Shown: in pieces, positions 1 to 64,000 of the stretch
How the letters are laid out: each line of letters starts with the position of its first letter
How positions within the stretch are numbered: position 1 is the first letter of the stretch
Source: a virus
Reading direction: 5' to 3' (one strand)
Virus genome (UHGV): UHGV-0038492
Length of the DNA stretch: 64,000 nucleotides
The notes under the pieces: model-generated
Database searches by the model: none
Told to the model about the DNA's origin: nothing
What the model saw: only the letters and a program-made list of their open reading frames with translations
Made by a program: the position numbers and the translations under genes

Positions 1-10
1 TGCGGGTATC

Positions 11-772
11 ATGGTGAAAGTCGAAAGCGAATATCGTCTGTATCCGATGGCACAGACTGAAACTTCTGCGGTGTATCTCCAGGAGTTTTATAGTTCGGTT
101 CGCCAGATTATCGACGATCTCGATACCGTACGTGATATTGACGATATTGAAAAGCTGATGGAGCGTGTTTCTAATGACGTCTTCAGACTGCGTGATCTTG
201 CACAACGTTTGTTAATGTACTTCCTCACCAAATCTGATGAGAATGAAACGTATCGTAGCGAATGTTCAGCGTTTACTCGTCGTTTCATTGCAACATTAAC
301 TGTGCTGGTTCACAACGCCATCTCCGTGGCATCTGCTTATGGTAAAGACGTTCCGGGTACGAAATTCGTACAGTTGGAATGCTGCCTGGATGACATGACC
401 TACTTTAAAGAGACGGTGTACGGTCGTACCATCGGTGAAAACGGCGTGAGCAAGTCTGCGGATTATTTCCGTGAAATGTTCCTGCTGATCGCGCGTTCTC
501 TGCGTAAGCTGCACATTCGACTGACCTGCGATAATAAAGCCATTGAACTGTCTCAGGTAACGTACACGATTTCTCTGCAAGCAGATTATCAATCCGCTAA
601 CGATCGCCACATCGTGGAAATCTCATCATTTGGTAATAGCTTCGAACCGATTGTTTCAATCTACGAAGTCATTAACCAGAAAGCACCAGAAGCGTTCATT
701 AAACTTAAGACCCCGTCTCACGTTTATTCGCTACTGAGCACAGGTGACGTTACTGCACCGGTTCGTTATTAA
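11..772 (+). CDS. hypothetical protein; frame is open to the window start so may be 5'-truncated
   Basis: 253-codon ORF from ATG at 11; no in-frame stop between position 2 and 11. Confidence 0.5.
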   Translation: MVKVESEYRLYPMAQTETSAVYLQEFYSSVRQIIDDLDTVRDIDDIEKLMERVSNDVFRLRDLAQRLLMYFLTKSDENETYRSECSAFTRRFIATLTVLVHNAISVASAYGKDVPGTKFVQLECCLDDMTYFKETVYGRTIGENGVSKSADYFREMFLLIARSLRKLHIRLTCDNKAIELSQVTYTISLQADYQSANDRHIVEISSFGNSFEPIVSIYEVINQKAPEAFIKLKTPSHVYSLLSTGDVTAPVRY

Positions 773-816
773 GTTTGGATTGGGGGTGGAAACATCCCCA
801 TTTTTAAGGAGTGCGT

Positions 817-1065
817 ATGGCCGCTTATGTTGATTACAGTAAAGCCAAGATAGAGCTAAACGTAATTGATACCGTAGAGCGTTTAAAGCAACAACTTTCT
901 TTGGAGTTATATCAACTTCGCGTCCGTATTCACGAGCGTGAACAACTTATTGAGAAACGTCCATTATTTATCGACGAGAAGCAGGTAAAACTTATCACTG
1001 CGGAGTTAGAAGTTATGGCCGCAGAGAAACTGTTACTCGAAGAACGTATCGCTGCTATTGGTTAA
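817..1065 (+). CDS. small hypothetical protein, predicted coiled-coil
   Basis: ATG at 817 preceded by TAAGGAG; the track start at 811 is a GTG abutting the SD. Confidence 0.55.
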   Translation: MAAYVDYSKAKIELNVIDTVERLKQQLSLELYQLRVRIHEREQLIEKRPLFIDEKQVKLITAELEVMAAEKLLLEERIAAIG

Positions 1066-1075
1066 TCACCACACA

Positions 1076-1107
1076 AGGAGAGCCTAGGCTCTCCTCCTTT
1101 CTTTTTT
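1076..1107 (+). terminator. intrinsic terminator
   Basis: inverted repeat aggagagcc/ggctctcct followed by a T-run. Confidence 0.6.
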
Positions 1108-1149
1108 ATTCCCAAATTTATTATAGTACCCACTCATTAGGGAATTAAG

Positions 1150-1449
1150 ATGATTAAGTATATTGCAATCAATGTAAACTACGAACGTAACCCACGTTTT
1201 CGTTTTGAGTTACCTGAAACCAAAGCAACCATGGAGTTTAATCGTTACCTGTTAGAACATTCAAACACCAAAATCAATCACGGTAGATACTGGCTTATCT
1301 ACTATAATGCCCGTAATGAGTTACTGAAAGCCGTCAAGAAATCAGGTCAGTCAGAACTGTTAGCGAAACTGATGGCGTTTGATGGCGATCCTTTAGCAAT
1401 AGGAATTATGTTAGACCTTGCTATCAATAAAGACGAAATAGCATGGTGA
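1150..1449 (+). CDS. hypothetical protein
   Basis: 99-codon ORF with ATG start, followed by a hairpin terminator. Confidence 0.55.
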   Translation: MIKYIAINVNYERNPRFRFELPETKATMEFNRYLLEHSNTKINHGRYWLIYYNARNELLKAVKKSGQSELLAKLMAFDGDPLAIGIMLDLAINKDEIAW

Positions 1450-1509
1450 AAAAAAGAAAGCTACTCCGACCCCAGAAGGGTCGGAGTAAGCTCGAATTAT
1501 TTTTTTTTT
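1448..1509. terminator. bidirectional terminator between convergent genes
   Basis: hairpin ctccgacccc/gggtcggag flanked by an A-run upstream and a T-run downstream. Confidence 0.55.
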
Positions 1510-1514
1510 GCTAT

Positions 1515-4184
1515 TTAGAGAGTTTCATCGGTGTTGTCGTCTGTACCGGTATCCGTCTCGTCCGTGCCCTCAGTTGAAACTTCTTCTTCCGTTGTCGTAT
1601 CGGTTTCCGTCGTTTCATCATCGGTCATGTCCAAGTCTTCATCACCGCCCAGATCGTCGCCACCAAAGTCGTTGCCCCCGCCGAAGTTATTGGCGTCTTC
1701 AGGATTCAAATCAGCCGCTTTTGCTATCGTCTGAACTTTACCGGTCGCACGTTTTGCTAACTGAATCAGCGTCTTCGATGCTGCTGCAATTTCATCAGAA
1801 ATCATCTTGACGTTTTCACCACGTTTATCTTCATCGTAGATCAAATCAAACAGATCGGTTTCGATGCCCTGATTACGTAGCCAGTTGCGCGCGTAGAAGG
1901 TCTTAACCATCGTCTTGAGGTCATCAGGTGACATTTCAATACCTTCGTTCTGAAGCATATTAGCAATGTCGTCCGTGACCACCAGATCTGCAAGTTTCTC
2001 GATAAATTCATAGCGTTTATCGAAGAGATCAGCTTGAGATGCTGTTGCAGAAGTATCAGGCGGCGGCAAGGTGACCTTCATACCGTTTATAAACTTCGCC
2101 ATATACTCTGACGTTTGTTTTGTCATCTCTTCGCTAGTTACATTCGGATTCTGCTCACGGATATACTCAACGATAATACGGATGAGTTCTGCTTGCAGTT
2201 TCGGTGAAGCTTGCAGACTGTTTGTAACGTAGCGCGTAAGCGGGGTTGAGAGGATTTCCTGTTTCTTCACAATCTGTTGAGTAACCAACAGCGATTTAGA
2301 ATAAATCTGAGAAGCAAACTCCAGGTTCTCCGGGGTAAGTACAAGGTCAGGATCAACACACGCGATGTGACATGTACGGCGTAACAGGTTCTCGTCAATT
2401 TGTTGATCAGGAACTTTATACTCCGGCGTGGTATCAGACACAGATACTTTGTGGCTGGCGTAGTAATCGTTACCCGTTACGTTAAAGGCAATCCCCGCGT
2501 TAGCCCCCATTGACCAGGCGTCGTTGATATCACCCCACATCGGCAGGCGACGATTGTAGGAATTAAGGATATCTGATTTAACTTGGTCAACAGTTTTTTG
2601 ACCGTTTGCATCATCTGGTGACAGCTCAATGTCGTACTGCATGTGACGTGCCGAGTTCAGTACAGATGAGTTCATCGTTGCGAACAGCAGCGCCATCCTG
2701 ACAGTAGAGATAATAAAGGAGCGCTCAGTAATAGAAACCCCGATACCGTCTTCGTTAAAGTCCGTTGCAAAATAGCACAAGTTATTAACCGGAATGTAAA
2801 CCACCTGAGTATGACGTTTTGCGAGATGCCGCGCTAACAGAATACGACCGAATGTTTCGGTAATATTCATGCTGATTTCTGCGCCACCTAGTGCCTGACT
2901 TAATGCGCGTGCAAATTCGTTTTCAGCGATTTCACCACAACGTGTACTTAAACGGTTGGCGATTTCCGGGGTAATACGAGAAGTGTTCCCTAAGCCCAGA
3001 TTAGAACGGTTAATGATGCTGTCCGTCATCCCGTCGTTATTCAGGTAGTTCATAAAGTTCGCATCGCCGTACAGCGAGGAGCGAGCATTGATGAAGTTAC
3101 CCATGTCATCTACGATGGTCAGATAACCGATAGGGTTACGAACGTCATCGCCAATTACCAGTGGCAGCGTTGACTCTGCGGGCAGTAAACGTTCGATGTA
3201 TTCGATTTTGTTATTCTCATCCATTGAGATAATAGGAATATCACCGTACGTTTGTGTTTTCGGTGTTGACTTATACGCCTCGTTTAAATCACCCAAGTTA
3301 ATGAACCCTTTTTCAGCAGCGTCACGCTGACGGTCATCGAAAGATTGATTAGGGTCGAACGGACTGCCACCGTTTGGTGTAGACGGCTTTTCATATGCGG
3401 CTTGCTCTAATTGCCCGTACAATCCCGTACGTGCGTTCTCATGCGCAATACGACGATACAAATCCGGCAGCATGGTAATGCGCGGGTTATCGGTAATCGT
3501 GATTTCCATCTGGAATTTATCCGAGAACATCGAATCGTGCTTACCGAAATCGATTTTCAATGTTTGTGGACCAGTAACGGCTCCGCGTAAACGGTTGAGA
3601 ATTGATTCTACACCAACTCGCTGCCCTTCTTTCGGCGCATTAATAGGCCCGAGGATACCAAGCTGTTGTTCGAAGAACGCCGTTTGAGAACGACGAATAG
3701 ATTCAGTAGCGACCTTTGTATTCAGACCGAATAATTGGTCGAAGCCGGTATCCGAGATTATCATCACTGGACTTGCGCCTTTGGTTTTTAACGCATCGTA
3801 AATCCACTGATATAATTTCTTAGGTAGCTGACGAATGTTATCGTGATAATCACGGGTCGGTGTCAGTAGCGCGTTACGCAGATCAATGGGGATGTCCGCG
3901 AAGTTGTCGTAAATCAACGTCGTGTTGATTAAGTCTTTTGTTGATAGCAGGCTCGAAGTTGCAATAGTAACGATTGTTTCGAGTTCAGGTAACGCATCAA
4001 AGATACGTTCCGCATTTTTGATAGTACGAATACGTGAACTCGCAATTGCCGTGAGTTCTTGACGTGTTGGCGTAGAACCACCCTCGCTACGCGTACCGCG
4101 TTGTTGCTGAGGTGCTGGGCCCGTAGTTTTACGAAGAATTGCAGCTACGGCGGGGTCGCCCGTTAATTTACTAATATCGTCCAT
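1515..4184 (-). CDS. large hypothetical protein (889 aa) with a strongly acidic Asp/Glu/Thr-rich C-terminal tail; function not recognised
   Basis: long uninterrupted ORF; C-terminal ~60 residues are almost all D/E/T/G; lone minus-strand gene in a plus-strand region. Confidence 0.7.
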   Translation of the reverse strand: MDDISKLTGDPAVAAILRKTTGPAPQQQRGTRSEGGSTPTRQELTAIASSRIRTIKNAERIFDALPELETIVTIATSSLLSTKDLINTTLIYDNFADIPIDLRNALLTPTRDYHDNIRQLPKKLYQWIYDALKTKGASPVMIISDTGFDQLFGLNTKVATESIRRSQTAFFEQQLGILGPINAPKEGQRVGVESILNRLRGAVTGPQTLKIDFGKHDSMFSDKFQMEITITDNPRITMLPDLYRRIAHENARTGLYGQLEQAAYEKPSTPNGGSPFDPNQSFDDRQRDAAEKGFINLGDLNEAYKSTPKTQTYGDIPIISMDENNKIEYIERLLPAESTLPLVIGDDVRNPIGYLTIVDDMGNFINARSSLYGDANFMNYLNNDGMTDSIINRSNLGLGNTSRITPEIANRLSTRCGEIAENEFARALSQALGGAEISMNITETFGRILLARHLAKRHTQVVYIPVNNLCYFATDFNEDGIGVSITERSFIISTVRMALLFATMNSSVLNSARHMQYDIELSPDDANGQKTVDQVKSDILNSYNRRLPMWGDINDAWSMGANAGIAFNVTGNDYYASHKVSVSDTTPEYKVPDQQIDENLLRRTCHIACVDPDLVLTPENLEFASQIYSKSLLVTQQIVKKQEILSTPLTRYVTNSLQASPKLQAELIRIIVEYIREQNPNVTSEEMTKQTSEYMAKFINGMKVTLPPPDTSATASQADLFDKRYEFIEKLADLVVTDDIANMLQNEGIEMSPDDLKTMVKTFYARNWLRNQGIETDLFDLIYDEDKRGENVKMISDEIAAASKTLIQLAKRATGKVQTIAKAADLNPEDANNFGGGNDFGGDDLGGDEDLDMTDDETTETDTTTEEEVSTEGTDETDTGTDDNTDETL

Positions 4185-4195
4185 TGGGGTCTCCG

Positions 4196-6379
4196 ATGCA
4201 GAGATTTAACATATTTCGTGAACAGAACATCGCGTTGGCGAAATCACTGATTATTAAATCAGAATCAATCGCACAACAGATGAATCTGGCAATAACCGAG
4301 AACGGCGGTTTCGTTTCCGATAACCGAAGTACGTGGCGATACTACCTGCATTTAGCAGGACAACGTCACGAATGGGATAAGCCCATTTACATAACGTCGC
4401 TCGACACGCAAGAGCAGATAGAATTAACGACAGCCAACCTGTCCCGTCATAAAAAGACCTCAAACGTATTTCGTTCGAACGGCGAGTACATTGAGGAGCT
4501 GATCAGAACGTATCCTGACTACGCGATTTATATCCGGGGTGTGTTTAATCCGGTGGATATAAACTACGCCATCCGTGTGGCTGACTGCTCTATCCTCTAT
4601 TACGACAGTTCATTAGTGGAGTCGCAAGAGACGTCGCTGATGTCGAGATTGGAAGACAGAATAAGGGCAGCTCACGTTCGCTATATGTCAGAAGGGTGGA
4701 AAGTTCACAACGATGCGTTCGTGTTAGCATTCTACTGTATTCTGTATCCGCAGCTACCCGGCATTATCGGCTATATCCGTTCTTCTTTACAGCATACCAC
4801 GGAAACACATTCTTTTTACGTGACCGAGTTCTTAGCATCACACCAAGAACTTCACGAGTTTATGCCTTATCTGACCCAGAAACAGAAATTCATTCTGTAT
4901 CGGAATATTCGTTACTGGGAGCGTAATTCAGGGAAAGAGGAGATTTTCGACTGGCAGATTGATGCGCTACTGACAGGTTGGGGGATGCCTGCGGTCGGGT
5001 ATAATGTTGCGCAGCAGATACACGAACCGAAGGATGATGACGATTCCACGTTAACACCGTTACCGATTGGTTATCAGCAATCGCTTAACTATACGGAAAA
5101 GGATTCTGGTCGAGACCTTGACATTGTAACGACGACGGACATTATCCAGAAGGAAGTCGCGTTAGCGTACAATAACCCGGCGTACGAACCGGAGTATCAA
5201 GAAGACTTAGATACCCGTTTAAGTTTAACGCAATACCCTAACCTAAAAACCAAACTCATTGAAGTTACAGCAGTCGATCCAGAAGCGATTGAGCGCTTCG
5301 AGTATCTGCATAACCTCTTTAACGAATGGGTACATCTCGTCGCGAAAGGGAAATACAACATTTACCACGAGATTCTTAACCCAACAAACGGGGATACCTT
5401 AAAGCTTAGCTCAAAAGAGTTATTGGCGCTGTTCTTGTACGCGGCGTATAAAGGGTATTCTGACGTTGCGTTAGAAGAGATTCCTGTGTTCAACGTATTC
5501 GGGGTGTTAATCAAACGCTGGGTTCCATTCGATGAAATGGAACAACATTTAATCCCGAGCTGGGAAAACCGTTTCGATGCGTTGATTAACTATTATACCG
5601 ATACGCACACAGAAGTCGTCGGAACGATTCTTAGTGCTGATGAACTTTACGACACGGTTAATGAAATCATTACCCAGAAACGCCGTCGTTGGCGTTATAG
5701 CCAAAACCGTCGGAAGATTCCTGACCGCGCTGCGGGCTTGATGCTGTTTAACTACCATTATCGTGATTATCGTTGCGATTTAAAACTGAACTACCGTAAC
5801 TACGATGAGTTCTTTAAAACGTTTGGGTTAGACTATACGTTGGTTTCGGCGGAGACGTGGCAAGACATTGCTATTGATGCGTTTAACACCGCAACTAACC
5901 TGGAAACCCGCGCAACGATTTCACAGTCTGAGATTCAGCGTGCGATGGTACGACTGATGACGAAGCTGTCATCCTACACCGTACATTTTGCTGCACGAAT
6001 GGGGTCAGATTCTTACGACGTTATGGACCCGCTCTGTCCTATCTTAGGGGATATCCCTATGAGTGGGGAGGGGACAATTACAATTATTGAACCCCTCTTA
6101 GGCGTACAGCAAGTTACGCGTCACCAGTATATGTCCACCGACACTGTGTTACCGGCAGCGCCTGTTATTAAAGAACTGTCGATGCCACAGCACATCAAAC
6201 TCAGGATGAACATTTACATGGGTATCCGAGTGAAAGTAACACAGCAGGTTGTGGTGGATATTAACGAGCCGACTACCGGGGTTGTTAAAGTGAAATCTTC
6301 GCTTGACGATTGGACGTTAAACGAACAGGTGAAAATTAACGATCTGGACGGCTTCACGCTTGACCAGCTACCTAAGTGA
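4196..6379 (+). CDS. hypothetical protein (~727 aa)
   Basis: long ORF; ATG at 4196, alternative TTG at 4184; start abuts the divergent upstream gene. Confidence 0.65.
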   Translation: MQRFNIFREQNIALAKSLIIKSESIAQQMNLAITENGGFVSDNRSTWRYYLHLAGQRHEWDKPIYITSLDTQEQIELTTANLSRHKKTSNVFRSNGEYIEELIRTYPDYAIYIRGVFNPVDINYAIRVADCSILYYDSSLVESQETSLMSRLEDRIRAAHVRYMSEGWKVHNDAFVLAFYCILYPQLPGIIGYIRSSLQHTTETHSFYVTEFLASHQELHEFMPYLTQKQKFILYRNIRYWERNSGKEEIFDWQIDALLTGWGMPAVGYNVAQQIHEPKDDDDSTLTPLPIGYQQSLNYTEKDSGRDLDIVTTTDIIQKEVALAYNNPAYEPEYQEDLDTRLSLTQYPNLKTKLIEVTAVDPEAIERFEYLHNLFNEWVHLVAKGKYNIYHEILNPTNGDTLKLSSKELLALFLYAAYKGYSDVALEEIPVFNVFGVLIKRWVPFDEMEQHLIPSWENRFDALINYYTDTHTEVVGTILSADELYDTVNEIITQKRRRWRYSQNRRKIPDRAAGLMLFNYHYRDYRCDLKLNYRNYDEFFKTFGLDYTLVSAETWQDIAIDAFNTATNLETRATISQSEIQRAMVRLMTKLSSYTVHFAARMGSDSYDVMDPLCPILGDIPMSGEGTITIIEPLLGVQQVTRHQYMSTDTVLPAAPVIKELSMPQHIKLRMNIYMGIRVKVTQQVVVDINEPTTGVVKVKSSLDDWTLNEQVKINDLDGFTLDQLPK

Positions 6380-6386
6380 GAAAACC

Positions 6387-6914
6387 ATGGCATATCGCGT
6401 CGACTTAACGAAAACTCCGAAACAAATTCTGGTAGATCGTATTAACTACGTTTTCGGGGTATCCTATACCACTGATAACATCGATTTTAACGATAAAGGT
6501 GTGCAACCACTGACGAAAGACGAAGCCCGTCGTTACGGACTGGAATCGAAAGTGGCCGCTGACTTTAAAAACGGTGTTACAGGGAACCAGGAATTCATCT
6601 TAACCCGTGTTGACCTGGCAACGTTCTTAGCTGACGAACCGGTTACGGTACCGAAAGGCGAAGTAACCAGCAGCCAAGAACTGGCAGACTATATCGTTGC
6701 CCAGACCGGTATTGATTTGACCCAAGACGACATTATGATCGAGCCTATCAGTGAGGAACTCGATTCTTATGATGTTCGCTTAGTCCCGAATCACTTATCT
6801 TTTAAAGGAACGATTCCGGTCGTATTTACTGACCCCACACCACGCACGTTGGCGTCTCTCGTGACGAAACTTGCGCTGGACGGGTTCCGCCCTGGAGAAT
6901 TAATCAATGTCTAA
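6387..6914 (+). CDS. hypothetical protein
   Basis: ATG at 6387 just after the upstream stop; the track start at 6360 is TTG. Confidence 0.6.
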   Translation: MAYRVDLTKTPKQILVDRINYVFGVSYTTDNIDFNDKGVQPLTKDEARRYGLESKVAADFKNGVTGNQEFILTRVDLATFLADEPVTVPKGEVTSSQELADYIVAQTGIDLTQDDIMIEPISEELDSYDVRLVPNHLSFKGTIPVVFTDPTPRTLASLVTKLALDGFRPGELINV

Positions 6915-7794
6915 TGTCAAAGTTTACGACGGTAAACTCTCGACGGTAACACTTAATGCGATGCGTCTGGCTACCGCATTAATTACCGGTGCCGATGTGC
7001 AATACCCACAGAAGTCCACACTGAATGAGTTTTATAAACTCATGCAAACCCCAGTGCCGGACGGTAAAGCACGTCCCCATTTGCAGTACATGGCGATTGG
7101 TAACCGTGGCCATATGGTCGACACATCAGACGTTGTTGCTGATGTTGTTCCTGTAGCTAAAGAACCTATCGCGTCCGGGATGTTTTCACGCGTTCCGTTT
7201 GTCCTGCGTACTAAAGACAACGATTTGTCTGATGAACAGCGTAAGAACTACGCTTTCCGTACTCTGGAAACCATCAACAAACGTGAGTATTGGGCGTACT
7301 ACTTAAAACGCATTGACATGCGTGCAGTAAAAACTACCGACTACGACATTAAGCGTGAGAACGGTGTTGAAACTGTAGAAGACTTTGTCTATACGGATAC
7401 TGAACTGAACCCGGTACCGAAAGTGTTGCCGGACTACGATTACGATGATGACGGTACCGTTGCAATTCCTGACGGCCGTTATGTGGAATCAGGTGCAGAC
7501 CTGGTTATTCCGTGGACGGACTTTGACGTTCAGGAGTACATGAACGTGACCAGCATTATGCGCGGTAGCCCTCGTAGTTCGATTATCTCTGAACTGGCAC
7601 TGTGCTCTGGCTTAGACCAGGTAACGTCCGGTGACTCTGCTACAGGTTCGAAGTTCAGCTACACTGAAGCTATCGGTGTACAAGCCCTGTATTACATTTC
7701 GATGTTTACTAACCTGGCGCAGACGAACGATAAACTGTCACTGACAATCCGTATCGGTCAACCTGCACCGTTCTTCTTAGGGACAGCGAATTAA
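6907..7794 (+). CDS. hypothetical protein
   Basis: 295-codon ORF, start overlaps the upstream stop. Confidence 0.6.
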   Translation: MSNVKVYDGKLSTVTLNAMRLATALITGADVQYPQKSTLNEFYKLMQTPVPDGKARPHLQYMAIGNRGHMVDTSDVVADVVPVAKEPIASGMFSRVPFVLRTKDNDLSDEQRKNYAFRTLETINKREYWAYYLKRIDMRAVKTTDYDIKRENGVETVEDFVYTDTELNPVPKVLPDYDYDDDGTVAIPDGRYVESGADLVIPWTDFDVQEYMNVTSIMRGSPRSSIISELALCSGLDQVTSGDSATGSKFSYTEAIGVQALYYISMFTNLAQTNDKLSLTIRIGQPAPFFLGTAN

Positions 7795-8438
7795 TGTTGA
7801 TTCCTGAGCCGAGACTTCCCGATAAAATGGTCAGGATCGCGGCGATAGACCCCGGTACGAGCCATCTCGGGATGGCGGTGCTGGATTGGGAATATGGCAG
7901 CGACCAAGCCGAAGTGGTGTGGGCTGATACCATGCACGTATTAGACCCAACACATCCAAGTGCGTTTGCAGAGTGTGTCGGTAAACGCGACGATCGCTTA
8001 GTAAAACTCGAAGCGTGCTACCGTGAGTTTCTTCGGATTGCGCGTCCGACGTTTGTTGCAACAGAAACGCCGTTTATGCGGCGGGCAAAACTCTCCGCGT
8101 ATGAGTCTGGTGTAGAGTTACAGCTGATGTTAAGACGGGCGTTATGGGACGTGTTTCCAGAGAAAGTGTTACACGGGTTCAATCCGATTATTGTAAAATC
8201 ATTCGTCGGTGTGGAAGCGAAAGGAACGGACAAAACAGATATGTTTCGTGCCGTAACGAAGTTGTATCGCGACCACGCGTTGTTTGACATTACAACGTTG
8301 GATGAGCACAGTATCGATGCCGTGGCGGTGGGGAATATCTTTGTCAGGGTAAACCTGTTAAACTTGAATAGTCTCCTACCGCCAAAACAAAAGTCTGCTA
8401 AGACAGCAAAACGGCGGAGAAGACGTCGGAGGAAATAG
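7794..8438 (+). CDS. RuvC-like Holliday-junction resolvase (putative), with a poly-Arg C-terminus
   Basis: N-terminal RIAAIDPGTSHLGMAVLD resembles the RuvC-fold catalytic Asp motif; C-terminus KRRRRRRRK; ATG overlaps the upstream TAA. Confidence 0.5.
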   Translation: MLIPEPRLPDKMVRIAAIDPGTSHLGMAVLDWEYGSDQAEVVWADTMHVLDPTHPSAFAECVGKRDDRLVKLEACYREFLRIARPTFVATETPFMRRAKLSAYESGVELQLMLRRALWDVFPEKVLHGFNPIIVKSFVGVEAKGTDKTDMFRAVTKLYRDHALFDITTLDEHSIDAVAVGNIFVRVNLLNLNSLLPPKQKSAKTAKRRRRRRRK

Positions 8439-8440
8439 CG

Positions 8441-9019
8441 ATGTCGCAACCAACACAAGACGTGTCAGCCGCAATTCTTGACATTCTTATCCAAGCAGGG
8501 AACAGAAAGTTAAGTAAAGAGCAGTCCGAAGAACTGTCTAAGATTCTCAAAGACAACTTCGGTGATGATGTCTCTGTAGACGTAACGCGGTCGGGTACAA
8601 AGATTCTGTCGGAGCTACGCCCAACGCTTCTTGAGAACATTGGAAAGATGGCGGAAAACTTTCAGCAGCAAGCCACAAATGCTGTAGAGAGTTTAGGTGA
8701 CGAAGTAAGCAAAGAAACGATGTTGACACTGTGGCCGAAACTTGCCGGTGCACAGAAGTTCATTATTGTTCTGCTTGCACTCGCCACTGTGGTCGTGACA
8801 GGCTTCTTAGCGTACGACACGCATCAGAACTATCCAACAGACAGTATGGAAGTGTTGTTTGTATCCTTACTTCCGCTGTTCGGACTGGTAGTATTTGCAA
8901 CGTGGCCGATTAAAACGTTGGCTTACAAGTCGTTGGAGATTGCTACCAAAGTTGTCGAGAAGAAACTTGAGAAATCAGGTCAGGTCGTCGCGAAGACGGA
9001 AACAAAGACAACGAAATAA
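8441..9019 (+). CDS. membrane protein (two predicted TM helices)
   Basis: hydrophobic stretches FIIVLLALATVVVTGFLAY and LFVSLLPLFGLVVFATW. Confidence 0.6.
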   Translation: MSQPTQDVSAAILDILIQAGNRKLSKEQSEELSKILKDNFGDDVSVDVTRSGTKILSELRPTLLENIGKMAENFQQQATNAVESLGDEVSKETMLTLWPKLAGAQKFIIVLLALATVVVTGFLAYDTHQNYPTDSMEVLFVSLLPLFGLVVFATWPIKTLAYKSLEIATKVVEKKLEKSGQVVAKTETKTTK

Positions 9020-9025
9020 AACCAA

Positions 9026-9063
9026 CCTCTACCTTCGGGTAGAGGTTTTCTTCTTTTTATTTT
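9026..9063 (+). terminator. intrinsic terminator
   Basis: hairpin cctctacc-ttcg-ggtagagg plus T-run. Confidence 0.65.
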
Positions 9064-9107
9064 ACAATTTTTGATCATACTGTGAGACTTGAACAAGGAG
9101 ACTTATC

Positions 9108-9761
9108 ATGGAACCACTACGTTTAATGACCAGAACGCTACTGATTCCTATCTGGGAATTGAAGCTTGCCCCATTGTCTGCCTCTAATGGGGAGGTCATT
9201 GATTTTATTAAAGACGAAGAATTTGTGTTGACGGCTTTCCAGGAGACGCTGCATCGTTATTATAATGCAGTGCCTTTATCTGGCGGATTAGATTGCCCTG
9301 GTGTAGAAGGGAGTACGTCTGCGTTAATCGCAGAGTATTTAGAACAGAAAGGAATCGGGGTTGGGAAAGGCCGGGTTTATGTGGACGCCGATAAACTGAG
9401 GAGTTACCAGATTGAGCTGACGTTTCAGATAAGAAAATTACTTACCCGCTACGGTCTTTTCTCGATTAACTGTAAGGTTGATGACGTACGGATGTTAGAC
9501 CACGGTTTTACCACTGTCCTCAAAACCTGTCGCGGTAAAAGATTCGTACAGTTTGCGTGGTGGGTACCAGTATTGCGTGGTGAGAGAAAAACGGTGGAGG
9601 GGTTGTACGGCTGGGCGCTATGGAGCGAAGTTCCAGTAAATAAACTCGATGCAGTTATTCCAAAGCACCGAAACGTTCCGCTTAGCAGTTTATTTACTTC
9701 CGGCGAGAACACTACGTGGGCTGAATTCGTTAATAACGTTATGTCAATTGGGGAACAATAA
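9108..9761 (+). CDS. hypothetical protein
   Basis: ATG preceded by AAGGAG. Confidence 0.6.
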   Translation: MEPLRLMTRTLLIPIWELKLAPLSASNGEVIDFIKDEEFVLTAFQETLHRYYNAVPLSGGLDCPGVEGSTSALIAEYLEQKGIGVGKGRVYVDADKLRSYQIELTFQIRKLLTRYGLFSINCKVDDVRMLDHGFTTVLKTCRGKRFVQFAWWVPVLRGERKTVEGLYGWALWSEVPVNKLDAVIPKHRNVPLSSLFTSGENTTWAEFVNNVMSIGEQ

Positions 9762-10237
9762 TGCAGCAATTAGATATTACCGAAGACAAAATCTCCGCTA
9801 AATTTCCACAATTACGTGAATACATCAAAGACTTAAATTCGATACGCGAAACACCGGTCCGCATTACCTTAGCGGTAGAAGATGACATTACACACGGTAT
9901 TGCGATTTGGGAACCGGGCAATCTTATCTATTTGGTGGTGGCGGAAGGTTCTCGACGTTTCGGTGTGGGTTCGTTCTTATTGCAGTACGTTCAGTTGAAT
10001 TCCGATCGTCAAATGGTGACGTGTCGTGTCCACCCTTCGAACATTGACGGCCTGTGTTTCTTTTCGAAAAAAGGCTACCAGATTGACCGTTGGTATATCG
10101 CCAGCGACTCTCGTCGGTATTTTCGTATGACGAACGGTAACGTTGTTTCGTCATACGCCCCGCCGGAAGAAGGATATTTGGTGGATTTTATCGAAAACAC
10201 GCCCATCTTTCTCTCTGTTGCGGATAAAATTTATTAA
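9761..10237 (+). CDS. GNAT-family acetyltransferase-like protein (tentative)
   Basis: VVAEGSRRFGVGSFLLQYV resembles the GNAT acetyl-CoA-binding motif A. Confidence 0.4.
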   Translation: MQQLDITEDKISAKFPQLREYIKDLNSIRETPVRITLAVEDDITHGIAIWEPGNLIYLVVAEGSRRFGVGSFLLQYVQLNSDRQMVTCRVHPSNIDGLCFFSKKGYQIDRWYIASDSRRYFRMTNGNVVSSYAPPEEGYLVDFIENTPIFLSVADKIY

Positions 10238-10253
10238 CCGTTGAGAGTCTAAA

Positions 10254-10730
10254 ATGATACGTGTCGAATATGAGACGCGGTGCTTAGAAGACAATCGAGC
10301 AAAAGCATTACGTTGTGTTGAAATCGTCCCCGAGCACGAACTGGATATCCAAGCTGGTAAGGTTCGGGGCGTTCCGGTTAAGATCGTACAACATAGCCAT
10401 TGTTCGCAATATAAAGAGAAAGCTGTCCCAGTAGTACGTTCCAGTAAACGAGAAGACTTTTCAGAACTCCGTAAGTGTTTTCAACGACACTACCGTCGGA
10501 GTAAATGGAAAGTGTTGGTATTAATGTTAGTCGACGATTTCATTAAAGACCTGGTTTGGGAAGAAGTGCTTAAAGAGCGTGGTTTTCAACCCAAACCGTT
10601 CTCGTATCACTGGGAACGTTTCAAAAAGAAATACCACGAGTCATTGCGTTGGTCTCCGAACACCCGGAATATGATGCCACGTTTGGAATCAATGCCTTGG
10701 CTTCGTGTTTATCTCGATGAGGTAAACTGA
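10254..10730 (+). CDS. hypothetical protein
   Basis: 158-codon ORF with SD-like GAGAG upstream. Confidence 0.55.
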   Translation: MIRVEYETRCLEDNRAKALRCVEIVPEHELDIQAGKVRGVPVKIVQHSHCSQYKEKAVPVVRSSKREDFSELRKCFQRHYRRSKWKVLVLMLVDDFIKDLVWEEVLKERGFQPKPFSYHWERFKKKYHESLRWSPNTRNMMPRLESMPWLRVYLDEVN

Positions 10731-11119
10731 TGAAACGTTTTATTACTCCATTTCTAATGTTACTTTCGTTTTCTGTATTAGCTGATTTTAAACCTTACGA
10801 TATCAGTCGTTACGAACCCGCTGTCCCTGGCGATAAACCGGTTGTGTTTAAAGCAGACGACCAACCCGTCACTGCGGTTCAAAACGATGAGTTTGCAGTG
10901 GTGAATTACGGCAAAACGGACTTATGTCCTGCGGGTGGATTTTATCTGGTGAACATCAAACGTCGGACTTACCAGTTTGTTGATCCGGGTAGCTGCTCTG
11001 CAATGGTTAAGGTGACGTTAGAAACCGTACCTTACACGAATAAAAACATTAATATACAACGTTTAACCTTTTATGCGGGTGATGAAATCACAGCACGTTA
11101 TCCGTTATACGGGTATTAG
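10730..11119 (+). CDS. secreted/periplasmic protein with N-terminal signal peptide
   Basis: MKRFITPFLMLLSFSVLA followed by a polar region. Confidence 0.55.
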   Translation: MKRFITPFLMLLSFSVLADFKPYDISRYEPAVPGDKPVVFKADDQPVTAVQNDEFAVVNYGKTDLCPAGGFYLVNIKRRTYQFVDPGSCSAMVKVTLETVPYTNKNINIQRLTFYAGDEITARYPLYGY

Positions 11120-11142
11120 TGATTAGCCCCCACGGAGTTCGT

Positions 11143-11781
11143 ATGTCTTTTGTAATTGATTTCGACGTTGGCCACAGACAGAACTTACTTAATCTCGTTA
11201 GTTATTGTAACAGTGACAGTGTACGGAAAAAGCTTTCGGCTGAAAAGGTAGACGTTACGCTCGTCGGTGCCCCAACACCGGAAGGACGCTATAAGGTAAA
11301 GTTAACGAACCGTAACGACATAAACGATGCGGTACTGATTACCTACACAAAGCTTCAACTGAACGACTTCCTTGAGATTCCTGCCAAGTATCTGGATTGG
11401 TTTGATTTCGAAAACGGTCAACCTAAGAACTACGATACGTGGGCAGCTTCCGCTAAAGTCGCTGTAGAGAAAATGTGCCAAGACCGAGGTATGGTGATAT
11501 CTCGCGCTTGGGACACCGGTTCACAGTGTCACATTGAGTTTGACGAGTCTATCGAACGGTATGTGGTTGTCTACGAGTGCGACTCTTTTATTTATAGTGC
11601 GAGAAACCGATTCATCTTACCTCTACACTTAGGGCAGGTGATCAACGACACGACATTAGACGGTCTTGATTACAATAACGAACTGAACAAGAAACCATTG
11701 GCGGATTTGGACGGTGAGTTAGAAGTGTGGATGGGTCAGGCGTTGGTTGAGACAGTCGTCTTAAGCGGCCTGGAAGTATAA
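11143..11781 (+). CDS. hypothetical protein
   Basis: ATG at 11143 with GGAG upstream; the track start at 11119 is GTG. Confidence 0.55.
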   Translation: MSFVIDFDVGHRQNLLNLVSYCNSDSVRKKLSAEKVDVTLVGAPTPEGRYKVKLTNRNDINDAVLITYTKLQLNDFLEIPAKYLDWFDFENGQPKNYDTWAASAKVAVEKMCQDRGMVISRAWDTGSQCHIEFDESIERYVVVYECDSFIYSARNRFILPLHLGQVINDTTLDGLDYNNELNKKPLADLDGELEVWMGQALVETVVLSGLEV

Positions 11782-11793
11782 TAGTAACGGCGG

Positions 11794-11834
11794 GTAGAGA
11801 GAGCTTTCGGGCTCTCTCTACTTTTCTTTTTTTT
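11794..11834 (+). terminator. intrinsic terminator
   Basis: hairpin gtagagagagc-tttc-gggctctctctac plus T-run. Confidence 0.65.
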
Positions 11835-11864
11835 CCATTATCGACGGTCTTTATGGAGGTGACC

Positions 11865-12419
11865 ATGAAAGACTATAGAATTGCAATCATCGGGTCTCGA
11901 GAAACACCGGAAGACGTTATGCAGGAAATGTTAGACACGTTACGGGAAGGGTTTCGAATCTTACGAAAGAAAGGCTACACGATTACCACCCGTTCTGGCG
12001 GGTGTTATAAAGGCCCAGACCAGCTTCAGTTTATGATAGCACGTACCGAGGACGTTAAGAGCGTTTGTTATCTGCCGGATGAAAAGAAAATGTGGTTAGG
12101 GAAAATACACCCTAAGGTAGAGTTTCGTTATATCCCACAAGACGTTCAGTACCGAGCGATAGTTGCTTCACTTCACCCAAATCCAGATAAGCTCTCACCG
12201 ATTGCCTGGGCGCTACACGGCCGTAATCTGAATATCATCGCAGGTGACTGCTTAGACGAACCGGTAGACGCAGTCTATTACTTTAGCGACCACGACAAAC
12301 ACGGAAACGCAAAAGGTGGTACTGCGATGGGTGTAAAATACGCGAAGTCAATCGACGTTCCTTGTTACTACCATACCGTCGATCGGGATAAGTGGTTGGA
12401 AAGTCTTCGTTTATTATGA
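11865..12419 (+). CDS. SLOG/DprA-like Rossmann-fold protein (tentative)
   Basis: IAIIGSRE and TTRSGGCYKGPD resemble DprA/Smf-LOG family motifs; ATG at 11865 preceded by GGAGGTG. Confidence 0.35.
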   Translation: MKDYRIAIIGSRETPEDVMQEMLDTLREGFRILRKKGYTITTRSGGCYKGPDQLQFMIARTEDVKSVCYLPDEKKMWLGKIHPKVEFRYIPQDVQYRAIVASLHPNPDKLSPIAWALHGRNLNIIAGDCLDEPVDAVYYFSDHDKHGNAKGGTAMGVKYAKSIDVPCYYHTVDRDKWLESLRLL

Positions 12420-12542
12420 ACTTGACTTTAACCGCGTAGTTGAGTTCAGCGATTCACCGTGCGATGGGAACAGAAGTTACTGTGTATCCGTTAGCAGGGT
12501 GAACTGGGTAAAAGTAAGATCAAAGCAAACGAGTAAATTATC

Positions 12543-13676
12543 ATGTCAACGTTAGATAGCGACTTAGAAGTGCTTTGTGACGATTACGACCGACTCGTAG
12601 CGTTAGAATCCATTGGAGTAAAAGACAATTATCCGGCTATCGTTGCTATCCGTAAACGTTGGCTTTTGGATGATGTGGTTGTTGCGTCAGAGTCTGCGGC
12701 CATGATGCACCGTGCACAGTTTTTGTCAGACACGGAACCTGATAAAGGGATAGGCAAAGCGGCGGCACGACTCACCGGACGTGCGGTTCGTGGCGTAAGT
12801 CGGGTAGCAGGACGTGCTGCCAGTGCAGGTGCAAAAGCATCGGCGAACTTCGCAGGTAAACATTCCAAACAACTTGCTTTACGTTTTGTGGATTTTGCTG
12901 AGGCTGCGGGTAAAGAAGTCATTAAGGAATTAAAAGAAGCGACGTCTAAAGCGACGACCTTAGAGCGCAAACTGCAAAAGTTAAATGCACGTCTAAATTT
13001 AATCGGTGACAAAGACACCTTAAAACCGGTTGACTGCGACACGGGAAGCTGGACGACCAAAGTTTGTTTAGAAGACAAACCTAACGTAAAAGCGTGTATT
13101 GAGTTCAGTAAGAACCTGAACGCAATGGATGCGATGGTCAACGAGTATACCGTTAAAACGCGCACCATTATCGGTAAGAGCAAGAAAGTTACTGAGAGTG
13201 GCTTGGAGAAAGTAGGTCGCTCAACGAACTGGGCGATTAAACGTAGTGCAGGGCTGTTCGGTATTATCGATCCGTTTAAAACGGTGAAAGCGTATCCGTG
13301 GCCAGGTAACGTGGTGGTCGTTGAACACGACAACGGTAAGATTGAGTGGGCGATTGCCCGTGATGGTGATTTTGGCCACTCAATCAAATCTCTGAACTTA
13401 CACGAAATCGGTTCGGCTCTCGAAGCCGTTGAAAAAATTATCCGAGCTTTACGTCAGCGTGGTACGAAGCGACGTAGCGTTGGTTATACCGGTATTTACG
13501 ATGAAGTTCAGCGAATGAAAAAAGAGCTGAAGTCGTTAGACGGTCGTGAGTTACGCGATGCTACCGTTCGGTATAAGAACGCACTGCGTTTAGAAGATGC
13601 GTTTACTACCTCGTTAGTGCGTGTTGCGGAAGGCTTACTGGAATGGTGCAGGTTGTCGCTGATTGAGGTTAAATAA
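12543..13676 (+). CDS. hypothetical protein (377 aa)
   Basis: long ORF in an operon-like run. Confidence 0.6.
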   Translation: MSTLDSDLEVLCDDYDRLVALESIGVKDNYPAIVAIRKRWLLDDVVVASESAAMMHRAQFLSDTEPDKGIGKAAARLTGRAVRGVSRVAGRAASAGAKASANFAGKHSKQLALRFVDFAEAAGKEVIKELKEATSKATTLERKLQKLNARLNLIGDKDTLKPVDCDTGSWTTKVCLEDKPNVKACIEFSKNLNAMDAMVNEYTVKTRTIIGKSKKVTESGLEKVGRSTNWAIKRSAGLFGIIDPFKTVKAYPWPGNVVVVEHDNGKIEWAIARDGDFGHSIKSLNLHEIGSALEAVEKIIRALRQRGTKRRSVGYTGIYDEVQRMKKELKSLDGRELRDATVRYKNALRLEDAFTTSLVRVAEGLLEWCRLSLIEVK

Positions 13677-14143
13677 TGCGTATTACTATTATTCTCAAAC
13701 CCGACAGTAAATACGGAAAGTTATACGGCGACCAGGTACTCAAACTGCACAACATGTTGTTCGCAGAAGAGAAAGTGCGTATTAGTCAGTTAACTGGACG
13801 TGACACGTTCAACCCCATCGAACGTTTAGAAGAGATTTGGCCTCAAGACTATCTCTGTGCGTGTGCGGTGGGTGACAACGAACAGCTTCTGGGATTTATG
13901 ACGTTCTCATTGGGTTCTTGCTCAAAAGACACGTTTGTTTACATCGGGAATTACTATGTGATTCCTGAAGCACGTTCTCAAGGGGTAGGGCGTGCGCTTA
14001 TGGACAAAGTCCGTGAATACGGAAAGTCCAAAGGTTGTGGTTGGATGAGTCTGGATGTGTTAGACAACAACGTTAAAGCTATCTCCTTGTATGAGAAAAT
14101 GGGATTCCGTACCGAATGCAGGGAAATGATAAAGGAAATCTAA
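13676..14143 (+). CDS. GNAT-family N-acetyltransferase
   Basis: ARSQGVGRALMDKVREYGKSKGC...SLYEKMGF matches GNAT motifs A and B. Confidence 0.6.
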   Translation: MRITIILKPDSKYGKLYGDQVLKLHNMLFAEEKVRISQLTGRDTFNPIERLEEIWPQDYLCACAVGDNEQLLGFMTFSLGSCSKDTFVYIGNYYVIPEARSQGVGRALMDKVREYGKSKGCGWMSLDVLDNNVKAISLYEKMGFRTECREMIKEI

Positions 14144-14144
14144 A

Positions 14145-14777
14145 ATGGCTGCAAGATTCGTACCGTTTCATGACGGGTCTAGATATACTTTTGGTGTAGA
14201 GCGTTACGCTGTGGGTTTTCGTCCTGGTTGGAGAGTGGTACGAATCGATAAAGCGTGTTGGTGTTTACCGACCGGCATTTTTGATTACTTTACGCCTGAA
14301 GCTTTAACGCGGTTTGTTTCTCTGGGTTCTCCCACGCAACGTGCTGCGTGGGAAAAGAATATTCGTTGCCGTTATTTGGGTAAAACACGAAACGCGACGG
14401 TACGTGGTGTTTATCACGTAGGGAGTCGTTGGTTACACGTTGAGCCAACACATCCCCGTTGTGCCGTCACACCCTTTAACGGTGAATATCGCGGTCAGGT
14501 GTACACGGGGTTACATTTTGCGTTCCCGGATAACCCTGACCTTAATTATTTTCTGGCTACCCCGAAAGACGTTACATTAGCCACGTTCTATAAATACCTT
14601 TTGTTCTATCCTGCCTACGTCGTTGCAGAATACGAACACAAAGCATTTCCTCTGCCTTACGGTAGAGACAGGAGATTAGCAGGATGTTCTATCGAGAACT
14701 TCAGCAATACACCGACGCTCTCCGAAAAGCGACCATTGATGCTCACAACAACCTCAGAGATGTCGTTAGCGTTATAG
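14145..14777 (+). CDS. hypothetical protein; 3' end overlaps the next ORF by 94 nt
   Basis: 210-codon ORF. Confidence 0.5.
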   Translation: MAARFVPFHDGSRYTFGVERYAVGFRPGWRVVRIDKACWCLPTGIFDYFTPEALTRFVSLGSPTQRAAWEKNIRCRYLGKTRNATVRGVYHVGSRWLHVEPTHPRCAVTPFNGEYRGQVYTGLHFAFPDNPDLNYFLATPKDVTLATFYKYLLFYPAYVVAEYEHKAFPLPYGRDRRLAGCSIENFSNTPTLSEKRPLMLTTTSEMSLAL

Positions 14778-15055
14778 AACAGTGTTCGGATGTATTGTAT
14801 GCGGAAACGATTGAAACGCCAACCCACGACGGTGTGAAATCGCTCCAGCTACACGTTTGTAGTAAACACGGCAGTCTGTCGTTAAACTTCCGTGTAGGTT
14901 TAGATTATTACATGGTTCGTAAGAGCTATTTAAGTTGTGACGGTGACCTTTATCCGGTTGTCTGGAACAACGATTATTCTAAGTTTGTTTATCCACTTGA
15001 AGAACACCGACGCACGGTTTATGAATTTGTGAAAGCTGTTCTCGAGGGGTTCTAA
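14684..15055 (+). CDS. hypothetical protein
   Basis: ATG at 14684 preceded by AGGAG; no later in-frame ATG available. Confidence 0.5.
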   Translation: MFYRELQQYTDALRKATIDAHNNLRDVVSVIEQCSDVLYAETIETPTHDGVKSLQLHVCSKHGSLSLNFRVGLDYYMVRKSYLSCDGDLYPVVWNNDYSKFVYPLEEHRRTVYEFVKAVLEGF

Positions 15056-15068
15056 AGAGGGTATTGTG

Positions 15069-15674
15069 ATGTCAGAGATGATTCTCGACTCATTACTGCT
15101 GATTACGGTGGCGTATATCAACAAAACCGGTAAGCTACCAAAGCGTGGGGTGACGATTGAACGGGAGGGGTTTAAGCACCGCTACCCGTTAACGAAAGTT
15201 CTCGATTTGGCAGCGCGGTTAGCGAAGATGCGTAGACCGACGTCAGACGCAGCACCGAAGTACGTCTTAGTGGTACTCCAACGTGCGATTTCTGAAGTCC
15301 GTCGTGCGCGTCGTCGTGCCTCGTTTCGCTTTTATCCAAACTCTACGCAGCAGGTTGTGGGGGTCTATAACGAAATGGTTGTTGATTTACGTACCGAACA
15401 CTGTAACGTTACAGGACTTGCGTATAACCGCCTCAAACGCATTCTGGACGACTCAGACGCGTTTACCACACCGCAAGAAGGTCAAGCGGCTTTAGCGCTT
15501 CTACGAGGCGCTGAGCTCGTTATTGTGGACACCGCAGTACAGGCCGCAAGAATGCAGCACTATCTTGCTAAGCAAGGATTAGTTTTACTGTGTGTTCCGT
15601 CTGCACAGGCTGCTAATCTTACCGCACCGGAAACGTCAGAAGTGTGGAGTGGTCCGATTGTTGACCATCAATAA
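15069..15674 (+). CDS. hypothetical protein
   Basis: ATG at 15069; the track start is the adjacent GTG at 15066. Confidence 0.55.
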   Translation: MSEMILDSLLLITVAYINKTGKLPKRGVTIEREGFKHRYPLTKVLDLAARLAKMRRPTSDAAPKYVLVVLQRAISEVRRARRRASFRFYPNSTQQVVGVYNEMVVDLRTEHCNVTGLAYNRLKRILDDSDAFTTPQEGQAALALLRGAELVIVDTAVQAARMQHYLAKQGLVLLCVPSAQAANLTAPETSEVWSGPIVDHQ

Positions 15675-15681
15675 AACCTTA

Positions 15682-15716
15682 CCCCTACCTATCGGTAGGG
15701 GCGGGTTTCTTTTTTT
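15682..15716 (+). terminator. intrinsic terminator
   Basis: hairpin cccctacc-tatc-ggtagggg plus T-run. Confidence 0.65.
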
Positions 15717-15813
15717 ATCCTAAAATTTATTACAACCAATAGCTATTATGTGAACGCCGGTATGGAATAAAGAAGTATCGGTTTAAATTTTTGTGCGTAA
15801 AGGTAAAACGATA

Positions 15814-16437
15814 ATGCTTAAGACAGTGTCTATTGATGGCCCTGACTTTTCTGGGAAATCGACGTTGTGCAAAATAGTAAAAGGTATGCTGGAATCTGCG
15901 GGGTTAAAGGTCTGCATCCGTAATCACCCTACGACGGAGACCGAAGCGGGTATCCGCGCACGCAGTTTAGTCGTTCAGTCCGCAGCAAAAGCAAAAATTG
16001 CCGAAGCGATGTGCGACGATTTCCTTCACACGTTAGACCATGTTGTTGACGATTACGATGTTGTTATTTTCGACAGGTTCTGTCCCTCTACAATCGTTTA
16101 CCAGGGTGTCGACGGTAAAGACGAAGTTTTCCGACGTAAGCTAACGCGTCATTTCCACGCACCAGATTTGTACGTTTGGACGGACGTGGATTACGACGGC
16201 GCAGTAGCACGCTTTAAGAAACGGGTAGAAGAACAAGGTAAGAATTGGGACGACGAGGTTCTTACCGTTAAGTATTTAAAAGACAACCAAAGTTGGGAAG
16301 CGTTACGTGACCACTACCGCTTTGCCCACCACATCCTCACTGAAGGCGGTTGTCTGCACCATTTATTACCCGTGAAGCAAGACGACGATTACCGTTTGAA
16401 AGCGGCTGAAATCGTTGCTTGTATTTTAGAGAATTAA
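15814..16437 (+). CDS. thymidylate kinase-like dNMP kinase
   Basis: P-loop GPDFSGKST near the N-terminus and a DRF...YQG motif typical of TMP kinases; ATG at 15814 puts the P-loop at residues 9-16. Confidence 0.6.
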   Translation: MLKTVSIDGPDFSGKSTLCKIVKGMLESAGLKVCIRNHPTTETEAGIRARSLVVQSAAKAKIAEAMCDDFLHTLDHVVDDYDVVIFDRFCPSTIVYQGVDGKDEVFRRKLTRHFHAPDLYVWTDVDYDGAVARFKKRVEEQGKNWDDEVLTVKYLKDNQSWEALRDHYRFAHHILTEGGCLHHLLPVKQDDDYRLKAAEIVACILEN

Positions 16438-16444
16438 TCACATA

Positions 16445-16479
16445 CCCCTACCTTCGGGTAGGGGATTATTTAATTTTTT
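16445..16479 (+). terminator. intrinsic terminator
   Basis: hairpin cccctacc-ttcg-ggtagggg plus T-rich tail. Confidence 0.65.
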
Positions 16480-16520
16480 CTCAGATATATATTACCTTAG
16501 TGAGATTACACAGTAATCTC
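16480..16520 (+). promoter_or_regulatory. conserved promoter-like motif TCAGATATATATTACCTTAG followed by a 5' hairpin
   Basis: the same ~19-nt motif recurs at 38019 and 42447, with a variant at 21778; AT-rich upstream, TATATT -10-like core. Confidence 0.45.
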
Positions 16521-16555
16521 TTTACGACTTGTTCTACAGATTAGGATTAAATATC

Positions 16556-16915
16556 ATGGCTTACAATCACAACTCTATTGTTTTAGCAAAACGTAAATTC
16601 GGTCTTCATCTTTCTTACGTGATTCGTCATTTGACAGCGAAAGACATTACACAGCGTGAACTTGCCCAGCTTGCGAAAGTTTCACAGCCGGTTATTTCAT
16701 CTATTAAGAACGATCATAGCGAACGCCTGAGTCTACCAATAATGATGAAGGTTGCTGATGCAATTCGTCTGAAATATCAGATTACGTTTAATTCTGTTAA
16801 AGGGCGTTGCTCAGTAACGGTTCACGTAGAGTCTGCGTTGGACTACGTTGCAAATACGTCCCTTAAACGTACAGCGAAAAATATTCGTTTTGTTACTAAC
16901 AGCGCAACACACTAA
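16556..16915 (+). CDS. helix-turn-helix DNA-binding protein (putative transcriptional regulator)
   Basis: ITQRELAQLAKVSQPVISSIKN resembles an XRE/Cro-type HTH; ATG at 16556. Confidence 0.45.
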   Translation: MAYNHNSIVLAKRKFGLHLSYVIRHLTAKDITQRELAQLAKVSQPVISSIKNDHSERLSLPIMMKVADAIRLKYQITFNSVKGRCSVTVHVESALDYVANTSLKRTAKNIRFVTNSATH

Positions 16916-16936
16916 TCAACCTAAAGGAGTATTATC

Positions 16937-17620
16937 ATGGCACCGAAAACTAAGAAAACTGAAGTTAAAGAAACTGTAGAAAAGCCGACTGATACTAAGG
17001 AAGCGGAAGTTAAGCAGACTGGGCCTAGCAAGAAGCTTGCGCTTATGCCACCCACCACAGAAATACACGGGGATAAAATCTTAAGTTACACTCCGCGCGC
17101 GAGTTTAACGATGGATATTTACCATTACCCGGTATTCGACCTGTACACGCTTGTCTGTCGACTCGACGATGAGATACTGGCAGTCGTTCCAGGTATCCAC
17201 AAAGAAAAACTGCTTACGGGTTCAGTCATTAGCGAGATTTTCCTGCGCTTGATGTTTAAATCAGACGATAAGATGATCAGCCAGATTGCTAGTAAATTGA
17301 CTGACTTCTTTGTTGAGGCTTCAACGTGGTTAGGCTTTCACCCAACGGCTTATTTCATTTTCGACACCAAAATGTTGTATGCTGAAATGGGCGATAGCGT
17401 TAAGTATCCTATCTTGCTTAATGAAGAAGTCGTTCCGTTTTCCCTTACCAGTCCTAACAAACATCTTCGCTTTCATCCTGCGTTAGAAAACCTGATTGAA
17501 TACAATCGGTTGGAAAAATATTACGCTTATCATCGCATGTTCTTTGAACTTCTGCGTGATAAATTAAGAGGCAAAGTTCCAGATTCTAGTGCAGCATTCA
17601 CTAGTTCTAAGCTTTGGTAG
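16937..17620 (+). CDS. hypothetical protein with Lys-rich N-terminus
   Basis: AAAGGAG upstream of ATG. Confidence 0.6.
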   Translation: MAPKTKKTEVKETVEKPTDTKEAEVKQTGPSKKLALMPPTTEIHGDKILSYTPRASLTMDIYHYPVFDLYTLVCRLDDEILAVVPGIHKEKLLTGSVISEIFLRLMFKSDDKMISQIASKLTDFFVEASTWLGFHPTAYFIFDTKMLYAEMGDSVKYPILLNEEVVPFSLTSPNKHLRFHPALENLIEYNRLEKYYAYHRMFFELLRDKLRGKVPDSSAAFTSSKLW

Positions 17621-17632
17621 TTTGTAACAAAC

Positions 17633-17660
17633 AGGGAGCTTCGGCTCCCTTTTTCTTTTT
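17633..17660 (+). terminator. intrinsic terminator
   Basis: hairpin agggagc-ttcg-gctccct plus T-run. Confidence 0.65.
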
Positions 17661-17706
17661 ACAACTTTTTCTTTTGTTGTGAGGAAAGCCGATAAGGAGT
17701 ATTAAA

Positions 17707-18693
17707 ATGGTATATCGTAAAACGATAGAAAGAACCTCTTCTGATTTAACCGTAGGACGCTTAACCCGTAGAGATATTCGCAATCCTCAGCTTCAGGCAT
17801 GTTTAACGGGGCCTAACGGTGCGGTGATTCGAGAAGCACTGTGTAATACCGAGCTGAATACGTTCTCTTTACAAAAAGGAAAAACAATCCAAGGGTTTAT
17901 CATCACAAAACACATTTACGGCGACCCAACGTTACACTGCTTGTATATGCACGAAATTGTACCTGGGTGTTTGAACAAACTGAGCCTTCTATTGGTACTT
18001 GACTATACGGGTTTTACGTACCTTAACCGAATTGCCAGAGGTGTGGAAGAAATCGCCGAGCTTAACGATTTAGGGTTTAGACATACCCACACAGCATATC
18101 GTTTAGGTACACGTAAGTTACTGGATGTCACTTTACCGACGAACGTGAAGAACGTCTCCGACGACTTCTATAAAGACTTAACCGGAGCACAACGTGAACA
18201 GCTTATGATGTTGCTTGGCACTAGCGTCGTTGAAAACATCAATGCTGACCCTGTAACGCGTTCTCGACAAATAATGCCACAAGTTGAAACATTGGTGGAA
18301 TTAGTGCGGCACGTCAATCACTACACTTACGTTTGGATGGACGGTAATGACGTTGTGGGTGTGGTGCAAGTTAAATCACGCAATCTTAGCGAGTGCGAAC
18401 TAAAAGCCATTGCGGTAAGTGAAACACACCGGGGCCGTGGGATTGGGCGTGCGTTGTTGTACCGTGCTTTACAGATTGCATCGACAACAGCGGCACCATT
18501 AGAAATAGGGTGTTACAATAACAACCCAGCATTTAGACACCTGGCCGTAGATTTGTTTAAATTCCGTCCCTACGAGTACGAATTTGTTTTAGTGCGCGAC
18601 GACGATGTCGTCAGTTGGGAGCGTCGGAAAAACCGCGTCGAGTTAGTGTTAGGCGACGAAATGTCATCGTTACAAGGCGGAATTAATGCATAA
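17707..18693 (+). CDS. protein with C-terminal GNAT acetyltransferase domain
   Basis: ELKAIAVSETHRGRGIGRALLYRALQIA matches GNAT motif A; ATAAGGAG upstream of ATG. Confidence 0.5.
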   Translation: MVYRKTIERTSSDLTVGRLTRRDIRNPQLQACLTGPNGAVIREALCNTELNTFSLQKGKTIQGFIITKHIYGDPTLHCLYMHEIVPGCLNKLSLLLVLDYTGFTYLNRIARGVEEIAELNDLGFRHTHTAYRLGTRKLLDVTLPTNVKNVSDDFYKDLTGAQREQLMMLLGTSVVENINADPVTRSRQIMPQVETLVELVRHVNHYTYVWMDGNDVVGVVQVKSRNLSECELKAIAVSETHRGRGIGRALLYRALQIASTTAAPLEIGCYNNNPAFRHLAVDLFKFRPYEYEFVLVRDDDVVSWERRKNRVELVLGDEMSSLQGGINA

Positions 18694-19501
18694 ACCAATT
18701 ATAAAGTGGATGGGTGGCAAATCGCGGATTATCGACACCTTACTACAAGTCTTACCTGAACGTACCACTTTCGTTGAACCGTTTGTTGGCGCAGGGTCAG
18801 TGTTTTTGAACACACGTTATAAACGTTACATTCTTGCTGACTCTAACCCTGACTTAATCCAGTTGCTGAATGTAGCGAAAGACCAACCTGAAGAACTTAT
18901 CTTGAAGTCGAAACCGCTATTCGAAGACGGTAACGATTGTATTAAGTATATGGAGAGACGAGAACTGTTTAATCGCGAAACGGATATGGCTCCGTTAGAC
19001 CGGGCAGCAATGTTTCTGTACTTAATGCGTCACGGTTTTAACGGGATGTGTCGTTACAACGGCAGCGGGGGTTTTAACGTTCCGTTTGGTCGCTATCCTA
19101 ACGGTGTGTATTACCCGTTAGAAGAGATTCGTGGTTGGGCTAAACGTTGTCAAGAACCGGAATACTTAGAAATTGTTTGTGAAGATTTCCGAACAGTTTT
19201 AGAGCGTACGCCGGAAGACAGTGTGATTTACGCAGACCCACCGTATATACCGCTCTCAGAGACCGCTAAACACGCGCAATACCATCGGAAGGAGTTTTCC
19301 CAGGCCGACCATCGGGAACTCGCCAGAGCGCTGTTTAAGCAGGTTGAGAAGGGGAATAGCGTTGTGTTGTCCAATGCGGATACGTTACTAACGCGTGAGA
19401 TTTATTACGGGTTCGAATGGCGTTCTGTGGAAGTTGGCCGATACATGGGTGCGTCAGGTGCTGCTCGTAAAACGGTAACGGAATTGTTAGGAGTGCTCTA
19501 A
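18686..19501 (+). CDS. dam: DNA N6-adenine methyltransferase (Dam-like)
   Basis: IIKWMGGKSR, FVEPFVGAGSVF (motif I) and ADPPY (motif IV). Confidence 0.8.
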   Translation: MHKPIIKWMGGKSRIIDTLLQVLPERTTFVEPFVGAGSVFLNTRYKRYILADSNPDLIQLLNVAKDQPEELILKSKPLFEDGNDCIKYMERRELFNRETDMAPLDRAAMFLYLMRHGFNGMCRYNGSGGFNVPFGRYPNGVYYPLEEIRGWAKRCQEPEYLEIVCEDFRTVLERTPEDSVIYADPPYIPLSETAKHAQYHRKEFSQADHRELARALFKQVEKGNSVVLSNADTLLTREIYYGFEWRSVEVGRYMGASGAARKTVTELLGVL

Positions 19502-20274
19502 TGCGTATAGTGGATATCCACGATTATCGTAATGACCATTTAGCGATTGGTGTAGAAGGTAAGATGGTTTCGTTAACCCGTGTACGCAAAGGGTTAATGG
19601 AAAAGGAGATCATTCGGGAGTCCGAAGACCCTACCTTTATCATCCTTTCGAACACTAATCAGTTACAGGGCATCTTTTCAGGGCGTGCTGACGGTAAGAT
19701 TTTCTATATGTCCGCAATCGTTGTGTTTGCGAAGAAGAACATCAACTTTGCCCAACTCAAACGTTTGTTAAACGTGAAGATGTTTGATGTCACCTACCCT
19801 GCTAATGACCTAAAACGTCGTGATCAGTTAATGGCGTTTTTGGGTATGCAGCCAACGTCAATCGATTATGACCTTACGATTACTGAAAAGCCGGAAGTAC
19901 GTACTGACTTACCTGACGTGGTCGACGTTGAATCCCTAACGTTAGAAGAGACGTTTACGATTCCTAAGGTTGTTAATGTCAACCTGGACACGCACTGTTT
20001 AGGGTTGTTAGCCGTAGGTGCAGCAGAAGGGTTGTGTTGTCGTAAAGACGGTAAGGTTGAAGGAATCTTAGTCTATTCGAAAATCAACGAAAAGACGTTT
20101 GCCACCGAAGGCTTTTTCTATAACGACTGTACTTACGGAAACGCACTACTAACCACGTATTTCCGTATTGCTTATCTGAAAGGCGCAACTGTACGCCTCA
20201 CGTTTCCATACACAGCTCCACCGTCTATGGGTGGAGTTGAGGTAGAACCATTAACCGGCCACTTTATCTTTTAA
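19501..20274 (+). CDS. hypothetical protein
   Basis: 257-codon ORF with overlapping stop/start. Confidence 0.6.
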   Translation: MRIVDIHDYRNDHLAIGVEGKMVSLTRVRKGLMEKEIIRESEDPTFIILSNTNQLQGIFSGRADGKIFYMSAIVVFAKKNINFAQLKRLLNVKMFDVTYPANDLKRRDQLMAFLGMQPTSIDYDLTITEKPEVRTDLPDVVDVESLTLEETFTIPKVVNVNLDTHCLGLLAVGAAEGLCCRKDGKVEGILVYSKINEKTFATEGFFYNDCTYGNALLTTYFRIAYLKGATVRLTFPYTAPPSMGGVEVEPLTGHFIF

Positions 20275-20283
20275 GGATGATGA

Positions 20284-20511
20284 ATGGAAATCAAACGTAT
20301 TGTAACCAAAAACAAACAGATTGTTTACGTCGCAGGTGATAACGAATTCTCGGCGGTAATCAACAGCGAAAATGTGCTCGTTATCGGTTATCCGGGTAAA
20401 GTTATTACGCGCAGTCACCAACGTGTGATTGACAAACTTATCGCAAAAGCGAAAGCGCGTGACGGTGTTGGTTCAGTACAAACCCACACGGGGTTAACGC
20501 TGGCCCTCTAG
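20284..20511 (+). CDS. small hypothetical protein
   Basis: 75-codon ORF in the operon. Confidence 0.45.
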   Translation: MEIKRIVTKNKQIVYVAGDNEFSAVINSENVLVIGYPGKVITRSHQRVIDKLIAKAKARDGVGSVQTHTGLTLAL

Positions 20512-20550
20512 TCAGCAGGTAATATGACCTCTTAACTGGAGACTTTAATA

Positions 20551-21057
20551 ATGAGTGAGACTCTGGATTTTAATCAGCTCGAACAACACGATTTCGACCT
20601 CGGTGTTCGTGATATCGATGCTGATCATGAAACACGTTGTAAAGAGCTGTTTAACCGTTACGGTCAGCTCATCACCGGTGCCTCTGATGACACCGAATTC
20701 AGTTTAGATGAGTTTGAAAAAGTTCTGTCGTGTTTTATCACTGACTGTCTGGCGAAGAAAGCGTTGCTGGTCGAACTGAACTTAGACTCCGTCGAACCTA
20801 CTGATGCCCATGCGGTGTTGAAAGAATCCATTATCCCAACTGATGAGATTATGGACACTGTCGCAGGTATTCGCGGTACGTTTGAAACTGCCGTAGAAGA
20901 ATACACGGAACAGCTTCGTGAATCAGGACTGACGTTGTGTGCGCCAGCAGGTGAGCCTTTACCGTCCGACGAAGAAACTGAAGAAGCGCGTAGTCGCTTA
21001 GCGCGTTATGTTATTACGTCTATCTTGGTAGATGATCGCGAAGAGAATCTGCTATAA
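20551..21057 (+). CDS. acidic hypothetical protein
   Basis: 168-codon ORF with SD-like GGAG upstream. Confidence 0.55.
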   Translation: MSETLDFNQLEQHDFDLGVRDIDADHETRCKELFNRYGQLITGASDDTEFSLDEFEKVLSCFITDCLAKKALLVELNLDSVEPTDAHAVLKESIIPTDEIMDTVAGIRGTFETAVEEYTEQLRESGLTLCAPAGEPLPSDEETEEARSRLARYVITSILVDDREENLL

Positions 21058-21061
21058 GCTG

Positions 21062-21099
21062 CCCCTCTCTCCGTTTGGAGAGAGGGTGTATTTATTTTT
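21062..21099 (+). terminator. intrinsic terminator
   Basis: hairpin cccctctctcc-gttt-ggagagaggg plus T-run; near-identical stem to 22109. Confidence 0.65.
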
Positions 21100-21155
21100 A
21101 CGCGTATAGCCGTAGTTATGCACAAGTAAACAAAATTAATTGAGGAAACAATCTG

Positions 21156-21473
21156 ATGTGGTTAAGTGCTATTCACCGTGATTTGCCAAAACGTGAAGTG
21201 TCGTTTACTGTTGAGGACGCACCGATTGAGGTAGGCGTCGCGAAATTCGAAAGAATCGAAGAAGGGCAGTTTGTTGTAATGGATGACAACGACAACGAAT
21301 TTATGTTGTTCCATCCGGAAGTTGACACGTCTGAAATTTGTGACGGTGTTCTTTTGTTGTCTTGGCAAAACCCTGAAACCAAAGAATGGATGTGGTGTGT
21401 TGCTAAACCGACAAATGAAGCCGAAACTGCATACGTGTTTGGGGAAATTTATGTCGAGCCAGAACCGCACTAA
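21156..21473 (+). CDS. hypothetical protein
   Basis: GAGGAA upstream of ATG. Confidence 0.55.
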   Translation: MWLSAIHRDLPKREVSFTVEDAPIEVGVAKFERIEEGQFVVMDDNDNEFMLFHPEVDTSEICDGVLLLSWQNPETKEWMWCVAKPTNEAETAYVFGEIYVEPEPH

Positions 21474-21762
21474 TACTGATGAGTCCAATATACAGCGCTT
21501 GCAACGGGCACTAACTGCGCCTCTAGGCGGCGAGATTCACGATCGTTGGGTAATTGCGAGGGTGGTAGAGATTGATTATTCTCAGGGACAGTTAATGTTA
21601 AATAACTGCTCGACGAACGTGCCTTTCACGTTACCGCGCGATATATTCCGTCTTACGCCCAACGTTGATGAAATACTGACAATTGACAGGAAACTTCTAT
21701 CGATAGAACTTCAGCATTTCCCCCTGCCTGGTAAGTCGGTTAACATTGCTTTGTCCAGTTAA
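21451..21762 (+). CDS. hypothetical protein
   Basis: internal ATG at 21451 of the longer track ORF; overlaps the upstream gene by 23 nt. Confidence 0.4.
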   Translation: MSSQNRTNTDESNIQRLQRALTAPLGGEIHDRWVIARVVEIDYSQGQLMLNNCSTNVPFTLPRDIFRLTPNVDEILTIDRKLLSIELQHFPLPGKSVNIALSS

Positions 21763-21777
21763 CGGTCTAAAAAATTT

Positions 21778-21817
21778 AAGATATATTTCATCTATGTGAG
21801 AATTCTCACTTAACTAA
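21778..21817 (+). promoter_or_regulatory. variant of the ATATAT promoter-like motif plus hairpin and TTAACTAAA
   Basis: agatatatttcatctatg followed by hairpin gtgagaattctcac then ttaactaaa, as at 42466. Confidence 0.35.
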
Positions 21818-21832
21818 ATGGAGTAATCTAAA

Positions 21833-22102
21833 ATGGCTAAGATTTACATTGTTGAAAAACGTTCAGGTAATGTTATTTCTTATCACGAAGAAGGTAAACC
21901 TGAAAAAGTTAAAACACTCAAGCTTGAAGGTTTTGATGTGAAAAGCCTGCGTAAAGGCGTGAAGATTACTTTCAAAGGTTTGATTCGTGCAGGTAACTTA
22001 CACATCATCAAAACAGATGGAACGATGGTTGCGTTAGCACCGGCTACCGCTGCGAAAACGACAGCCGGTCGTGGTTGCTACGGCAGCAGTCGTAAGTTTT
22101 AA
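21833..22102 (+). CDS. small hypothetical protein
   Basis: 89-codon ORF with GGAG upstream. Confidence 0.5.
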   Translation: MAKIYIVEKRSGNVISYHEEGKPEKVKTLKLEGFDVKSLRKGVKITFKGLIRAGNLHIIKTDGTMVALAPATAAKTTAGRGCYGSSRKF

Positions 22103-22108
22103 GCAGTG

Positions 22109-22148
22109 CCCCTCTCTCCGCTAGGAGAGAGGGTACTTTTATTTTTCT
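22109..22148 (+). terminator. intrinsic terminator
   Basis: hairpin cccctctctcc-gcta-ggagagaggg plus T-run. Confidence 0.65.
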
Positions 22149-22160
22149 TCGAGGTGTGTG

Positions 22161-22649
22161 ATGACAACGGTATTAGTAACAAAGGATTACATTTTAGCCG
22201 ATCGGTTGGTTGATTACGGCGGTACAGTTAAAGAGCTTCCTAAATTACACAAATACAAAAACAAATTCGTTGTTTACACTGGGGAACGTGTATTGGACTC
22301 TGATCTCTGGAAAACGATGATAATGTCCGCAGCAGAAAAATATTTAATTGAAGAAAAGCGAACTAAGGTTGAAGGGATATTTAAAGATCTTATCGAAAAA
22401 GAACGACTTTTCGATCAGGTTATTATTTTTACAGCTAAGGAAACGTTTTGGCTAGGGTTGGTAGCAGATAAATTTGAAGCCCACACATTGAATAAAAACA
22501 CGGTTTGGACAACGGGTTCAGGTCAAGGTTTTGCTCGAGCAGCATGGGCATCAGGCATAGCCGAAAAGAATATCGTCCCCTTAGTAGGTTCGATCGATAC
22601 AGCGACATCACAGTCTTACGACTTGTTTTACAGGAAGCATTTACGATGA
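22161..22649 (+). CDS. hypothetical protein
   Basis: ATG at 22161 preceded by GAGGTG. Confidence 0.55.
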   Translation: MTTVLVTKDYILADRLVDYGGTVKELPKLHKYKNKFVVYTGERVLDSDLWKTMIMSAAEKYLIEEKRTKVEGIFKDLIEKERLFDQVIIFTAKETFWLGLVADKFEAHTLNKNTVWTTGSGQGFARAAWASGIAEKNIVPLVGSIDTATSQSYDLFYRKHLR

Positions 22650-23167
22650 AAATAAATGCGGTTTTAATTGGCGAAGAAATATTCGTGAATACAAAAACAC
22701 AATACTTGTGCTACGAAGGCATTACTGTAATAGATGACTATTACGGTAAGTACGGTTGGTGGATTCCGTCACCTAACTCTTTGCGATTAGAAGAAGCAAT
22801 AACTGCCGAAGAAAACAAACTGGATGATGAATGGACTTATATCAGCTCCGTAATTGACGTTAGCGGACGAATTAAAGACGTCTTCTGGGCTAAAGGTATA
22901 GGGTGGCGTGTTACGCTACATCAAGCCACACCGGTAAGATTGTTGTACGACCACACTGACACTTCGGAGTTAGCGTTTACCATTGAGACGCTCTCAGTGC
23001 GTAAAGATTTAGATAACGTAGGTAAAGGGAAGTGGTCGATTGAACGTATAGAGGAAATTCTCAGTCACTTTAAAGCCAACAACCAATTTAAACGTTGGTG
23101 TACGCTACCTGAGTTAGTAGAAGAGTTGAAAAAGCGGGATTGCAAGCCGCTACCTTTTAATCCGTAA
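22646..23167 (+). CDS. hypothetical protein
   Basis: ATGA stop/start overlap at 22646. Confidence 0.55.
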   Translation: MKINAVLIGEEIFVNTKTQYLCYEGITVIDDYYGKYGWWIPSPNSLRLEEAITAEENKLDDEWTYISSVIDVSGRIKDVFWAKGIGWRVTLHQATPVRLLYDHTDTSELAFTIETLSVRKDLDNVGKGKWSIERIEEILSHFKANNQFKRWCTLPELVEELKKRDCKPLPFNP

Positions 23168-23211
23168 CTTTTTACGAATGCAGCTATTTTAATGATTAGG
23201 AGAATATAGAG

Positions 23212-23607
23212 ATGACAGCAATACTAGGTGTAATGGCAAGAAAAGCCGACATCATTGAAACGTTTATTGAGCAATACAACAACTCGCCGTATACGCGTTT
23301 TAGATTACATAAACCGAAGAATAGTACAGAATGGGTTCGCTGGTTCAGGATTTGGGATAAAACAATAAGTAAAATTGATCCGTTATTTAGAATAACGGTT
23401 GAACCTGCTTATTGGATTGTAATGGAAATTTCGCTATTACGTATTATCGAAAAACGTCCGATTGACACTATGACGATGTTTGGGAAAGATACGTATAAAA
23501 TGTTGACCAATGGTTTTGTGGGTAATGGGGAACACACGTTGTATCAGGCGATGCTGGAAATGTGTTTGTTCGATTTAGTTACTTACGAATTGGGGATTTC
23601 AAAATGA
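23212..23607 (+). CDS. hypothetical protein
   Basis: TAGGAG upstream of ATG. Confidence 0.55.
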   Translation: MTAILGVMARKADIIETFIEQYNNSPYTRFRLHKPKNSTEWVRWFRIWDKTISKIDPLFRITVEPAYWIVMEISLLRIIEKRPIDTMTMFGKDTYKMLTNGFVGNGEHTLYQAMLEMCLFDLVTYELGISK

Positions 23608-24068
23608 ATTGCTTCGAATCTAAAGAAATTGTTGAGTTGTTTAAGCAACGTGAGAAAACAACATTCCGTGACCTGTACGATTCCGATTACCGTCCTCTGT
23701 TTGCGGTATTGTTGAAACTGGATAAAGAACCCGAAATCGCACTAGCAGAAGTTCAGCATCATCACATCAGTTTCGTGTTAACTGAAAACAAGGAACGTTG
23801 GGTAGATGACATACTGGGTCGTATTGCGCTTTTGGAAACGCCGCATCGCTGGGAAGTGGTTATTCAGAAATCGTTGTTCCCGCGTGAAGACATTTTCAAC
23901 AATTATCGTCCGAAACAGTATTACAACCACGACGGGTCACCAAAACGTGCTTTTCTGGCACCCCAGCATTTCGTAACCTACGTAACGTTGCGTTACAAAG
24001 ACACCGTGGTACCGTTTGACACCTACCTGGAAATGCGTGAGATAATTTTAGGGAAGAATCCAACATGA
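23604..24068 (+). CDS. hypothetical protein
   Basis: ATGA overlap at 23604. Confidence 0.55.
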   Translation: MNCFESKEIVELFKQREKTTFRDLYDSDYRPLFAVLLKLDKEPEIALAEVQHHHISFVLTENKERWVDDILGRIALLETPHRWEVVIQKSLFPREDIFNNYRPKQYYNHDGSPKRAFLAPQHFVTYVTLRYKDTVVPFDTYLEMREIILGKNPT

Positions 24069-24547
24069 TTCAATTTTCTGTTGACGCAGAAAGACTGGCG
24101 TCGTTTAAAGAACGTGCTCAGTCTGCAACTAAAAACGGCTATATCGAGAAAGGTGTTCGTGATACCTGTAAACTAATTAACGACCATCCGCACCTGGCGA
24201 CAATGTGGAGCTGTGAAGGTCACGGTATGTATTCTAAGTCACCTGGAAATCTGCATATCGTTTTTGCAACAGACGCTATTGGAAGTCAGATTCCAATGCA
24301 GGTTATGTCCGAACTTGCAAAATCGGATTTACCTAATTTTTGGAATCTTAGTTTGTGTCGTCTTTATATACCAGATTCATACACGGATTTGGTATATCTT
24401 GAACCTGACTATGGGCTAAACACCGACGACACGTCTTACTGGGCTTGGAAAATCGGATACATGTGCTTGATTAATCGGCCAGCATTAATTGAGACACGTC
24501 AAGCTCTTTACAAAGCATTTCACACAGTATTAGTTGAGAATAAATAA
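24065..24547 (+). CDS. hypothetical protein
   Basis: ATGA overlap at 24065. Confidence 0.55.
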   Translation: MIQFSVDAERLASFKERAQSATKNGYIEKGVRDTCKLINDHPHLATMWSCEGHGMYSKSPGNLHIVFATDAIGSQIPMQVMSELAKSDLPNFWNLSLCRLYIPDSYTDLVYLEPDYGLNTDDTSYWAWKIGYMCLINRPALIETRQALYKAFHTVLVENK

Positions 24548-25239
24548 TGGCTACCAAACAAAAGAAACCTCGTAACAAAAAGTATAACCCGAAAGCGGCT
24601 GCTAACCGTACTGCGCACACCATTGCTGAAAATGCGCTAAACCGTATTACTTTCGTCGGTAGCTCTATTCGTCCTATTGGTCCGTACGCAGGCCGTGGTT
24701 TCCAGTTCACAACGTCACCGCGTATGCGCATGGCAGCGACTGATATGTTAATCGGTGGTTTGTTTGACGAACCACGTAACTGGAAACTCTGGGTTGCGCA
24801 TCTGTACGAAACGGATAATGGTGTACAAGCAGAAACCGTCGTGGCAACGCTTGACGACTACACGTTAAGTGACTTCTGTCAACACGGCGACAAAATCATC
24901 AAGTCGTTACGTGAGACAGAAGAAAACTACTTCGGTTACGCTTTCGTTGCTGCACCTAACGAACGCTATGATTTCGACCAGGGAGAAGAACGCTTACTGG
25001 AAAACTTCATGCATTCTGGACTGTTAGACAAATCCTTACACTTACCTGAAGAAGAACTGATGGTTTCGCGTAAGGATATGGTAACGTTGCTGTTAGCCGA
25101 CCGTGGTCGTTTTGATATCACCGAGCCACATGTACGTAAGGTACAGAAACTCGTGGATAAGGTAGACGAAACTGACCTGGACACTAATGAAGTCGCAACG
25201 CGTATTCAAAGTGTAGTAAACCAGATTGAGGATTACTAA
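24547..25239 (+). CDS. hypothetical protein
   Basis: 230-codon ORF; start overlaps the upstream stop. Confidence 0.6.
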   Translation: MATKQKKPRNKKYNPKAAANRTAHTIAENALNRITFVGSSIRPIGPYAGRGFQFTTSPRMRMAATDMLIGGLFDEPRNWKLWVAHLYETDNGVQAETVVATLDDYTLSDFCQHGDKIIKSLRETEENYFGYAFVAAPNERYDFDQGEERLLENFMHSGLLDKSLHLPEEELMVSRKDMVTLLLADRGRFDITEPHVRKVQKLVDKVDETDLDTNEVATRIQSVVNQIEDY

Positions 25240-25241
25240 AC

Positions 25242-25772
25242 GTGATAGCACGACTTGTGGGTTGGTTTAAGCAACGTCGTGCAAAGGCGGTCGAATGGCC
25301 GCCTATTACGCATGACGAGAAAGTGGCTCTTTTTTTGGGGTATAACAAAGACTTGGGGAGATTAGGCGAGTTAATGCACTTAACGGAACGCCAGGTTTTT
25401 GCTAAGATTTCGAGCAGCGAGTTGCGTAAAGAAGTAATTCCCCACCTATCCTTTTTAGGGCAGGTTTATGCAAAGACGACAGAGGAATTTTTATCAACCC
25501 AAGGTAGCGAACGGCCACATATTCGGTTTTCCGTCGTAGGTGAACCTGATACGGTAGGTGAAATCGATTTTAAGATGCTGTATCGCAGAATAAAAGATGA
25601 TGGGTTTATACATGTTAAACGATTATCAGAAACTTCTGTGGTGATTTATCATCGCACTGATCAGGATTTGTTAGGGTGTGTTATAAAGCTATCAAATTTA
25701 CATAGTTTTTACGTTGATTTACTTACGGACTTTTATCCAGAACCTTGGTGCTTTATAGATGAAAATAAATGA
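25242..25772 (+). CDS. hypothetical protein (GTG start)
   Basis: 176-codon ORF; no obvious SD. Confidence 0.45.
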   Translation: MIARLVGWFKQRRAKAVEWPPITHDEKVALFLGYNKDLGRLGELMHLTERQVFAKISSSELRKEVIPHLSFLGQVYAKTTEEFLSTQGSERPHIRFSVVGEPDTVGEIDFKMLYRRIKDDGFIHVKRLSETSVVIYHRTDQDLLGCVIKLSNLHSFYVDLLTDFYPEPWCFIDENK

Positions 25773-25971
25773 CGGATATATCATTTCAGCAATCGTTTCA
25801 ACTGCGTTGATTGTAGCGATGTTGATGTTCTACGTTAAGACGTCTGACGAATCACGTAGAGACTCCCTTTATCGTGAATGTATGTCAGGCACTACTGTAG
25901 ATAGCCCACGTTACGCTGAATTAGTAATGGCGTGTACGGAATACGCTAATCGAATGGGAGGAGGGAAATGA
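25759..25971 (+). CDS. small membrane protein
   Basis: single hydrophobic helix ISAIVSTALIVAMLMFYV. Confidence 0.45.
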   Translation: MKINDGYIISAIVSTALIVAMLMFYVKTSDESRRDSLYRECMSGTTVDSPRYAELVMACTEYANRMGGGK

Positions 25972-26165
25972 AAATTTGGTTGCCGATTGTAGTTTTTATC
26001 GTTATTGCAGGGGCTTTAGCGAATGCCGAGTACGACTCTCGTACTTTAGAAACGAAACGTGAATTGTACCAGGACTGTATAAAGGATTATACACCGGGCA
26101 CAGAACTTCATGCGCAAGCTGTAAAAAGCTGTGCGCTGATGGCTGAATCGCAGACTCGTTCCTAA
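25968..26165 (+). CDS. small membrane protein
   Basis: hydrophobic helix IWLPIVVFIVIAGALA; GGAGGG upstream. Confidence 0.45.
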   Translation: MKIWLPIVVFIVIAGALANAEYDSRTLETKRELYQDCIKDYTPGTELHAQAVKSCALMAESQTRS

Positions 26166-26539
26166 TGCGTATCTGGACGCTACAACTCGCTAAGTGGCGG
26201 TTAGCTAAGCAGAAAGGATTTCACGCAGTGGATATCACTGTGAAGTCAGGGCGGAAGGAACTCGCCCCCGACTGGGATTTCCTAATGGCGTATAAAAACT
26301 CTGCCCAAGACGCCGCCGCTGAGCGTGAATACACGATAAAGTATTTGTACAAGCTCGAACGACTGTTAGATGCCGATGCCGAAACGTTGGTCTCGTTGCT
26401 TAGACACGAAGATTTGGTTTTGATGTGTTATTGTCCCGCAGGTAAGTTTTGTCATCGTCACCTACTGGCGAGCAAACTTCAAGAAGTAGGAATGATGTTC
26501 GGTATCGATGTTGAGTTGTGTGGCGAATTAACCGAATGA
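26165..26539 (+). CDS. hypothetical protein
   Basis: 124-codon ORF. Confidence 0.5.
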   Translation: MRIWTLQLAKWRLAKQKGFHAVDITVKSGRKELAPDWDFLMAYKNSAQDAAAEREYTIKYLYKLERLLDADAETLVSLLRHEDLVLMCYCPAGKFCHRHLLASKLQEVGMMFGIDVELCGELTE

Positions 26540-26603
26540 AAAACTTTATCAAAACCTTCCGAAAATCACCAATCGTTCTTGATTTTTAAGTACAGAATAG
26601 TCT

Positions 26604-26648
26604 CCTACCGCCCGATTCTATGGGCGGTAGGTGTTTTATTTTTTTTTC
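26604..26648 (+). terminator. intrinsic terminator
   Basis: hairpin cctaccgccc-gattctat-gggcggtagg plus T-run. Confidence 0.65.
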
Positions 26649-26664
26649 GATCTTGGAGGGTTAA

Positions 26665-27228
26665 GTGGCCACATCTTACGTACCTGATTTGAGTCTGACC
26701 TCAGCAGAGCTAGTGGTCGCTTTAATCAATCATGATAACGGGTTACAGCTTACACTAAACGAAATCCGTATTAGCGGAACTGTAACAAACCCATCCCCAA
26801 CAACTTCGCGACGTAACACTATCACCGAAATCAGTAAAATCAGAAAACCAGATGGTGCGTCTGTTGTGGTTTACTACGACAGACTTGACGCCGATGAGGT
26901 ATTAACGTCCGAACCTATTTTGATTTCGTTAGACGGTACCGAAGCGAACATTCGTGATGTGCTTAGTGTTGTAAATGAATACTGCGGTACGAATTTACAA
27001 CCTGAGGACTTACGTGCCTCAGATATTACTTCAGGTAATGATCCTATTGCTATTAACGTTGCTGACGATTCTCCTGCCTGGATGAATGCGTTTATGGTGA
27101 CGTTGTTTGATAAAACCGAACGTGCGTTAGCGAACGAAGAAGATGAAATCTTCTGCATCGGTGACGATAGCGTTCTTACATTCGAGGTTACAGATGGCGA
27201 CAGCACTGAAGAAGACGAGACTCCATGA
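26665..27228 (+). CDS. tail-fibre-associated protein, member of a six-gene paralog family (paralog of 36829..37341)
   Basis: GTG start after GGAGGG; N-terminus PDLSLTS...NHD and C-terminal NEYCGTNLQPEDL shared with 36829. Confidence 0.6.
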   Translation: MATSYVPDLSLTSAELVVALINHDNGLQLTLNEIRISGTVTNPSPTTSRRNTITEISKIRKPDGASVVVYYDRLDADEVLTSEPILISLDGTEANIRDVLSVVNEYCGTNLQPEDLRASDITSGNDPIAINVADDSPAWMNAFMVTLFDKTERALANEEDEIFCIGDDSVLTFEVTDGDSTEEDETP

Positions 27229-27655
27229 GCTCGAAAGCTACGCAGGCACACCCCAAGGCGGGGTACTGCTGTATAGCAAAGACAATAAAGAATATAAAAT
27301 TGATGTTGATAAGTTAGCCCCGGTTGCGACAGTCACCACGGTTAACGGTTCGAATAATGCCGCCACGTTGGATTTCAATACCAGCACTGACATTATTCTG
27401 GTGTTAAACGATCCTAACACTACAGTGACGTTCGCAGCCCTTACCAACGTTGCAGAAAATACCCGTTTCGAAGTAATGCTAACGATTAAGCAAGGAACAG
27501 GGGCGAATAAAGTAACCTGGCCTGAAAACGTTAAATGGCCTCACGGTGCACAACCGGTTTTATCCTACGCGGCAAATGCGGAAGACACTCTGTCGCTTTA
27601 TACCCTTGATGGGGGTGCCACCTGGAAAGGTTCTCTTCTTGCAGCGGGTTACTAA
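27194..27655 (+). CDS. short fibre protein carrying the conserved fibre N-terminal domain
   Basis: N-terminus LKKTRLHELESYAGTPQGGVLLYSKDNKEYK matches the N-termini of 30743 and 37344. Confidence 0.55.
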   Translation: MATALKKTRLHELESYAGTPQGGVLLYSKDNKEYKIDVDKLAPVATVTTVNGSNNAATLDFNTSTDIILVLNDPNTTVTFAALTNVAENTRFEVMLTIKQGTGANKVTWPENVKWPHGAQPVLSYAANAEDTLSLYTLDGGATWKGSLLAAGY

Positions 27656-30600
27656 ATGAGAAAACATTTTCAGCGTCACGCGATTAGCTACGCGTTATCG
27701 TTAGCTTACGGACACCAATCCTTCGTTACCCGGAATACGGGAACGACTCACGACGCGCACAACGAACACTATATTCAAAACGAAGAAGGTGTTCTGTCGA
27801 ATAACCGTCATTTCATTGCTGACACTATGGCGGAATACCAACCGAACGGGGATGCGACGACCGAGGGTCAGTCGTTACACGTTATTGGTTACTGCCACAT
27901 GTATATCGCGACGAAAGACGAAAGATGGTTAGATGCGGCGAAACGTGCCTGGGATGCGTACAACACGTACTTCTACGTCGGACAACCTATTCCGACCACA
28001 CCCCAGCGTCGTATTTGTAACTGGTTGGTAAACGGGAAAGAACCGGTATTAGCACATTATCCAATACATCCTACAGAACCTACCCAAGGTGGGTATAAAA
28101 GCGTTCCTGTAAGGTTTACAAACGGACAGTGTAAAATACCGCATGGTGCACCGTTCTGGGGAGAGTATTTGGATACCTTTACGTTTGCGCATCGTGGTCA
28201 CCCTGCCTGGGAAGCCATTAACGCAGACGTACAGATTATCAAGGAAGACAAAGAAGGGTCAATTAATTGGGAAGATGTTTTAACTCACGTTATTACCAAT
28301 CCTGATAAACCCTACGAGGCCAAAGCGTGGGTTGATTGGCCTACGTTATTAAACAACGCTACAGGGTACACCCCGCTTTGGGGTGGGAGCGCAACAAAAG
28401 CCCCTAAACACGACGTTGACTGGATAATTGCCTGGACAGGTAACAAAATCCAGGACAGTGAGATTATTGAAACAGGATTAGCAGATGCTGATAAAGGTAC
28501 CGTACAGTTAAAAGACACGCAGTTAAACGGTGTCTATTTGATTAACTACGCGGTAAAACTGCCTGTCGAACACGGTGGTTACGAGTTTAAACGTAACGAA
28601 CCGTGGCACAACCGTCCAGTTCACACGCCGTTCTTAGGATCGAAAAACCAATACGGTAACGCCGCTGATGCTGAACTGTGGTTTATTGACGCCTGTTATT
28701 TGCTGTGGCGAATCACGGGTGAAGAGAAATACAAACAAGCATTAGACTGTACTTTCTACACAGCACACGAGTACACGTATATTGATGCGGTAGATAAATT
28801 CTTCCGTCGTTCTACCGCTGCGGAAACACCGTTTACGGACGGCATTTCGTACGACTTCAATTACCCGGACACCGTAAGTGCTACATACGGCCGTGATGAG
28901 AATGGGGATATTACCATCCATGTGCCTGAAGCGGCACAACACTTTATGGAGCAGAAAGCGGTTCGATTCAGGATTAACAAAGACTCCAAACTACGTGTCA
29001 CGTACGGCGGGGTTTGTAAGAACGGCGATCCTGTCTACTGTAAAGCAATGGTAAACATTAACCCTGTGAAAGCTGATACCGAGGAAGTAAACTGGTACGG
29101 TTTAACTTTACCTCGGTCTACGGTAAATACCGTTAAGCAGTACGATGTTGACTTAGGCCAACTTGCCCGTATTAGCACCCCAGAAGGGGAAGATTACCTG
29201 ATAGCTGATGACCGTGCGTGTTCGGACTATGGTGGTTGTACGTGGGAAGAACGTTTTGAGGACAGCATTTACGACGGTCGCGCGGGTACCGTTATAGAAG
29301 CTGAATTTCCTGATGACGGTGCCGGGTTTATTATCGGGTTCTGGTTAACCGCTGAAGAGAAGGTAAAACCGGTTTCTATTGTCTACCGTGCGGACGCAGA
29401 TTTTAACCTGCGTTTAGCTGACAGCGATAAGTGGCGTTGGTGGTGGATGTTACCCAACACAAACAACGAATGGCGTCAGGTAACGTTAAATCCGGATGAT
29501 GCCACACTTTCCAGTTATCAGCCGGACCACACAGACGACGACCCTAAACCGGCAGCGCCGAATTTCGATAAGGTGGATCAGGTCACGATTCTCCCTGACT
29601 CTACGGTTGACCATGCGCACTTTGCTTACTATTGTGTTAACGATGTTCCACCGCTCTTTAATAAAGACGACGGTTATATTCTCACCTTCCGTATTGGGTT
29701 ACGCGGCGGTGGAGAGTTTGATGCGAAGGTCGGCGACTGTACGATCAAAGATTACCGTTTGGATTCGTTAGCGTATTGTCCGGGTACGATACCGTTCTCG
29801 AACAACTATTCAGAAGGTTCAGAACAGTTAGGTGCTTGGCACGGGATGCCTTATCCGGGTTATCAGTATCCGTTTATGTACACTATCCACAAAGACGACC
29901 GGTATAAGCTGTGGTTAGATAACCAGATTCAATTCATGTACGATTCGCAGTTGGCTTACCAACGGCAGCTCGGTGAATTAGGGCCTGGTTGTGCAGCTTA
30001 TATTTGGAACCGTTGGGACAACTACACCTACGGAGAAGCGGATACCTGGACAACGTTCCATTGGAGCGACGACCATCCGTGGCCAGGGTATCAACCTCGT
30101 GCGTTTCATGCTGCGTGTCGTTGCTGGTACGAACTGAAACTAAGAGGTAAAGAGGTTCCTGAAGCGTTAACAAGCTATATTGAAAACTGGGTGAATTGGC
30201 TAGGTGGGTTTGTGGATCGGTTTAACGGACACACCCCTAACGAGTTTCCTACAGCACCGAATAAACCCGTTTGGGTGGAAGATGACTTCAACGCACATAT
30301 GTGTGCGTTGTGGTTAGCAGGCTGTTGTTGGGCATTACTCGCTGGTGCAACGAATCCGAACTACGATAAGGTAGTTAATGCGGCAATTAAGGAGTTAGGT
30401 GAAGGGTTTACGATTACCTCAATTCCGAATAAGCCGATTAACGGGGCGTGGTCTCCAGCCGCTCGAGAGTCTTCCGATAACGGTATGGCTTTTGGGTTCT
30501 ACAGTGGGGAAGCGTTCCGTGCGTTAGGTCTCTACGTTACTTACAAAACTTACGGAGCCAACGCTAATATTTATCGTGACTTAGCGATTACTGACCACAG

Positions 30601-30661
30601 TCAAGCGGTTTTAGACGTTACGTTAACGATAGAAGACGATGCATTAAAACCAGAGCAATAA
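27656..30661 (+). CDS. large Trp-rich protein (1001 aa), probably a virion fibre/receptor-binding component
   Basis: long ORF inside the fibre module; function not recognised. Confidence 0.65.
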   Translation: MRKHFQRHAISYALSLAYGHQSFVTRNTGTTHDAHNEHYIQNEEGVLSNNRHFIADTMAEYQPNGDATTEGQSLHVIGYCHMYIATKDERWLDAAKRAWDAYNTYFYVGQPIPTTPQRRICNWLVNGKEPVLAHYPIHPTEPTQGGYKSVPVRFTNGQCKIPHGAPFWGEYLDTFTFAHRGHPAWEAINADVQIIKEDKEGSINWEDVLTHVITNPDKPYEAKAWVDWPTLLNNATGYTPLWGGSATKAPKHDVDWIIAWTGNKIQDSEIIETGLADADKGTVQLKDTQLNGVYLINYAVKLPVEHGGYEFKRNEPWHNRPVHTPFLGSKNQYGNAADAELWFIDACYLLWRITGEEKYKQALDCTFYTAHEYTYIDAVDKFFRRSTAAETPFTDGISYDFNYPDTVSATYGRDENGDITIHVPEAAQHFMEQKAVRFRINKDSKLRVTYGGVCKNGDPVYCKAMVNINPVKADTEEVNWYGLTLPRSTVNTVKQYDVDLGQLARISTPEGEDYLIADDRACSDYGGCTWEERFEDSIYDGRAGTVIEAEFPDDGAGFIIGFWLTAEEKVKPVSIVYRADADFNLRLADSDKWRWWWMLPNTNNEWRQVTLNPDDATLSSYQPDHTDDDPKPAAPNFDKVDQVTILPDSTVDHAHFAYYCVNDVPPLFNKDDGYILTFRIGLRGGGEFDAKVGDCTIKDYRLDSLAYCPGTIPFSNNYSEGSEQLGAWHGMPYPGYQYPFMYTIHKDDRYKLWLDNQIQFMYDSQLAYQRQLGELGPGCAAYIWNRWDNYTYGEADTWTTFHWSDDHPWPGYQPRAFHAACRCWYELKLRGKEVPEALTSYIENWVNWLGGFVDRFNGHTPNEFPTAPNKPVWVEDDFNAHMCALWLAGCCWALLAGATNPNYDKVVNAAIKELGEGFTITSIPNKPINGAWSPAARESSDNGMAFGFYSGEAFRALGLYVTYKTYGANANIYRDLAITDHSQAVLDVTLTIEDDALKPEQ

Positions 30662-30742
30662 TAACCCGCTTATAAAAAAAATATTGGGGGGGGGGTAAGC
30701 TACTCCCCCCGATCTTTAGCTCCCGATAGAGAACTTAATATC

Positions 30743-33700
30743 ATGGCAAAAGCGGTAAAGAAAATACGATTACATAATCTTAGACCATATACCGGTGATA
30801 TCGGTGAAGGCGTTTTACTTTTCTCCAAGGATGAGAAAGATTATAAGTTACCAGTCCGTGAGATCATTGCGGATATTGACACCGTACGTAATGCGGTGGC
30901 TGAAGCACAGACAGCAGCAACACAATCACAAGAAGCTGCAACTCAGGCTACACAAGCAAAGAATTTAGCAGAAACAGCAAAACAACAAACTGACACCGTT
31001 GCAGCTACGGTTGCTCAACAAGCGCAAACTGTAACCGAAAAAGCAACTGAAGTCGGTACAAAACACACTGAAGTGTTAGCCGCGAAAACTGCGGTAGACG
31101 AAGTATCAGTGTCGGTGAATGAGAAGGCTCAAGCTGTCGCCGCAAGCGAACAATCGGTGACGGCTGCTGCGGCTGATGTAACTAAGAAAGCAGAAACGGT
31201 TGCGCAACAGGCCGGACAAGTTCAACAGACGGCTACCAGCGTCGCAAATACTGCGGCATCAGTTGAGGCCAGTAAAGGTGCAGTGGAGAAAATTGCTGCG
31301 CAGGTCACGAAAGATAAAGAAACGTCGGAGGGCGCGGCTACCCGCTCAGAAGCGGCCGCACAACGTGCTGAGAAAATCGCCGCCCAAGGCTTAGTTGACG
31401 CTAGTACGATCGGTAAAGGCATCGTTAAACTTAACGATACCCTGACTAGTGAATCCGTGACGGAGGCTGCCACGCCGTCCACGGTTAAACAGCTGAACGA
31501 CGAATTACAGTTAAAAGCCAATAAACATTCGCCGAATTTTACGGGTAAACCGACATCCCCAAAACCGCCGAAGGACTCGAATGACACGAGCATCTCCACA
31601 ACGTCCTGGGTGCGTGACGCGATTGCTGAATTGGTTGGTTCCTCACCCGAGACGTTAAATACCTTAGCGGAATTAGCAGAGGCGTTAGGTAATGACCCTA
31701 ACTTCGCAACAACGATCACTGAGGAGCTTGCGCAGAAGCAACCTATCAGCCCATTACTCACCGCAATCGCTGCGGTTACAAGTGCAGCAAACAAACTCCT
31801 GTATTTCACGGGCTCTAATAAAGTCGAGTTAACCGATTTTACAGAAACTGCCAGATCCTTGTTAGCGAAAGGGTCAACTGCGGATATTATTAACTTCCTG
31901 GGTTTGAAACCCACCGTTGATAAAGCAAACGGCGCACTACAGAAAAACTCTAACGGTGCTGATATCCCAAATAAAGAAACTTTTGCTCGCAACATCGGCC
32001 TATCTCCTGATACCTATCTGCGTTTCCGTGGCAAAATGCCTGTAGATGCTGATATTAACACATTTGCTCCAGATGCTAATTACACAGGAACGTGGTCTAA
32101 GTCGACATCAACCAATGCGTCGATGGCAAAACACTTCCCAGAAGACGGTGCAGTCGGTTATCTGGAAGTGTATAAAGCGGGCAACTACAGTGGCGCGCAA
32201 CGTTTTACCTGTCGTAATGGTAACGTGTACAACCGTATGTTGTCAGCCGCGTGGAACGGAACTAATGGCCCGTGGTCGCCGTGGAGAATGGTAACTACCG
32301 GTGTACGCCCGTTATCTACATCGATTGATCTGAACTCTTTAGGCGGTGCCGAACACATGGGTAACTGGCGTAACTCGTCCAGTTCGTTAGCGGTGTTTGA
32401 CAGACATTATCCTGAAGAGGGCGGTGGCGCTCAAGGTGTTCTGGAAGTCATGGAAGGTGGTCTTTACGGACGGTTGCAGCGATACACTACGCGTCGTGGC
32501 ACAATGTATGTCCGTGGTTTGACTGCAACATGGGATTCATCAAACCCACAATGGGAAGATTGGATTCAGGTTGGTTATCAGACTGACGGTGCTTTCTTTA
32601 AAGCCAATTTTAACGATCTCGTTAAACCGGGTCGTTTCAGTGTCACTGGTCAGGCAACTAACGGCCCACTTACCGGTTCTTCTGGCGAAACCATATTAGG
32701 CGTTTGTGAAGTTACCTTACGCTTAGACGGTACAGGGGTCGAACAGAATTATACCACATACGGCACGGGTGCAGAAACTAAAGGTCGTAAATTCCAACGT
32801 ATCCGTACGGGTAACATTTGGAGCGATTGGCGTGAGGTTTTCACATCCTATTCGCTTCCGTTGGCCTTAGGTATCGGTGGGGTTGCTGCCAAGGTCGATC
32901 CGTTAGACTGGCAAACCTTCGACTTCGTTCCTGGCCAGATGATAAGCACACCGTTGAATACCATGAAAAACATTCCTGCGGGAATGGATTGGGGTGTTAT
33001 TGACGGTAACTTGGTCACTATTCTTGTAGGGGCGTCGGAGGACACCGGTACTGGTCGGAGTATGTTGGTCTGGCGTGGTACAGTGTCTACTGCTAACTAT
33101 CGCTTCTTTGCAGTACGTATCGCCGGTGAGAAGGGTAGCCGTACGATTACGCCACGACAGATGCCTGTGTTAAATGCAGCACACACTTGGGCCGAGAAAC
33201 AAACGTTCTCTAAAGGCTTAGCGGGTGAATTGACAGGTAATGCGTCAACGGCAACGAAACTGAAAACAGCCCGTTTAATCGGTGGTGTAAGTTTCGACGG
33301 CACTAGCGACATTCCACTCCCTGGTGTTAACCAGCAAGGTAATCAAAACACCACTGGGAACGCGGGAACCGCAACCAAATTACAAACGGCTCGAAACATC
33401 AACGGTGTGAAATTCGATGGCTCTAGAGACATCAATATCAACACCTTGGTAGGACGTGGACGTGTTACTGCACTGACGGGATCAAACAAAGGTACGCCTG
33501 GTATTCAGATGTACGAAGTTTACAATAACGGTTATCCGACCGCTTATGGTAACTTATTGCATTTGGGTGGTGCTACTGCGCTAGGCGAAGGCGAGTTGTT
33601 AATCGGATGGTCGGGGACGAGTGGTGCGCACGCGCCAGTTTATATTCGTAGCCGACGTGATACGGCTGACGCGCCGTGGTCAGATTGGGCACAAGTTTAT

Positions 33701-35302
33701 ACTGCCCGTGACAGCATTCCTGGCGTAAATGCCACAGGTAATCAAGATACTACCGGCAATGCCGCTACCGCGACGAAACTGAAAACCGCTCGCAGAATTG
33801 GAGGCGTTACCTTTGACGGTACTGGGGATATCAATTTACCGGGGGTTAACCAAGCCGGTAACCAGAATACGTCAGGTAATGCTGCGACAGCGACTAAACT
33901 TCAGACTGCGCGAAATATAGGCGGTGTGGCTTTTGATGGTACTAAAGACATCAGTTTACCTGGTGTAAACCAGACGGGTAATCAGTCGACTACCGGAAAC
34001 GCAGCCACGGCCACAAAGTTGCAGACAGCTCGTACCATTAACGGTATCCCATTTGACGGCACTAGAAATATATCGTTAGGGCCTGCCGATATAGGTTGCC
34101 CGGCATCACCTAGTGGTTGGTTAGAAACTGGCGCTGATGGCGCTGCAATAACTACAGCACAGCTAGTGACGTTATTGAAAAATAACGGCGCGTTTACCAC
34201 AAGATCGTGGGTTGCTCGCTGCGCATGGGCTTATGCCGCTAGTGCAAGTATACCTCATAGCGAGACGGGTTGTGGTGTTATTCCATTAGCTGGGGCTGTT
34301 ATAGAAGTGATTAGTAACGGCAACAGCACAAACAACTACACGATCCGTATAACGACCGCCACAACGACGAGCGTCTCCGGCGCACTCACTAATGCGGAGT
34401 TTATCTACGTATTTAACGGCGATACTTACTCACCAGGTTGGCGTCGCGTGTACAATACGAGAAACAAGCCAACTGCTGCGGATGTTGGGGCGTTGCCATT
34501 ATCTGGCGGTCAGTTGAATGGCGCGTTGGGTATTGGAACCACTAATGCTTTAGGTGGGAACTCCATAGTTTTAGGGGATAATGACACCGGCCTTAAGCAG
34601 AACGGGGATGGCGTTCTAGATGTTTACGCCAATAATGCTCATGTTTTACGCTTTACGAGTGGGGCTGTTCAAAGCAATAAACCTCTCAACGTTACCGGAG
34701 ATATAAGAACCAATACTTGGGTTTATGCAAATAGATATTCTATTAACAGCAACTCAGGTTCTTGGATTAGCATGAGAGACCATAACGTTATTTTTGGTCT
34801 TAATCCGGTAGGAACTAGTTCTGCTCAGGCATTGTTAAGACAAGACCATGCTGATAGGAAATTTTTTGTTGGTGGTTTAGGTAACTATCAATTCGGCTTT
34901 TACATGATAAACAACTCACGTACTGATAATGGCACCGATGCTAATGCTTATTTGCAAAACGACGGTACTTGGGTTTGTGGTGGGAACGGTAACTTTAACG
35001 ACGTTTATATACGATCTGACGCCCGGCTGAAAAGTAATTTCTCTCCAATAACTAATGCATTGGAGAAGGTAAAGGAATTGTCAGGTTTAATATACGACAA
35101 AAAGGAGAACTTTAAATCCACTAATGTTCATCGTGAGGCTGGTGTTGTAGCGCAGACCTTACAAAAAGTGTTACCTGAAGCAGTTTCTACTTATAAAGAC
35201 GCTAATGGTGAGGACGTTTTGACGGTCTCTAACTCTGCACAAATAGCTCTACTTATTGAAGCAATAAAGGAGTTGGCGGAGATAATTGAGACCAAGTTAT
35301 AA
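30743..35302 (+). CDS. long tail fibre protein with Phage_fiber_2-type repeats and a C-terminal intramolecular chaperone (S74-like) domain
   Basis: N-terminal Ala/Gln-rich coiled-coil; six GNAATATKLQTAR-x-I-x-GV-x-FDG repeats; C-terminal IRS-DARLKSNF autocleavage motif. Confidence 0.8.
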   Translation: MAKAVKKIRLHNLRPYTGDIGEGVLLFSKDEKDYKLPVREIIADIDTVRNAVAEAQTAATQSQEAATQATQAKNLAETAKQQTDTVAATVAQQAQTVTEKATEVGTKHTEVLAAKTAVDEVSVSVNEKAQAVAASEQSVTAAAADVTKKAETVAQQAGQVQQTATSVANTAASVEASKGAVEKIAAQVTKDKETSEGAATRSEAAAQRAEKIAAQGLVDASTIGKGIVKLNDTLTSESVTEAATPSTVKQLNDELQLKANKHSPNFTGKPTSPKPPKDSNDTSISTTSWVRDAIAELVGSSPETLNTLAELAEALGNDPNFATTITEELAQKQPISPLLTAIAAVTSAANKLLYFTGSNKVELTDFTETARSLLAKGSTADIINFLGLKPTVDKANGALQKNSNGADIPNKETFARNIGLSPDTYLRFRGKMPVDADINTFAPDANYTGTWSKSTSTNASMAKHFPEDGAVGYLEVYKAGNYSGAQRFTCRNGNVYNRMLSAAWNGTNGPWSPWRMVTTGVRPLSTSIDLNSLGGAEHMGNWRNSSSSLAVFDRHYPEEGGGAQGVLEVMEGGLYGRLQRYTTRRGTMYVRGLTATWDSSNPQWEDWIQVGYQTDGAFFKANFNDLVKPGRFSVTGQATNGPLTGSSGETILGVCEVTLRLDGTGVEQNYTTYGTGAETKGRKFQRIRTGNIWSDWREVFTSYSLPLALGIGGVAAKVDPLDWQTFDFVPGQMISTPLNTMKNIPAGMDWGVIDGNLVTILVGASEDTGTGRSMLVWRGTVSTANYRFFAVRIAGEKGSRTITPRQMPVLNAAHTWAEKQTFSKGLAGELTGNASTATKLKTARLIGGVSFDGTSDIPLPGVNQQGNQNTTGNAGTATKLQTARNINGVKFDGSRDININTLVGRGRVTALTGSNKGTPGIQMYEVYNNGYPTAYGNLLHLGGATALGEGELLIGWSGTSGAHAPVYIRSRRDTADAPWSDWAQVYTARDSIPGVNATGNQDTTGNAATATKLKTARRIGGVTFDGTGDINLPGVNQAGNQNTSGNAATATKLQTARNIGGVAFDGTKDISLPGVNQTGNQSTTGNAATATKLQTARTINGIPFDGTRNISLGPADIGCPASPSGWLETGADGAAITTAQLVTLLKNNGAFTTRSWVARCAWAYAASASIPHSETGCGVIPLAGAVIEVISNGNSTNNYTIRITTATTTSVSGALTNAEFIYVFNGDTYSPGWRRVYNTRNKPTAADVGALPLSGGQLNGALGIGTTNALGGNSIVLGDNDTGLKQNGDGVLDVYANNAHVLRFTSGAVQSNKPLNVTGDIRTNTWVYANRYSINSNSGSWISMRDHNVIFGLNPVGTSSAQALLRQDHADRKFFVGGLGNYQFGFYMINNSRTDNGTDANAYLQNDGTWVCGGNGNFNDVYIRSDARLKSNFSPITNALEKVKELSGLIYDKKENFKSTNVHREAGVVAQTLQKVLPEAVSTYKDANGEDVLTVSNSAQIALLIEAIKELAEIIETKL
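33230..33440 (+). repeat. intragenic fibre repeats (two copies)
   Basis: GNASTATKLKTARLIGGVSFDG / GNAGTATKLQTARNINGVKFDG. Confidence 0.7.
33724..34078 (+). repeat. intragenic fibre repeats (three copies)
   Basis: three consecutive ~40-aa units GNQxTxGNAATATKL(K/Q)TAR..G..FDGT.DI.LPGVNQ. Confidence 0.7.
35017..35299 (+). other. intramolecular chaperone / autoproteolytic domain at the fibre C-terminus
   Basis: S-DARLK motif at the domain start followed by ~95 residues. Confidence 0.65.
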
Positions 35303-35349
35303 TTATCAGTGAGGGGTTCCCCCTCACTGACTCACAAGTACGTTATAAG

Positions 35350-36141
35350 GTGGTTATTTTGTCTGTATCAGCGACTCCCGGATGGATTGGTTCTTCAGCA
35401 AAAGCTGAAGCTGGTAATGGTTGGATGTCTGGCGCGATGCACACACTCGGTGTGCCAGTTCCAGGCTGGATGTCGCAATTGGCGGGAAAATCAAAAGAGG
35501 CTCAGTATTCGATCGGGGCTAATCACAATTACAATAAAGATACGCTTATTAACTATTTACGTTCCATAGGCTCTACTGCTGTCGTTGTGACCATTACAGG
35601 GGATTTAGTGTCTTATAGTAGCGGGGTTCCTTGTTTAGAGTTCCCTAGCAATCTTCCAAATTCGTATATTACCCTCATCATCAATCCTGGGGTTACAGTA
35701 TACGGCAGAGGAGGCAACGGCGGTTCTAACTCACCAGGCGGTGCAGGTGGAACCGCAATACAGAACGGAATAGGAAACAGACTGCGTATAACCAACCGTG
35801 GCGCTATTGCCGGAGGCGGTGGCGGCGGTGGCGGCGGTAACAGGGGTAGACTAATATTTGGTGGTGGCGGTGGTCGCCCATTCGGTGCTGGTGGGTCTTC
35901 CTCTCATATGAGTTCCGGTGCGGCTGCTGGTACTATTTCCGCTCCTGGTAGAGGATCTGTTGGTGAGGGGTCTCTTAGTGCATATACAGGCGGTTCGGGT
36001 GGTAATGTCGGTGCTGGTGGAGGAAGATGTAATACTCATGGTAACGGTACAGAATATAACGGCGGAGCAGCTGGTGCAGCTGTTACTGGTAATGCGCCAA
36101 GATGGGACGCAGTAGGTGCAATATACGGTTCACGTGTTTAA
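35350..36141 (+). CDS. gp38-like tail-fibre tip adhesin with polyglycine motifs
   Basis: N-terminal PGWIGSSAKAEAGNGWMSGA and polyglycine blocks GGGGGGGGGN, GGGGGRPFGAGG; start uncertain (GTG 35350 or TTG 35359). Confidence 0.55.
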   Translation: MVILSVSATPGWIGSSAKAEAGNGWMSGAMHTLGVPVPGWMSQLAGKSKEAQYSIGANHNYNKDTLINYLRSIGSTAVVVTITGDLVSYSSGVPCLEFPSNLPNSYITLIINPGVTVYGRGGNGGSNSPGGAGGTAIQNGIGNRLRITNRGAIAGGGGGGGGGNRGRLIFGGGGGRPFGAGGSSSHMSSGAAAGTISAPGRGSVGEGSLSAYTGGSGGNVGAGGGRCNTHGNGTEYNGGAAGAAVTGNAPRWDAVGAIYGSRV

Positions 36142-36157
36142 TTAAAAAGGAGGGTAG

Positions 36158-36670
36158 ATGGGGGTAGCGTCAGGATGGGTCGGATCTTCAGCTAAGAATG
36201 AAACTGGCCAACAATGGATGAGCGCTGCGGGTAGTAAATTAGGATTGGGTAGACCTTTTATGATGAGCCAAATGGTAGGCAAGTCCGTAGGTTGCAAAAT
36301 AGCAACAGCTTATTATAAAACGTCAAATACTGATAAAGTAGAGAACTGGGGTGCTGTCGGAGCCGATTGGCCGTTGGTAGATAAGAACAAAGGAACGCTT
36401 TCTGGTGCCTCGAACTGTGGCTTAGGACGTTTAGTGGGGATCGTACTTACGCAAGCTCACTACATTTCTGGTGTTCCACCCACTGCGGCTTTATACATCG
36501 CAGGAGGAAGGGCAAGTAATATTACAGTAACAGTTGGTGGTGTTTCGCAAGCATTTACTTACGATAGTGTTATTAACGGTTTTCACTATTATTGGCAAGG
36601 AACGCCTAGTTCGGCCTTTATAGCGGCAATGAAGAAGACGGGTGTTACACAAGATTTGAAAGTTAGCTAA
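36158..36670 (+). CDS. gp38-like N-terminal domain protein (adhesin/chaperone paralog lacking polyglycine blocks)
   Basis: N-terminus GWVGSSAKNETGQQWMSAA parallels 35350; AAGGAGGG upstream of ATG. Confidence 0.5.
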   Translation: MGVASGWVGSSAKNETGQQWMSAAGSKLGLGRPFMMSQMVGKSVGCKIATAYYKTSNTDKVENWGAVGADWPLVDKNKGTLSGASNCGLGRLVGIVLTQAHYISGVPPTAALYIAGGRASNITVTVGGVSQAFTYDSVINGFHYYWQGTPSSAFIAAMKKTGVTQDLKVS

Positions 36671-36828
36671 CTAATTGGGGTAAAACGATAACTAAAACTA
36701 GTAAAATAAGAGTTCGTGAATTCGTAATTCAATAATTTTTTATAGAAAGATTGATTTATTAGAATCGGAGGGGTGCGATGTTTTTAGCCAACATTTTACG
36801 TCTCCCCAATCATAGGAGGTAACCATAC

Positions 36829-37341
36829 GTGGAACAATTCACGCCAGATTTGTCGTTAACTTCACTTAACATGGTTATTTCACTGGTTAACCATGACCTC
36901 CAGCTTGACTTGCAAGAGAACGAGGTTGAAGTCAGCGACGTAAAGACCAGTAACGAAATGGATCGTGACACCACTGCTGTTGTAAAGATAAAACGTCCCG
37001 GTAACAGAACGTTACAAATCTATTACAACCGTTTAACCGCAGAACGTTGGTTAAACCAGCAACCTATTCTGGTGCAAGTAACTGGAGAGGGGTTTAACAC
37101 ACACGATTTAATCGATGCGATTAACGCAGCCTGTGGTAGTAACCTGCAACCCGAAGATCTTCAGGACGATTCATTTACAGTAGGAAAAGACGCTGTAACG
37201 TTACAGGTATCACCTAACTCCCTAAGTTATAAAGGCCAATTCTCTGTTTTGGTTTTTGGTAACGGCGAAGAGGCCGCAGTAACAAAAGATGACAACCTAA
37301 TCGTTACCGCAGATAATCGCGTCTTAACCTTTGGAGGTTAA
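36829..37341 (+). CDS. tail-fibre-associated protein, paralog of 26665..27228
   Basis: GTG start after AGGAGGT; shared PDLSLTS and NAACGSNLQPEDL motifs. Confidence 0.6.
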   Translation: MEQFTPDLSLTSLNMVISLVNHDLQLDLQENEVEVSDVKTSNEMDRDTTAVVKIKRPGNRTLQIYYNRLTAERWLNQQPILVQVTGEGFNTHDLIDAINAACGSNLQPEDLQDDSFTVGKDAVTLQVSPNSLSYKGQFSVLVFGNGEEAAVTKDDNLIVTADNRVLTFGG

Positions 37342-37343
37342 CA

Positions 37344-37964
37344 GTGGCTGAACTGGTAGGAAAGGTACGCATTCACGAGCTACCGTCACTTTCAGAAGAC
37401 ATTACTGGTGTGGTGGTGTTAGCGTCTAAGGAACAAACCGAATACCAACTCCCGATTGAGAATTTAGGGGGTGGTGAGGTTACAGTGAGTCCGTCAGCGA
37501 ATAACATCCTTAAGTCTAACAGCGATGGACTGTTTGTTGATGGCGCACATCCTATTGTACCGAAAATGGATGCAAAAACCTTATCGGGAAATATGGTGGT
37601 AGAAAAAACGCTGACAGGTGGTGCGGTAATCTGCAAAACAACGGTTGACGTTAATAATAGGCTGGGGATTTCGCAATTATCTGGGGTGTCAATTTATAGC
37701 CAGTGCCTGCTGGAAAATAAATTGGTTTACCTGGCAGAAGACGGCAGTATTATTGATGCGTACTTCTACATTAGTAATACAAAGAACACGGCCAGTACAA
37801 TAACCCACACCATTCGGGTTGTCTTAGCGAAAGTACCTTCTAAAGTTGTCGATATCACCGATTTATCTGAAACTGAGGTGCAGTATCAGGATGCTAATTT
37901 GCCTGTTAAGATCGTTATTAAGCATCTTACAGGGACAACACTTTCCCAGAACGGAATGAAATAA
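37344..37964 (+). CDS. short fibre protein with the conserved fibre N-terminal domain
   Basis: N-terminus VGKVRIHELPSLSEDITGVVVLASKEQTEYQ; GTG start after GGAGG. Confidence 0.55.
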   Translation: MAELVGKVRIHELPSLSEDITGVVVLASKEQTEYQLPIENLGGGEVTVSPSANNILKSNSDGLFVDGAHPIVPKMDAKTLSGNMVVEKTLTGGAVICKTTVDVNNRLGISQLSGVSIYSQCLLENKLVYLAEDGSIIDAYFYISNTKNTASTITHTIRVVLAKVPSKVVDITDLSETEVQYQDANLPVKIVIKHLTGTTLSQNGMK

Positions 37965-37969
37965 GTTAT

Positions 37970-38016
37970 AGGTAGTAGGGGCTAAGCCCCTACTACCTTT
38001 CTTTTTTTTTATTTTT
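37970..38016 (+). terminator. intrinsic terminator
   Basis: hairpin ggtagtagggg-ctaa-gcccctactacc plus long T-run. Confidence 0.7.
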
Positions 38017-38018
38017 TC

Positions 38019-38060
38019 TCAGATATATATTACCTAGAGGAGAGCGAAATTTACATTCGC
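38019..38060 (+). promoter_or_regulatory. promoter-like motif TCAGATATATATTACCTAG plus hairpin
   Basis: exact copy of the motif at 16480 and 42447. Confidence 0.45.
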
Positions 38061-38090
38061 TCTATTAGTTATAGCCGAAAGGAGGATTAG

Positions 38091-38942
38091 ATGTATCACC
38101 CGTATTATCTCCCGCACATTCTAGCAAATAGGGACCCTGATTACTACTACGAACAAACAAAAGGATCTTTTAATCGGCTCTACATTCGCGAATTTAATAC
38201 CGATGAAATGACGGACGACCAGTATCTGGAGTATCTAAAAGACCTTTACGGTTTTTCAAAATCGAATAAAGGTGACTTTGGACGTTCCGCAGTCATTAGG
38301 GTTGGTGAATATCGACATTTGGCTAAGCCTGTTACGTATCCTATTGTTACACGCGCCTATACATCGGATAGGCAATATATTGCTGAACTAAAATTTCCTT
38401 TACGGATAGACGGGCCCCAAATTAGCGCTATAGAAGTAGAGATTCAACCAATTGCTGAAGACTATATTGAAGACTACTTCAAGAAAGCTAAAGACGTACT
38501 CGAGGAGGGTTTAAGCTACTCTGAAGAAGGAACGATTTGTCTTCTCTCGTTACTCTCGAAGACTTATGTCACAGCAAATTTCCGTATCTCCGATTCCAGT
38601 AACTACAATACACTTACCCCCTCTAAAACAAAACCTGTTTATTGGGACGATCGGTTAGTCGACAGACAACGCTGGCTTACTATCTTAGATAAAGTAAAAT
38701 TCGAACCCCCTAAACACACCGAAGACGATTTTATTTTATTGCACAACTTTGAACCAATTTATATTCCGACGCATTTTGATCAAGCCTTACGTCATCGGTT
38801 GAAGTATGTGTTGGAATTACGGTACGGAAAGATAAACGGACTAACCTGTTCCGGTGAATTGGGTGAAGAAGAACGCGAGAAGATAAAAATCGTGTTTGAT
38901 AAGTTGGTTGAAGATTACATTAAGAAGGAAGGACAAATATGA
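38091..38942 (+). CDS. hypothetical protein
   Basis: GAAAGGAGG upstream of ATG. Confidence 0.6.
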   Translation: MYHPYYLPHILANRDPDYYYEQTKGSFNRLYIREFNTDEMTDDQYLEYLKDLYGFSKSNKGDFGRSAVIRVGEYRHLAKPVTYPIVTRAYTSDRQYIAELKFPLRIDGPQISAIEVEIQPIAEDYIEDYFKKAKDVLEEGLSYSEEGTICLLSLLSKTYVTANFRISDSSNYNTLTPSKTKPVYWDDRLVDRQRWLTILDKVKFEPPKHTEDDFILLHNFEPIYIPTHFDQALRHRLKYVLELRYGKINGLTCSGELGEEEREKIKIVFDKLVEDYIKKEGQI

Positions 38943-39382
38943 AACCAAATACTACTAATGGCATTATGCTACTTTGTGATTCTGAAACGTTAGCAAACCG
39001 TATTCGTGGTTTGATGGAAGTACGTTGGAAGCAAAAGGTTCGCGTGGACTATGCTGCACCGTTTGTTCACGTTACTTGGTTACCAGAAGCTAACGATTTC
39101 AAAGAAAATATCACCACGAAAAGAATTAAAAATTGGTTAATGGCAATCATTAACAAACAGATTACCGTTATCAATTTCCAGTTGTTCGGTAGTAAAGAAG
39201 AACATGAAACCTTAAAACGCTGTTTAAGGGGATTGGATCTTGCCTTTTCTGTTCGTGGAAACTGTTACACAGCGTTCTTCATCGGTTCTCTTGAGTTATT
39301 TCAGGGAACATTAAACATTCAACTAAAAGAAGATTACGGGATTGTAAATAAGATTGATTTCGAATTCCCAGCAATGATTTAA
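38939..39382 (+). CDS. hypothetical protein
   Basis: ATGA overlap. Confidence 0.55.
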   Translation: MKPNTTNGIMLLCDSETLANRIRGLMEVRWKQKVRVDYAAPFVHVTWLPEANDFKENITTKRIKNWLMAIINKQITVINFQLFGSKEEHETLKRCLRGLDLAFSVRGNCYTAFFIGSLELFQGTLNIQLKEDYGIVNKIDFEFPAMI

Positions 39383-39393
39383 GGAGTAGTAAC

Positions 39394-40236
39394 ATGTTTC
39401 AGTTCGAACTAACCGAAGAAGAAAAGGTTATCAACAAGTTTAAAATTTCCCCTATCCCTACTGAAGAACAAATTAAGGAAATCGCTGAGCTACAAAACAC
39501 GTACACGTTTTACTATAAAGTTAAATCAGAAGCGTTTAACATTTTCTGGGTAGAAGGCGAGGTCGATTTCCCTAACAAGCTCATTAGTGCGGTTATGGAT
39601 ATTTTAGTACGGCCTGTTGAGACGCCTAAAGATCCAGAAATTCCGGATCAAATGACTTGTAGGCTAAAAGACAAGCCAACTGCGAAAGACGTCGCTTACT
39701 TCACAGACGAGATTCTACTTACCCCAAAACAAGCAGGCAAAGTTGAACCAATAATAGACCTTTTTTTCAGTGACGAATTCACTTATGTGGCTGAAGACAA
39801 CAAGCTAAAAGTGAGCTATGAGAGTGCTTGTTGTCACTCTCTTTTAAAAGATCTATTGGAAGACATAGAGGATGAAAGAATTCTGCTATTTACCGTTGAA
39901 AATATTACCGAACTCGATGCTGATGTATTTATCCACGACGTGGATGATGAAATTGGACGTTTTGTAATGGCAATTTGTCAACAAAAATATCTTGAAGGTA
40001 ACTTGCATCTCTTGGTCAAAAACGAACCACGGGTTCTTAAAGTTTTGAAGTCCCATGTACGGAAAATTAAGAGAAATAATGAATTATATAAACGTGTTTT
40101 CGAGAAATACGAAAAGGAAGTCAGACAACGTTTTTCACGCCATTGTTCCGGCTGGTTCGAAAATCACGGTGTGGAACTCGCCCAGCTGTTTGATCAGTTT
40201 TATAATGAGATGAGGAAGATTCAAGATCTTAAATAA
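39394..40236 (+). CDS. hypothetical protein
   Basis: AAGGAG upstream of ATG. Confidence 0.6.
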   Translation: MFQFELTEEEKVINKFKISPIPTEEQIKEIAELQNTYTFYYKVKSEAFNIFWVEGEVDFPNKLISAVMDILVRPVETPKDPEIPDQMTCRLKDKPTAKDVAYFTDEILLTPKQAGKVEPIIDLFFSDEFTYVAEDNKLKVSYESACCHSLLKDLLEDIEDERILLFTVENITELDADVFIHDVDDEIGRFVMAICQQKYLEGNLHLLVKNEPRVLKVLKSHVRKIKRNNELYKRVFEKYEKEVRQRFSRHCSGWFENHGVELAQLFDQFYNEMRKIQDLK

Positions 40237-40322
40237 AGGGTTGAAACCCACTTTCGATAATTATTAAACAGGGGAATTTACCCCCCCCCTCCACATAGAG
40301 TAAATCCCTAAAGGAGCATTAA

Positions 40323-40838
40323 ATGTCTGTAACAATCAACATGAATCTTTATACCAAACGTGAACGTCAAATCTTGGCTAATCAGCCAGGCGTTACTACT
40401 ATCGACGGTAAACCTATCGACCCATTAAAAGTCGTTGTCGCACACAACTGTTTCGAGAAAGACTGGGACATCATGTATTTCCGTTGCCGTTCTGTCGCAA
40501 ACGCACTTACCCAGCTCTCGAATTATCATCCTGGTCCAGTATTAAAAGACTGGGTTTGGTTAGTCCCTAAAACACCTTCAGCGATTGAGTATCCGTCGGG
40601 TATGGTCTATATTCGTCCTGTCGCTTATCCAGAACGTTTAAAAGAATATCTGGAGGTTATCTGGGACCGACCTCGTAAAGAGCTGGTGACGATTATCCGT
40701 TTACTTCAAATGTGCGATATCCCCAATGTTTCGAATCTGAAACTTACGTCTCGCGATGTTAACCAGGCTTACTGGGAACTGGAGTGGACTGAAATGAAAT
40801 TCGAAAACACTAACCGCATTTTCTTGCACCGGGGGTAA
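40323..40838 (+). CDS. hypothetical protein
   Basis: AAAGGAG upstream of ATG. Confidence 0.6.
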   Translation: MSVTINMNLYTKRERQILANQPGVTTIDGKPIDPLKVVVAHNCFEKDWDIMYFRCRSVANALTQLSNYHPGPVLKDWVWLVPKTPSAIEYPSGMVYIRPVAYPERLKEYLEVIWDRPRKELVTIIRLLQMCDIPNVSNLKLTSRDVNQAYWELEWTEMKFENTNRIFLHRG

Positions 40839-40840
40839 AA

Positions 40841-41122
40841 ATGTTAGATTGGTTGTTGGGCTTAATTAACTCACGTCAACAGGAGCTTTATAAAGAAAAC
40901 ACGCGGTTACGGCAGCAGCTTAGTAACAATCGTCAAACCAAACGACAATTAATTCGGATGGTAAAACAACAGGCGCGCTGTATACGCGATATCGATTATC
41001 AGTATCACCGTCTGAATACCTTAGACCCAACAACAAAAGCTTTAGGTAGTACGATTGGACACGCACGTAAAGTCAGTCACGATGCGTTAGTTCGAATCGA
41101 TACAGTCGAAGAGAAACTGTGA
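40841..41122 (+). CDS. small hypothetical protein
   Basis: 93-codon ORF. Confidence 0.5.
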   Translation: MLDWLLGLINSRQQELYKENTRLRQQLSNNRQTKRQLIRMVKQQARCIRDIDYQYHRLNTLDPTTKALGSTIGHARKVSHDALVRIDTVEEKL

Positions 41123-41165
41123 TTAGCTCTCCCTCGGGATTACCGAGGGAGATAAGGCGATTTAC

Positions 41166-41555
41166 ATGATGCGTTTATCTTACATTAAAAGACGTTTGTT
41201 ACTAAAAGCTCAACTGTATGCTAACGGGAAAGTTAAAAACTGGCTATGCGGTGAAAGGGTACAACGTATCGTTAGTGAGGGCGACTGGTATACAGAAATC
41301 GTGGTTTCACCAAACGGTGAGCTTATAAACGTTACTATTCGTGACGTTTTAGTTAAGATTGGCAGGGCAGGTGGCCTGCTGTTTGAATCGGAAACTACAA
41401 AAGTCGTTGCTAAACAATTGAAAGAAGGTCGGGTTATATTCAATGTCACCGCCCAGAAATATTACGACCATTTATTCGAATGTCAACGAGCTTTGGACAG
41501 AATGACCCGTGAGATGCGAAGAATGCACATCACGGAGATCACTATAGGGGTTTAA
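41166..41555 (+). CDS. hypothetical protein
   Basis: 129-codon ORF. Confidence 0.5.
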   Translation: MMRLSYIKRRLLLKAQLYANGKVKNWLCGERVQRIVSEGDWYTEIVVSPNGELINVTIRDVLVKIGRAGGLLFESETTKVVAKQLKEGRVIFNVTAQKYYDHLFECQRALDRMTREMRRMHITEITIGV

Positions 41556-41866
41556 TGATGGAAAGTAAAATCACGAACACAACGACACCTGAGAACATTG
41601 TCAACTACATTCTCAGTGGCGGGTTATTAGAAGACAACAAAGAAACGTGCGATAAACTCGTTTCTCAACTACTGCCGATTCGTTCAGAATACTGCGAAGT
41701 CGTTATCCTGGGTTCTGAGTATTGCGTACGTTCCTACTGTCGTCGTTTCGAAGCCTTACGTGTTCCACGTACGTTAGGTGGCGTGATACTCTTAGTCTCT
41801 AACTTTCACAATGCACACGTTCGTGTTGCAACCTGGATTGCTAACGGTGGTGACAATGGTTTTTAA
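41555..41866 (+). CDS. hypothetical protein
   Basis: 103-codon ORF with overlapping start. Confidence 0.5.
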   Translation: MMESKITNTTTPENIVNYILSGGLLEDNKETCDKLVSQLLPIRSEYCEVVILGSEYCVRSYCRRFEALRVPRTLGGVILLVSNFHNAHVRVATWIANGGDNGF

Positions 41867-42164
41867 ATTGTTAGGTTTCGGAAAATGCAAAGAGTGCGCA
41901 AAGCACGAAGAATATATCAAGTTATTAGAAGAAACGGTTGAAACGCAAAAAGAACTTATCTCTGAATACCGCGCGAAAACCGGTTCAGTGGAATATCTGA
42001 CCATCCTTGTTTGTGCTATTGCTGAATTGGGTTGTGAGGGAAAATTACCTAAAGAAGAGATATTAAAATTATTAAAAGAAAAAACAGAGTTCTACCGTAA
42101 AGAAATTGATGATTATAAACGTGAAGTTATAAGAGCGAATTGGGAGGTTATTAATGAAGCGTGA
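41856..42164 (+). CDS. hypothetical protein with CKECAK motif
   Basis: internal ATG at 41856 of the track ORF; overlaps the upstream stop by 11 nt. Confidence 0.45.
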   Translation: MVFKLLGFGKCKECAKHEEYIKLLEETVETQKELISEYRAKTGSVEYLTILVCAIAELGCEGKLPKEEILKLLKEKTEFYRKEIDDYKREVIRANWEVINEA

Positions 42165-42435
42165 AACAGTTGTATTTCGTAGCAACGGTGATGTGGTTTT
42201 GTATCGTGGTAAGAAACGTATTCGTACGTTAGAATACCGAGAAGCAAAACGTTTTGTTGAAGAGTGTGCATGGTTAATGCATTACGAAGGGAACTATCGA
42301 GCTATCTTAGAAGCACCGCGTTTAGAACGTGCGGTTGCACAGATGGCAATAGGTAATCCTAAGAACTGTTACCTGGCACGTAAGCCAAAATACCTACAGC
42401 GGCTTTCGTTAGGCAGCTTTATTGCTGGATTTTAA
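42154..42435 (+). CDS. hypothetical protein
   Basis: 93-codon ORF. Confidence 0.5.
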   Translation: MKRETVVFRSNGDVVLYRGKKRIRTLEYREAKRFVEECAWLMHYEGNYRAILEAPRLERAVAQMAIGNPKNCYLARKPKYLQRLSLGSFIAGF

Positions 42436-42446
42436 TAAAAATAATT

Positions 42447-42496
42447 TCAGATATATATTACCTAGGTGAGAGTTCAGCTACTCTCACTTAACTAAA
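42447..42496 (+). promoter_or_regulatory. promoter-like motif TCAGATATATATTACCTAG plus hairpin plus TTAACTAAA
   Basis: exact motif copy; hairpin gtgagagt-tcagct-actctcac. Confidence 0.45.
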
Positions 42497-42516
42497 CCAT
42501 TTTAGGAGCATATACC

Positions 42517-43011
42517 ATGAACTTCACTAGACTTGATTACACTAACGAATTAGTTGACAAAGAAAAATACAAATTCACCGTTGATTTGGGTTACGGATTA
42601 CTGGACGTAGAAAAAGATGTTCTGCACAAAGAATTCCGTGAGCAGTTCGGTGCTTTGTTCTGCGCAGGTTTCCGCAGAAACACTATTGATATCGGCTATA
42701 GCGCAACAGCGTATACCGACGAAGAAATGTTTAAGCTGGTAACACAGATTGTCGGAACGCGTGGAGCCAAACGACTCAACTATTCCAATGAGCTTGTTTC
42801 GAAAGAACATTACAAGTTCACCGTTAGACTACCTGTTCACCTCACAGAAGAAGATAAGAACATCCTCTATAAAGCTCTTCAAACCGAATTCGGTAAAACG
42901 CTCAAAGTAGGGTTCCGTAGTCGTAGTATCGACATCGGGATTAGTGTAGACGTATGCAGTGACGATGACCTTTACGAACTAGTTTCGGAAGTTATCGGAA
43001 AACATCTTTAA
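42517..43011 (+). CDS. hypothetical protein made of two tandem ~80-aa repeats
   Basis: halves RLDYTNELVDKEKYKFTV... and RLNYSNELVSKEHYKFTV... align. Confidence 0.6.
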   Translation: MNFTRLDYTNELVDKEKYKFTVDLGYGLLDVEKDVLHKEFREQFGALFCAGFRRNTIDIGYSATAYTDEEMFKLVTQIVGTRGAKRLNYSNELVSKEHYKFTVRLPVHLTEEDKNILYKALQTEFGKTLKVGFRSRSIDIGISVDVCSDDDLYELVSEVIGKHL

Positions 43012-43055
43012 CGTAAATTAACACTTCGACTTGTAAATCTAAAAGGAAAAATAAA

Positions 43056-43847
43056 ATGGCTACTTTAACTATTGCTAATACTCTTACTCCTCGTAAAATG
43101 AAACGTCTTACGACTTTTATCTCTCGCTGCACACCTAGCGTCAAATTGGAAACGACCTCTGACAAAATCACGTTTTGGACTTATAGTGACGTAGAACTTG
43201 AAACTGTGAAAGGGTTTGTTAATGGGCTAGTTGAAAATACCGCATCATCGCTCGTTATTAGCTTCACTAGCGAAAATAGCGAGATGAACGAAGCAACAAT
43301 TTCGGATGCAATCTATTACGCGACTGGCAATAATTTTGATACCGCCGACAGACTTAATCTTTCTAATAACCTTTGTAAAATCGACGACAAGACTTACATC
43401 CTATATTTTAATAGTCCGTTCCCACAAATCGGAGGTTTTAAACATTATCTTTCAATGAAACCTATCTTGGGTATAGAAGTTTTCTCTACGGATCTTGAAG
43501 ACAATGTACAGCTAAACCGTATTCGTTATCGCGGTAAACGTCCAACCGAAACAGATTCTGAATACGGTGCTTGTGCTGAATATATTCTGGTTCATAAAGA
43601 TCGCTTCGCTTACTACAACCAAGACGATATTGAACGTCTTGTAGAAGCCGTCAATTTATACACTCGTGATTTTGCATTCCGATTGGTTTATAACACTTAT
43701 CCGAATGGTGTAACGGCTTTCTATATCCCTCCCTACCTTTTCGACAAGGTTTATTGTATTCTGTCTAAAGAACTGGAAAAAATTAAACCGGTTTTCGTGG
43801 GCGAAGACGCTATGGCTTATATCAGGAGTGGTGCTAATGTCCTCTAA
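43056..43847 (+). CDS. hypothetical protein
   Basis: 263-codon ORF. Confidence 0.6.
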   Translation: MATLTIANTLTPRKMKRLTTFISRCTPSVKLETTSDKITFWTYSDVELETVKGFVNGLVENTASSLVISFTSENSEMNEATISDAIYYATGNNFDTADRLNLSNNLCKIDDKTYILYFNSPFPQIGGFKHYLSMKPILGIEVFSTDLEDNVQLNRIRYRGKRPTETDSEYGACAEYILVHKDRFAYYNQDDIERLVEAVNLYTRDFAFRLVYNTYPNGVTAFYIPPYLFDKVYCILSKELEKIKPVFVGEDAMAYIRSGANVL

Positions 43848-44268
43848 ACTTAAAGATGAATTGCGTGATTACATTCGTAAATACCCAGCCAGTATTCCGG
43901 TACTGGCTTCACTCTCTTTATCGGGTATGGACCTTAATACCTTAACGGTAGAAAAATTCCACGAAGTGGTAAAATCGTCGTATCAAATTGTTACCGATAT
44001 GTCAGTGCGGAAACGTGCTGACTACCCAGACGGTGATTTCGGTACAGAGATGTTCACAGACTACGCAGTTGCGTATCTGATGGGACGTCACTTTATCGAT
44101 AAGCTCAATACAGCTGTAGAAGGAGAAACCGTTACGGAAATTGTCAATGCTTGGCAACAACGTATTGTGAGTGACGCTTACTGTCGTCAAGCCTTAAAGA
44201 AAATGTCGGCGGTAGCATTAACCAACGACCAACGTGCTTTAGAGTTCCTTAAGCACAATTACGAATAA
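43837..44268 (+). CDS. hypothetical protein, paralog of 45532..45963
   Basis: LKDELRDYIRKYPASIPVLA vs LKDDIRNYIRNNPIALGVLA; ATG at 43837 after AGGAG. Confidence 0.55.
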   Translation: MSSKLKDELRDYIRKYPASIPVLASLSLSGMDLNTLTVEKFHEVVKSSYQIVTDMSVRKRADYPDGDFGTEMFTDYAVAYLMGRHFIDKLNTAVEGETVTEIVNAWQQRIVSDAYCRQALKKMSAVALTNDQRALEFLKHNYE

Positions 44269-44289
44269 TTTACCAAAAGGAAAAGTACC

Positions 44290-45462
44290 ATGTTTAATAT
44301 TGAGATTACACCGCTCGTTAAAACTGAAATCCGTCCGGTTCCTGAAGCACAGTTACTCGATCAACTTTATCGTATATTCCTGGATAAAGGTGTGCATTTC
44401 CGTGTAGAACAGGTCAATGACGAAAGCATCGTGTTCTACTGGACTCACAGCAACGATTATCTTTGCGATACTATCGCGAAAGAAATTGGTGAGTTGCTCA
44501 ACCCAGCAGCCACGAACGCCAAGGTAGAAACGACCGAGACTGAACAACCGAAAGTCGAAGAACAGCAGTGGCCTGAAACCAGCGCCGACAACCCGCTCGT
44601 CTATCGGTATGGTGCCGAAACGAATGAGAAAATTAAAGAAACATTAGAGGCTCTCTATCCTGATTATTTAACCATCAGTCAACAATGCGACGTGTTAGTT
44701 ATCTGGATGAATGATTTCGAACCCAAGCTCATTAAAGCTATTCGCATCACCGTTGCACTGATCGTCAAAGACGCCGTTCGCCTTATTTCGTTTGAAGGTA
44801 TCGGTCGACGTGACGCGGATGATTTCATGCGTGATGTCGTTCACGAACACAAGGAGAAAATTCTTCGGTCTAATTATGTTGGTGACACTCTAATTGTGCT
44901 TGTTGATAATGATCCCGTTATTATTAATCAGCTGAACATCCGTATGCGTAAGTTAACAAAGAAAATTTTTCTTAAAGGGGAGCAATCGCTTGAAGAGTCC
45001 AAAGTGTCTAAAGTCTTTACTTACACTGGTCCAGATGCCAAAGCGATTAACGATACTTTGGCAGCTTTCTATTCTAGCAAAGTAGAGACTAAACTCGAGG
45101 GCGAAGAACTCACCATTAAATGGAAATGGTGGGACATTGCTCTTGAAGAAGAAATTCATAGTCTTATTAAAGAGATTGTTGACAATCGTCTACGTCTTCT
45201 AACAATCACTACTATCGGTGGAGAAGATGCCGATGCGTTTATAAGCGGGGTTCTTCGCGCGTATCCTGAGAAAGTCCGTCAATGGACTTACAATGACGAT
45301 ACACTTATCATCCTGCTCAACTATGAACCTGGCCTTATTGGGAAATTGAAGGATCGTCTACGCGATCTGTGGTACAAACGATTTCTTAAGGATGGGTCGA
45401 AAGAGCTCATTAAACGATTGTTTTCTGATTGCAACTGTCCTATATGTCAGAAGCATCGCTAA
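44290..45462 (+). CDS. hypothetical protein with internal duplication and C-terminal CNCPIC motif
   Basis: repeats FEGIGRRDADDFMRDVV... and TIGGEDADAFISGVL... Confidence 0.6.
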   Translation: MFNIEITPLVKTEIRPVPEAQLLDQLYRIFLDKGVHFRVEQVNDESIVFYWTHSNDYLCDTIAKEIGELLNPAATNAKVETTETEQPKVEEQQWPETSADNPLVYRYGAETNEKIKETLEALYPDYLTISQQCDVLVIWMNDFEPKLIKAIRITVALIVKDAVRLISFEGIGRRDADDFMRDVVHEHKEKILRSNYVGDTLIVLVDNDPVIINQLNIRMRKLTKKIFLKGEQSLEESKVSKVFTYTGPDAKAINDTLAAFYSSKVETKLEGEELTIKWKWWDIALEEEIHSLIKEIVDNRLRLLTITTIGGEDADAFISGVLRAYPEKVRQWTYNDDTLIILLNYEPGLIGKLKDRLRDLWYKRFLKDGSKELIKRLFSDCNCPICQKHR

Positions 45463-45531
45463 TTAACTAAATTCGTACAAGGGGTGGTTTACCACCCCTC
45501 TATTATTGTATTTACCTAAAGGAGTATTAAA

Positions 45532-45963
45532 ATGTTTTTCGTATTAAAAGATGATATTCGTAACTACATTCGTAACAATCCGATTGCTCTAGGCGTTTTA
45601 GCAGGTTTCTGTCGTCCAAATACTGACTTCGATTTAGTTAAGTTAGAAGAATATCAAGAAATTGTGAATACTACCTACCTGCACATCTGTAGCTGGGGTA
45701 AACGTCCTCGTGAAGAGTACCCTGTGGGTGAGTTAGGTGACACCATGCACCGTGACCAGAATCTGATGCACGAATTCGTTGAATACACACTGGAAAATCT
45801 TAACTATCCGCTCCTGGTCGACACTGTACCAGAAATGGTTGACGAATGGTTAAAACGTGTTTATAGCGATCCTACCGCCAACAAGTTACTGAGCCAGATG
45901 TCACAAACTTCTCGTGACATCGACACTCGTACGCTGATGTACTTAGCACATAATGTTCGCTAA
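45532..45963 (+). CDS. hypothetical protein, paralog of 43837..44268
   Basis: AAAGGAG upstream of ATG. Confidence 0.6.
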   Translation: MFFVLKDDIRNYIRNNPIALGVLAGFCRPNTDFDLVKLEEYQEIVNTTYLHICSWGKRPREEYPVGELGDTMHRDQNLMHEFVEYTLENLNYPLLVDTVPEMVDEWLKRVYSDPTANKLLSQMSQTSRDIDTRTLMYLAHNVR

Positions 45964-45969
45964 CCTCTT

Positions 45970-46030
45970 TCCGCTATAGGCTTCGGTCTATAGCGGAATT
46001 AATTTTCTTCCCCTTTTCTTTTTTTGTTAT
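45970..46030 (+). terminator. intrinsic terminator
   Basis: hairpin ccgctatag-gcttcggtc-tatagcgg followed by T-rich tract. Confidence 0.55.
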
Positions 46031-46130
46031 TTTGACACCACTTTACTTACACCCTACCCGACTATTCCTATGCTGGCTGAGGGATGTAAAACGACCTCTT
46101 AAACCTTTTTACTTACTGTGAGTTAACGCG

Positions 46131-46979
46131 ATGTCTCTTACGTCAAAACAGAAACTGCTAAAACTCATCAACACTGAAAACAATATTATTCCACCGTTGA
46201 CTTTCAGTGATGTTGAAATCGGGGAACCTACCGGTACTGGGGTTGATACCCAGGTGGTTCTGACCTCTAAACTTAAAGGCGATGAGTCTACTACTTTAAC
46301 AGTGACTTACCACCGTCGTAACTTACCTGACTACCTAACCGGTGAGTTGGTATTCGGTAACGACAGTGTGGTAACCGCATCAGATTTGCTTAATGCGATT
46401 AACGCAAAATACAACCTAAATATTTTACCCTCGGATATCGTTGACGCAAAAGTTGAAGGCGAAACCCATCAGCTTACCGCTAACGAGAAATCTTACGAGT
46501 GGTGCGGTGTAGTAACGCTTACGCTGCGCGATCCTATTGACCTGACTGAACTGTTACCGGTTACTCAATTAGAGAATCTGGTAGAGTATCCGTCCACGAA
46601 GAAAGGTAACGCGGCGGTTTATTCTCACCCGATTGATTTCACCGCAGAAAAAGATTACCTTGACCCGATTACTATCAACGACGCTGTAGACTTGGTAGAA
46701 TTAGCTACTAAACTGGATAGCGTCGTTGACGAGAAATGGGTAAGCGTACCTAAGAACGCGGCTAACAACCTGTACGGAGCGAAGATTATTTACGATGGTC
46801 CAACCGCAGGTTACGAAGGCGCAAATACGAAGTTCACTCGTGTGTTGGTGCTAACACTCAGCCCGCTGTGTTCTAACCTGACCGGTAACCTGTTAATTCA
46901 CTTTAACGGGACCGATCGTCCGAAGTCGAAGATTGAATTAGCACAGACTAATCCGGTCTTACCGGGATTCTTAGATTAA
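46131..46979 (+). CDS. member of the six-gene structural-protein paralog family
   Basis: DLLNAINAKYNLNILPSDIVD aligns with the NLQPEDL motif of 26665 and 36829. Confidence 0.55.
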   Translation: MSLTSKQKLLKLINTENNIIPPLTFSDVEIGEPTGTGVDTQVVLTSKLKGDESTTLTVTYHRRNLPDYLTGELVFGNDSVVTASDLLNAINAKYNLNILPSDIVDAKVEGETHQLTANEKSYEWCGVVTLTLRDPIDLTELLPVTQLENLVEYPSTKKGNAAVYSHPIDFTAEKDYLDPITINDAVDLVELATKLDSVVDEKWVSVPKNAANNLYGAKIIYDGPTAGYEGANTKFTRVLVLTLSPLCSNLTGNLLIHFNGTDRPKSKIELAQTNPVLPGFLD

Positions 46980-46992
46980 GAGGATTACAGTA

Positions 46993-47472
46993 ATGGCCAA
47001 TCAAGAAACTATCTTCGACCTTATTAAAAAGGCTAACCCGGACGCTGAGTTCGACACCACCAAAGTCACACTGGGTGAACCGGTTGTGACCACCGGTACT
47101 TACAATACCGAAATTACGGTTGCGTCGATTAAGAATCTCGGTTATGTTAATAAGCAAACGTTCCAGTATAACCGCATTGACGCAGGTTTGTATTTCCTGA
47201 ACGTATTACCGAAATTGTTGGTAGAATCTGCAACGACTACCGCTGACTTACTGCCCGTCATTAACGAGCAGTACAGCCTAACCCTTACAGAAGACGACGT
47301 GTGGGTAGAACAGGTTGGTGAGTTACCGTTAGACGGTAGCGCAATCGAACACGGTATTTTCTTCCGTCCTGAGTGTCTGACCTGGGTTGGTGGTTTTACA
47401 GTGCGTGTTGCGCGTAAACCGGCTGACGCCACACCGCCAAAGACGGCGTCTCGCGCTAAAAAGAAAAAATAA
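46993..47472 (+). CDS. member of the six-gene paralog family; Lys-rich C-terminus
   Basis: ADLLPVINEQYSLTLTEDDV motif; N-terminus parallels 46131. Confidence 0.55.
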   Translation: MANQETIFDLIKKANPDAEFDTTKVTLGEPVVTTGTYNTEITVASIKNLGYVNKQTFQYNRIDAGLYFLNVLPKLLVESATTTADLLPVINEQYSLTLTEDDVWVEQVGELPLDGSAIEHGIFFRPECLTWVGGFTVRVARKPADATPPKTASRAKKKK

Positions 47473-47476
47473 TCAC

Positions 47477-47511
47477 AGGGTGGGGTAATCCCCACCCTCT
47501 TTTCTTTTTTG
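47477..47511 (+). terminator. intrinsic terminator
   Basis: hairpin agggtgggg-taat-ccccaccct plus T-run. Confidence 0.7.
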
Positions 47512-47534
47512 TGTAAAATAGGAGTTAAACGAAA

Positions 47535-48125
47535 ATGGCCGAACGTTGGACTAAAGAAGGTATTATTGAATCCAAAACCGATTTGGAAGGTGGGTACGTC
47601 AACGACCCTGACGACAAAGGTGGAGAAACCTGTCACGGGGTAACACTGACAACTGCACGCGAATACGGGTACAAAGGAAGAATGAAAGATCTGACCCGTG
47701 CGCAAGCGTTTGACATTTACGATCGTGGTTGGTGGAAGAAACTTAAACTCGATGAGATTTTCGCTATCTCGCCGATACTCGCCGACCGGATGTTTGATTT
47801 TGCTATTAACTCTGGCCGTGTTAACTGTGTGAAGTCATTACAACGTATTCTCAACGTTTTAAATAACGAAGGGAAACTTTACGCAGATATTGACACCGAC
47901 GGTGGTATGGGACCTAAAACACTAGGTGCTCTGAATGCTTATCTAAATTACCGTAAAGGCGAGGGATTAGGCATCTTAATCTTTGCGTTAATCTCACACC
48001 AGGTAACCTACTACACGGAAATCTCCGAAAAGCGTAAGAAGAATGAAAAATTCGCTTACGGCTGGTACGGACGTGTGTACAGGGAAATGCCGGATTATGT
48101 AGTGAAGGCGGGGTTAGTAAAATGA
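47535..48125 (+). CDS. endolysin: GH108-type lysozyme-like domain with C-terminal peptidoglycan-binding region
   Basis: N-terminal LEGGYVNDPDDKGGETCHGVT matches the GH108 signature; C-terminal GPKTLGALNAYL fits a PG_binding_3-type region. Confidence 0.7.
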   Translation: MAERWTKEGIIESKTDLEGGYVNDPDDKGGETCHGVTLTTAREYGYKGRMKDLTRAQAFDIYDRGWWKKLKLDEIFAISPILADRMFDFAINSGRVNCVKSLQRILNVLNNEGKLYADIDTDGGMGPKTLGALNAYLNYRKGEGLGILIFALISHQVTYYTEISEKRKKNEKFAYGWYGRVYREMPDYVVKAGLVK

Positions 48126-48226
48126 ATTGGTTTGCTAAACTCTTAGCGTTATTGTGGAAAGCGTTAACGTCTGGTCGAAAACGTAAAGACGAAAAACGTG
48201 GGCAAGAATTCTTCTGGTTTTTGTAA
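48122..48226 (+). CDS. possible 34-aa peptide overlapping the endolysin stop (not in the ORF track)
   Basis: ATGA overlap; MNWFAKLLALLWKALTSGRKRKDEKRGQEFFWFL is hydrophobic/amphipathic then basic. Confidence 0.25.
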   Translation: MNWFAKLLALLWKALTSGRKRKDEKRGQEFFWFL

Positions 48227-48241
48227 GGAAAGGTGTGGGTA

Positions 48242-48907
48242 ATGGAAAAGCTTCAATATAAACGTTTAGATGATAAGTGGTTTGTATTAACGGAGGATTA
48301 CCATTATCCGTTTACGTTACGTGAGATTTATCACGACCACGTACACTTAGACCGTGCGGTTTATTTAACCGGTGTATTACCTGACACGCAACTGTGGTTA
48401 ACCGCTCCGAAAGGGTTCGTAACGGACTTAGCGTCGATACCCGAACACTTACAGGGAATTTTCCATCCTGACGGGCCTTGGGCACCGGCTGCGTGTATTC
48501 ACGACTTGTTATACCAGAAATGCAGTACGGAACGTAGCTACCCTATGACGCCCGGTGGAAACGTTTCTCGCATTATCGATAAAGAGTTCGCTGACTTAAC
48601 GTTTCTGCGTATTATGCAGTCGTTAGAAATCTCACCGTATATCTGCCAAACGTTTTATAAAGCCGTTGTAGGATTCGGTTGGGATGCTTACGTAGACCCT
48701 AACGCGAAACCGTCTTATACCACTAACGACTACCGTACGTTAGATTACAATCGAAACTATTTGTTCGTTCGCGAGTTTAAGGAGCCTGCTATTCCTGACC
48801 ACGAACGAGTTGATATCACCACAGGTTGTCCCGTTAATGTCAAATACCTGAACATTAAACGGGCTTTTCTGTCTGGGAGGGAAGATGTTTCATCCAAATC
48901 CGAGTAA
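48242..48907 (+). CDS. hypothetical protein
   Basis: ATG at 48242 after AAGGAAAGG; the track start at 48233 is GTG. Confidence 0.55.
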   Translation: MEKLQYKRLDDKWFVLTEDYHYPFTLREIYHDHVHLDRAVYLTGVLPDTQLWLTAPKGFVTDLASIPEHLQGIFHPDGPWAPAACIHDLLYQKCSTERSYPMTPGGNVSRIIDKEFADLTFLRIMQSLEISPYICQTFYKAVVGFGWDAYVDPNAKPSYTTNDYRTLDYNRNYLFVREFKEPAIPDHERVDITTGCPVNVKYLNIKRAFLSGREDVSSKSE

Positions 48908-49400
48908 CTTTAAAATCAAAGAGTTAGTACCGCAATCGTACATCACCAAATACGGTGATTCTGCAATTCGGTTTATGAACCCGCTGTTAATGATTTCGCT
49001 ACAGCAGATTCGTAACCGTTTCGGCAGAATGGTAATTAACTCGTCTGCTGCGCAACAACGTGGTTTAAGAACCTTAGACTTTTTCATCAACCAAGAAAAG
49101 CCTAAGGGTGGTAACTATAAACAACGTGCTTTACAACTCTATTCCGATTCAGGAAGTCAGCACAAGTTCGGTAACGCGTTCGACGCAACATTGTTAGATT
49201 CAACGGTAAAACAAGTCCACGATTACATCGCCGCCAATCCTGATGAGTTTCCGTTTATTCACTTTATTGAATGCGACATCAGTTGGTTACATATCGATGT
49301 TCGTAACCAACCGAATATCACGTTCTGGTCACCGAATCGGGGTACTGTGAAAGTCGCGAAACAAAGCCCTATCGATTGGAGCGCCTTAGTTAAAATCTAA
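48885..49400 (+). CDS. peptidase M15-like zinc metallopeptidase (peptidoglycan peptidase type)
   Basis: SQHKFGNAFDAT fits the SxHxxGxAxD zinc-binding motif and a later WLHIDVR fits the second His motif; GGGAGGG upstream. Confidence 0.5.
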   Translation: MFHPNPSNFKIKELVPQSYITKYGDSAIRFMNPLLMISLQQIRNRFGRMVINSSAAQQRGLRTLDFFINQEKPKGGNYKQRALQLYSDSGSQHKFGNAFDATLLDSTVKQVHDYIAANPDEFPFIHFIECDISWLHIDVRNQPNITFWSPNRGTVKVAKQSPIDWSALVKI

Positions 49401-49493
49401 GCGCATATTCCTTAACTTAGGGTGATTGTACCTTATTTTGTATAAACCGTCTTAGAACGCGTTCTAGCGCGCTCTACGGACAAAATAAACCTA

Positions 49494-49524
49494 CCCTCCT
49501 GCTTAGCAGGAGGGTATTTATTAT
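49494..49524. terminator. bidirectional terminator between convergent genes
   Basis: hairpin ccctcctgc-ttag-caggaggg plus T-rich tail. Confidence 0.6.
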
Positions 49525-50000
49525 TCTACCGGGTGCAGCATAGTGCCGGTATCTGGAATGCTGCCTTCGTGACATCTGAAGAACGTTACACCTTTACCTT
49601 CACCTGTTTTGTAGTTGATGGTAGAATACGCAAACGTTGGGGTTTTCGACAGTAACCCGTTTACACGGTAATAGCGCTCACCGGTAACAACGTTTAAGTT
49701 ACCGTCCACTTTACCTAACAGGTCTTTATAAAGTTGCGGAGATTCAATTTTACCTTCGTCCCATGTAGCGACCCAATTCGCTCCTGTATCCATGACTAAC
49801 ACCGAAAGGGGCATCAGTTTTAGGCTAGACGGTACCGGTTTAAAATCAGCGAATTCTTGAGAAGCACCTGTACAGGTGTAAATGACCATATCGTGTTGGT
49901 CAACAGGTACGGTGGAGAACTGACCTTCTGCGTTCGGCTGAATAGCACAACTTGCCAATGTCATTACAAAAGCAACGACCACGAGAATGCGTTTTAGCAT
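49521..50000 (-). CDS. lipoprotein (signal peptide with lipobox LASC)
   Basis: ATG at 50000 after AAGGA; MLKRILVVVAFVMTLASCA; the track start at 50060 is TTG. Confidence 0.6.
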   Translation of the reverse strand: MLKRILVVVAFVMTLASCAIQPNAEGQFSTVPVDQHDMVIYTCTGASQEFADFKPVPSSLKLMPLSVLVMDTGANWVATWDEGKIESPQLYKDLLGKVDGNLNVVTGERYYRVNGLLSKTPTFAYSTINYKTGEGKGVTFFRCHEGSIPDTGTMLHPVE

Positions 50001-50139
50001 AATCTCATCCTTATTAAAATTAAGAAAAATTAATTTTTTCAGGTTAGCGCTTACTGCCAACCGTCATATCTATATTTTAGGAAATGTCTAAAATAACATT
50101 CTTATGCAATCCACCCCTGCCACTTACGAGGTAAAAACG

Positions 50140-50676
50140 ATGGCTAAAGCCTTCAAACAGCAGCTCATCGAAGCTGTAATTGCTAAAAACTCAGAAACCG
50201 CTTCTAATCTGACGGTTGCTGATGTTGATTTTGGCGCTGTTGCTGAGTTCAGCGGAGACGCTGGCCGCAACACTAAAATTACCCTGACCGCCAAGGCAGA
50301 AAGCCAGAACTTCAAAGGCGAGAAAGAATTCCACTACATTCGTCTGGCTTCTCAAGACCTGATCGGTGCTAAAGCTTACGAACAAGCCGGTAGCCTCGAT
50401 CTGGAAAACTCTGCCATTGTAACCAAACTGAACGAAGAAATGGTTACTAAAGGTTATGTCGATGACGAGTTTGCAGAGAGCGAACTGTCCATTGAGAAAT
50501 CCGAAGGCGACAGCGGTGCTAAAGTTTACACTGTCAAAGTAAGCGAAGGTCACATCAAATTCCTGGCTGGTACCATTGCCACCTTCACTTATTCCAACCC
50601 AGCTCCTGAGAAGGTAGCACTGAGCGGTCTGGAAGGTGAACTTGATGGCTTCACTGCGCCGGGTGTCGGTGGCTAA
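50140..50676 (+). CDS. member of the six-gene paralog family (paralog of 50748..51278)
   Basis: GRNTKITLTAKAESQNFKGEKEFHYIRL and C-terminal GELDGFTA shared with the next gene; ATG at 50140 after GAGGT. Confidence 0.55.
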   Translation: MAKAFKQQLIEAVIAKNSETASNLTVADVDFGAVAEFSGDAGRNTKITLTAKAESQNFKGEKEFHYIRLASQDLIGAKAYEQAGSLDLENSAIVTKLNEEMVTKGYVDDEFAESELSIEKSEGDSGAKVYTVKVSEGHIKFLAGTIATFTYSNPAPEKVALSGLEGELDGFTAPGVGG

Positions 50677-50747
50677 GTAAGTTAAATCGGGGGGGGGGTG
50701 ACCTCCCCCGATATTTCTTTAACTCGTATTATTAAGGACCTAAGATA

Positions 50748-51278
50748 ATGGCCGCTACTAACCAGATGATGTTGGTCGCGCTTTATAATGCTGCTAACAC
50801 TGAGCTACCGCATCAGATTACAGATAAAGAAGTGTCCTTTGGTTTGCCTGCTGCGCTGGAAGGCGAAGGTAAGAATACCAAAGTTACCATGACCGCACTA
50901 CCGGGTTCTGAGAATTTCAAAGGCGAAATCGAACTGCATTACGATCGTCTGGAGCCAGGTGTTGTAGGACGGATTGAACTAACTGACGATCTGTCTCGCT
51001 GGGTTCAAGAAAATGAACTCCGTGCTTGGTTACAGTATTACATCAACAAAGTAAAACCTGACGACGCTATCGCACCAGGCGACGTTGTGTACAACACCGA
51101 AGACCAGAAAGACGAACATGAAAACGTCACTCTGCGTACCGTGACGTGCACCGTTACTGAAAAGAACCTCCGTTATAAACCAGGTGTAATGGCAACTTTC
51201 GTAATTACACCGAAGGTTGTCGATAATCGTATTGACCTGGCCACCACCAACGGTGAGTTGGACGGCTTTACTGCTTAA
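50748..51278 (+). CDS. member of the six-gene paralog family
   Basis: GKNTKVTMTALPGSENFKGEIELHYDRL; C-terminal NGELDGFTA. Confidence 0.55.
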   Translation: MAATNQMMLVALYNAANTELPHQITDKEVSFGLPAALEGEGKNTKVTMTALPGSENFKGEIELHYDRLEPGVVGRIELTDDLSRWVQENELRAWLQYYINKVKPDDAIAPGDVVYNTEDQKDEHENVTLRTVTCTVTEKNLRYKPGVMATFVITPKVVDNRIDLATTNGELDGFTA

Positions 51279-51315
51279 TCGCTAAGTCAACTACTATAAC
51301 AAAAAATAATAAGTT

Positions 51316-51352
51316 TACCTACCTCCGTAAAGGAGGTAGGTATTTTTTTTTG
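51316..51352. terminator. bidirectional terminator
   Basis: hairpin tacctacctcc-gtaa-aggaggtaggta flanked by an A-run and a T-run. Confidence 0.65.
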
Positions 51353-51359
51353 CCGCTAA

Positions 51360-52031
51360 TTACAGCCCTTGCTCTAATGCAAACGCTTTAATTGAATCGT
51401 AATCACGGGCTTCGGCCCAAGCTCTGACTTCTTTTTTCTGTTCCGTCATTGCCTGATGCAGTTGCTGGTCGCGTTGCACAATAGCACCCAGCAGTGTTTT
51501 GCACTGCTCTAACGTAAACGGTTCGATACGGGTGTTGTTGGCCGTTAACCAATACGCTGGCGCGGTTTCTGACTGAATATAACGACTCAGTGCTACCTGT
51601 GACTTCTCATCTGCCTGGAAAGTGAAATCACCCACTTGAATCTCGGCATACCGCGCATCCTGATAACGGAATTCCAATGCGCTTAGGATTTTCTGAACAT
51701 CGGTAAAGATATACCGCACAGTGGAGCGTAAACCCGTACGAATCTCTTCCAGGTCAATTCCCAACGTGTCGTTAACAAAGTCTTTCGCTTTCTGTAACGT
51801 AAATCGTGCTTCGATTTCAGACATGTCGTAGTTACGCATTTGTTCCAATGCTTCACGATCGGACATCCCATCAATCAATTTATAGTGCAGTAACGCACAA
51901 AAACCCGTACGACCATGATCTTCGCTACCGATTTTTTCCATATAGTTACCATGGCGGTCAATCGGTAAATCGTGCTCAAAATAACGACGACGGATTTCTT
52001 CTTTCGTTAAGCCTTCACCAGTAGCAGACAT
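51360..52031 (-). CDS. hypothetical protein, last gene of the radical-SAM cluster operon
   Basis: 223-codon ORF co-oriented with the cluster. Confidence 0.55.
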   Translation of the reverse strand: MSATGEGLTKEEIRRRYFEHDLPIDRHGNYMEKIGSEDHGRTGFCALLHYKLIDGMSDREALEQMRNYDMSEIEARFTLQKAKDFVNDTLGIDLEEIRTGLRSTVRYIFTDVQKILSALEFRYQDARYAEIQVGDFTFQADEKSQVALSRYIQSETAPAYWLTANNTRIEPFTLEQCKTLLGAIVQRDQQLHQAMTEQKKEVRAWAEARDYDSIKAFALEQGL

Positions 52032-52579
52032 TCATCGTCTCCTTTAATCAATCCTAATTCGATTAACAGTTCAAAATCGATATGACGGAATCTTGTATCA
52101 AAATCCGATTCCCAATCGATGCGGATACCCTGGCACTCTTCTGATGTTAGCTCGGGAAAAATTACGGTATTAAATTTCTCACGCTCATCGTAAAACCCAT
52201 CAATCGGTGAGTTCGGGTTACGCGTTGCGAAAATAGTAATACCAGGGAAAGATAATGCTAACACAGTGATAGATTCTGCGCTGGGCTCACTTAAAGAGCG
52301 GCGTAGAAACGCAATTTTGTGGCGTGGGAAGTCCAATACGCGTTCTTCAAACCCTGGATTACGTTTTTCGATTTCCGCTACCGACAGGTCAGTAAGTTCG
52401 GTGCAATACATTGGGATGATTACAGTCACGCCGTGGCGAATCAGTAAACGTTTTACGTCATCGGTAAAATCTTCGCCGTTAATCATCACGTAACAACCGA
52501 ACAGCTTACTGTTTTCCAGAAACTTATCCAGAAGTCGAATTCTACGCTTCGTAATATTGTTGATCAGAATTGGTTTCAT
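52007..52579 (-). CDS. hypothetical protein in the radical-SAM cluster
   Basis: 190-codon ORF; AAGAGAAG upstream of ATG; start overlaps the upstream gene. Confidence 0.5.
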   Translation of the reverse strand: MKPILINNITKRRIRLLDKFLENSKLFGCYVMINGEDFTDDVKRLLIRHGVTVIIPMYCTELTDLSVAEIEKRNPGFEERVLDFPRHKIAFLRRSLSEPSAESITVLALSFPGITIFATRNPNSPIDGFYDEREKFNTVIFPELTSEECQGIRIDWESDFDTRFRHIDFELLIELGLIKGDDECLLLVKA

Positions 52580-53864
52580 CTTTGGCTTCTCTTAATAATT
52601 TTTCCTTTTGGGCGCGTTCACGAACACAGCGTGGGCAATAACACATACTCGTGTCGTGGAACGCTTTTGCTGACGTCGTACCCATCTTCTGTTTCCAGTA
52701 TTCCGCCACCATCAGTTTCGCTGTCGTCCACCCGCACTGACGTCGCTCAGCGTGATACGCTTTACGGTCTTCCAGTGTCCCTTCACCGTTTTCGTAAGAA
52801 GCCGCAGCGCAGCTACCACAAGCGTGTTTCATCGGACAACCTAAGCACGTCTCTGGATAGTTGGTATATTGTGTTTGAATCTCTTCTAACAATTTACCGT
52901 TGTCCAGGCTGACGAATTCCCGACCTACCAACTCAAATACCGCAGAACGTGATGTTACGGTTGACATAAAGCGATTGCAACCGAAGATCTTACGGTCAAA
53001 ACCTAAACACGTCATGTGTGTTAATGTCCCACAGAACGGACGTAAACGTTCTGGGTTCAACCGCACCGTGTCATTATAAAGTAATTGATCACGCCAGTTC
53101 GGTTCCCAAATCGTATCGAAATCCAACCCTTCTGGGATGATGTGCGATAAGATATTACGTGGGTTGGTGTGTAATCCTTTCTCGACCCAATAATCAATCA
53201 CATCCATCATCTGCAATGCAATTGAAGTAGCCATCCCACGTGGCATAATGTCTTCGAAGGTTACGTTGCCGGAGATAGTTCCGCCACCAGTAATATCAAT
53301 TAATGACTTCATTCCGGCAGCATAGTACGGTAACGTTTCTAACGTAAAGGTCGCCTTTACGCCAAGCTCTGCAATGCCAACCTCTTTTAAGTAGTTATAG
53401 CCTCGTACTGCGGCTTCGTAAGAACCCTGGCGCGTCGTTGTAAAGATACGATAACGGTCATGGGACTCAGGTAAGCCGTCAATTGAAACCCCAACCGAAA
53501 GTTTGTCTTTCCAACGCTCTACGATCTCACGGTTCAACGGGCGATCTAACAACGTCCCGTTTGTGGAAATACTAAACATAAACGGCCGATTATGTTCTTT
53601 ACACAACTGCTCGGCGGTTTCAAATGCAGCCAGCAGCAACTTAGGCTGCATGAACGGTTCACCACCGATAATGTCAATAATAACTTCAACATTCGGTTCG
53701 TTTTTATCGCGTTCAAAACAGGCGTGCAAGAAATCAACAATATCTGCCGCTTTGTTGTTACGCGGGTACTTACGTTCGTAACAATATTCGCAGTCCAGGT
53801 TACACGAAAGGTTCGTTACAATCTGATACGTTAGCTGCTTAGGGAATTCATTTACCTGACTCAT
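52542..53864 (-). CDS. radical SAM enzyme with SPASM-type C-terminal Cys-rich domain (anSME/peptide-maturase-like)
   Basis: CNLDCEYC (CxxxCxxC) at residues 21-28, GGEP SAM motif, C-terminal cysteines in CGTLTHMTC...GC and CLGCPMKHACGSC; GAGGGG upstream of ATG. Confidence 0.8.
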   Translation of the reverse strand: MSQVNEFPKQLTYQIVTNLSCNLDCEYCYERKYPRNNKAADIVDFLHACFERDKNEPNVEVIIDIIGGEPFMQPKLLLAAFETAEQLCKEHNRPFMFSISTNGTLLDRPLNREIVERWKDKLSVGVSIDGLPESHDRYRIFTTTRQGSYEAAVRGYNYLKEVGIAELGVKATFTLETLPYYAAGMKSLIDITGGGTISGNVTFEDIMPRGMATSIALQMMDVIDYWVEKGLHTNPRNILSHIIPEGLDFDTIWEPNWRDQLLYNDTVRLNPERLRPFCGTLTHMTCLGFDRKIFGCNRFMSTVTSRSAVFELVGREFVSLDNGKLLEEIQTQYTNYPETCLGCPMKHACGSCAAASYENGEGTLEDRKAYHAERRQCGWTTAKLMVAEYWKQKMGTTSAKAFHDTSMCYCPRCVRERAQKEKLLREAKDETNSDQQYYEA

Positions 53865-54771
53865 TTGCCGCCCCTCTATTACGACCTGCCATCACTACGC
53901 GACGAATATATTCGTACGCCTCTACACCGATAGAGAAGGCCAGTTGGTTACACCCGGATTCCAGTACGTTAGGTGCGTTCTGGAGCTGGTGCTCACCACC
54001 GTCTGCATTAATCCAGAGACTTTCGCTGCAAACGTTACACCCTTCTTCAAACACTTTACTTACCGTAAAACCACATTCACGACTGTTTACTACATTCAGT
54101 CGTTCAATGTTGTCCTGAACCCGATAGTAGCCGTAAATAAAGTTCATGACGTGGTCAGGTGATAAAGGCTTTGGCATTTTCGCATCTAAGAGTAACGTCA
54201 TTGCTCGGAAACCGTAATGGTAAATCGCGCTGTGCAGCTGAATAATATCTTCATGCCAACGTTTATCCCCCAAACGGTCCCGTGTCAAGACACCCCAAGT
54301 CTGGACATTATCCAGCTCGTAGATCGTTTCCAGTGCTTCGTAACAGCCTTCGTCAATAAAGCGCATAAATGGACGCTCAGACGACTTAAACCCATCGATG
54401 CTAACGTAGACATTGTCAAACTGTTTTAGCAACGGGAGATGCGATTTACGCATCTTTAAGCCATTGGTATACAACTGGTGTTTGAGTTCTGGACGAATCA
54501 CTTTTAATTCGTCAACAAACGCCTCAATTTTACGGGTTGCCAATAGTGGCTCACCACCCGTCCACTGAATTTCGGTAATGGTTGGATTAGCTTCCAGCGC
54601 TTCCAAAATTCGCTCACGTTGAAACTCTCGCGGAGAATCTTCACGATTCATGTAATAGGCTCCACCGCAGAAGCTACAATCCAGGTTACACTTGGACGTA
54701 GCGACTACGGACAATACGGTGGGTTTATCGTATAAACGATTCGATAACCTTGGTTCTGCATTGGTTGTCAT
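53848..54771 (-). CDS. radical SAM enzyme (paralog, shorter Cys-containing C-terminus)
   Basis: CNLDCSFC at residues 28-35, TGGEPLL motif, C-terminal CGF...CNVC. Confidence 0.75.
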   Translation of the reverse strand: MTTNAEPRLSNRLYDKPTVLSVVATSKCNLDCSFCGGAYYMNREDSPREFQRERILEALEANPTITEIQWTGGEPLLATRKIEAFVDELKVIRPELKHQLYTNGLKMRKSHLPLLKQFDNVYVSIDGFKSSERPFMRFIDEGCYEALETIYELDNVQTWGVLTRDRLGDKRWHEDIIQLHSAIYHYGFRAMTLLLDAKMPKPLSPDHVMNFIYGYYRVQDNIERLNVVNSRECGFTVSKVFEEGCNVCSESLWINADGGEHQLQNAPNVLESGCNQLAFSIGVEAYEYIRRVVMAGRNRGAANESGK

Positions 54772-54792
54772 TGCAGGTGACTCCGGTCGTTT

Positions 54793-55680
54793 TTAAATAT
54801 AATCAATGGCGAACAAAGGATCGTCGTCTACGTTAGCACCAGGGGTTAACAAGAATGGAGAGTTATACGCTTCCAAAATACGGTTAAGGTCTTTATAACG
54901 GACATTTAAACGTTCTAAATCCGCTAACGTTACGTTACGGTCCAACACCGCCGACACTGCTGCTTTCTCTTCGTCAGTTAACGTGACTTTCGTCATTAAG
55001 AAACTAACGAGTTTTGCCAGATCCGCTTCTGTTGACGGATGCTCGCCGATACGCGTTTGAATCAAATGCTGCATCCATGGTTTACGGATGCGTTTTGTGA
55101 TCTCATGTTCATCCGTTAGGGCAACCCACACGGAACGTTCACGATCCCACACGAACTTATAGCTATACGCCATTAAATCCGCTAAACAATTAATCCCTAA
55201 GGCTTCGTACCCTTCAATTTCAATATACGATTCCGTATCGAAATAGTTCTTCGTTTCTGGTGTTACCAGGGTAAAGAAATACGGGAACGAGCCCAAGTAA
55301 TCTGGTGACCACCAACGACGGGCAACCGGTTTTGCACCCATTTCTTCAAACGGGGTAAAGAACAATTCCATATCCACGGAGTTATTCAAAATCCCATCAC
55401 TAAAGAAATATTTACCTGCAACCAATTTACCACGCAACTCAGAGTCACCGGTAAATACCACTACACTTTCTGCCGTCAGATCACGAATCTTAAACGTATT
55501 TTCTACACGATAGTTTTTACGATCGGTAAAGAAACGTCCGCGCACTTTAGGCCATTCGCCTGGCAATTGCGTCAGCAGACGAACTTCATCTGCTAAGTGT
55601 GCACGTACGGAATCAGGGGAAGAAATGTGAAGTGGATGATTGAAAATCGTTTTGTACGCTAAATGTAAATCATTCTTCAT
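54793..55680 (-). CDS. hypothetical protein in the radical-SAM cluster (possible accessory/partner protein)
   Basis: ATG at 55680 after GGAG; the track start at 55692 is TTG. Confidence 0.55.
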   Translation of the reverse strand: MKNDLHLAYKTIFNHPLHISSPDSVRAHLADEVRLLTQLPGEWPKVRGRFFTDRKNYRVENTFKIRDLTAESVVVFTGDSELRGKLVAGKYFFSDGILNNSVDMELFFTPFEEMGAKPVARRWWSPDYLGSFPYFFTLVTPETKNYFDTESYIEIEGYEALGINCLADLMAYSYKFVWDRERSVWVALTDEHEITKRIRKPWMQHLIQTRIGEHPSTEADLAKLVSFLMTKVTLTDEEKAAVSAVLDRNVTLADLERLNVRYKDLNRILEAYNSPFLLTPGANVDDDPLFAIDYI

Positions 55681-55947
55681 TGATTGCTCCAACTATTTTA
55701 CGGTCAAACGGACGTTCAGGGTATAGAACCCACCCCGCCATTGTCTGCCGGTAACTTGAAACTCAGCAGTAAACCCATTCGATTTACTCGGTTGCTGGTT
55801 AATCGCCATACTACCGCCGGAATTCTTAAAACCTCTAAAGAGATAGAAGCAGAAGTCGCATTACCGATTGAGTCTATCTTAAAACTAGCCGCATCTGTAA
55901 AATTGACAGTAATACCATCACCCATCGCAACTCGGGGAAAGGCTTAC

Positions 55948-56154
55948 TTACCGCCCCCCTGCTCCCTTACTACAGCTACCGCTGCACGACCAGCTACATC
56001 CACCGTTACAGTTGTAGTGGCTTAAAGGTAAACCGGCAAGGTTATTGGTTGAAGACACGGTACCCTGGTTTGCAATATAGTTGTTTGCGTTAGCGGTCGT
56101 AATATACCCTTCCGCTGTTACTAAACGATCACGAAGGTTCTTAAGGCTAATCAC
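55948..56154 (-). CDS. Cys-rich peptide, short third copy (leader plus 4-Cys core)
   Basis: GTG start 2 nt after the upstream stop with GGGAGG SD; leader ISLKNLRDRL... and core CNGGCSWSCSGSC. Confidence 0.5.
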   Translation of the reverse strand: MISLKNLRDRLVTAEGYITTANANNYIANQGTVSSTNNLAGLPLSHYNCNGGCSWSCSGSCSKGAGGR

Positions 56155-56156
56155 AA

Positions 56157-56555
56157 TTACCTCCCAGAACACCCACCGGAACAAGAACCTGAACAGCCTG
56201 AAGAACAGTTCCCTGTACACGCGTTAGAACAGCTCCCCGTGCAACTTCCTGAACACCCACCGGAGCAGGTATTCGAACATCCGCTACAGCCCGCGCTACA
56301 ACCTGATACGCAGTTTGCAGAACACGAGGAACCACAACCACCGGATGCGTTTCCTGTGCAGCCACCAGAACAACTCGAACACGTCCAGCTACAACTACCT
56401 CCGCAGTCGTAGTGATTGCGGGCCTGTCCTCCGAATAAGTCTGCGTTGTTTGTCGCTTTCCCGCGAATATAGTTTTGTACTGCACCCGTATTCTTCAATG
56501 CAGTGCTGTCAATGTTATTTAACCGCGCTTGTAGCGCAGGTAATCCAATTGCCAT
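56157..56555 (-). CDS. Cys/Gly/Ser-rich peptide precursor (about 50-aa Cys-free leader, about 80-aa core with 20 Cys)
   Basis: AAGAGGTG upstream of ATG; core of repeated C-x2/3 units such as CSGGCSGSCTGSCSNAC. Confidence 0.65.
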   Translation of the reverse strand: MAIGLPALQARLNNIDSTALKNTGAVQNYIRGKATNNADLFGGQARNHYDCGGSCSWTCSSCSGGCTGNASGGCGSSCSANCVSGCSAGCSGCSNTCSGGCSGSCTGSCSNACTGNCSSGCSGSCSGGCSGR

Positions 56556-56565
56556 TTTTCACCTC

Positions 56566-56961
56566 TTAGGTTGGGCCAGAACAGCCGCCAGAGCAGGCAC
56601 CAGAACAACCCGTAGAACAACGGCCTGAGCAAGCACCCCCACAGGTTCCGCTACAACCTGAACACCCACCTGAACACGTTGAGCTACATCCAGTACATTG
56701 GTTACCGCACGCAGAGGAGCAGCTGCCTACACACACAGACGTACAAGTACCCGAACAGCTCGTACAACCATGCGTACAGCCGTTTGAGCACGTCCAGCTA
56801 CAACTACCTCCGCAGTCTAACCGGTTTGGCGTCCAACCCGAAAATGTGTCGGCTGCATTATGTGCTTTCGACGCAACTTGCGGATCAACACGTGGGCCAG
56901 TTGCCATTTGGTTCTCTACGTTGGTGATTCGGTCACGTACGTTTTTAACACTGATCGCCAT
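56566..56961 (-). CDS. Cys/Gly/Ser-rich peptide precursor (leader plus core with 21 Cys)
   Basis: ATG at 56961 after TAAGGA; leader VKNVRDRITNVENQ...; core begins CGGSCSWTCS. Confidence 0.65.
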   Translation of the reverse strand: MAISVKNVRDRITNVENQMATGPRVDPQVASKAHNAADTFSGWTPNRLDCGGSCSWTCSNGCTHGCTSCSGTCTSVCVGSCSSACGNQCTGCSSTCSGGCSGCSGTCGGACSGRCSTGCSGACSGGCSGPT

Positions 56962-56982
56962 CACGTATCCTTAAAATAAAAA

Positions 56983-57020
56983 AGAATGGAGGACTACGTC
57001 CATAAACATAGTTCCTCCTG
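56983..57020 (-). terminator. hairpin plus T-run between the 399-aa fibre-like gene and the first precursor gene
   Basis: on the minus strand, arms ggaggaac/gtcctcc are followed by ttcttttttatttt. Confidence 0.4.
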
Positions 57021-57028
57021 TAATTAAA

Positions 57029-58228
57029 TTATTTCGTACCCGCTTCCGCCTGTACGTCATCACGAGACGTCAGGTTAGCGTTAACGTGTACTGCGGCCTG
57101 AACCACGCCACCGTATTTCTTGTGGAGATAACCGGTGTGTGGGTTATCTGCCGCAATGTGGTTTTGTAGGTTTTGGTTCGCTTGACTGATTGCGTTCGTG
57201 TTATTGTTAACCTGCTGTTTAAGCGCATCCAGGCTTTGTTGTACCTGATTGATTTTCTGATCGGTTTCTTGACCCTGTTGCTCTAACGCGTCAACACGCT
57301 GAATAACCTGATTCAGTTTTGTGTTTAAATCGTTGATGTTCTTTTGCAGCTGTAACACTAACGAGTTCAGGTTCGCTAACGCTAAGGCCATTTTCTGGTA
57401 GTTTTGAGCAACCACGTTAAGTTGGTCGTTCCACGCTTCCAGAGAGTTGACAACAGCGTCAATACGTTTACCTAAAGCTTCGTCCGCTTTCTTCAGTGCA
57501 TTGATTTCCGTAATCGTTGCATCGATAGCAGACTGAACGTCACGAATAAGCGCACGGATTTCAGTTTCTCTTAACCCGTTAACCTGGTGAATATCAAGAT
57601 GGTGAACGTTACCCGTTGCGTTGATGTGTGCATTTAAAGCATCTAAGAAGTCATTTTTCAGACTTTCTAAAATCGCTTTAATGTTCTCTAACTGTACCGC
57701 GTCACCAGAACTGATCGCATCTTTAATCCCCGCCAATACGGTGATGATATATTCAAAACCGTAGATGTCACCCACGTCTTTATACGTCGGTGCAGACGGG
57801 AATGTATCCGGTACGTTACGTAAGTCTTTAAACGCAATCGTACGGTTATCGAGGTTTAACTCAGCAATCGCCTGTTCGATAGCCACGATGTTCGCAGACT
57901 GTGGACCACCAACGACCTGCGCAGATACCGTAATATCTGTTGGAATCGCTGTGTTAGTGACCACCACCGCCATAACAATCTCGCGGTTTTTAGTCAGCTT
58001 TTCATAAGTCGGGTGTGCAAAAATCAACTCATAATCGGTACCACGTTCGTAGGTTGCTTCCGGTCGGTTAGCAACGCGTAAACGGAACGTGTCCGCAAAG
58101 AACGGACCATCAGGAAAAGCAAAAGCACGGTTTACTTTACCTGTACCTAACGTAATCTGACGCTCCACAGCGTTAGACGTTAGCGAGCCCGTTAAATCTA
58201 AAGGATATTGATAAACAATGGAGGCCAT
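57029..58228 (-). CDS. fibrous coiled-coil virion protein (fibre/whisker-like)
   Basis: ATG at 58228 after AAGGAGAG; long heptad-like Q/N/L-rich C-terminal half; N-terminal PDGPFF motif shared with the 1727-aa protein. Confidence 0.65.
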   Translation of the reverse strand: MASIVYQYPLDLTGSLTSNAVERQITLGTGKVNRAFAFPDGPFFADTFRLRVANRPEATYERGTDYELIFAHPTYEKLTKNREIVMAVVVTNTAIPTDITVSAQVVGGPQSANIVAIEQAIAELNLDNRTIAFKDLRNVPDTFPSAPTYKDVGDIYGFEYIITVLAGIKDAISSGDAVQLENIKAILESLKNDFLDALNAHINATGNVHHLDIHQVNGLRETEIRALIRDVQSAIDATITEINALKKADEALGKRIDAVVNSLEAWNDQLNVVAQNYQKMALALANLNSLVLQLQKNINDLNTKLNQVIQRVDALEQQGQETDQKINQVQQSLDALKQQVNNNTNAISQANQNLQNHIAADNPHTGYLHKKYGGVVQAAVHVNANLTSRDDVQAEAGTK

Positions 58229-58268
58229 GGCCACTCTCCTTTATTCGAGACGTCCTTGTCCCGAGTCA

Positions 58269-61200
58269 TTAAGATGTAAACATAAGATTGAACTGGAGTT
58301 TGTCGATATCGCGAGTTTCTGCTGGATTCACACCATCGTACGCGGTCGCTACGTAAACCGTTAGCGTGCCGTTAGCGTAAGACGATTTCACCGGTGGGTT
58401 AGTTCCAGTCTGACCATCTCGCACAATGAGTGTAGGTTCACTTGGGAGATTATCAAACTGACCCTTGACCGCTTTATACACCAAACCAGATTGCGCAGAC
58501 AGTTCAGTGTCCGTAAAGACAAAGAACGGTGTGTCGATATCAGCCTGTTTAATCGTGGTACCGGTCTCGACGTCAATCAACTGTACCGCCCCAAACTTCG
58601 TACGATAACTTTCATACTCGTTCTTCGGAATAACGAACGTGACGTGAACGCGAACCTCCTCGGCAGGTTTAAACCCAGCGTGCTCTTTTTCCAGGTACTG
58701 GTTGGCGGTTAACGTGACGTCCTGCTCTTTCATCGTACCACCGGCCTGGTTTAATGCATAGCGAGCTTCAACAATACCGGTTGGCGCAGCAAGTCGCAGT
58801 TTCAGAGCACGATTTGCCGTTCCTGGATTACCTGGCACCTGAACGCGCAAACTCAATGCTAAGTAAACATTCGTTCCGGTAGTCGGTTTCGTATACGCAC
58901 CAATCCATTTCATGTTCGCAGACGCTGCCTGCGTGTTCTCAGAAGCAGTGGCTGTCGCAATGTTAGCAGCTACCGCTTTCTGCCAGAATTGGTCAGCGCA
59001 GTTCTCATACGCTACCCTGGCCACGCTCTTATAACCCGAATACGTTTCCTGAATTGGTAACTTAGGACGCGTCGTAATACCAGACAATGAACCCCATTTT
59101 TGACCGTCAACATACCCTTCGCCCTTCGACGCAGACGCCGTAGGCGCTTTAACGGGTTTGTTAACCAGTGTTAATAGAGGACCCGTCTTTCTGTCAAACG
59201 CTGCTGCAACATCATGTTGGTCGATAATTGCTGCGTGGTCTTCCAGTTCTTTCACACGACCCAAACGTTTTACTTTGTCGATGTTGATACCAGTAATACG
59301 GCTGGAATCGGTGGTTACTGACCCGACGAACAGTCTTGTTGAAGTGTCAGCTAACTGCTCCAAACCGATACGGTATTGCGCAGTAGAACCTGACACCTCA
59401 GCGTGCACGTAGAACGTCTGGTTAGCGTGGTTAGACGGGAATTCGCTGCTTAAATCCACAGACCACGTTGGGAGTGTGTAACTGCTGCTACCGAAGTCTA
59501 ACTTGACTTCTTCTGTCAAATACAGAATCCAGCCTTCTGCTGTCTCCACACCGGCAATAATAACAGCCTGACCTCCGGTTGAGAACCTCGTGTCGTTAAC
59601 GAACTCTGCGGCTGTATACGCGTTACCTGAACAGAAAACACGGTCAGCTTTAGAGTAAATCAACGCCATCTTGTCCCAATTACCCGCACCCATATAGCAC
59701 CCAGATTCTGGGTTATGTGCAGGGGCCATCTGTCGTAACTGTGACTTACCAGGAACGCGAGACCAACCTGAACCTGGGTCGTAGGTATACTTCGCGGCGT
59801 AACCTAGTGCATTTAAGTCCCCGATATTTCGGATAGTTAACGTATAAGGTAGCCAAATACCGAAGTTTACACCGTCGGCAGAAGCAAAAATTGGCTGACC
59901 GACACGTCGTGTTTTATTACCCGCTTCTTCCCTCAGAGACTGATAACTTAAACCATAATCGAGGTCTAAGAACCAGTCCACCAACTTAAAGGTGGCTGAG
60001 TTGAAACGTAAGTAGCCGTTCTCTTTAGATGGACTCACCATGAAGTAATAGATGTCAAGAATTCGACGTCCGTTACTTGAGGTTTTCATGCACGAAACTT
60101 GCAACAAGTCAAATTCGCACACGGTGTTGATACCCAACATCCAAAGAGCAAACAGTGCATTACCGGTTTGATGTGCAGCACTGATGCGCTCATTCGCGTA
60201 ACCATTTGCTTGACCAGATGGCGCACCGTCAACGATCATCCGAATCATTTTCTGACGATCGGCTTCTTCTAGCGTTAAGCGTTCGGAAGACAATGCGAAA
60301 TTACCGTAGATGTTACGATACGGGAACGTTTCTGCTTTGGTCAAATACCAACCGTTTAGCTGCCCGTGACGCTCCTCAGGAGTCATGCACGCAGCCATAC
60401 AGCTAAGCTGCTCGTAGAGCGTTGGATCGACTTCACGACGGTTGTTGTTCGGACCGTATCCGCTATAACCCGGAACATCGTAAGGTTTGTTCGGATCAAC
60501 TTCTACTTCGATGGTGTAACGGTTACGTGGGTTAGACAACCACACTTTATTCGAACCGCCTATTCCGACAGGATGGGAAAGACCGATGGTGTAAATAGAA
60601 CCGCGACCTTTATCCCAGGTAAACGTTCCTTCGCCCGAGGTGTTGTTTGGGTTATCGTAACGCAGATAATCGAAAAGCTCTTTGCCTTGTGTACCCTTAA
60701 TAGAAACATTAGGCATTTGGTCCGCATCGTTAATCTGCCAGCAGGAAAGCATCATTCCTGTACCGTTAGGTTTTGCATACGTCGCGAAACAACGGTTGTT
60801 TGCCTGACCACCACCCCACTTACGACTGGTTTCTACAGTTGAACCATCCGCGAACGAGAGTGCAGTAGCATCAGCCTTGATGGGGAAGCGTTCGCGGCCT
60901 TCTAACGTAACCTTGCCCGTCAACGTATCGATTGTAAAACTTGTTGCCCATTGACGAAAGTTAATTTGTGAGCTGTCGGCCGCTGCAAACCACACAGTAG
61001 GCATATGGTTCACACGAATCACGCTTTCGCGTACCGCACACGCGTGGTTACATTCTGGCCCGTGAACAAAGTTGTGGCCAATTGTCCATTTAGCCCGTGC
61101 TTCCGGCGTCAAATACGTAAAGAATTGACCCGTCTGCGACTCTTCGGTTTTCTGGCCAATACGTAGGCAGAGGTTATCTCCGAATTGTCCCATTTCACCG

Positions 61201-63452
61201 GTTAGTGTTACACGTTCAAATTCTAACGTAGTGTTAGTAGACAAATCGTCTTTACGTAAGCGCCATGCTGCAACAGCGTAAGCAGAGTTATTTACCGTGG
61301 AGCGGAGAAGATAAACATAGTCCTCAACCAACACAACGTCATCGGCTTCTGGCCACGGATTCCAGGTTTGTTCTGTAGTACCGCTGGGGTTACCGTTACG
61401 GTACATAGGCATCGTGACACGACATACCACCGTGTGTTTAGTGTGGTCCATCGAACCATTAAACAGCACCAAATAACGATTATTGTCAGAACCCAGGCAA
61501 ATAATCGCTTCCTGACCACCGATCAATATCGCTTTTAGGGTCACTCCAGGATATTTACTCATCCCGGCAGGGTGATATTTCACTGAGGTCTGCTGCGGAT
61601 TTACAAACGCGTTTGAGGTGTTAATGTCCGCGTAGCCGTAATAAATGGCTTCTGTACCCGGCACGCCATTAGAACCGTTACGTAGCGAATAAACCTTACC
61701 CTGCTGATACCCAACAACCCCTTTCTGGTAAGACTGGTTTTTGGTATAGCCCGCGTAGTTACCTAACGCTGGGATAGGTAAGAAGTTCTTATTACCGAAC
61801 TTCGCACCGCCTACCGTCCATGCCGGTAAGATGGTATTCAGTTTATCAGAGACTTTCTTAATCTCTTTTGCGAACAACCACCCTTGACGTGACGTGACAG
61901 CTTTATCATTAGTGGTGTCAATTGCATCCCACAGCTGTAAGACACCGTCAACCGTTGCACTACCAATTGGGACGTTATCCAAGTCAGCAGTGGTGTGGGT
62001 GTGCGTTTTCAAACTCTTGTTTTTCAACACGTTCGTTAACGCTTTTGTCACAGGCTTAGCACTCGGTATGGTGTTATCCATCTTATCGATACCGAAATCG
62101 GTTTTCGTTAAGGTTAACACCATCTTGTCGCCCGTCTTAACAAACCCTTTACCGTTAACGGTATAGTCATCGTCAACGTACAGGTCCAAACGGTCTTTTA
62201 GTTCGGTTACGGCTTTCTGGGAGATGGCAGTACCTAACGCCGCAGACGTAGAGATGTTCGTAATCGAGAACAACCCATAAACTGATTCGGACGCTGTGGG
62301 AATATTCGCGTTTAACGTGACCGGGTTAGTCTGTTTTGCAGTACCGTACGGTTTTACGGTGTCTGACGCTTTGAAATACGCGTTTGCTTCAAGCAACGTT
62401 ACTGACGTCAGATACATGTTCACCATTTCTGGCGTGACCAGGTACACGGAGTTATAAACCGGTGCTAATACATCCTGTTCTGACCCCGAGTGAACCCAAA
62501 GCGTATTCAGACCCGCACTAAACTCCACCGCTAAACCTGATTCGTTATTGTCCTGGTCTGCTTTAATCACTAACGGTTGCGGTGAGGTAATTAACCACTT
62601 ATCACCACGAATACTGATGATGTGACCACCTGACGTTTTAAACGTTAATTCATTACCGTTCGTGGTACCCCATCGACCGTAAACAGTACCGAGGGCTTCA
62701 CCCATTAACTGATCAACGTCGGATTGCTCGATACCCGCTGAACCCATCAGCGTAGCCAATTCGTCAATCGTCAACCCAAATGCTTTTGTGGCGTCAACAG
62801 CGCGTCCTAATACGGGGAGAGCAGCAACGTCGTCAGTGGTATAGTGATGCGCGTTAGGGTTACGGTGATGCTGGTATAATTCTTCGTCGAAAACCTTTTT
62901 CCCGTTCTCGTAAATCAGGTTAGTGACTTCGCTAAACGCAGCATCCAACTCCGTAGAACGCTTAATGATTTTCTTGCGAATGTCTTCTAACGCCTTAACA
63001 ACCTCGTCCCTCAGAATCGCTTCTTCTAAGTTAGCAGGCGGGTCGATAGGCTGAATAACCGGCGCATACGCCATTAGTTCAGACCAGTCCACGTTACGTG
63101 GGTCTTTCAGGTCAGTACGAACTAAGAACTTCCCGATTTCAGATTGTGGTACACGGTATTGTCGTGCTACCCCTAAAATCTCATATTCGATTTCTGTTGC
63201 GGTAAGCAACATAAACCCGCCATAAATCTGATCTTGCTCAGCTTCGGCGAGTTCTTTAAAGTAATAGCCTAAATAGTAGTCCAACCCCTCAATCAGAGTA
63301 CGACGTCCGTTAGGCGCGGTATCGTCGGCTACTGTGAGTTTTAATCCGATACGATAAAAAGGTCCTTCAGGCGGAATGACCACGTTAAATCGGTTAGGGT
63401 ACGTCGCTGTGCTTAACGTACCGTTAAACTGCGCCGCGTCTTCTCTCGGCAT
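58269..63452 (-). CDS. very large structural protein (1727 aa), probably tail fibre/host-specificity protein
   Basis: AGGAG upstream of ATG; N-terminal PPEGPFY motif parallels the 399-aa protein. Confidence 0.7.
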   Translation of the reverse strand: MPREDAAQFNGTLSTATYPNRFNVVIPPEGPFYRIGLKLTVADDTAPNGRRTLIEGLDYYLGYYFKELAEAEQDQIYGGFMLLTATEIEYEILGVARQYRVPQSEIGKFLVRTDLKDPRNVDWSELMAYAPVIQPIDPPANLEEAILRDEVVKALEDIRKKIIKRSTELDAAFSEVTNLIYENGKKVFDEELYQHHRNPNAHHYTTDDVAALPVLGRAVDATKAFGLTIDELATLMGSAGIEQSDVDQLMGEALGTVYGRWGTTNGNELTFKTSGGHIISIRGDKWLITSPQPLVIKADQDNNESGLAVEFSAGLNTLWVHSGSEQDVLAPVYNSVYLVTPEMVNMYLTSVTLLEANAYFKASDTVKPYGTAKQTNPVTLNANIPTASESVYGLFSITNISTSAALGTAISQKAVTELKDRLDLYVDDDYTVNGKGFVKTGDKMVLTLTKTDFGIDKMDNTIPSAKPVTKALTNVLKNKSLKTHTHTTADLDNVPIGSATVDGVLQLWDAIDTTNDKAVTSRQGWLFAKEIKKVSDKLNTILPAWTVGGAKFGNKNFLPIPALGNYAGYTKNQSYQKGVVGYQQGKVYSLRNGSNGVPGTEAIYYGYADINTSNAFVNPQQTSVKYHPAGMSKYPGVTLKAILIGGQEAIICLGSDNNRYLVLFNGSMDHTKHTVVCRVTMPMYRNGNPSGTTEQTWNPWPEADDVVLVEDYVYLLRSTVNNSAYAVAAWRLRKDDLSTNTTLEFERVTLTGEMGQFGDNLCLRIGQKTEESQTGQFFTYLTPEARAKWTIGHNFVHGPECNHACAVRESVIRVNHMPTVWFAAADSSQINFRQWATSFTIDTLTGKVTLEGRERFPIKADATALSFADGSTVETSRKWGGGQANNRCFATYAKPNGTGMMLSCWQINDADQMPNVSIKGTQGKELFDYLRYDNPNNTSGEGTFTWDKGRGSIYTIGLSHPVGIGGSNKVWLSNPRNRYTIEVEVDPNKPYDVPGYSGYGPNNNRREVDPTLYEQLSCMAACMTPEERHGQLNGWYLTKAETFPYRNIYGNFALSSERLTLEEADRQKMIRMIVDGAPSGQANGYANERISAAHQTGNALFALWMLGINTVCEFDLLQVSCMKTSSNGRRILDIYYFMVSPSKENGYLRFNSATFKLVDWFLDLDYGLSYQSLREEAGNKTRRVGQPIFASADGVNFGIWLPYTLTIRNIGDLNALGYAAKYTYDPGSGWSRVPGKSQLRQMAPAHNPESGCYMGAGNWDKMALIYSKADRVFCSGNAYTAAEFVNDTRFSTGGQAVIIAGVETAEGWILYLTEEVKLDFGSSSYTLPTWSVDLSSEFPSNHANQTFYVHAEVSGSTAQYRIGLEQLADTSTRLFVGSVTTDSSRITGINIDKVKRLGRVKELEDHAAIIDQHDVAAAFDRKTGPLLTLVNKPVKAPTASASKGEGYVDGQKWGSLSGITTRPKLPIQETYSGYKSVARVAYENCADQFWQKAVAANIATATASENTQAASANMKWIGAYTKPTTGTNVYLALSLRVQVPGNPGTANRALKLRLAAPTGIVEARYALNQAGGTMKEQDVTLTANQYLEKEHAGFKPAEEVRVHVTFVIPKNEYESYRTKFGAVQLIDVETGTTIKQADIDTPFFVFTDTELSAQSGLVYKAVKGQFDNLPSEPTLIVRDGQTGTNPPVKSSYANGTLTVYVATAYDGVNPAETRDIDKLQFNLMFTS

Positions 63453-63483
63453 CGTAAAGACTCCTACTTTTAAATAAAATGGA

Positions 63484-63515
63484 TACCCCTCCCCGTTACA
63501 GGGAGGGGTTACCTA
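63484..63515 (-). terminator. intrinsic terminator upstream of the 1727-aa gene
   Basis: on the minus strand, hairpin cccctccctg-taac-ggggagggg followed by a T-rich tract. Confidence 0.5.
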
Positions 63516-63546
63516 CGGACACACAACTGCCCGCAGGCAGCCTGTC

Positions 63547-64000
63547 CTAAGTACGATCCCCTAACTGCTTCCCGTTAAGTTCTCGTTTCAGTACAGAAAG
63601 TATCCATTTCCACGCTTTACTCGTGATATGGTACGGATTGCGTTTCTCCATTAAGAACTGCTTTTCACCGCTACGCAGTTCGAAGCTCTGCGCATTAAGA
63701 AAGTCCTGACGATAGACTTTCTCGTCAAAGACTTCCAGTGCACAGGTAAAGTTAAGTTCGTAACCTTCGGGATTATCACCTGGCGGTTCCAAGACAATAT
63801 AGATGTCCTGACCTACACGTAAATCCCTTGGGGTGATGGTAATCGCTTTACCCACATCAGCGCTGGTCGACAGAGCAAACTCCGCACTATCGGTGGACGC
63901 TAAGAATGGGTCTTTCCCTGCGTCGCCGATAATCACTTTACCAGGCCAGTTACACTTCACAGTTCCTGACACTTTTGCAATTCGATATTGTTGTTTCTCA
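63547..64000 (-). CDS. hypothetical protein, 5'-partial (frame open to the window end)
   Basis: no in-frame stop between 63972 and 64000 on the minus strand. Confidence 0.5.
   Translation of the reverse strand, partial: EKQQYRIAKVSGTVKCNWPGKVIIGDAGKDPFLASTDSAEFALSTSADVGKAITITPRDLRVGQDIYIVLEPPGDNPEGYELNFTCALEVFDEKVYRQDFLNAQSFELRSGEKQFLMEKRNPYHITSKAWKWILSVLKRELNGKQLGDRT

Follow-up and report, generated by a model that had tools for sequence, protein, structure and literature searches.

A unit of eight co-oriented minus-strand genes (51360–56964) that combines small cysteine-rich proteins with two radical-SAM (rSAM) enzymes, and that sits directly 3' of two tail-fibre genes, raises the question whether its product is a free peptide of the RiPP type or a part of the virion. 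The DNA analysed is a 64-kb stretch (the window), the source of which is an uncultured relative of the giant (jumbo) Salmonella phage SPN3US. All eight genes listed in the initial annotation were found as described there, and the two co-oriented upstream genes that it took to be fibre-like are orthologues of SPN3US gp167 and gp168. The unit and its immediate context comprise the following features.

58269..63452, minus strand: 1727-aa baseplate/tail-fibre protein (context); phrog_7449, E 0; synteny with SPN3US; orthologue of SPN3US gp168, phiKZ gp131-like
57029..58234, minus strand: 401-aa coiled-coil fibre protein, directly upstream of CysA; phrog_2163, E 1e-102; orthologue of SPN3US gp167
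56566..56961, minus strand: CysA, 131 aa, 21 Cys; phrog_6085, E 2e-40; purifying selection
56157..56555, minus strand: CysB, 132 aa, 20 Cys; phrog_6085, E 2e-39; TIGR04114, 20.7 bits against a cut-off of 20
55948..56154, minus strand: CysC, 68 aa, GTG start, 4 Cys; phrog_6085, E 2e-24
55693..55947, minus strand: 255-nt spacer between the presumed substrate genes and the maturation genes; length differs among relatives
54793..55680, minus strand: 295-aa protein (p299 family), fold without known match; phrog_8030; conserved partner of both rSAMs
53848..54771, minus strand: small radical-SAM enzyme, 307 aa; PF04055; CxxxCxxC at C28/C32/C35
52542..53864, minus strand: predicted radical-SAM/SPASM maturase, 440 aa; TIGR04115, PapB and CteB matches; invariant rSAM and SPASM cysteines
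52007..52579, minus strand: 190-aa protein, function not assigned; phrog_7988; synteny; gene overlaps its neighbours on both sides
51360..52031, minus strand: 223-aa DUF4376 protein; PF14301, E 1e-11; phrog_8169; synteny
51316..51342, no strand assigned: hairpin with 11-bp stem between convergent genes; T-run on the plus strand only

The final four genes of the unit overlap one another by 17–38 nt, and the hairpin likely marks the end of the transcription unit. The spacer measures 137 nt in a related locus (L007) and 23 nt in SPN3US; in the window it has neither an Rfam match nor unusual folding. Each gene of the unit falls in a PHROG family of unknown function, and searches of Pfam, NCBIfam and PHROG with the eight proteins revealed neither peptidase nor transporter domains. 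The 190-aa protein has no match in Pfam, NCBIfam or PDB, the DUF4376 protein weakly resembles tail and tail-fibre families (phrog_2837 and phrog_1807), and both are confined to the jumbo-phage lineage. SPN3US gp168 is a tail protein (PMC5105663, PMC5694885). Both gp167 and gp168 are present in SPN3US virions, and neither is flagged as a head protein. Virion proteomics of SPN3US found gp167–173 and not gp161–165, among them gp165, the orthologue of the 295-aa protein; the absence of gp161–165 is as expected for enzymes and chaperones. The cysteine-rich proteins could not be detected in that proteomics, because their true ORFs are mis-annotated or not annotated.

The cysteine-rich genes are likewise mis-annotated or missing in other published genomes, where gene callers skip them. 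They are real genes under purifying selection, since about 20 orthologues all keep every cysteine at the same aligned position, and pN is low (0.10–0.36) against saturated synonymous sites (pS 0.68–0.85). Across the orthologues only the cysteines and their spacing are invariant; the residues in between vary freely (G/S/T/A/N), so that no fixed acceptor residue, such as the Asp of PapB, can be named. CysA is built from an N-terminal segment of about 50 residues with a fibre-junction motif, followed by cysteines in CxxxC/CxxC register; the junction of CysB reads KATNNADLFGGQARNHYDCGGSCSWTC, and CysC has the same N-terminus and junction, yet four cysteines only. The length of CysC is set by its orthologues, the 90-aa ORF of the mechanical list being over-extended, and the gene is undetected in seven of the SPN3US-like loci, which include the more distant ones. 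The TIGR04114 repeat HMM that recognizes CysB gives 14.4 bits for CysA and no match for CysC; a regular expression for the cysteine repeat found nothing elsewhere in the window, and AF2 modelling of CysA gave no informative structure (pLDDT 39). Loss of the cysteine-rich ORFs from relatives that keep the rSAM genes had been named at the outset as evidence against a joint function; the ORFs are retained in 21 of 21 SPN3US-like loci with the enzymes.

Profile matches assign the 440-aa protein to the radical-SAM/SPASM peptide maturases as a predicted member. Its top family is TIGR04115 (116.9 bits, E 1.4e-33; curated cut-off 350), followed by PapB (115.9 bits, E 2e-33; cut-off 340), with SCIFF maturase (58.3 against 425 bits) and RumMC (50.8 against 720) further below; as it scores under the curated cut-offs of all named families, homology is no basis for assigning its chemistry. 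The nearest solved structure is CteB (5wgg, E 3e-36) and the next anSME (E 5e-17). In the HMM check that the initial annotation had proposed, the best matches (TIGR04115, PapB, CteB) place the enzyme with the sactipeptide/ranthipeptide-type maturases. Among 22 homologues, C21/C25/C28, C278, C296, C340, C343, C349, C352 and C377 are invariant and C286 is near-invariant (at least 90%), so the SPASM-type C-terminal cluster noted earlier in one rSAM is a full SPASM set. An N-terminal RRE is absent, because the profile alignment begins at CteB residue 105: positions 14–350 align to CteB residues 105–431 and leave no space for it. Identity as a nucleoside- or cofactor-modifying enzyme, the outcome held in advance to speak against a peptide maturase, is rejected: MoaA (43.7 against 284 bits), QueE (35.5 against 260) and viperin (39 against 180) match residues ~20–130 only, whereas the full-length matches are to peptide maturases.

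The small rSAM has three conserved C-terminal cysteines and is twitch-like; its nearest solved relative is SkfB (E 3e-6), with 30.9 bits against the SkfB family cut-off of 300. The two rSAMs, first described as paralogous, are so in the distant sense only: nothing beyond the core of the radical-SAM fold is common to them (25% identity, E 2e-5), and they are not the outcome of a recent duplication. The 295-aa protein starts at an ATG at 55680 with GGAG 7 nt upstream (the mechanical ORF has 299 aa from a TTG), and is homologous to 224–263-aa proteins that adjoin rSAMs in unrelated prophages. Its AF2 model (pLDDT 87) has no fold match in the PDB, and no match to an RRE-like fold either.

Enzyme and cysteine-rich ORF are strictly linked. 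Each of the 80 viral loci retrieved with the enzyme as sole query has a CXXX ORF on the enzyme's strand (115 ORFs in total); many of these loci are near-duplicates, so that the independent observations number fewer than 80. The opposite strand holds no CXXX ORF in 1.12 Mb. The median distance from enzyme to ORF is 1.1 kb, and in the window CysA and CysB lie 2.3–3.1 kb upstream of the 440-aa enzyme in one operon. With 117 bits against the TIGR04115 cut-off of 350, the window enzyme is placed by its profile score in a divergent sister lineage of that family; intermediates score 157 (L025), 191 (L032) and 268 bits (L035), and canonical phage members 371–470 bits (for example L049, 470; L062, 412; L077, 402). 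The divergent lineage has a p299-family protein in 34 of 34 loci and the small rSAM in all of these except L026, in L032 as a fusion to the SPASM enzyme; both are absent from the canonical lineage. A four-part core recurs in fibre modules, namely a CXXX tip, a protein of ~250–300 aa, a small rSAM and a SPASM rSAM. The canonical TIGR04115 members, too, come from phage contigs and tail modules, where their loci have baseplate genes on one side and fibre or lysis genes on the other. In distant canonical loci, proteins of the 401-aa family are encoded immediately 5' of the CXXX gene or of the CXXX/rSAM gene pair.

The cysteine-rich domain forms the C-terminal end of genuine tail-fibre proteins in unrelated phages, P2-like, lambda-like and others. 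It is attached there through a junction, NA..L.GQ....Y.C..CSW[ST]C, that CysA, CysB and CysC carry as well. Fused fibres with the domain have 255–568 aa, and carriers in canonical loci reach 968 aa. An H-type tail fibre in a Campylobacter P2-like prophage (phrog_327, E 1e-54) terminates in a CXXX repeat. The genes for a p299-like protein and two rSAMs come next, in exactly the slot usual for the P2 fibre-assembly chaperone gene, and precede those for a DUF1353 protein and the sheath. In a Deferribacter lambda-like prophage, a 302-aa protein with HxH-type repeats, four genes 3' of GpJ, contains '...KATNADQLGGQAGSYYRCSDCSWTCSSSC...'. The tail-module association spans myo- and siphovirus-type phages. 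The window proteins are small and free-standing and share with the fibres the ~20–35-aa junction segment only; the fused homologues L005, L026, L032 and L033 have complete fibre domains, the last three being CXXX fusions to fibres matched by tail-fibre PHROGs. The early guess of a virion-associated product is the part of the initial annotation that these comparative data back most strongly.

We consider it probable, on comparative sequence evidence, that the Cys proteins are matured by the enzymes into a tail-fibre tip, probably cross-linked by thioethers, and are not a diffusible RiPP. CysA, CysB and CysC would be detached distal modules of the tail-fibre apparatus, each consisting of a short shaft junction and a CXXX repeat, i.e., a cysteine at each fourth residue. 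In the cytoplasm of the infected cell, the RRE-less SPASM rSAM would work directly on the CXXX repeat, its presumed substrate, assisted by the small twitch-type rSAM and the 295-aa partner. The covalent modification installed would most probably be multiple cysteine thioether cross-links of the sactionine/ranthionine type, which would make a rigid tip, resistant to reduction and proteases, out of a Gly/Ser/Thr/Cys stretch that is otherwise disordered. The tip may then attach to the fibre, probably via the adjacent 401-aa gp167-type protein, and so enter the virion, as the fusions in other phages and the gene order suggest. The rSAMs and the 295-aa, 190-aa and DUF4376 proteins would act as maturation and assembly factors excluded from the virion.

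A classical diffusible RiPP would require CysA, CysB and CysC to be precursors that the rSAMs cross-link in the core and from which a protease cleaves a leader of ~50 residues; the peptide would leave the cell at lysis and act as toxin, signal or host-targeting factor. The layout of substrate plus SPASM enzyme indeed fits ranthipeptide and sactipeptide loci, the nearest enzymes, PapB and CteB, are RiPP makers, and the three genes, for proteins of just 68–132 aa, stand ahead of those for the enzymes, an order that RiPP operons share. However, the unit encodes no protease or transporter, the enzyme lacks an RRE and the 295-aa partner gives no RRE-like fold match, the supposed leader contains the fibre junction motif, the homologous domain ends fibres of 255–568 aa, and the association with tail modules extends over both phage types; this alternative is improbable. 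Of the RiPP-like proposal in the initial annotation, the layout of a presumed cysteine-rich substrate beside an rSAM/SPASM enzyme is real, and for the same reasons a leader-plus-core product is unlikely. The view that the rSAMs are auxiliary metabolic, nucleoside or cofactor genes unrelated to the Cys-rich ORFs, these being low-complexity artefacts, takes up the treatment of phage rSAM genes in genome papers as unexplained metabolic extras, as well as the weak MoaA, QueE and viperin matches and the failure of gene callers to report the ORFs. It is already contradicted, and scarcely credible, given that those matches cover the first ~110 residues, a generic rSAM core, and that the family matches, the invariant cysteines, the purifying selection and the 80/80 linkage all point elsewhere.

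A tail-associated product with another chemistry or role is unlikely, though it deserves more weight than either of these. The repeat might be a metal or Fe-S module, or a transient assembly module (an intramolecular chaperone), or might undergo a non-thioether rSAM reaction such as conversion of Cys or Ser to formylglycine as in anSME, epimerization or methylation. Metal-binding repeats occur in fibre tips (T4 gp37 and gp12), the Deferribacter fibre has HxH repeats, anSME is the second-nearest solved relative, the positions between the cysteines hold no conserved acceptor, and two distinct rSAMs suggest two reactions. Against this, the top families and the nearest structure are thioether-forming enzymes that act on Cys-rich repeats, the invariance of every cysteine over deep divergence is consistent with each one being in use, and a domain that only bound metal would have no need of two dedicated rSAMs.

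The closest known system is TIGR04115/TIGR04114 ('radical SAM peptide maturase, CXXX-repeat target family'), in which, as in the window, a SPASM rSAM stands beside tandem C-x-x-x proteins. The window lineage differs by having a small rSAM as a second enzyme, together with the p299-family protein, and by targets with a 'Y.C..CSW.C' or 'GSG...G-C' junction where canonical targets have a ~110-aa N-domain. To our knowledge, TIGR04115 is defined by bioinformatics only. The CXXX-repeat/rSAM family as a whole, this curated lineage included, has thousands of members in metagenomes. The initial impression that this was not a described system holds in part: the substrate–enzyme pairing is curated and the genes are in PHROGs, but no paper was found on TIGR04115-family chemistry or on a link to tails.

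PapB and CteB (ranthipeptide/SCIFF) share the SPASM architecture and substrates with repeated cysteines, PapA carrying six CX3D units, and form thioether links. In contrast to them, the window enzyme stays under the family cut-offs and has no N-terminal RRE, and its putative substrates are fibre-linked proteins in which no Asp, Glu or Thr is conserved as acceptor, not short secreted peptides. To the sactipeptide maturases AlbA, SkfB and RumMC, the window rSAMs show neither a cut-off score nor close similarity. QhpD, a SPASM rSAM, forms Cys thioethers in the gamma subunit of quinohemoprotein amine dehydrogenase, which stays in the assembly; the related QhpD (TIGR03906, E 7e-17) thus parallels the proposal of a modified protein retained in a larger complex and not released as a natural product, but it belongs to another family, acts on an enzyme subunit and is not phage-encoded. 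The His-Xaa-Ser system likewise combines a short-period repeat with two different rSAMs, HxsB matching the SPASM enzyme (E 2e-21) and HxsC the small rSAM (E 5e-10); however, these scores are far under the cut-offs, the repeat chemistry is different and the Hxs system has no phage tail context. The fibre chaperones P2 gene G/Tfa and T4 gp38 are encoded just after the fibre gene, act on the C-terminal fibre tip and are not in the virion, which is in agreement with the position of the Campylobacter rSAM and p299 genes and with the absence of gp161–165 from SPN3US virions. There is no sequence or fold similarity to them, and the process proposed for the window is covalent enzymatic modification as opposed to folding help.

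It is possible, and we suggest it tentatively, that the CXXX-repeat/rSAM family as a whole, including TIGR04115, serves phage tail-fibre maturation and not a RiPP natural-product pathway. If the proposal is correct, rSAM enzymes would build covalent thioether ladders in distal, possibly receptor-binding, fibre tips, which would provide phages of anaerobic or reducing habitats with a redox-proof substitute for disulfides and would be the first instance of radical cross-links installed by enzymes in the adsorption organelle of a virion.

The cluster is as the initial annotation had it, with all of its genes present on the minus strand and placed directly after two fibre genes. Its features are as follows.

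58269-63452, minus strand: fibre gene, 1727 aa
57029-58234, minus strand: fibre gene, 401 aa, gp167 homologue
56566-56961, minus strand: CysA, 131 aa, 21 Cys
56157-56555, minus strand: CysB, 132 aa, 20 Cys
55948-56154, minus strand: CysC, 68 aa, 4 Cys (length set by orthologues)
55693-55947: spacer of 255 nt between CysC and the 295-aa gene
54793-55680, minus strand: 295-aa protein, ATG with GGAG upstream
53848-54771, minus strand: radical-SAM (rSAM) protein, 307 aa
52542-53864, minus strand: rSAM/SPASM protein, 440 aa
52007-52579, minus strand: 190-aa protein
51360-52031, minus strand: DUF4376 protein, 223 aa
51316-51342: hairpin with a perfect 11-bp stem, between the convergent 223-aa gene (minus strand) and a 176-aa gene (plus strand)

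The 307-, 440-, 190- and 223-aa genes overlap successively by 17-38 nt, and the hairpin, which has a T-run on the plus strand only, sets the cluster apart from the convergent plus-strand genes. An Rfam match to SNORA69 overlapping this hairpin (E 0.03, sub-threshold) is certainly a chance hit, and the 90-aa version of CysC in the mechanical ORF list is over-extended, judging from its orthologues. The spacer upstream of the 295-aa gene is 137 nt in L007, an otherwise near-identical locus on an uncultured 225-kb IMG/VR contig with enzymes, the SPASM protein included, that are 99% identical, and 23 nt in Salmonella phage SPN3US. In the window it matches no Rfam family and folds no better than shuffled sequence; a sigma-70 promoter scan gave fewer matches than in shuffles and was uninformative. 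A sequence search of the PDB with the 190- and 223-aa proteins found no match. Elsewhere in the window, the plus-strand ORF 48233-48907 carries, as judged by eye, a DUF1353-like '...DLASIP...HDLLY' pattern; its SPN3US orthologue bears the RefSeq label 'tail assembly chaperone', and a DUF1353 gene follows the rSAM pair in a Campylobacter prophage (L005, 12068-12433).

The three Cys-rich ORFs, which carry a CXXX repeat with Cys at every fourth residue, are real genes missed by annotation. In about 20 orthologues all Cys positions are conserved without exception and stay in register, the intervening residues vary among G, S, T, A and N, and synonymous sites are saturated (pS 0.68-0.85, versus pN 0.10-0.36). 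CysB reaches the cut-off of TIGR04114, the CXXX-repeat target family. In SPN3US (L001, NC_027402, 12167-13196), gp166/ACQ60_gp100 reads the CysB gene in a wrong frame and the other two Cys-rich genes carry no annotation, so that all three were undetectable in the proteome search of this phage; its true CysA ORF is the complement of about 143828-144220 in JN641803. In the Salmonella phages SPLA1a and MET_P1_082_240, the whole stretch of ~1.1 kb is blank in the annotation (L087, 5645-6763; L088, 5645-6756). Genes this rich in Cys, Gly and Ser evidently defeat gene callers. AF2 prediction of CysA from an 18-sequence alignment gave no usable model (pLDDT 39).

The 440-aa protein carries CxxxCxxC as well as all of the SPASM cysteines. 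Scored against protein families, it does best with NCBIfam TIGR04115 ('radical SAM peptide maturase, CXXX-repeat target family'; E 1.4e-33), at 117 bits and thus below the cut-off of 350, followed by PapB at 116 bits, and the closest solved structure is the SCIFF thioether maturase CteB (E 3e-36). The alignment begins at CteB residue 105, and the enzyme therefore lacks a leader-binding RRE domain. The 307-aa protein combines the rSAM motif with three conserved C-terminal cysteines, bears a loose likeness to SkfB, and has the core alone in common with the 440-aa enzyme (25% identity). In a PADLOC search the resemblance to viperins did not go beyond the generic rSAM core, and a known defence system was rejected on this ground.

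Homologues of the SPASM enzyme were gathered without reference to any Cys-rich gene. Each of the 80 viral loci so retrieved, which represent fewer independent cases because many are near-duplicates, carries one or more CXXX-repeat ORFs, 115 altogether, on the same strand as the enzyme and at a median distance of 1.1 kb from it; the opposite strand has none in the 1.12 Mb of these loci, and no fewer than three very different types of phage are represented.

Outside the jumbo phages, the closest relatives have the Cys-rich domain as the C-terminus of a tail fibre rather than as a small peptide. A P2-like prophage of Campylobacter pinnipediorum has the gene order Baseplate_J, Tail_P2_I, 384-aa H-type fibre, 250-aa unknown protein, SPASM rSAM, small rSAM, DUF1353 protein, sheath and tube; the fibre (phrog_327, E 1e-54) ends '...GCNGCSGSCSGSCSSGCTACSGCSGSCSG...', and the 250-aa protein and the two rSAMs occupy the slot of the P2 fibre-assembly chaperone gene. 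Deferribacter abyssi has a lambda-like prophage in which, four genes downstream of GpJ, a 302-aa protein bearing HxH-type repeats continues '...KATNADQLGGQAGSYYRCSDCSWTCSSSCTGSC...' and is followed by the same three partners, i.e., an unknown protein and two rSAMs. Further fusions occur in L025, L026, L028, L030, L032 and L033, among them fibres matched by tail-fibre PHROGs and a collagen-like fibre. The junction 'NA..L.GQ....Y.C..CSW[ST]C' is common to the fused fibres and to CysA, CysB and CysC of the window, and a profile derived from the small proteins (phrog_6085) matches the C-termini of the fibres, the match taking in 15-35 residues ahead of the first Cys. Given the shared junction and this match, CysA, CysB and CysC resemble fibre tips that have become separate proteins, each with a short added segment at the N-terminus that is helical in a low-confidence AF2 model. 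A heterotrimeric tip of the three proteins was discarded as a general rule, CysC being missing in several relatives that keep CysA and CysB.

The region shares ~72% DNA identity with SPN3US and its relatives, and synteny of all ten genes extends to 21 SPN3US-like loci, whose phages infect Salmonella, Erwinia, Cronobacter and other hosts, with SPASM identities of 58% to 99%. Among 50,697 isolated phage genomes, the window's lineage is confined to 62 SPN3US-like jumbo phages. The two fibre genes correspond to gp168 and gp167 of SPN3US, and the five downstream genes to gp161-165. Proteomics of SPN3US virions detected gp167 to gp173, none of which is listed as a head protein, and did not detect gp161-165 (PMC5694885, supplementary table 1); gp168-170 are candidates for baseplate or tail-fibre proteins (PMC5105663). 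Comparison of window 51360-63452 with the relative loci L008/L023 and L010 reveals mosaicism inside the cluster. Relative to L008/L023, the fibre proteins are 95-97% identical, and the 295-aa protein, the small rSAM and the DUF4376 protein 69%, 79% and 62%, respectively, a mosaic that points to recombination between fibre and maturation genes.

The 295-aa protein is homologous to the 224-263-aa proteins of the prophages, and an HMM of this family (p299) finds it in 34/34 loci of the divergent lineage to which the window belongs, and in none of the other loci; hhalign gave no link between this family and the DUF4376 protein. The small rSAM has nearly the same distribution, being absent only in L026 and fused to the SPASM enzyme in L032 (6131-8191 of a 284-kb contig), where the two form a single 686-aa ORF, which supports the two enzymes working together. 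L008 (3563-4483) and L023 (3564-4484), whose SPASM proteins are 93% identical to that of the window, have a second small-rSAM gene between CysA and CysB, and this extra copy hints that small rSAMs could be specialized for individual Cys-rich substrates.

More distant, canonical loci encode bona fide TIGR04115 enzymes (371-470 bits) without a second rSAM or a p299-like protein. The CXXX proteins of these loci begin with a domain of another kind, ~110 aa long, contain as many as 122 Cys and in some cases reach 937-968 aa. These cassettes also sit within baseplate and fibre modules, often preceded by a phrog_2163-type protein, the family of the window's 401-aa gp167 homologue. The CXXX-repeat maturase family is very large: of the candidates scored, no fewer than 4874 proteins reach E <= 1e-30. 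A few genes after the canonical cassettes in the tail modules of L049, L089 and L090 comes a reverse transcriptase, possibly that of a diversity-generating retroelement (12809-14035 in L049; 13804-15057 in L089 and L090). In L043-L048, L051, L055, L056, L058, L059, L064, L067 and L071-L074, the canonical rSAM gene (ORF ~7000-8200) is broken by in-frame stops in an otherwise continuing ORF; the stop is TAG at 8/8 sites checked in five contigs and TGA at the single site checked in L047, and these contigs are probably from stop-codon-recoded phages.

From these comparisons we infer that the CXXX repeat is what the SPASM enzyme modifies; lacking an RRE, this enzyme would have to recognize the repeat or the junction directly or via the 295-aa partner. 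The enzyme would most likely make Cys thioether bridges, by analogy with CteB, PapB and, for protein substrates, QhpD, and the small twitch-type rSAM may perform a second reaction or act on a subset of sites. Such bridges would lace the tip covalently into a rigid structure that can be produced in the reducing cytoplasm, an environment that does not allow disulfides, and the tip would then join the fibre, with the gp167-type protein of the adjacent upstream gene as a plausible link. The free variation between the cysteines means that no fixed acceptor side chain can be named; this is compatible with sactionine-type (alpha-carbon) links and with reactions of the cysteines themselves, without choosing between these. 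The proposal as a whole is surprising, and is built on comparative genomics, which establishes the gene content, the class of the enzymes, the linkage, the fibre fusions and the place in tail modules; the substrate relationship, entry into the virion, thioether chemistry and accessory roles are extrapolated from these.

A diffusible RiPP is an unlikely product of the cluster, which contains neither a protease nor an exporter; the missing RRE and the fusion of the Cys-rich domain to fibres in other phages argue against it as well. An unrelated metabolic role of the rSAMs is contradicted by the family matches, in line with the peptide-maturase reading of the initial annotation: full-length matches go to peptide maturases, and those to MoaA, QueE and viperin cover only the generic first ~110 residues, so that the refuting outcome named there, hits to nucleoside- or cofactor-modifying families instead, did not arise. 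The invariant Cys and purifying selection in the Cys-rich ORFs, and their co-occurrence with the enzyme in every viral locus, speak against such a role too. A tail-associated role with other chemistry is a minority alternative, less probable than the thioether-cross-linked tip: the CXXX domain could bind metal or serve as a transient module in assembly, or the rSAMs could form formylglycine as anSME does.

The suggestion that this combination is not a described phage system stands in part. The enzyme/substrate pairing is already curated as the bioinformatic families TIGR04114/TIGR04115, so that a system of this kind is known, and the genes all belong to PHROGs without an assigned function; the tail-fibre link, on the other hand, is absent from the literature searched, which lay outside the subscription journals and in which no publication was found to connect rSAM enzymes with Cys-rich domains of tail fibres. 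Within that literature, it appears to be new that the targets are tail-fibre modules and that the whole family sits in phage tail gene clusters, and that the substrate genes are systematically missing from published annotations. SPASM families were reportedly introduced by Haft and Basu in 2011. Known phage cross-links, e.g., the isopeptide bonds of the HK97 capsid, form autocatalytically, and the search returned no description of dedicated rSAM enzymes acting on tail-fibre tips.

If true, the proposal would represent a new kind of virion maturation, and would explain the rSAM genes inside structural gene clusters of giant and other phages, which published phage genome papers note as curiosities, call "highly unusual", or guess to be metabolic. 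With the Cys-rich genes missed or misframed in published SPN3US-type genomes, proteomic and host-range studies have been blind to them; SPN3US, with its amber mutants and established virion proteomics, is a tractable genetic model in which the idea can be put to a direct test. For RiPP enzymology, the proposal, if true, would reassign a large curated maturase family to structural proteins as targets, and would offer very long, regular, multi-site rSAM substrates of up to 122 Cys.

What the first reader, a model, noticed from the sequence alone, without database searches (positions are those of the whole stretch)
52542..54771. Two paralogous radical-SAM enzymes, only one with a full SPASM-like C-terminal cysteine cluster
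Both proteins carry the CxxxCxxC cluster within the first 35 residues (CNLDCEYC, CNLDCSFC) and a GGEP-type SAM motif. The 440-aa protein has about seven extra C-terminal cysteines in SPASM-like spacing; the 307-aa protein has only a short CGF...CNVC tail. Two distinct maturases next to periodic substrates could mean sequential or position-specific modifications. Their genes overlap (17 nt), implying translational coupling.
Basis: partly seen in the sequence, partly recalled or inferred. Interest (0 to 1): 0.7.

Follow-up and report, generated by a model that had tools for sequence, protein, structure and literature searches.

The report
Radical-SAM pair that matures phage fibres
Two different iron-sulfur radical enzymes and a helper protein sit next to small cysteine-repeat tail-fibre proteins in a giant enterobacterial phage, and the same gene set recurs beside tail-fibre genes in unrelated phages. 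This suggests that phages chemically modify, probably cross-link, their fibre tips, which has not been described.

Summary
Two overlapping minus-strand genes (52542-53864, 440 aa; 53848-54771, 307 aa; 17-nt overlap) encode real radical-SAM enzymes.

- **The 440-aa protein** has a complete SPASM domain: 8 conserved Cys, spaced as in anSME. It also has a CxCxxC tail found only in the jumbo-phage clade.
- **The 307-aa protein** has a truncated, twitch-like C-terminal domain with three conserved Cys (C245, C248, C274).
- **Relationship:** the two are related only through the radical-SAM core (22-25% identity), so they are not recent paralogs.

The wider context changes the interpretation. The pair belongs to a conserved four-part module: a fibre protein ending in (C-S/T-G-x)n, a 250-300-aa accessory protein, the short rSAM, and the SPASM rSAM. 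I found this module in Seoulvirus-like jumbo phages, a P2-like Campylobacter prophage, a siphovirus-like Deferribacter prophage and metagenomic phages.

The SPASM enzyme belongs to a sister clade of the uncharacterised TIGR04115 "CXXX-repeat" maturases. Canonical TIGR04115 members also lie next to Cys-repeat proteins on viral contigs, but without the second enzyme or the accessory protein.

Most likely function: radical modification, probably thioether cross-linking, of fibre C-terminal tails. The chemistry and the division of labour between the enzymes are inferred, not shown. I found no literature on this.

The parts
52542..53864 (-). SPASM-type radical-SAM enzyme, 440 aa (homolog of SPN3US gp163)
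   Evidence: Pfam PF04055 57 bits. Best NCBIfam hits are TIGR04115 at 116.9 bits (cutoff 350) and PapB at 115.9 bits. AF2 pLDDT 90.9. Foldseek best match is CteB 5wgg, E 7.5e-16. The profile aligns through the SPASM region of CteB and anSME. Conserved Cys: 21/25/28 | 278/286/296/340/343/349/352/377 | 408/410/413.
53848..54771 (-). Short radical-SAM enzyme, 307 aa, with a truncated twitch-like C-terminal domain carrying 3 conserved Cys (homolog of SPN3US gp164)
53848..53864 (-). 17-nt overlap between the stop of the 307-aa gene and the start of the 440-aa gene, with a GAGGGG ribosome-binding site just upstream
   Evidence: Read directly from the sequence.
54793..55692 (-). Accessory protein of unknown fold, 299 aa from the listed TTG start. 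The likely true start is ATG 55680, giving MKNDLHLAY as in homologs.
   Evidence: phrog_8030, unknown function. No Pfam, NCBIfam or PDB sequence hit. A profile search finds it in every paired locus except L018 and in no single-enzyme locus. Only 90 clusters among 1.84 billion representative proteins. Distant members again sit directly upstream of a short rSAM and a long rSAM.
55948..56154 (-). Mini-fibre C, 68 aa, GTG start with a GGGAGG ribosome-binding site; ends in ...HYNCNGGCSWSCSGSCSKGAGGR (4 Cys)
   Evidence: 68-aa orthologs are present in SPN3US and Erwinia phage pEa_SNUABM_29.
56157..56555 (-). Mini-fibre B, 132 aa, with 20 Cys mostly at period 4 (C-S/T-G-x)
   Evidence: phrog_6085. 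TIGR04114 Cys-rich repeat 20.7 bits, cutoff 20. Spacing statistics.
56566..56961 (-). Mini-fibre A, 131 aa (ATG at 56961), with 21 Cys at period 4 or 3
   Evidence: phrog_6085. The N-terminal region and the KA.NA..(L/F)(G/S)G motif are shared with the Deferribacter prophage fibre.
52007..52579 (-). 190-aa protein of unknown function; its gene overlaps the 3' end of the 440-aa gene by 38 nt. Possible module member in jumbo phages only.
   Evidence: phrog_7988, unknown function. Syntenic in SPN3US (gp162) and the E. coli 'plasmid' phage.
51360..52031 (-). DUF4376 protein, 223 aa, last gene of the operon (25-nt overlap with the 190-aa gene)
   Evidence: PF14301 E 1.3e-11. Weak tail and tail-fibre PHROG hits. 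A DUF4376 gene also lies next to the module in L087.
57029..58234 (-). 401-aa coiled-coil fibre-like virion protein (homolog of SPN3US gp167, 'virion structural protein 20')
   Evidence: phrog_2163, virion structural protein, E 1e-102. Annotation.
58269..63452 (-). 1727-aa tail / baseplate-periphery protein (homolog of SPN3US gp168)
   Evidence: phrog_7449. gp168 is a tail protein similar to phiKZ gp131, which lies at the baseplate periphery and may associate with fibres (PMC5105663).
51316..51342 (.). Bidirectional terminator-like hairpin (11 bp) closing the minus-strand operon

Best explanation
The two radical-SAM genes are the catalytic core of a phage fibre-maturation module.

**Shown**
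- The module has four conserved parts:
  1. One or more fibre proteins whose C-terminus is a (Cys-Ser/Thr-Gly-x)n ladder. Here these are three 'mini-fibres' of 131, 132 and 68 aa.
  2. A 250-300-aa accessory protein.
  3. A short rSAM with a radical-SAM cluster and a truncated SPASM/twitch-like domain carrying three conserved Cys.
  4. A SPASM rSAM with a radical-SAM cluster and eight conserved SPASM Cys.
- The set recurs beside tail-fibre genes in unrelated phage types.

**Inferred**
- After translation, the accessory protein presents the fibre tail to the enzymes. It would stand in for the recognition domain that both enzymes lack.
- The SPASM enzyme abstracts H atoms via 5'-deoxyadenosyl radicals and joins Cys sulfurs to nearby carbons. 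This would give sacti- or ranthi-type thioethers, as made by its nearest relatives CteB, PapB and QhpD.
- The short enzyme performs a second, distinct radical step on the same tail. Its three-Cys domain would leave an open iron site that could bind a substrate thiolate.
- The product would be a densely cross-linked, protease- and heat-resistant fibre tip.
- Tight gene overlaps would keep the proteins in fixed proportions.
For: **Enzyme identity**
- Searches place both proteins among peptide/protein-modifying SPASM/twitch rSAMs.
- The catalytic motifs and Cys ligands are conserved across homologs.

**Pairing with Cys-repeat substrates**
- 80 of 83 non-redundant loci carry a same-strand CxxxC-repeat ORF.
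- In the whole 64-kb window, such ORFs occur only in this operon.

**The four-part module in unrelated phages**
- Jumbo phages L001-L017.
- A Campylobacter P2-like prophage, where a tail fibre (phrog_327, E 1e-54) ends in GCNGCSGSCSGSCSSGC....
- A Deferribacter prophage, next to a GpJ-like tail tip.
- The 213-kb phage L018, with a 600-aa fibre.
- L087 and L088.

**Other support**
- The pre-repeat region of the mini-fibres is homologous to that of full-length fibres.
- Neighbouring genes are tail and baseplate proteins.
- Canonical TIGR04115 enzymes on viral contigs (401-497 bits) also sit beside Cys-repeat proteins.
- The relative L017 has a second short-rSAM copy. The two copies are 63% identical and keep all three conserved Cys.
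Against: - There is no experimental evidence of any modification.
- It is not shown that the mini-fibres are in virions. The held SPN3US proteomics supplements contain no gp163-167 strings, and those searches could not have found the mis-annotated ORFs.
- The SPASM domain has 8 Cys, like anSME, which makes formylglycine. CteB, the thioether synthase, has Ala at the position equivalent to C286, leaving an open site. The Cys count therefore does not specifically favour thioether chemistry.
- The repeats lack the Asp/Glu acceptors used by PapB and QhpD.
- The Pfam SPASM model did not report a hit.
- The accessory protein's role is pure inference. It has no detectable fold relative.
- I could not read model coordinates, so cluster geometry was not checked.
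Confidence: 0.55

Rival explanations
1. Same substrates, different chemistry. The enzymes modify the Cys ladder without forming thioether cross-links. Possibilities include oxidising Cys to formylglycine or thioaldehyde (as anSME does), epimerising residues (as EpeE/YydG does), or C-methylation. The two enzymes might catalyse two such different reactions.
For: - The 8-Cys, fully ligated SPASM pattern matches anSME spacing.
- anSME is among the top structural matches for both enzymes.
- EpeE is among the Foldseek matches for both enzymes.
- The repeats have no acidic acceptor residues.
Against: - The closest sequence families are the thioether formers and the CXXX-repeat family: CteB E 3e-37 against anSME 6e-18 with the family profile, and PapB and TIGR04115 at the top of NCBIfam.
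- A ladder of 20 formylglycines has no precedent or obvious use.
Confidence: 0.2
2. Only the SPASM enzyme is the maturase. The short rSAM is a non-equivalent helper: for example, a subunit that recruits substrate, an electron or cluster donor, or an enzyme that acts on the accessory protein or on another fibre component.
For: - Canonical TIGR04115 systems manage with a single enzyme.
- The short enzyme always co-occurs with the accessory protein.
- Two-rSAM complexes are known: TrnC/TrnD of thuricin CD (abstract of PMC12093266, listed).
Against: - The radical-SAM Cys triad, the GGE motif and many core residues are invariant in 31 homologs, which argues for catalysis.
- In L017 the short enzyme is duplicated, which fits specialisation for different substrates.
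Confidence: 0.13
3. The Cys-repeat products are classical secreted RiPP toxins or signals, or metal-binding peptides, and are not virion parts. The link to fibre genes would then be coincidental or regulatory.
For: - In this window they are short separate ORFs (68-132 aa) with about 50-aa N-terminal regions, which resembles a leader-core layout.
- TIGR04114 and TIGR04115 were defined as a peptide/maturase pair (family names).
Against: - No protease, transporter or immunity gene is in the operon.
- In at least five other lineages the repeat is fused to the C-terminus of a bona fide tail fibre.
- The N-terminal region is homologous to the pre-repeat region of those fibres.
Confidence: 0.08
4. 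The rSAM genes are auxiliary metabolic genes unrelated to the neighbouring ORFs, with roles such as cofactor, nucleotide or DNA-modification chemistry (MoaA-, viperin-, QueE- or NrdG-like).
For: The 307-aa protein's NCBIfam hits include the W-cofactor maturase, MoaA, viperin, QueE and NrdG. Public records have annotated the pair as albA and moaA.
Against: - Those hits cover only the N-terminal core and score 34-47 bits against cutoffs of 131-380.
- Synteny with Cys-repeat fibres holds across unrelated phages.
Confidence: 0.04

Closest known systems
TIGR04115 / TIGR04114: 'radical SAM peptide maturase, CXXX-repeat target family' and its Cys-rich repeat target. This pair was defined in silico, and I found no experimental study.
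   Same: - It is the best NCBIfam hit of the 440-aa enzyme, aligned over residues 10-371.
- The substrates hit the TIGR04114 repeat model.
- Canonical members on viral contigs also lie beside CxxxC-repeat proteins that hit the same PHROG, phrog_6085.
   Different: - The score is 116.9 bits against a cutoff of 350, so this enzyme is not a member but belongs to a sister clade.
- Canonical loci have one enzyme, with no short rSAM and no accessory protein.
- Their repeats contain more Asp, Glu and Lys.
PapB / PapA (freyrasin, a ranthipeptide): a SPASM rSAM that makes six Cys-Asp thioethers in CXXXD repeats
   Same: - It is the second-best NCBIfam hit, at 115.9 bits.
- Its substrate is also a period-repeat Cys peptide (PMC12373016).
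   Different: - The score is below the cutoff of 340.
- The phage repeats have essentially no Asp or Glu acceptor.
- PapB relies on a leader peptide and an RRE. The phage enzymes start their Cys triad at residues 21 and 28.
CteB / SCIFF (sactipeptide thioether synthase, PDB 5wgg)
   Different: - CteB has an N-terminal RRE of about 100 residues; its Cys triad starts near residue 105.
- CteB has Ala where the phage enzyme has C286, which gives CteB an open auxiliary-cluster site.
- The short phage enzyme lacks the second half of the SPASM domain.
QhpD / QhpC (maturation of quinohemoprotein amine dehydrogenase)
   Same: From my own knowledge: a SPASM rSAM that installs thioether cross-links in a protein subunit rather than a free peptide. 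The NCBIfam hit TIGR03906 scores 61 bits.
   Different: - The score is far below the cutoff of 453.
- The acceptors are Asp and Glu.
- It uses a single enzyme.
- The context is bacterial metabolism, not a virion.
Paired rSAM systems: HxsB/HxsC (His-Xaa-Ser system) and TrnC/TrnD (thuricin CD)
   Same: - The architecture is the same: a long SPASM rSAM plus a second rSAM encoded together beside a repeat or Cys-containing substrate.
- The 440-aa enzyme hits HxsB at 76.5 bits, and the short enzymes hit HxsC at 39-49 bits.
   Different: - Scores are far below the cutoffs (370 and 268).
- The substrate has no His-Xaa-Ser repeats.
- These systems have no link to phage structural proteins.
Twitch-domain rSAMs (SkfB, MoaA, BtrN)
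   Different: - The N_Twi_rSAM model scores 37.7 bits against a cutoff of 170.
- The Cys pattern CxxC-x25-C is its own.

Membership tests
Radical SAM superfamily (PF04055) | CxxxCxxC cluster motif, with a Pfam score above the gathering cutoff | tested here: met
   Both proteins meet it: 57 and 53 bits against 29.5. The Cys triads are invariant in 56 and 31 homologs.
Radical SAM superfamily (PF04055) | GGE SAM-binding motif | tested here: met
   IGGEP (residues 66-70) and TGGEP (71-75). G67/G68/E69 and G72/G73 are invariant, and E74 is at least 90% conserved.
SPASM domain (440-aa protein) | Seven- or eight-Cys pattern C-x9-15-G-x4-C ... C-x2-C-x5-C-x3-C ... C that binds two auxiliary 4Fe-4S clusters | tested here: met
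   The pattern is C278-x7-C286-x9-C296 ... C340-x2-C343-x5-C349-x2-C352 ... C377, with 7 Cys invariant and C286 in 52 of 56. The family profile aligns through the SPASM region of CteB and anSME. Full-length fold matches have TM 0.65. Caveats: Pfam PF13186 gave no hit at E<0.1, and the last spacing is x2 rather than x3.
SPASM domain (307-aa protein) | Same seven-Cys pattern | tested here: not met
   Only three conserved C-terminal Cys are present, 245, 248 and 274. The protein ends 33 residues after C274.
Twitch-domain rSAM (307-aa protein) | A truncated SPASM domain (beta-hairpin plus helix) that binds one auxiliary cluster | tested here: inconclusive
   [not shown]
TIGR04115 CXXX-repeat maturase | Score at or above the curated cutoff of 350 bits | tested here: not met
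   The 440-aa protein scores 116.9 bits. Viral single-enzyme relatives score 401-497 bits.
TIGR04115 CXXX-repeat maturase | Encoded next to a CXXX-repeat protein | tested here: met
   Three such ORFs lie 1.2-2.2 kb upstream in the same operon. TIGR04114 scores 20.7 bits against a cutoff of 20.
PapB-type ranthipeptide maturase (NF047865) | Score at or above 340 bits, and a Cys-X3-Asp/Glu acceptor motif in the substrate | tested here: not met
   The score is 115.9 bits. Neither D nor E is among the 12 commonest residues of the paired-type repeats, each of which is below 0.3%.
HxsB/HxsC paired rSAM system | Scores at or above 370 and 268 bits, and a His-Xaa-Ser repeat substrate | tested here: not met
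   Scores are 76.5 and 38.9 bits. No HxS repeats are present.
Classical RiPP pathway | A leader peptide recognised by an RRE/PqqD-like domain, with the leader removed by a protease | tested here: inconclusive
   There is no N-terminal extension before the Cys triad in either enzyme. No PqqD/RRE hit was found in any operon protein, and no protease or transporter is encoded. The accessory protein's fold is unknown. Leader removal cannot be tested with these tools.
Phage tail-fibre protein (the substrates) | Homology to known fibre domains, or presence in virions | tested here: inconclusive
   The window's mini-fibres hit only phrog_6085, of unknown function. Their pre-repeat region is homologous to that of the Deferribacter prophage fibre-like protein, which lies beside a GpJ-like tail tip. 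The Campylobacter Cys-tailed protein is a clear tail fibre (phrog_327, E 1e-54). Presence in virions was not tested.

The most novel reading that the evidence does not exclude
Phage receptor-binding fibres carry a C-terminal ladder of radical-installed covalent cross-links. The ladder would be made by a dedicated two-enzyme radical-SAM system plus a new kind of substrate-presenting protein. If so:
- RiPP-type radical chemistry is used to build virion structural proteins.
- The uncharacterised TIGR04115 CXXX-repeat family would largely be a phage fibre-maturation system, on the evidence of the viral contigs examined here.
- The short three-Cys enzyme would define a new catalytic type that works together with a SPASM partner.
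Probability: 0.4. Interest if true: 0.85.

Novelty: new variant of a known kind. Interest (0 to 1): 0.7.

Why it matters
**For phage biology.** Post-translational covalent chemistry on tail fibres by radical-SAM enzymes is, as far as I could find, undescribed. It would add a new layer to how phages build stable receptor-binding organelles. It would also explain why conserved 'radical SAM' genes sit among structural genes of SPN3US-like jumbo phages, which are candidates for therapy and biocontrol.

**For enzymology.**
- It gives the orphan CXXX-repeat maturase family a concrete, testable substrate and biological role.
- It offers a natural two-enzyme system in which a full SPASM enzyme and a truncated three-Cys enzyme act on one very regular substrate.
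- It points to a new accessory protein family with only 90 clusters in 1.84 billion representative proteins.

**For annotation.** The substrate genes are systematically missed or called in the wrong frame. Examples are SPN3US gp166, PGAP on an E. coli 'plasmid', and metagenome gene callers. Proteomic searches of virions could therefore not have seen these proteins.

Tried and rejected
1. **Recent paralogy of the two enzymes: rejected.** They share 25% identity in the core only, and the C-terminal domains do not align.
2. **Membership in TIGR04115, PapB, HxsB/C, SCIFF, anSME or QhpD families: rejected.** All scores are far below the curated cutoffs.
3. **Non-peptide roles for the 307-aa enzyme (MoaA, W-cofactor, viperin, QueE, NrdG): rejected.**
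   - Those hits cover only the core and score low.
   - The synteny argues against such roles.
4. **PapB-like Cys-Asp chemistry: unlikely.** The repeats lack acidic residues.
5. **Identifying the accessory protein led nowhere.**
   - No hit in Pfam, NCBIfam or PADLOC-independent PDB profile searches.
   - The exhaustive profile search found only family members of similar length.
6. **Literature: six searches found no paper on this system.**
   - The searches combined radical SAM or SPASM with phage, SPN3US, tail fiber, CXXX, TIGR04115 and cysteine-rich.
   - The TIGRFAMs 2013 paper mentions SPASM only in general terms.
7. **SPN3US proteomics supplements:** they hold no gp163-167 strings, which is uninformative.
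8. **The 255-nt spacer with a 69-aa ORF (55716-55925):** no match in phages or in the fetched loci. It remains unexplained.
9. **Sigma-70 promoter scan:** fewer hits than in shuffled sequence, so uninformative. phiKZ-like phages use their own RNA polymerases (my own knowledge).


Full report
**The observation**

The window is part of a ~225-kb jumbo phage. It is related at about 72% nucleotide identity to Salmonella phage SPN3US (Seoulvirus) and to Erwinia phages.

- The 17-nt overlap ATGAGTCAGGTAAATGA is real and is preceded by a GAGGGG ribosome-binding site.
- Both proteins carry CxxxCxxC near the N-terminus and a GGEP motif. Both pass the Pfam Radical_SAM cutoff: 57 and 53 bits against 29.5.
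- They are homologous only through the radical-SAM core. BLASTP gives 25% identity over 151 aligned columns. hhalign gives 98% probability over residues 15-206 vs 8-214, with nothing aligned beyond that. 'Paralogous' is therefore true only at superfamily level.

**The 440-aa enzyme**

- *Family hits.* Its best NCBIfam hits are TIGR04115 ('radical SAM peptide maturase, CXXX-repeat target family', 116.9 bits, cutoff 350, aligned over residues 10-371) and the PapB ranthipeptide maturase (115.9 bits, cutoff 340).
- *Structure.* An alignment of 56 homologs (A1) gave an AlphaFold model with pLDDT 90.9. Its best solved-structure matches are:
  - CteB (5wgg), E 7.5e-16, TM 0.65;
  - ChlB;
  - anSME;
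  - TigE and SuiB.
- *SPASM region.* The family profile aligns with CteB through the SPASM region (E 3e-37) and with anSME (E 6e-18).
- *Cysteines.* There are 16:
  - 21/25/28 form the radical-SAM triad.
  - 278, 296, 340, 343, 349, 352 and 377 are invariant in 56 sequences, and C286 is present in 52. This is a complete eight-Cys SPASM pattern whose spacing mirrors anSME.
  - CteB has Ala at the position equivalent to C286.
  - C408/C410/C413 (CxCxxC), together with C49, are conserved only in the 26 jumbo-phage members. They are absent from shorter prophage homologs.
- *No recognition domain.* There is no N-terminal extension that could hold a RiPP recognition element.

**The 307-aa enzyme**

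- *Distribution.* Word-seeded search found only 40 relatives, largely on contigs of 150-283 kb.
- *Cysteines.* In the 31-sequence alignment (A2), the radical-SAM triad is invariant. So are C248 and C274. C245 is present in 27 of 31 and shifted by one residue in the other four.
- *Structure.* The model (pLDDT 87.9) shows six core strands, a long helix, then three short strands and two helices carrying the three Cys.
- *Family hits.* NCBIfam hits to MoaA, W-cofactor maturase, viperin, QueE and NrdG cover only the N-terminal core and score far below their cutoffs.
- *Reading.* I read it as a truncated-SPASM (twitch-like) enzyme with three Cys ligands. That pattern could leave one iron of an auxiliary cluster free. 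This is inference, because I could not read model coordinates.

**The operon**

On the minus strand, from upstream to downstream:

| Coordinates | Product | Evidence |
|---|---|---|
| 58269-63452 | 1727-aa protein. Its SPN3US homolog gp168 is a tail protein similar to phiKZ gp131, at the baseplate periphery. | PMC5105663, |
| 57029-58234 | 401-aa coiled-coil virion protein | phrog_2163, |
| about 57018-56975 | Terminator-like hairpin (dG -19.4, z -4.0) | |
| 56566-56961 | Cys-repeat ORF, 131 aa | |
| 56157-56555 | Cys-repeat ORF, 132 aa | |
| 55948-56154 | Cys-repeat ORF, 68 aa, GTG start | |
| 54793-55692 | 299-aa protein of unknown function | phrog_8030 |
| 53848-54771 and 52542-53864 | The two rSAM genes | see above |
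| 52007-52579 | 190-aa unknown; overlaps the 440-aa gene by 38 nt | |
| 51360-52031 | DUF4376 protein; 25-nt overlap | |
| 51316-51342 | Strong terminator-like hairpin | |

The Cys-repeat regions have Cys every fourth residue (86%) or every third (14%). The consensus is C-[S/T]-G-[S/G/T], with almost no acidic residues.

**Comparative genomics**

*Prophage homologs.* The nearest 'bacterial' homologs of the 440-aa enzyme are in prophages.

- In Campylobacter pinnipediorum, a P2-like tail cluster contains:
  - a tail fibre (phrog_327, E 1e-54) ending in ...GCNGCSGSCSGSCSSGCTACSGCSGSCSGKSDGCGC;
  - then a 250-aa protein;
  - then a 400-aa SPASM rSAM;
  - then a 284-aa short rSAM.
- In Deferribacter abyssi, next to a GpJ-like tail tip, the order is:
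  - a 302-aa fibre with KATNADQLGGQAGSYYRCSDCSWTCSSSC...;
  - a 250-aa protein;
  - a 263-aa short rSAM;
  - a 385-aa SPASM rSAM.

*Viral-contig scan.* A scan of viral contigs returned 80 loci. HMMs built from A1, A2 and the accessory family split them into two architectures.

- The 'paired' type has the accessory protein, the short rSAM and a SPASM rSAM.
  - Its members are the window, the jumbo phages L001-L017, both prophages, L018 and L019/L020.
  - In L018 the accessory-family profile found no hit.
- The 'single' type has one enzyme, no short rSAM and no accessory protein (L021-L086).
  - Of four tested, three meet the TIGR04115 cutoff (401-497 bits) and one falls short at 308 bits.

*Association with Cys repeats.* In 80 of 83 non-redundant loci a same-strand CxxxC-repeat ORF lies in the flank.

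*Accessory family.*
- An exhaustive profile search found only 90 clusters among 1.84 billion representatives.
- Distant members again sit directly upstream of a short and a long rSAM.
- Where sequence upstream is available in L087 and L088, they lie downstream of a protein with a Cys-repeat C-terminus.
- In L089 a 2OG-Fe(II) oxygenase gene lies upstream instead.

*Mini-fibres.* The pre-repeat region of the window's small proteins is homologous to that of the Deferribacter fibre (phrog_6085 positions 17-117). I therefore regard them as 'mini-fibres': an N-terminal attachment-like segment, the KA.NA..(L/F)(G/S)G motif, then the Cys ladder.

**Mechanism**

*Shown:*
- Both enzymes belong to the peptide/protein-modifying rSAM families named above.
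- They co-occur strictly with the accessory protein and with Cys-repeat fibre tails across unrelated phages.
- Their catalytic residues are conserved.

*Inferred:*
- The accessory protein presents the tail to the enzymes.
- The SPASM enzyme forms Cys-derived cross-links, by analogy with CteB, PapB and QhpD.
- The short enzyme performs a second, distinct step.
- The product is a rigid, resistant fibre tip.

*Points against the specific thioether reading:*
- The fully ligated eight-Cys SPASM pattern resembles anSME, which makes formylglycine.
- The repeats lack acidic acceptor residues.

*One hint of substrate specialisation:* the close relative L017 has a second short-rSAM copy between two mini-fibre genes. 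It is 63% identical to the main copy and keeps the three Cys.

**What is known**

- The genes have been annotated as 'putative radical SAM superfamily protein 1/2' in SPN3US, and PHROG families exist for all parts.
- TIGR04115 and TIGR04114 were defined computationally.
- I found no paper that characterises the CXXX-repeat system or that links radical-SAM enzymes to phage fibres.
- I file this as a new variant of a known kind: a rSAM maturase with a Cys-repeat substrate. It is distinguished by the obligatory second enzyme, the accessory protein, and the structural-protein substrate.

**Limits**

- There is no experimental evidence of modification or of virion incorporation.
- The locus set was seeded from the SPASM enzyme's own motifs, so it says nothing about Cys-repeat proteins that lack such enzymes.

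Noticed in passing
L001 9167-10196 (SPN3US); L091 5485-6690 (E. coli NZ_CP173450.1); L088 1-182: The Cys-repeat genes are systematically missed or mis-called. SPN3US gp166 is annotated in the wrong frame (9385-9720, where the real ORF is 9389-9793), and the other two ORFs are unannotated. In a related E. coli 'plasmid', PGAP annotates only an antisense ORF across this stretch. A metagenome gene caller chose the wrong frame in L088.
   Followed up: yes
window 52542-54771; proteins P0121, P0001, P0265-P0268: Identical or near-identical copies of both rSAM proteins lie on ~222-228-kb contigs in hundreds of Salmonella, E. coli and Shigella isolate assemblies. One complete E. coli genome (strain 98232, urine) lists a related 221,873-bp circular 'plasmid' that is really a jumbo phage. 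This suggests a carrier or pseudolysogenic state, or common contamination.
   Followed up: partly
L017 3576-4484 and 6094-7014: A 93%-identical relative of this phage has a second copy of the short rSAM, inserted between two mini-fibre genes. It is 63% identical to the main copy, and all three conserved C-terminal Cys are kept.
   Followed up: partly
window 52542-53864 (residues C49, C408, C410, C413): Four extra Cys are conserved only in the jumbo-phage clade of the SPASM enzyme: one near the N-terminus and a C-terminal CxCxxC. They could form a fourth metal or cluster site. Geometry could not be checked.
   Followed up: partly
window 55693-55947: A 255-nt spacer lies between mini-fibre C and the accessory gene and holds a 69-aa minus-strand ORF (55716-55925). 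The orthologous genes in SPN3US and L017 are nearly adjacent. The spacer has no match in the phage collection or in the fetched loci.
   Followed up: partly
window 56975-57018 (minus strand) and 51316-51342: A stable hairpin followed by a U-run (dG -19.4 kcal/mol, z -4.0) separates the 401-aa fibre gene from the first Cys-repeat gene. An 11-bp bidirectional terminator-like hairpin closes the operon where it converges with plus-strand genes.
   Followed up: partly
L089 103-741: In one metagenomic contig, a 2OG-Fe(II) oxygenase gene sits directly upstream of the accessory protein and the rSAM pair. This may be a further tailoring enzyme.
   Followed up: no
L018 4062-6980: In a 213-kb phage, the module has a short rSAM that appears split or frameshifted (4062-4777). 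It also has a 473-aa protein whose N-terminal half resembles a short rSAM, with a C-terminal extension whose relationship I did not determine. The accessory-family profile did not detect the 239-aa ORF that lies between them.
   Followed up: no
window 40000-64000 vs SPN3US: Across 24 kb, megablast against SPN3US-like phages detects only the stretch from the rSAM genes to the accessory gene (window 52543-55693). These enzyme genes are the most conserved DNA in an otherwise diverged tail-fibre region.
   Followed up: partly
L021-L086 (for example L058 6517-6900, L042 5988-6930, L021 6145-6858): Canonical TIGR04115 viral loci have one or two small ORFs of unknown function (110-210 aa) between the Cys-repeat gene and the rSAM gene. 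These may be their own accessory proteins. The loci also hold phage-like late genes: a lysozyme-like ORF in L021, and large ORFs just upstream of the Cys-repeat gene in L042 and L058.
   Followed up: no
window 47535-48125: This ORF corresponds in position to SPN3US gp110, annotated 'endolysin'. The next gene, 48233-48907, corresponds to the one RefSeq annotates as 'tail assembly chaperone'. Neither is part of the finding.
   Followed up: no

Follow-up and report, generated by a model that had tools for sequence, protein, structure and literature searches.

Modular exchange and decay of C-terminal receptor-binding domains are known from phage tail-fibre genes, and programmed frameshifting provides phage structural genes such as lambda G/GT and T7 10A/10B with extended products. 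Hypermutable poly-G tracts, i.e., contingency loci, have been described in genes of Campylobacter Fletchervirus phages (Sorensen et al. 2021, as presented in PMC10877375) and in T2/T4 genes (Gomez et al. 2025, bioRxiv 10.1101/2025.10.21.683753). Among peptide-modification systems, the CXXX-repeat/TIGR04115 and PapB systems are the closest to the locus considered here: as in these systems, peptides with a Cys at every fourth residue adjoin radical SAM enzymes in the window, i.e., the whole stretch of 64,000 nucleotides that was analysed (UHGV virus genome UHGV-0038492). The region shares ~71% DNA identity with Salmonella phage SPN3US and other Seoulvirus phages, and the window thus derives from an SPN3US-like jumbo phage. 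In such phages, a CXXX peptide family adjoins two radical SAM enzymes in the tail-fibre region. Unlike the CXXX-repeat system, the set in the window is phage-borne, lies among fibre genes, and comprises, besides a pair of radical SAM genes, a 295-aa protein that is conserved.

Among NCBIfam profiles, the 440-aa enzyme matches the CXXX-repeat peptide maturase TIGR04115 best (E = 1.4e-33 over positions 3-345 of the 359 in the profile), with 116.9 bits, short of the curated cut-off of 350 bits; it also matches the PapB-type ranthipeptide maturase NF047865 (E = 2.2e-33). The second peptide scores 20.7 bits against TIGR04114 and so reaches the curated 20-bit cut-off, and the third gave no match to this profile at the same cut-off. 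Because an enzyme score of 117 bits is far below 350, the peptide and radical SAM pair is a distant relative of the TIGR04114/TIGR04115 system, i.e., it shows resemblance rather than membership.

Every gene around the third peptide gene (peptide 3) lies on the minus strand. The initial annotation had described this gene as having a leader like those of peptides 1 and 2 and a core that ends after four Cys, followed by about 255 bp with only a weak 69-codon ORF devoid of Cys and of a Shine-Dalgarno (SD) sequence. Sequence, alignment, and coordinates agree with this description, the distance from the peptide 3 stop to the ATG of the 295-aa gene being 267 bp, or 255 bp if an upstream TTG is used. 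A 38-codon ORF in the same spacer (55693-55809) was missing from it. It is very probable that peptide 3 is conserved and intentionally short and that the spacer is a recently inactivated pseudogene remnant of a cassette, here labelled CTD-A, which in certain uncultured relatives forms an intact 154-codon open reading frame behind peptide 3. The features of the region are given below in transcription order; P0001 is a protein with an intact CTD-A frame.

58269-63452, minus strand: 1727-aa fibre or baseplate protein, the upstream-most of the neighbours listed
57029-58234, minus strand: 401-aa coiled-coil virion protein, preceding peptide 1
56566-56961, minus strand: Cys-rich CXXX-repeat peptide 1, 131 aa, ATG at 56959-56961, phrog_6085
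56157-56555, minus strand: Cys-rich CXXX-repeat peptide 2, 132 aa, phrog_6085
56160-56165, minus strand: Shine-Dalgarno sequence GGGAGG of peptide 3, inside the last peptide 2 codons, 5 nt before the GTG
55948-56154, minus strand: peptide 3 gene, 68 aa, GTG start at 56152-56154, TAA stop at 55948-55950
55951-55960, minus strand: G tract AGGGGGGCGG with an interruption, 3' end of peptide 3, corresponding to uninterrupted G8-G11 in relatives with an intact cassette
55940-55941, minus strand: junction of a ~202-nt deletion (GTAAGTAAGCC joined to TTTCCCC), placed by an alignment of 14 loci
55825-55943, minus strand: remnant segment 1 (...AFPRVAMGDGITVNFTDAASFKIDSIGNATSASISLEVL), homologous to P0001 residues 91-128
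55716-55925, minus strand: 69-codon ORF, ATG start, no Cys, no convincing SD
55824-55825, minus strand: site of a 1-nt deletion (TTAAGTAAT to TTAAGAAT), placed by the alignment, with which the remnant moves to a second frame
55693-55830, minus strand: remnant segment 2 (NSGGSMAINQQPSKSNGFTAEFQVTGRQWRGGFYTLNVRLTVK), homologous to P0001 residues 129-173, with the original stop TAG at 55693-55695
55693-55809, minus strand: 38-codon ORF within segment 2, ATG start, in a frame other than that of the 69-codon ORF, no convincing SD
54793-55680, minus strand: 295-aa gene, phrog_8030 (function unknown), ATG at 55678-55680, SD GGAG at 55687-55690
53848-54771, minus strand: radical SAM gene, 307 aa, after the 295-aa gene
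52542-53864, minus strand: radical SAM gene, 440 aa, best NCBIfam match TIGR04115

Peptide 1 has 132 aa if it is counted from the upstream GTG given by the ORF tool (to 56964).

The product of peptide 3, MISLKNLRDRLVTAEGYITTANANNYIANQGTVSSTNNLAGLPLSHYNCNGGCSWSCSGSCSKGAGGR, has 68 aa and four Cys in C-x3-C-x3-C-x3-C spacing, and its CXXX core terminates in GAGGR (C-terminus ...HYNCNGGCSWSCSGSCSKGAGGR). Its first 48 residues, along with the initial Cys repeats, align to peptides 1 and 2. Against phrog_6085, which comprises Cys-rich peptides of SPN3US-like phages, peptide 3 matches with E = 2.3e-24 at profile positions 2-66 of 129, and peptides 1 and 2 match over the full length with E ~1e-40. 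A tblastn search found peptide 3 in 50 GenBank records of Salmonella, Escherichia, Proteus, and Erwinia phages, with orthologues in Seoulvirus, Machinavirus, and Erskinevirus as well as in metagenome loci. All of the more than 40 loci examined (these three genera together with metagenome and isolate-assembly contigs) have the core HYNC[NG]G[GS]CSW[STA]CSG[SG]CS-x-GAG-x-x with its four Cys, the length being 68-69 aa where no cassette follows and 69-71 aa, or more in read-through forms, where one does. Compared with SPN3US, peptide 3 has a DNA identity of 77% and a protein identity of 92%, the corresponding values for the 295-aa gene being 70% and 75%. A protein identity so far above the DNA identity, along with constant length and Cys, indicates strong purifying selection on peptide 3. 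Within the Cys-rich (CXXX-repeat) family, peptide 3 is a member of intentionally short length that is conserved and not decaying. The earlier suggestion of a deliberately short core is borne out by the same 68-69-aa four-Cys peptide in Seoulvirus, Machinavirus, and Erskinevirus, and the suggestion of a decaying or diverging precursor repeat unit gives way to a short four-Cys gene that is nearly unchanged across the three genera. A shared short gene with a conserved spacer in related phages had been named as a sign of function: relatives do share the gene, which argues for its function, whereas the spacer is not conserved, which argues for decay. The decay thus concerns the spacer, an entity other than the precursor repeat that had been imagined.

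What the spacer once was is apparent from locus L017, whose 295-aa protein is 90% identical to that of the window. Here the gap measures 469 nt and is filled entirely by the CTD-A frame, which reads VSKPSGGGSTPTPSRPAYDNKAVVYVESKLHAKDVVRINF...GFTAEFEVTGRQWRGGFYTLNVRLTVK, ends 8 nt short of the 295-aa gene's SD, and encodes a Gly/Pro/Ser/Thr linker followed by an all-beta domain. The frame is also intact in L031, L032, and L034, and a protein search returned P0001-P0003 (172-173 aa, 58-90% identical). P0001 originates from a Salmonella Enteritidis isolate assembly. With a dN/dS of 0.13-0.17 among L017, L031, L032, and L034, and of 0.38 in the pair that is closest, CTD-A is genuinely protein-coding and under purifying selection.

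In the alignment of 14 loci, the window spacer corresponds to the 3' half of CTD-A. Approximately 202 nt are absent after GTAAGTAAGCC (55941/55940), and homology picks up at ...(A)FPRVAMGDGITVNF...; further on, at 55825/55824, a single T is absent (TTAAGTAAT to TTAAGAAT), which shifts the frame and is not within a homopolymer. A tblastn search of the window with P0001 reproduced this arrangement, residues 91-128 matching 55943-55830 in frame -3 (E = 2e-18) and residues 129-173 matching 55830-55696 in frame -2 (E = 7e-24, 41 of 45 residues identical). The homology is real and not a chance pattern. From the two frames it follows that the 69-codon ORF is remnant segment 1 continuing out of frame, and that the 38-codon ORF is the tail of segment 2; both are by-products of the two deletions and not genes.

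The same deletion junction of ~202 nt is found in L033, a near-identical phage in an independent assembly from another sample, in which peptide 3 is 100% and the 295-aa gene 98.4% identical to the window in DNA. L033 is free of the 1-nt deletion, but one additional G downstream of that site breaks its frame, and because its frameshift sits elsewhere, its ORFs differ from those of the window. Between the two CTD-A remnants there are 0 synonymous and 3 nonsynonymous changes and two independent frameshifts, which points towards relaxed constraint after the disruption, although the counts are tiny. The dN/dS of the window remnant against the intact CTD-A copies is 0.07-0.18, a low value which implies that most of the divergence arose while the gene was still functional and that the loss is recent. 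In the lineage of the window, the ~202-nt deletion took away the 5' half of CTD-A, an event common to the sister phage L033, and the 1-nt deletion later cut the rest into two frames. The spacer is the remnant of an optional extra domain that relatives attach to peptide 3. Of the earlier idea that the gap might hold a small unannotated gene or an RNA element, the gene survives in the form of a broken remnant; a functional gene or a detectable RNA element does not. By itself, the feature in the window is ordinary gene decay: the 69-codon ORF should stay unannotated, and the interval is a pseudogene remnant. The result for the window is thus mainly an annotation clean-up, and the interest lies in the exchanged cassette site of the relatives, which is probably switched by poly-G.

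A spacer of 10-27 nt within an identical gene order is found in most relatives, among them SPN3US, Erwinia phages, and several from metagenomes. Remnant-bearing relatives have 60, 68, 121, or 149 nt, and two loci with an intact cassette have 469 and 481 nt; the 267 nt of the window are one step in this series of length variants. The sequences closest to the window are uncultured (L009, the metagenome contigs L015, L016, and L024, and L033), and L009, the IMG/VR contig 3300029126_000001, encodes a 295-aa protein 99.7-100% identical to that of the window. L009, L012, L015, L016, and L024 have undergone another deletion, between the imperfect direct repeats TAAGTAAgCCcTCCGGYGG and TAAGTAAtTCCGGCGG, and remnants of the L009 type contain stop codons within the CTD-A frame. 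L011 and L020 show additional, distinct deletions, and L023 has kept the 5' part only. Some of the deletions in relatives are bordered by short direct repeats.

The same site holds a second, unrelated frame of 156 codons, CTD-B, in L021, L035, and L036-L045 (including L041). What lies between peptide 3 and the 295-aa gene therefore varies among relatives: CTD-A, CTD-B, deletion remnants of either, or nothing. Neither CTD-A nor CTD-B matched any entry in Pfam, PHROGs, or NCBIfam; tblastn at E <=1 gave no match in 50,697 GenBank phage records, and none was found in the IMG/VR scans. AlphaFold models of the two domains are of low confidence (pLDDT 51 and 53), and fold searches with these models returned generic beta-sandwich/jelly-roll matches only, which are unfit for assignment of a function.

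Both domains occur fused in frame to peptide 3. The fusion with CTD-B, P0005, has 226 aa and is present in at least 10 contigs of ~222 kb (locus L035), and the fusions with CTD-A, P0035/P0036, have 222 aa (loci L047/L048, with a G10 run). In the fusion products, the junction of peptide 3 and domain would be spanned by peptides such as GAGGGVSKPSGG... or ...CSKGAGGGVSKPSGGGSTP.... In P0013 (92 aa) and P0014 (106 aa), peptide 3 continues into one or the other wrong frame of CTD-B. Peptide 3 has four Cys only, and its version in relatives can bear a folded domain of 150 aa, unlike the precursor of a leader-core natural product. The fusion proteins suggest that the Cys-rich peptides serve as protein parts, possibly in the virion, rather than as secreted natural products.

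The history of the cassettes differs from that of their surroundings. Over its last 118 nt, the window remnant shares 93-94% identity with L012/L031, whose 295-aa gene is 71% identical to that of the window, and 86-88% identity with L009 (88%), L015, L016, and L024, the 295-aa gene of L009, L015, and L016 being 97% identical to that of the window. Likewise, CTD-B of the SPN3US-like L036 is 87-88% identical to that of L021, whereas the flanks are 73% identical. This conflict between the phylogeny of the cassettes and that of their flanks indicates that cassettes have moved between phage lineages. As in the exchange of C-terminal domains in tail fibres, the relatives have unrelated cassettes behind a conserved N-terminal part, a phylogeny that conflicts with the flanks, and deletion remnants; unlike in tail fibres, receptor binding by CTD-A or CTD-B and a place of peptide 3 in the virion would be hypothetical, the fold matches of the domains being limited to the generic beta-sandwich/jelly-roll.

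The cassettes of relatives start within a run of G8-G11 located where peptide 3 ends. Lengths of this run are taken from metagenome/Logan assemblies, in which homopolymer errors are possible, and L047 and L048 are short contigs; with this reservation, the state of the junction in each class of locus is as follows.

Loci with no cassette: G2-G4
Intact cassette, uninterrupted run: G8 in L021; G9 in L017, L032, L034, and L041; G10 in L044, L045, L047, and L048; G11 in L031
Intact cassette, interrupted run: L035, in frame; L042 and L043, with one extra G relative to L035
Loci with a remnant, including the window: interrupted G6, GGGGGGAAGG or AGGGGGGCGG

With CTD-A, N+G10 places the domain in frame (L047, L048), and N+G11 (L031) or GCG+G8 (L017, L032, L034) places it in the +1 frame, where peptide 3 stops two codons on; L048 with G10 is in frame, whereas L032 with G9 and L031 with G11 are out of frame. 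Counted over both cassettes, 7 distinct loci have the domain at +1 relative to peptide 3, 2 have it at -1, and 3 (L035, L047, and L048) have it in frame. Among L021, L035, L042, and L044, which are 96-98% identical in peptide 3, the CTD-B domain, and the 295-aa gene, the frame of CTD-B is +1, in frame, +1, and -1, respectively, and it is at the junction only that identity falls to 77-89%, with indels. Thus, tract-length differences that change the frame among close genomes, as expected of a contingency locus, are found in the relatives only. The tract of the window, AGGGGGGCGG, consists of G6 and then an interruption, and falls short of the uninterrupted homopolymer of at least ~7 nt that characterizes contingency loci. 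The domain frame is fully open over more than 150 codons in all cassette-bearing loci, and since this includes the out-of-frame ones, the domain appears to be still under selection.

On these comparisons, the poly-G run of the relatives is somewhat likely to be a hypermutable switch of frame that yields either a short peptide or a fusion of peptide, linker, and domain. In phages with an intact cassette, the length of the run would set whether the domain is in frame with peptide 3, and the frame could be changed by DNA slippage and possibly by slippage of RNA polymerase or the ribosome. The phage of the window would have lost this option, given the interruption in its run, the stop codon immediately behind it, and the loss of a working domain, so that presumably only the 68-aa peptide is made. 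The relatives resemble phages with known contingency loci in that an uninterrupted G8-G11 run in a coding region of the tail-fibre module varies in length among near-identical genomes and shifts the downstream frame. They differ in that the tract lies at a domain junction and the 'off' state still gives a complete, conserved peptide of 68-70 aa; the switch would add or remove a C-terminal domain rather than turn a gene on or off, and the length differences are those between assemblies of different phages. In the window, in contrast to such loci, the tract is interrupted and the cassette is dead.

A different explanation for the intact relatives does without a switch at the level of DNA: the domain would be an overlapping gene of its own, or programmed +1/-1 slippage, ribosomal or transcriptional, would give access to it. 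This could account for the +1 position of the domain in 7 of 10 distinct intact loci and for domain frames that remain fully open when out of frame. Internal ATG/GTG starts exist in several loci, and gene callers used such starts for P0001, P0008, and P0025; in L021, the SD AAGGAG is followed 6 nt later by a GTG in the domain frame, and in L036 a GTG lies 8 nt past the peptide 3 stop. However, the internal starts are not conserved and are mostly without SD, the domain frame opens with a Gly/Pro/Ser/Thr linker, which would be an atypical N-terminus, in-frame fusions are known for both cassette types, and tract length varies among near-identical phages. As for programmed frameshifting, the relatives resemble lambda G/GT and T7 10A/10B in that a single start would give both a short and a C-terminally extended product, a slippery homopolymer being the entry to the alternative frame; unlike in those genes, the frame relation is not fixed (+1, -1, or in frame). 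No conserved stimulator of a programmed-frameshift site was identified at the junctions, where the frame relation is variable. We therefore regard an overlapping gene or programmed slippage as unlikely, though far from negligible. A further proposal, of -1 frameshifting at G GGG GGA in the remnants of L011/L012, was superseded once intact cassettes had been found.

If the frame switch in the relatives is true, phage contingency loci would extend to Salmonella and E. coli jumbo phages and would be linked to a phage-encoded system of radical SAM enzymes and Cys-rich peptides. It is tempting to go further, although we can offer this only as a tentative and rather doubtful model: the four-Cys CXXX peptide, presumably modified by the adjacent radical SAM enzymes, might be a conserved N-terminal module to which the poly-G run adds, or from which it removes, the interchangeable beta-sandwich domains CTD-A or CTD-B, giving a phase-variable fibre or adhesin component with post-translational cross-links, and the window might represent a 'fossil' state in which both switch and domain have been lost. 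A search of GenBank phages and the literature found no description of a variable cassette site behind peptide 3, and a search of the literature on SPN3US radical SAM genes, Cys-rich peptides, or cassettes in SPN3US-like phages found nothing relevant. The site, with two unrelated domains, horizontal exchange, repeated decay, and a frame-changing poly-G junction, thus seems to be undescribed.

Other readings of the spacer in the window have far less to recommend them than that of a CTD-A remnant. It is very unlikely that the spacer encodes a functional small protein, be it the 69-codon ORF, the 38-codon ORF, or a 77-aa frameshift product of both. Both ORFs begin with ATG, and their combined reading gives a plausible beta-rich sequence with a low dN/dS against intact homologues; the latter is, however, accounted for by recent loss from a once-selected gene. 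Neither ORF has a convincing SD or a match in Pfam or PHROGs, and neither is kept in L033, which breaks the frame elsewhere in spite of a peptide 3 that is 100% identical in DNA. Moreover, the 0 synonymous to 3 nonsynonymous changes between the remnants of the window and L033, and the in-frame stops and missing 5' part of the L009-type relatives, argue against a protein. Joining of the two ORFs by slippage at the T4 run GGTTTTAAG was considered and rejected, as the alignment shows a deleted T in AGT. An antisense ORF of 113 codons (55684-56025, plus strand) is not kept in L033 or in the intact loci.

Hairpins are frequent at the precursor-enzyme junctions of peptide-modification clusters, and structure prediction places a small G-run/CCCC hairpin at the spacer's 5' end. 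That the spacer has a regulatory role or forms a structured RNA, i.e., an attenuator or terminator setting the precursor-to-enzyme ratio, a promoter, or a small RNA, is nevertheless highly improbable. The spacer gave no Rfam family at E <=10 and no tRNA, terminator-like site, or promoter-like site on the coding (minus) strand, and the energy of its predicted RNA fold is ordinary (z-score -0.97). In addition, the interval is missing from most relatives in spite of their identical gene order, and its substitution pattern follows codons. The GC content of the spacer equals the genome average.

Misassembly can occur in homopolymer-rich, repeat-flanked regions, and the deletions of the window could in principle be assembly or sequencing artefacts in a phage with an intact cassette. 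There is hardly any likelihood of this, as the 202-nt deletion has an identical junction in L033, whose assembly is independent and from a different sample, the 1-nt deletion of the window is outside any homopolymer, and many other relatives bear different remnants. A repeat or mobile element was also considered and set aside: blastn and tblastx found no second copy of the spacer in the window. At the DNA level, the spacer had no match in the 50,697 phage records.

That peptide 3 is a truncated, decaying duplicate of the longer precursors is extremely improbable: it does align with the first half of peptides 1 and 2 only (profile positions 2-66 of 129), but its length and four Cys are constant in three genera and many metagenome loci, its protein identity is far above its DNA identity, and it has a strong SD of its own. 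Peptide 3 therefore deserves annotation as a real, conserved gene. Reference annotations, including the RefSeq record of SPN3US, miss or mis-frame these peptide genes.

A conserved gene for a 295-aa protein (phrog_8030; window 52542-55680 with the radical SAM genes) lies between the peptide genes and the radical SAM pair; searches of Pfam and NCBIfam returned no match for its product. The protein was found in all relatives examined, at 55-100% identity, and this constancy suggests that the peptide/radical SAM system probably cannot do without it as a partner. In a more distant relative (Logan contig SRR30564794_20310; locus L046, 1501-2706), peptide 3 is 91 aa long and ends in another short C-terminal extension, ...GAGGSTRQVAAAPVTHTKHCFCGHLFGG; the next gene encodes 306 aa. 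The site behind peptide 3 may thus have a third variant in this extension.

At the peptide 3 junction itself, a possible small hairpin (window 55941-55960) can form from the G run, TAAGTAAG, which holds the stop codons, and the downstream CCCTCC or CCTTTCCCC. It constitutes the first stem of the predicted RNA fold of the window spacer, and equivalent parts also occur in three remnant-bearing loci (L009, L011, and L012) and in L017, which has an intact CTD-A. The window contains three other long G/C homopolymers, all of them intergenic:

30686-30695, G10 homopolymer, intergenic
40281-40289, C9 homopolymer, intergenic
50689-50698, G10 homopolymer, intergenic

Three runs of at least nine G or C per 64 kb, at 45% GC, is far above chance expectation. 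Each of the three supplies one side of a G/C hairpin stem, as in GGGGGGGGGGTAAGCTACTCCCCCC, and a T-rich stretch follows two of them; these predicted structures look like terminator hairpins.

The Cys-rich peptide genes are wrongly handled in reference annotations, both in SPN3US (L001 6954-7983, i.e., NC_027402.1 143191-144220) and in the related loci L003-L008. In the SPN3US RefSeq record, peptides 1 and 3 are not annotated, and the sole annotation of the region, at peptide 2, is a wrong-frame 111-aa ORF (ACQ60_gp100). In several Erwinia phage records, peptides 1 and 2 are overlaid by antisense or out-of-frame annotated ORFs.

Relatives of the phage are also present, as contigs of about 220-227 kb, in numerous isolate assemblies at NCBI, both from E. 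coli and from Salmonella enterica, whose serovars here include Enteritidis, Chester, Agona, and Weltevreden. The proteins concerned are:

P0001
P0023-P0025
P0037-P0041
P0051-P0056

Their occurrence in so many isolate assemblies suggests that the phage often accompanies isolates into culture, be it in a carrier state, by pseudolysogeny, or in some similar way.
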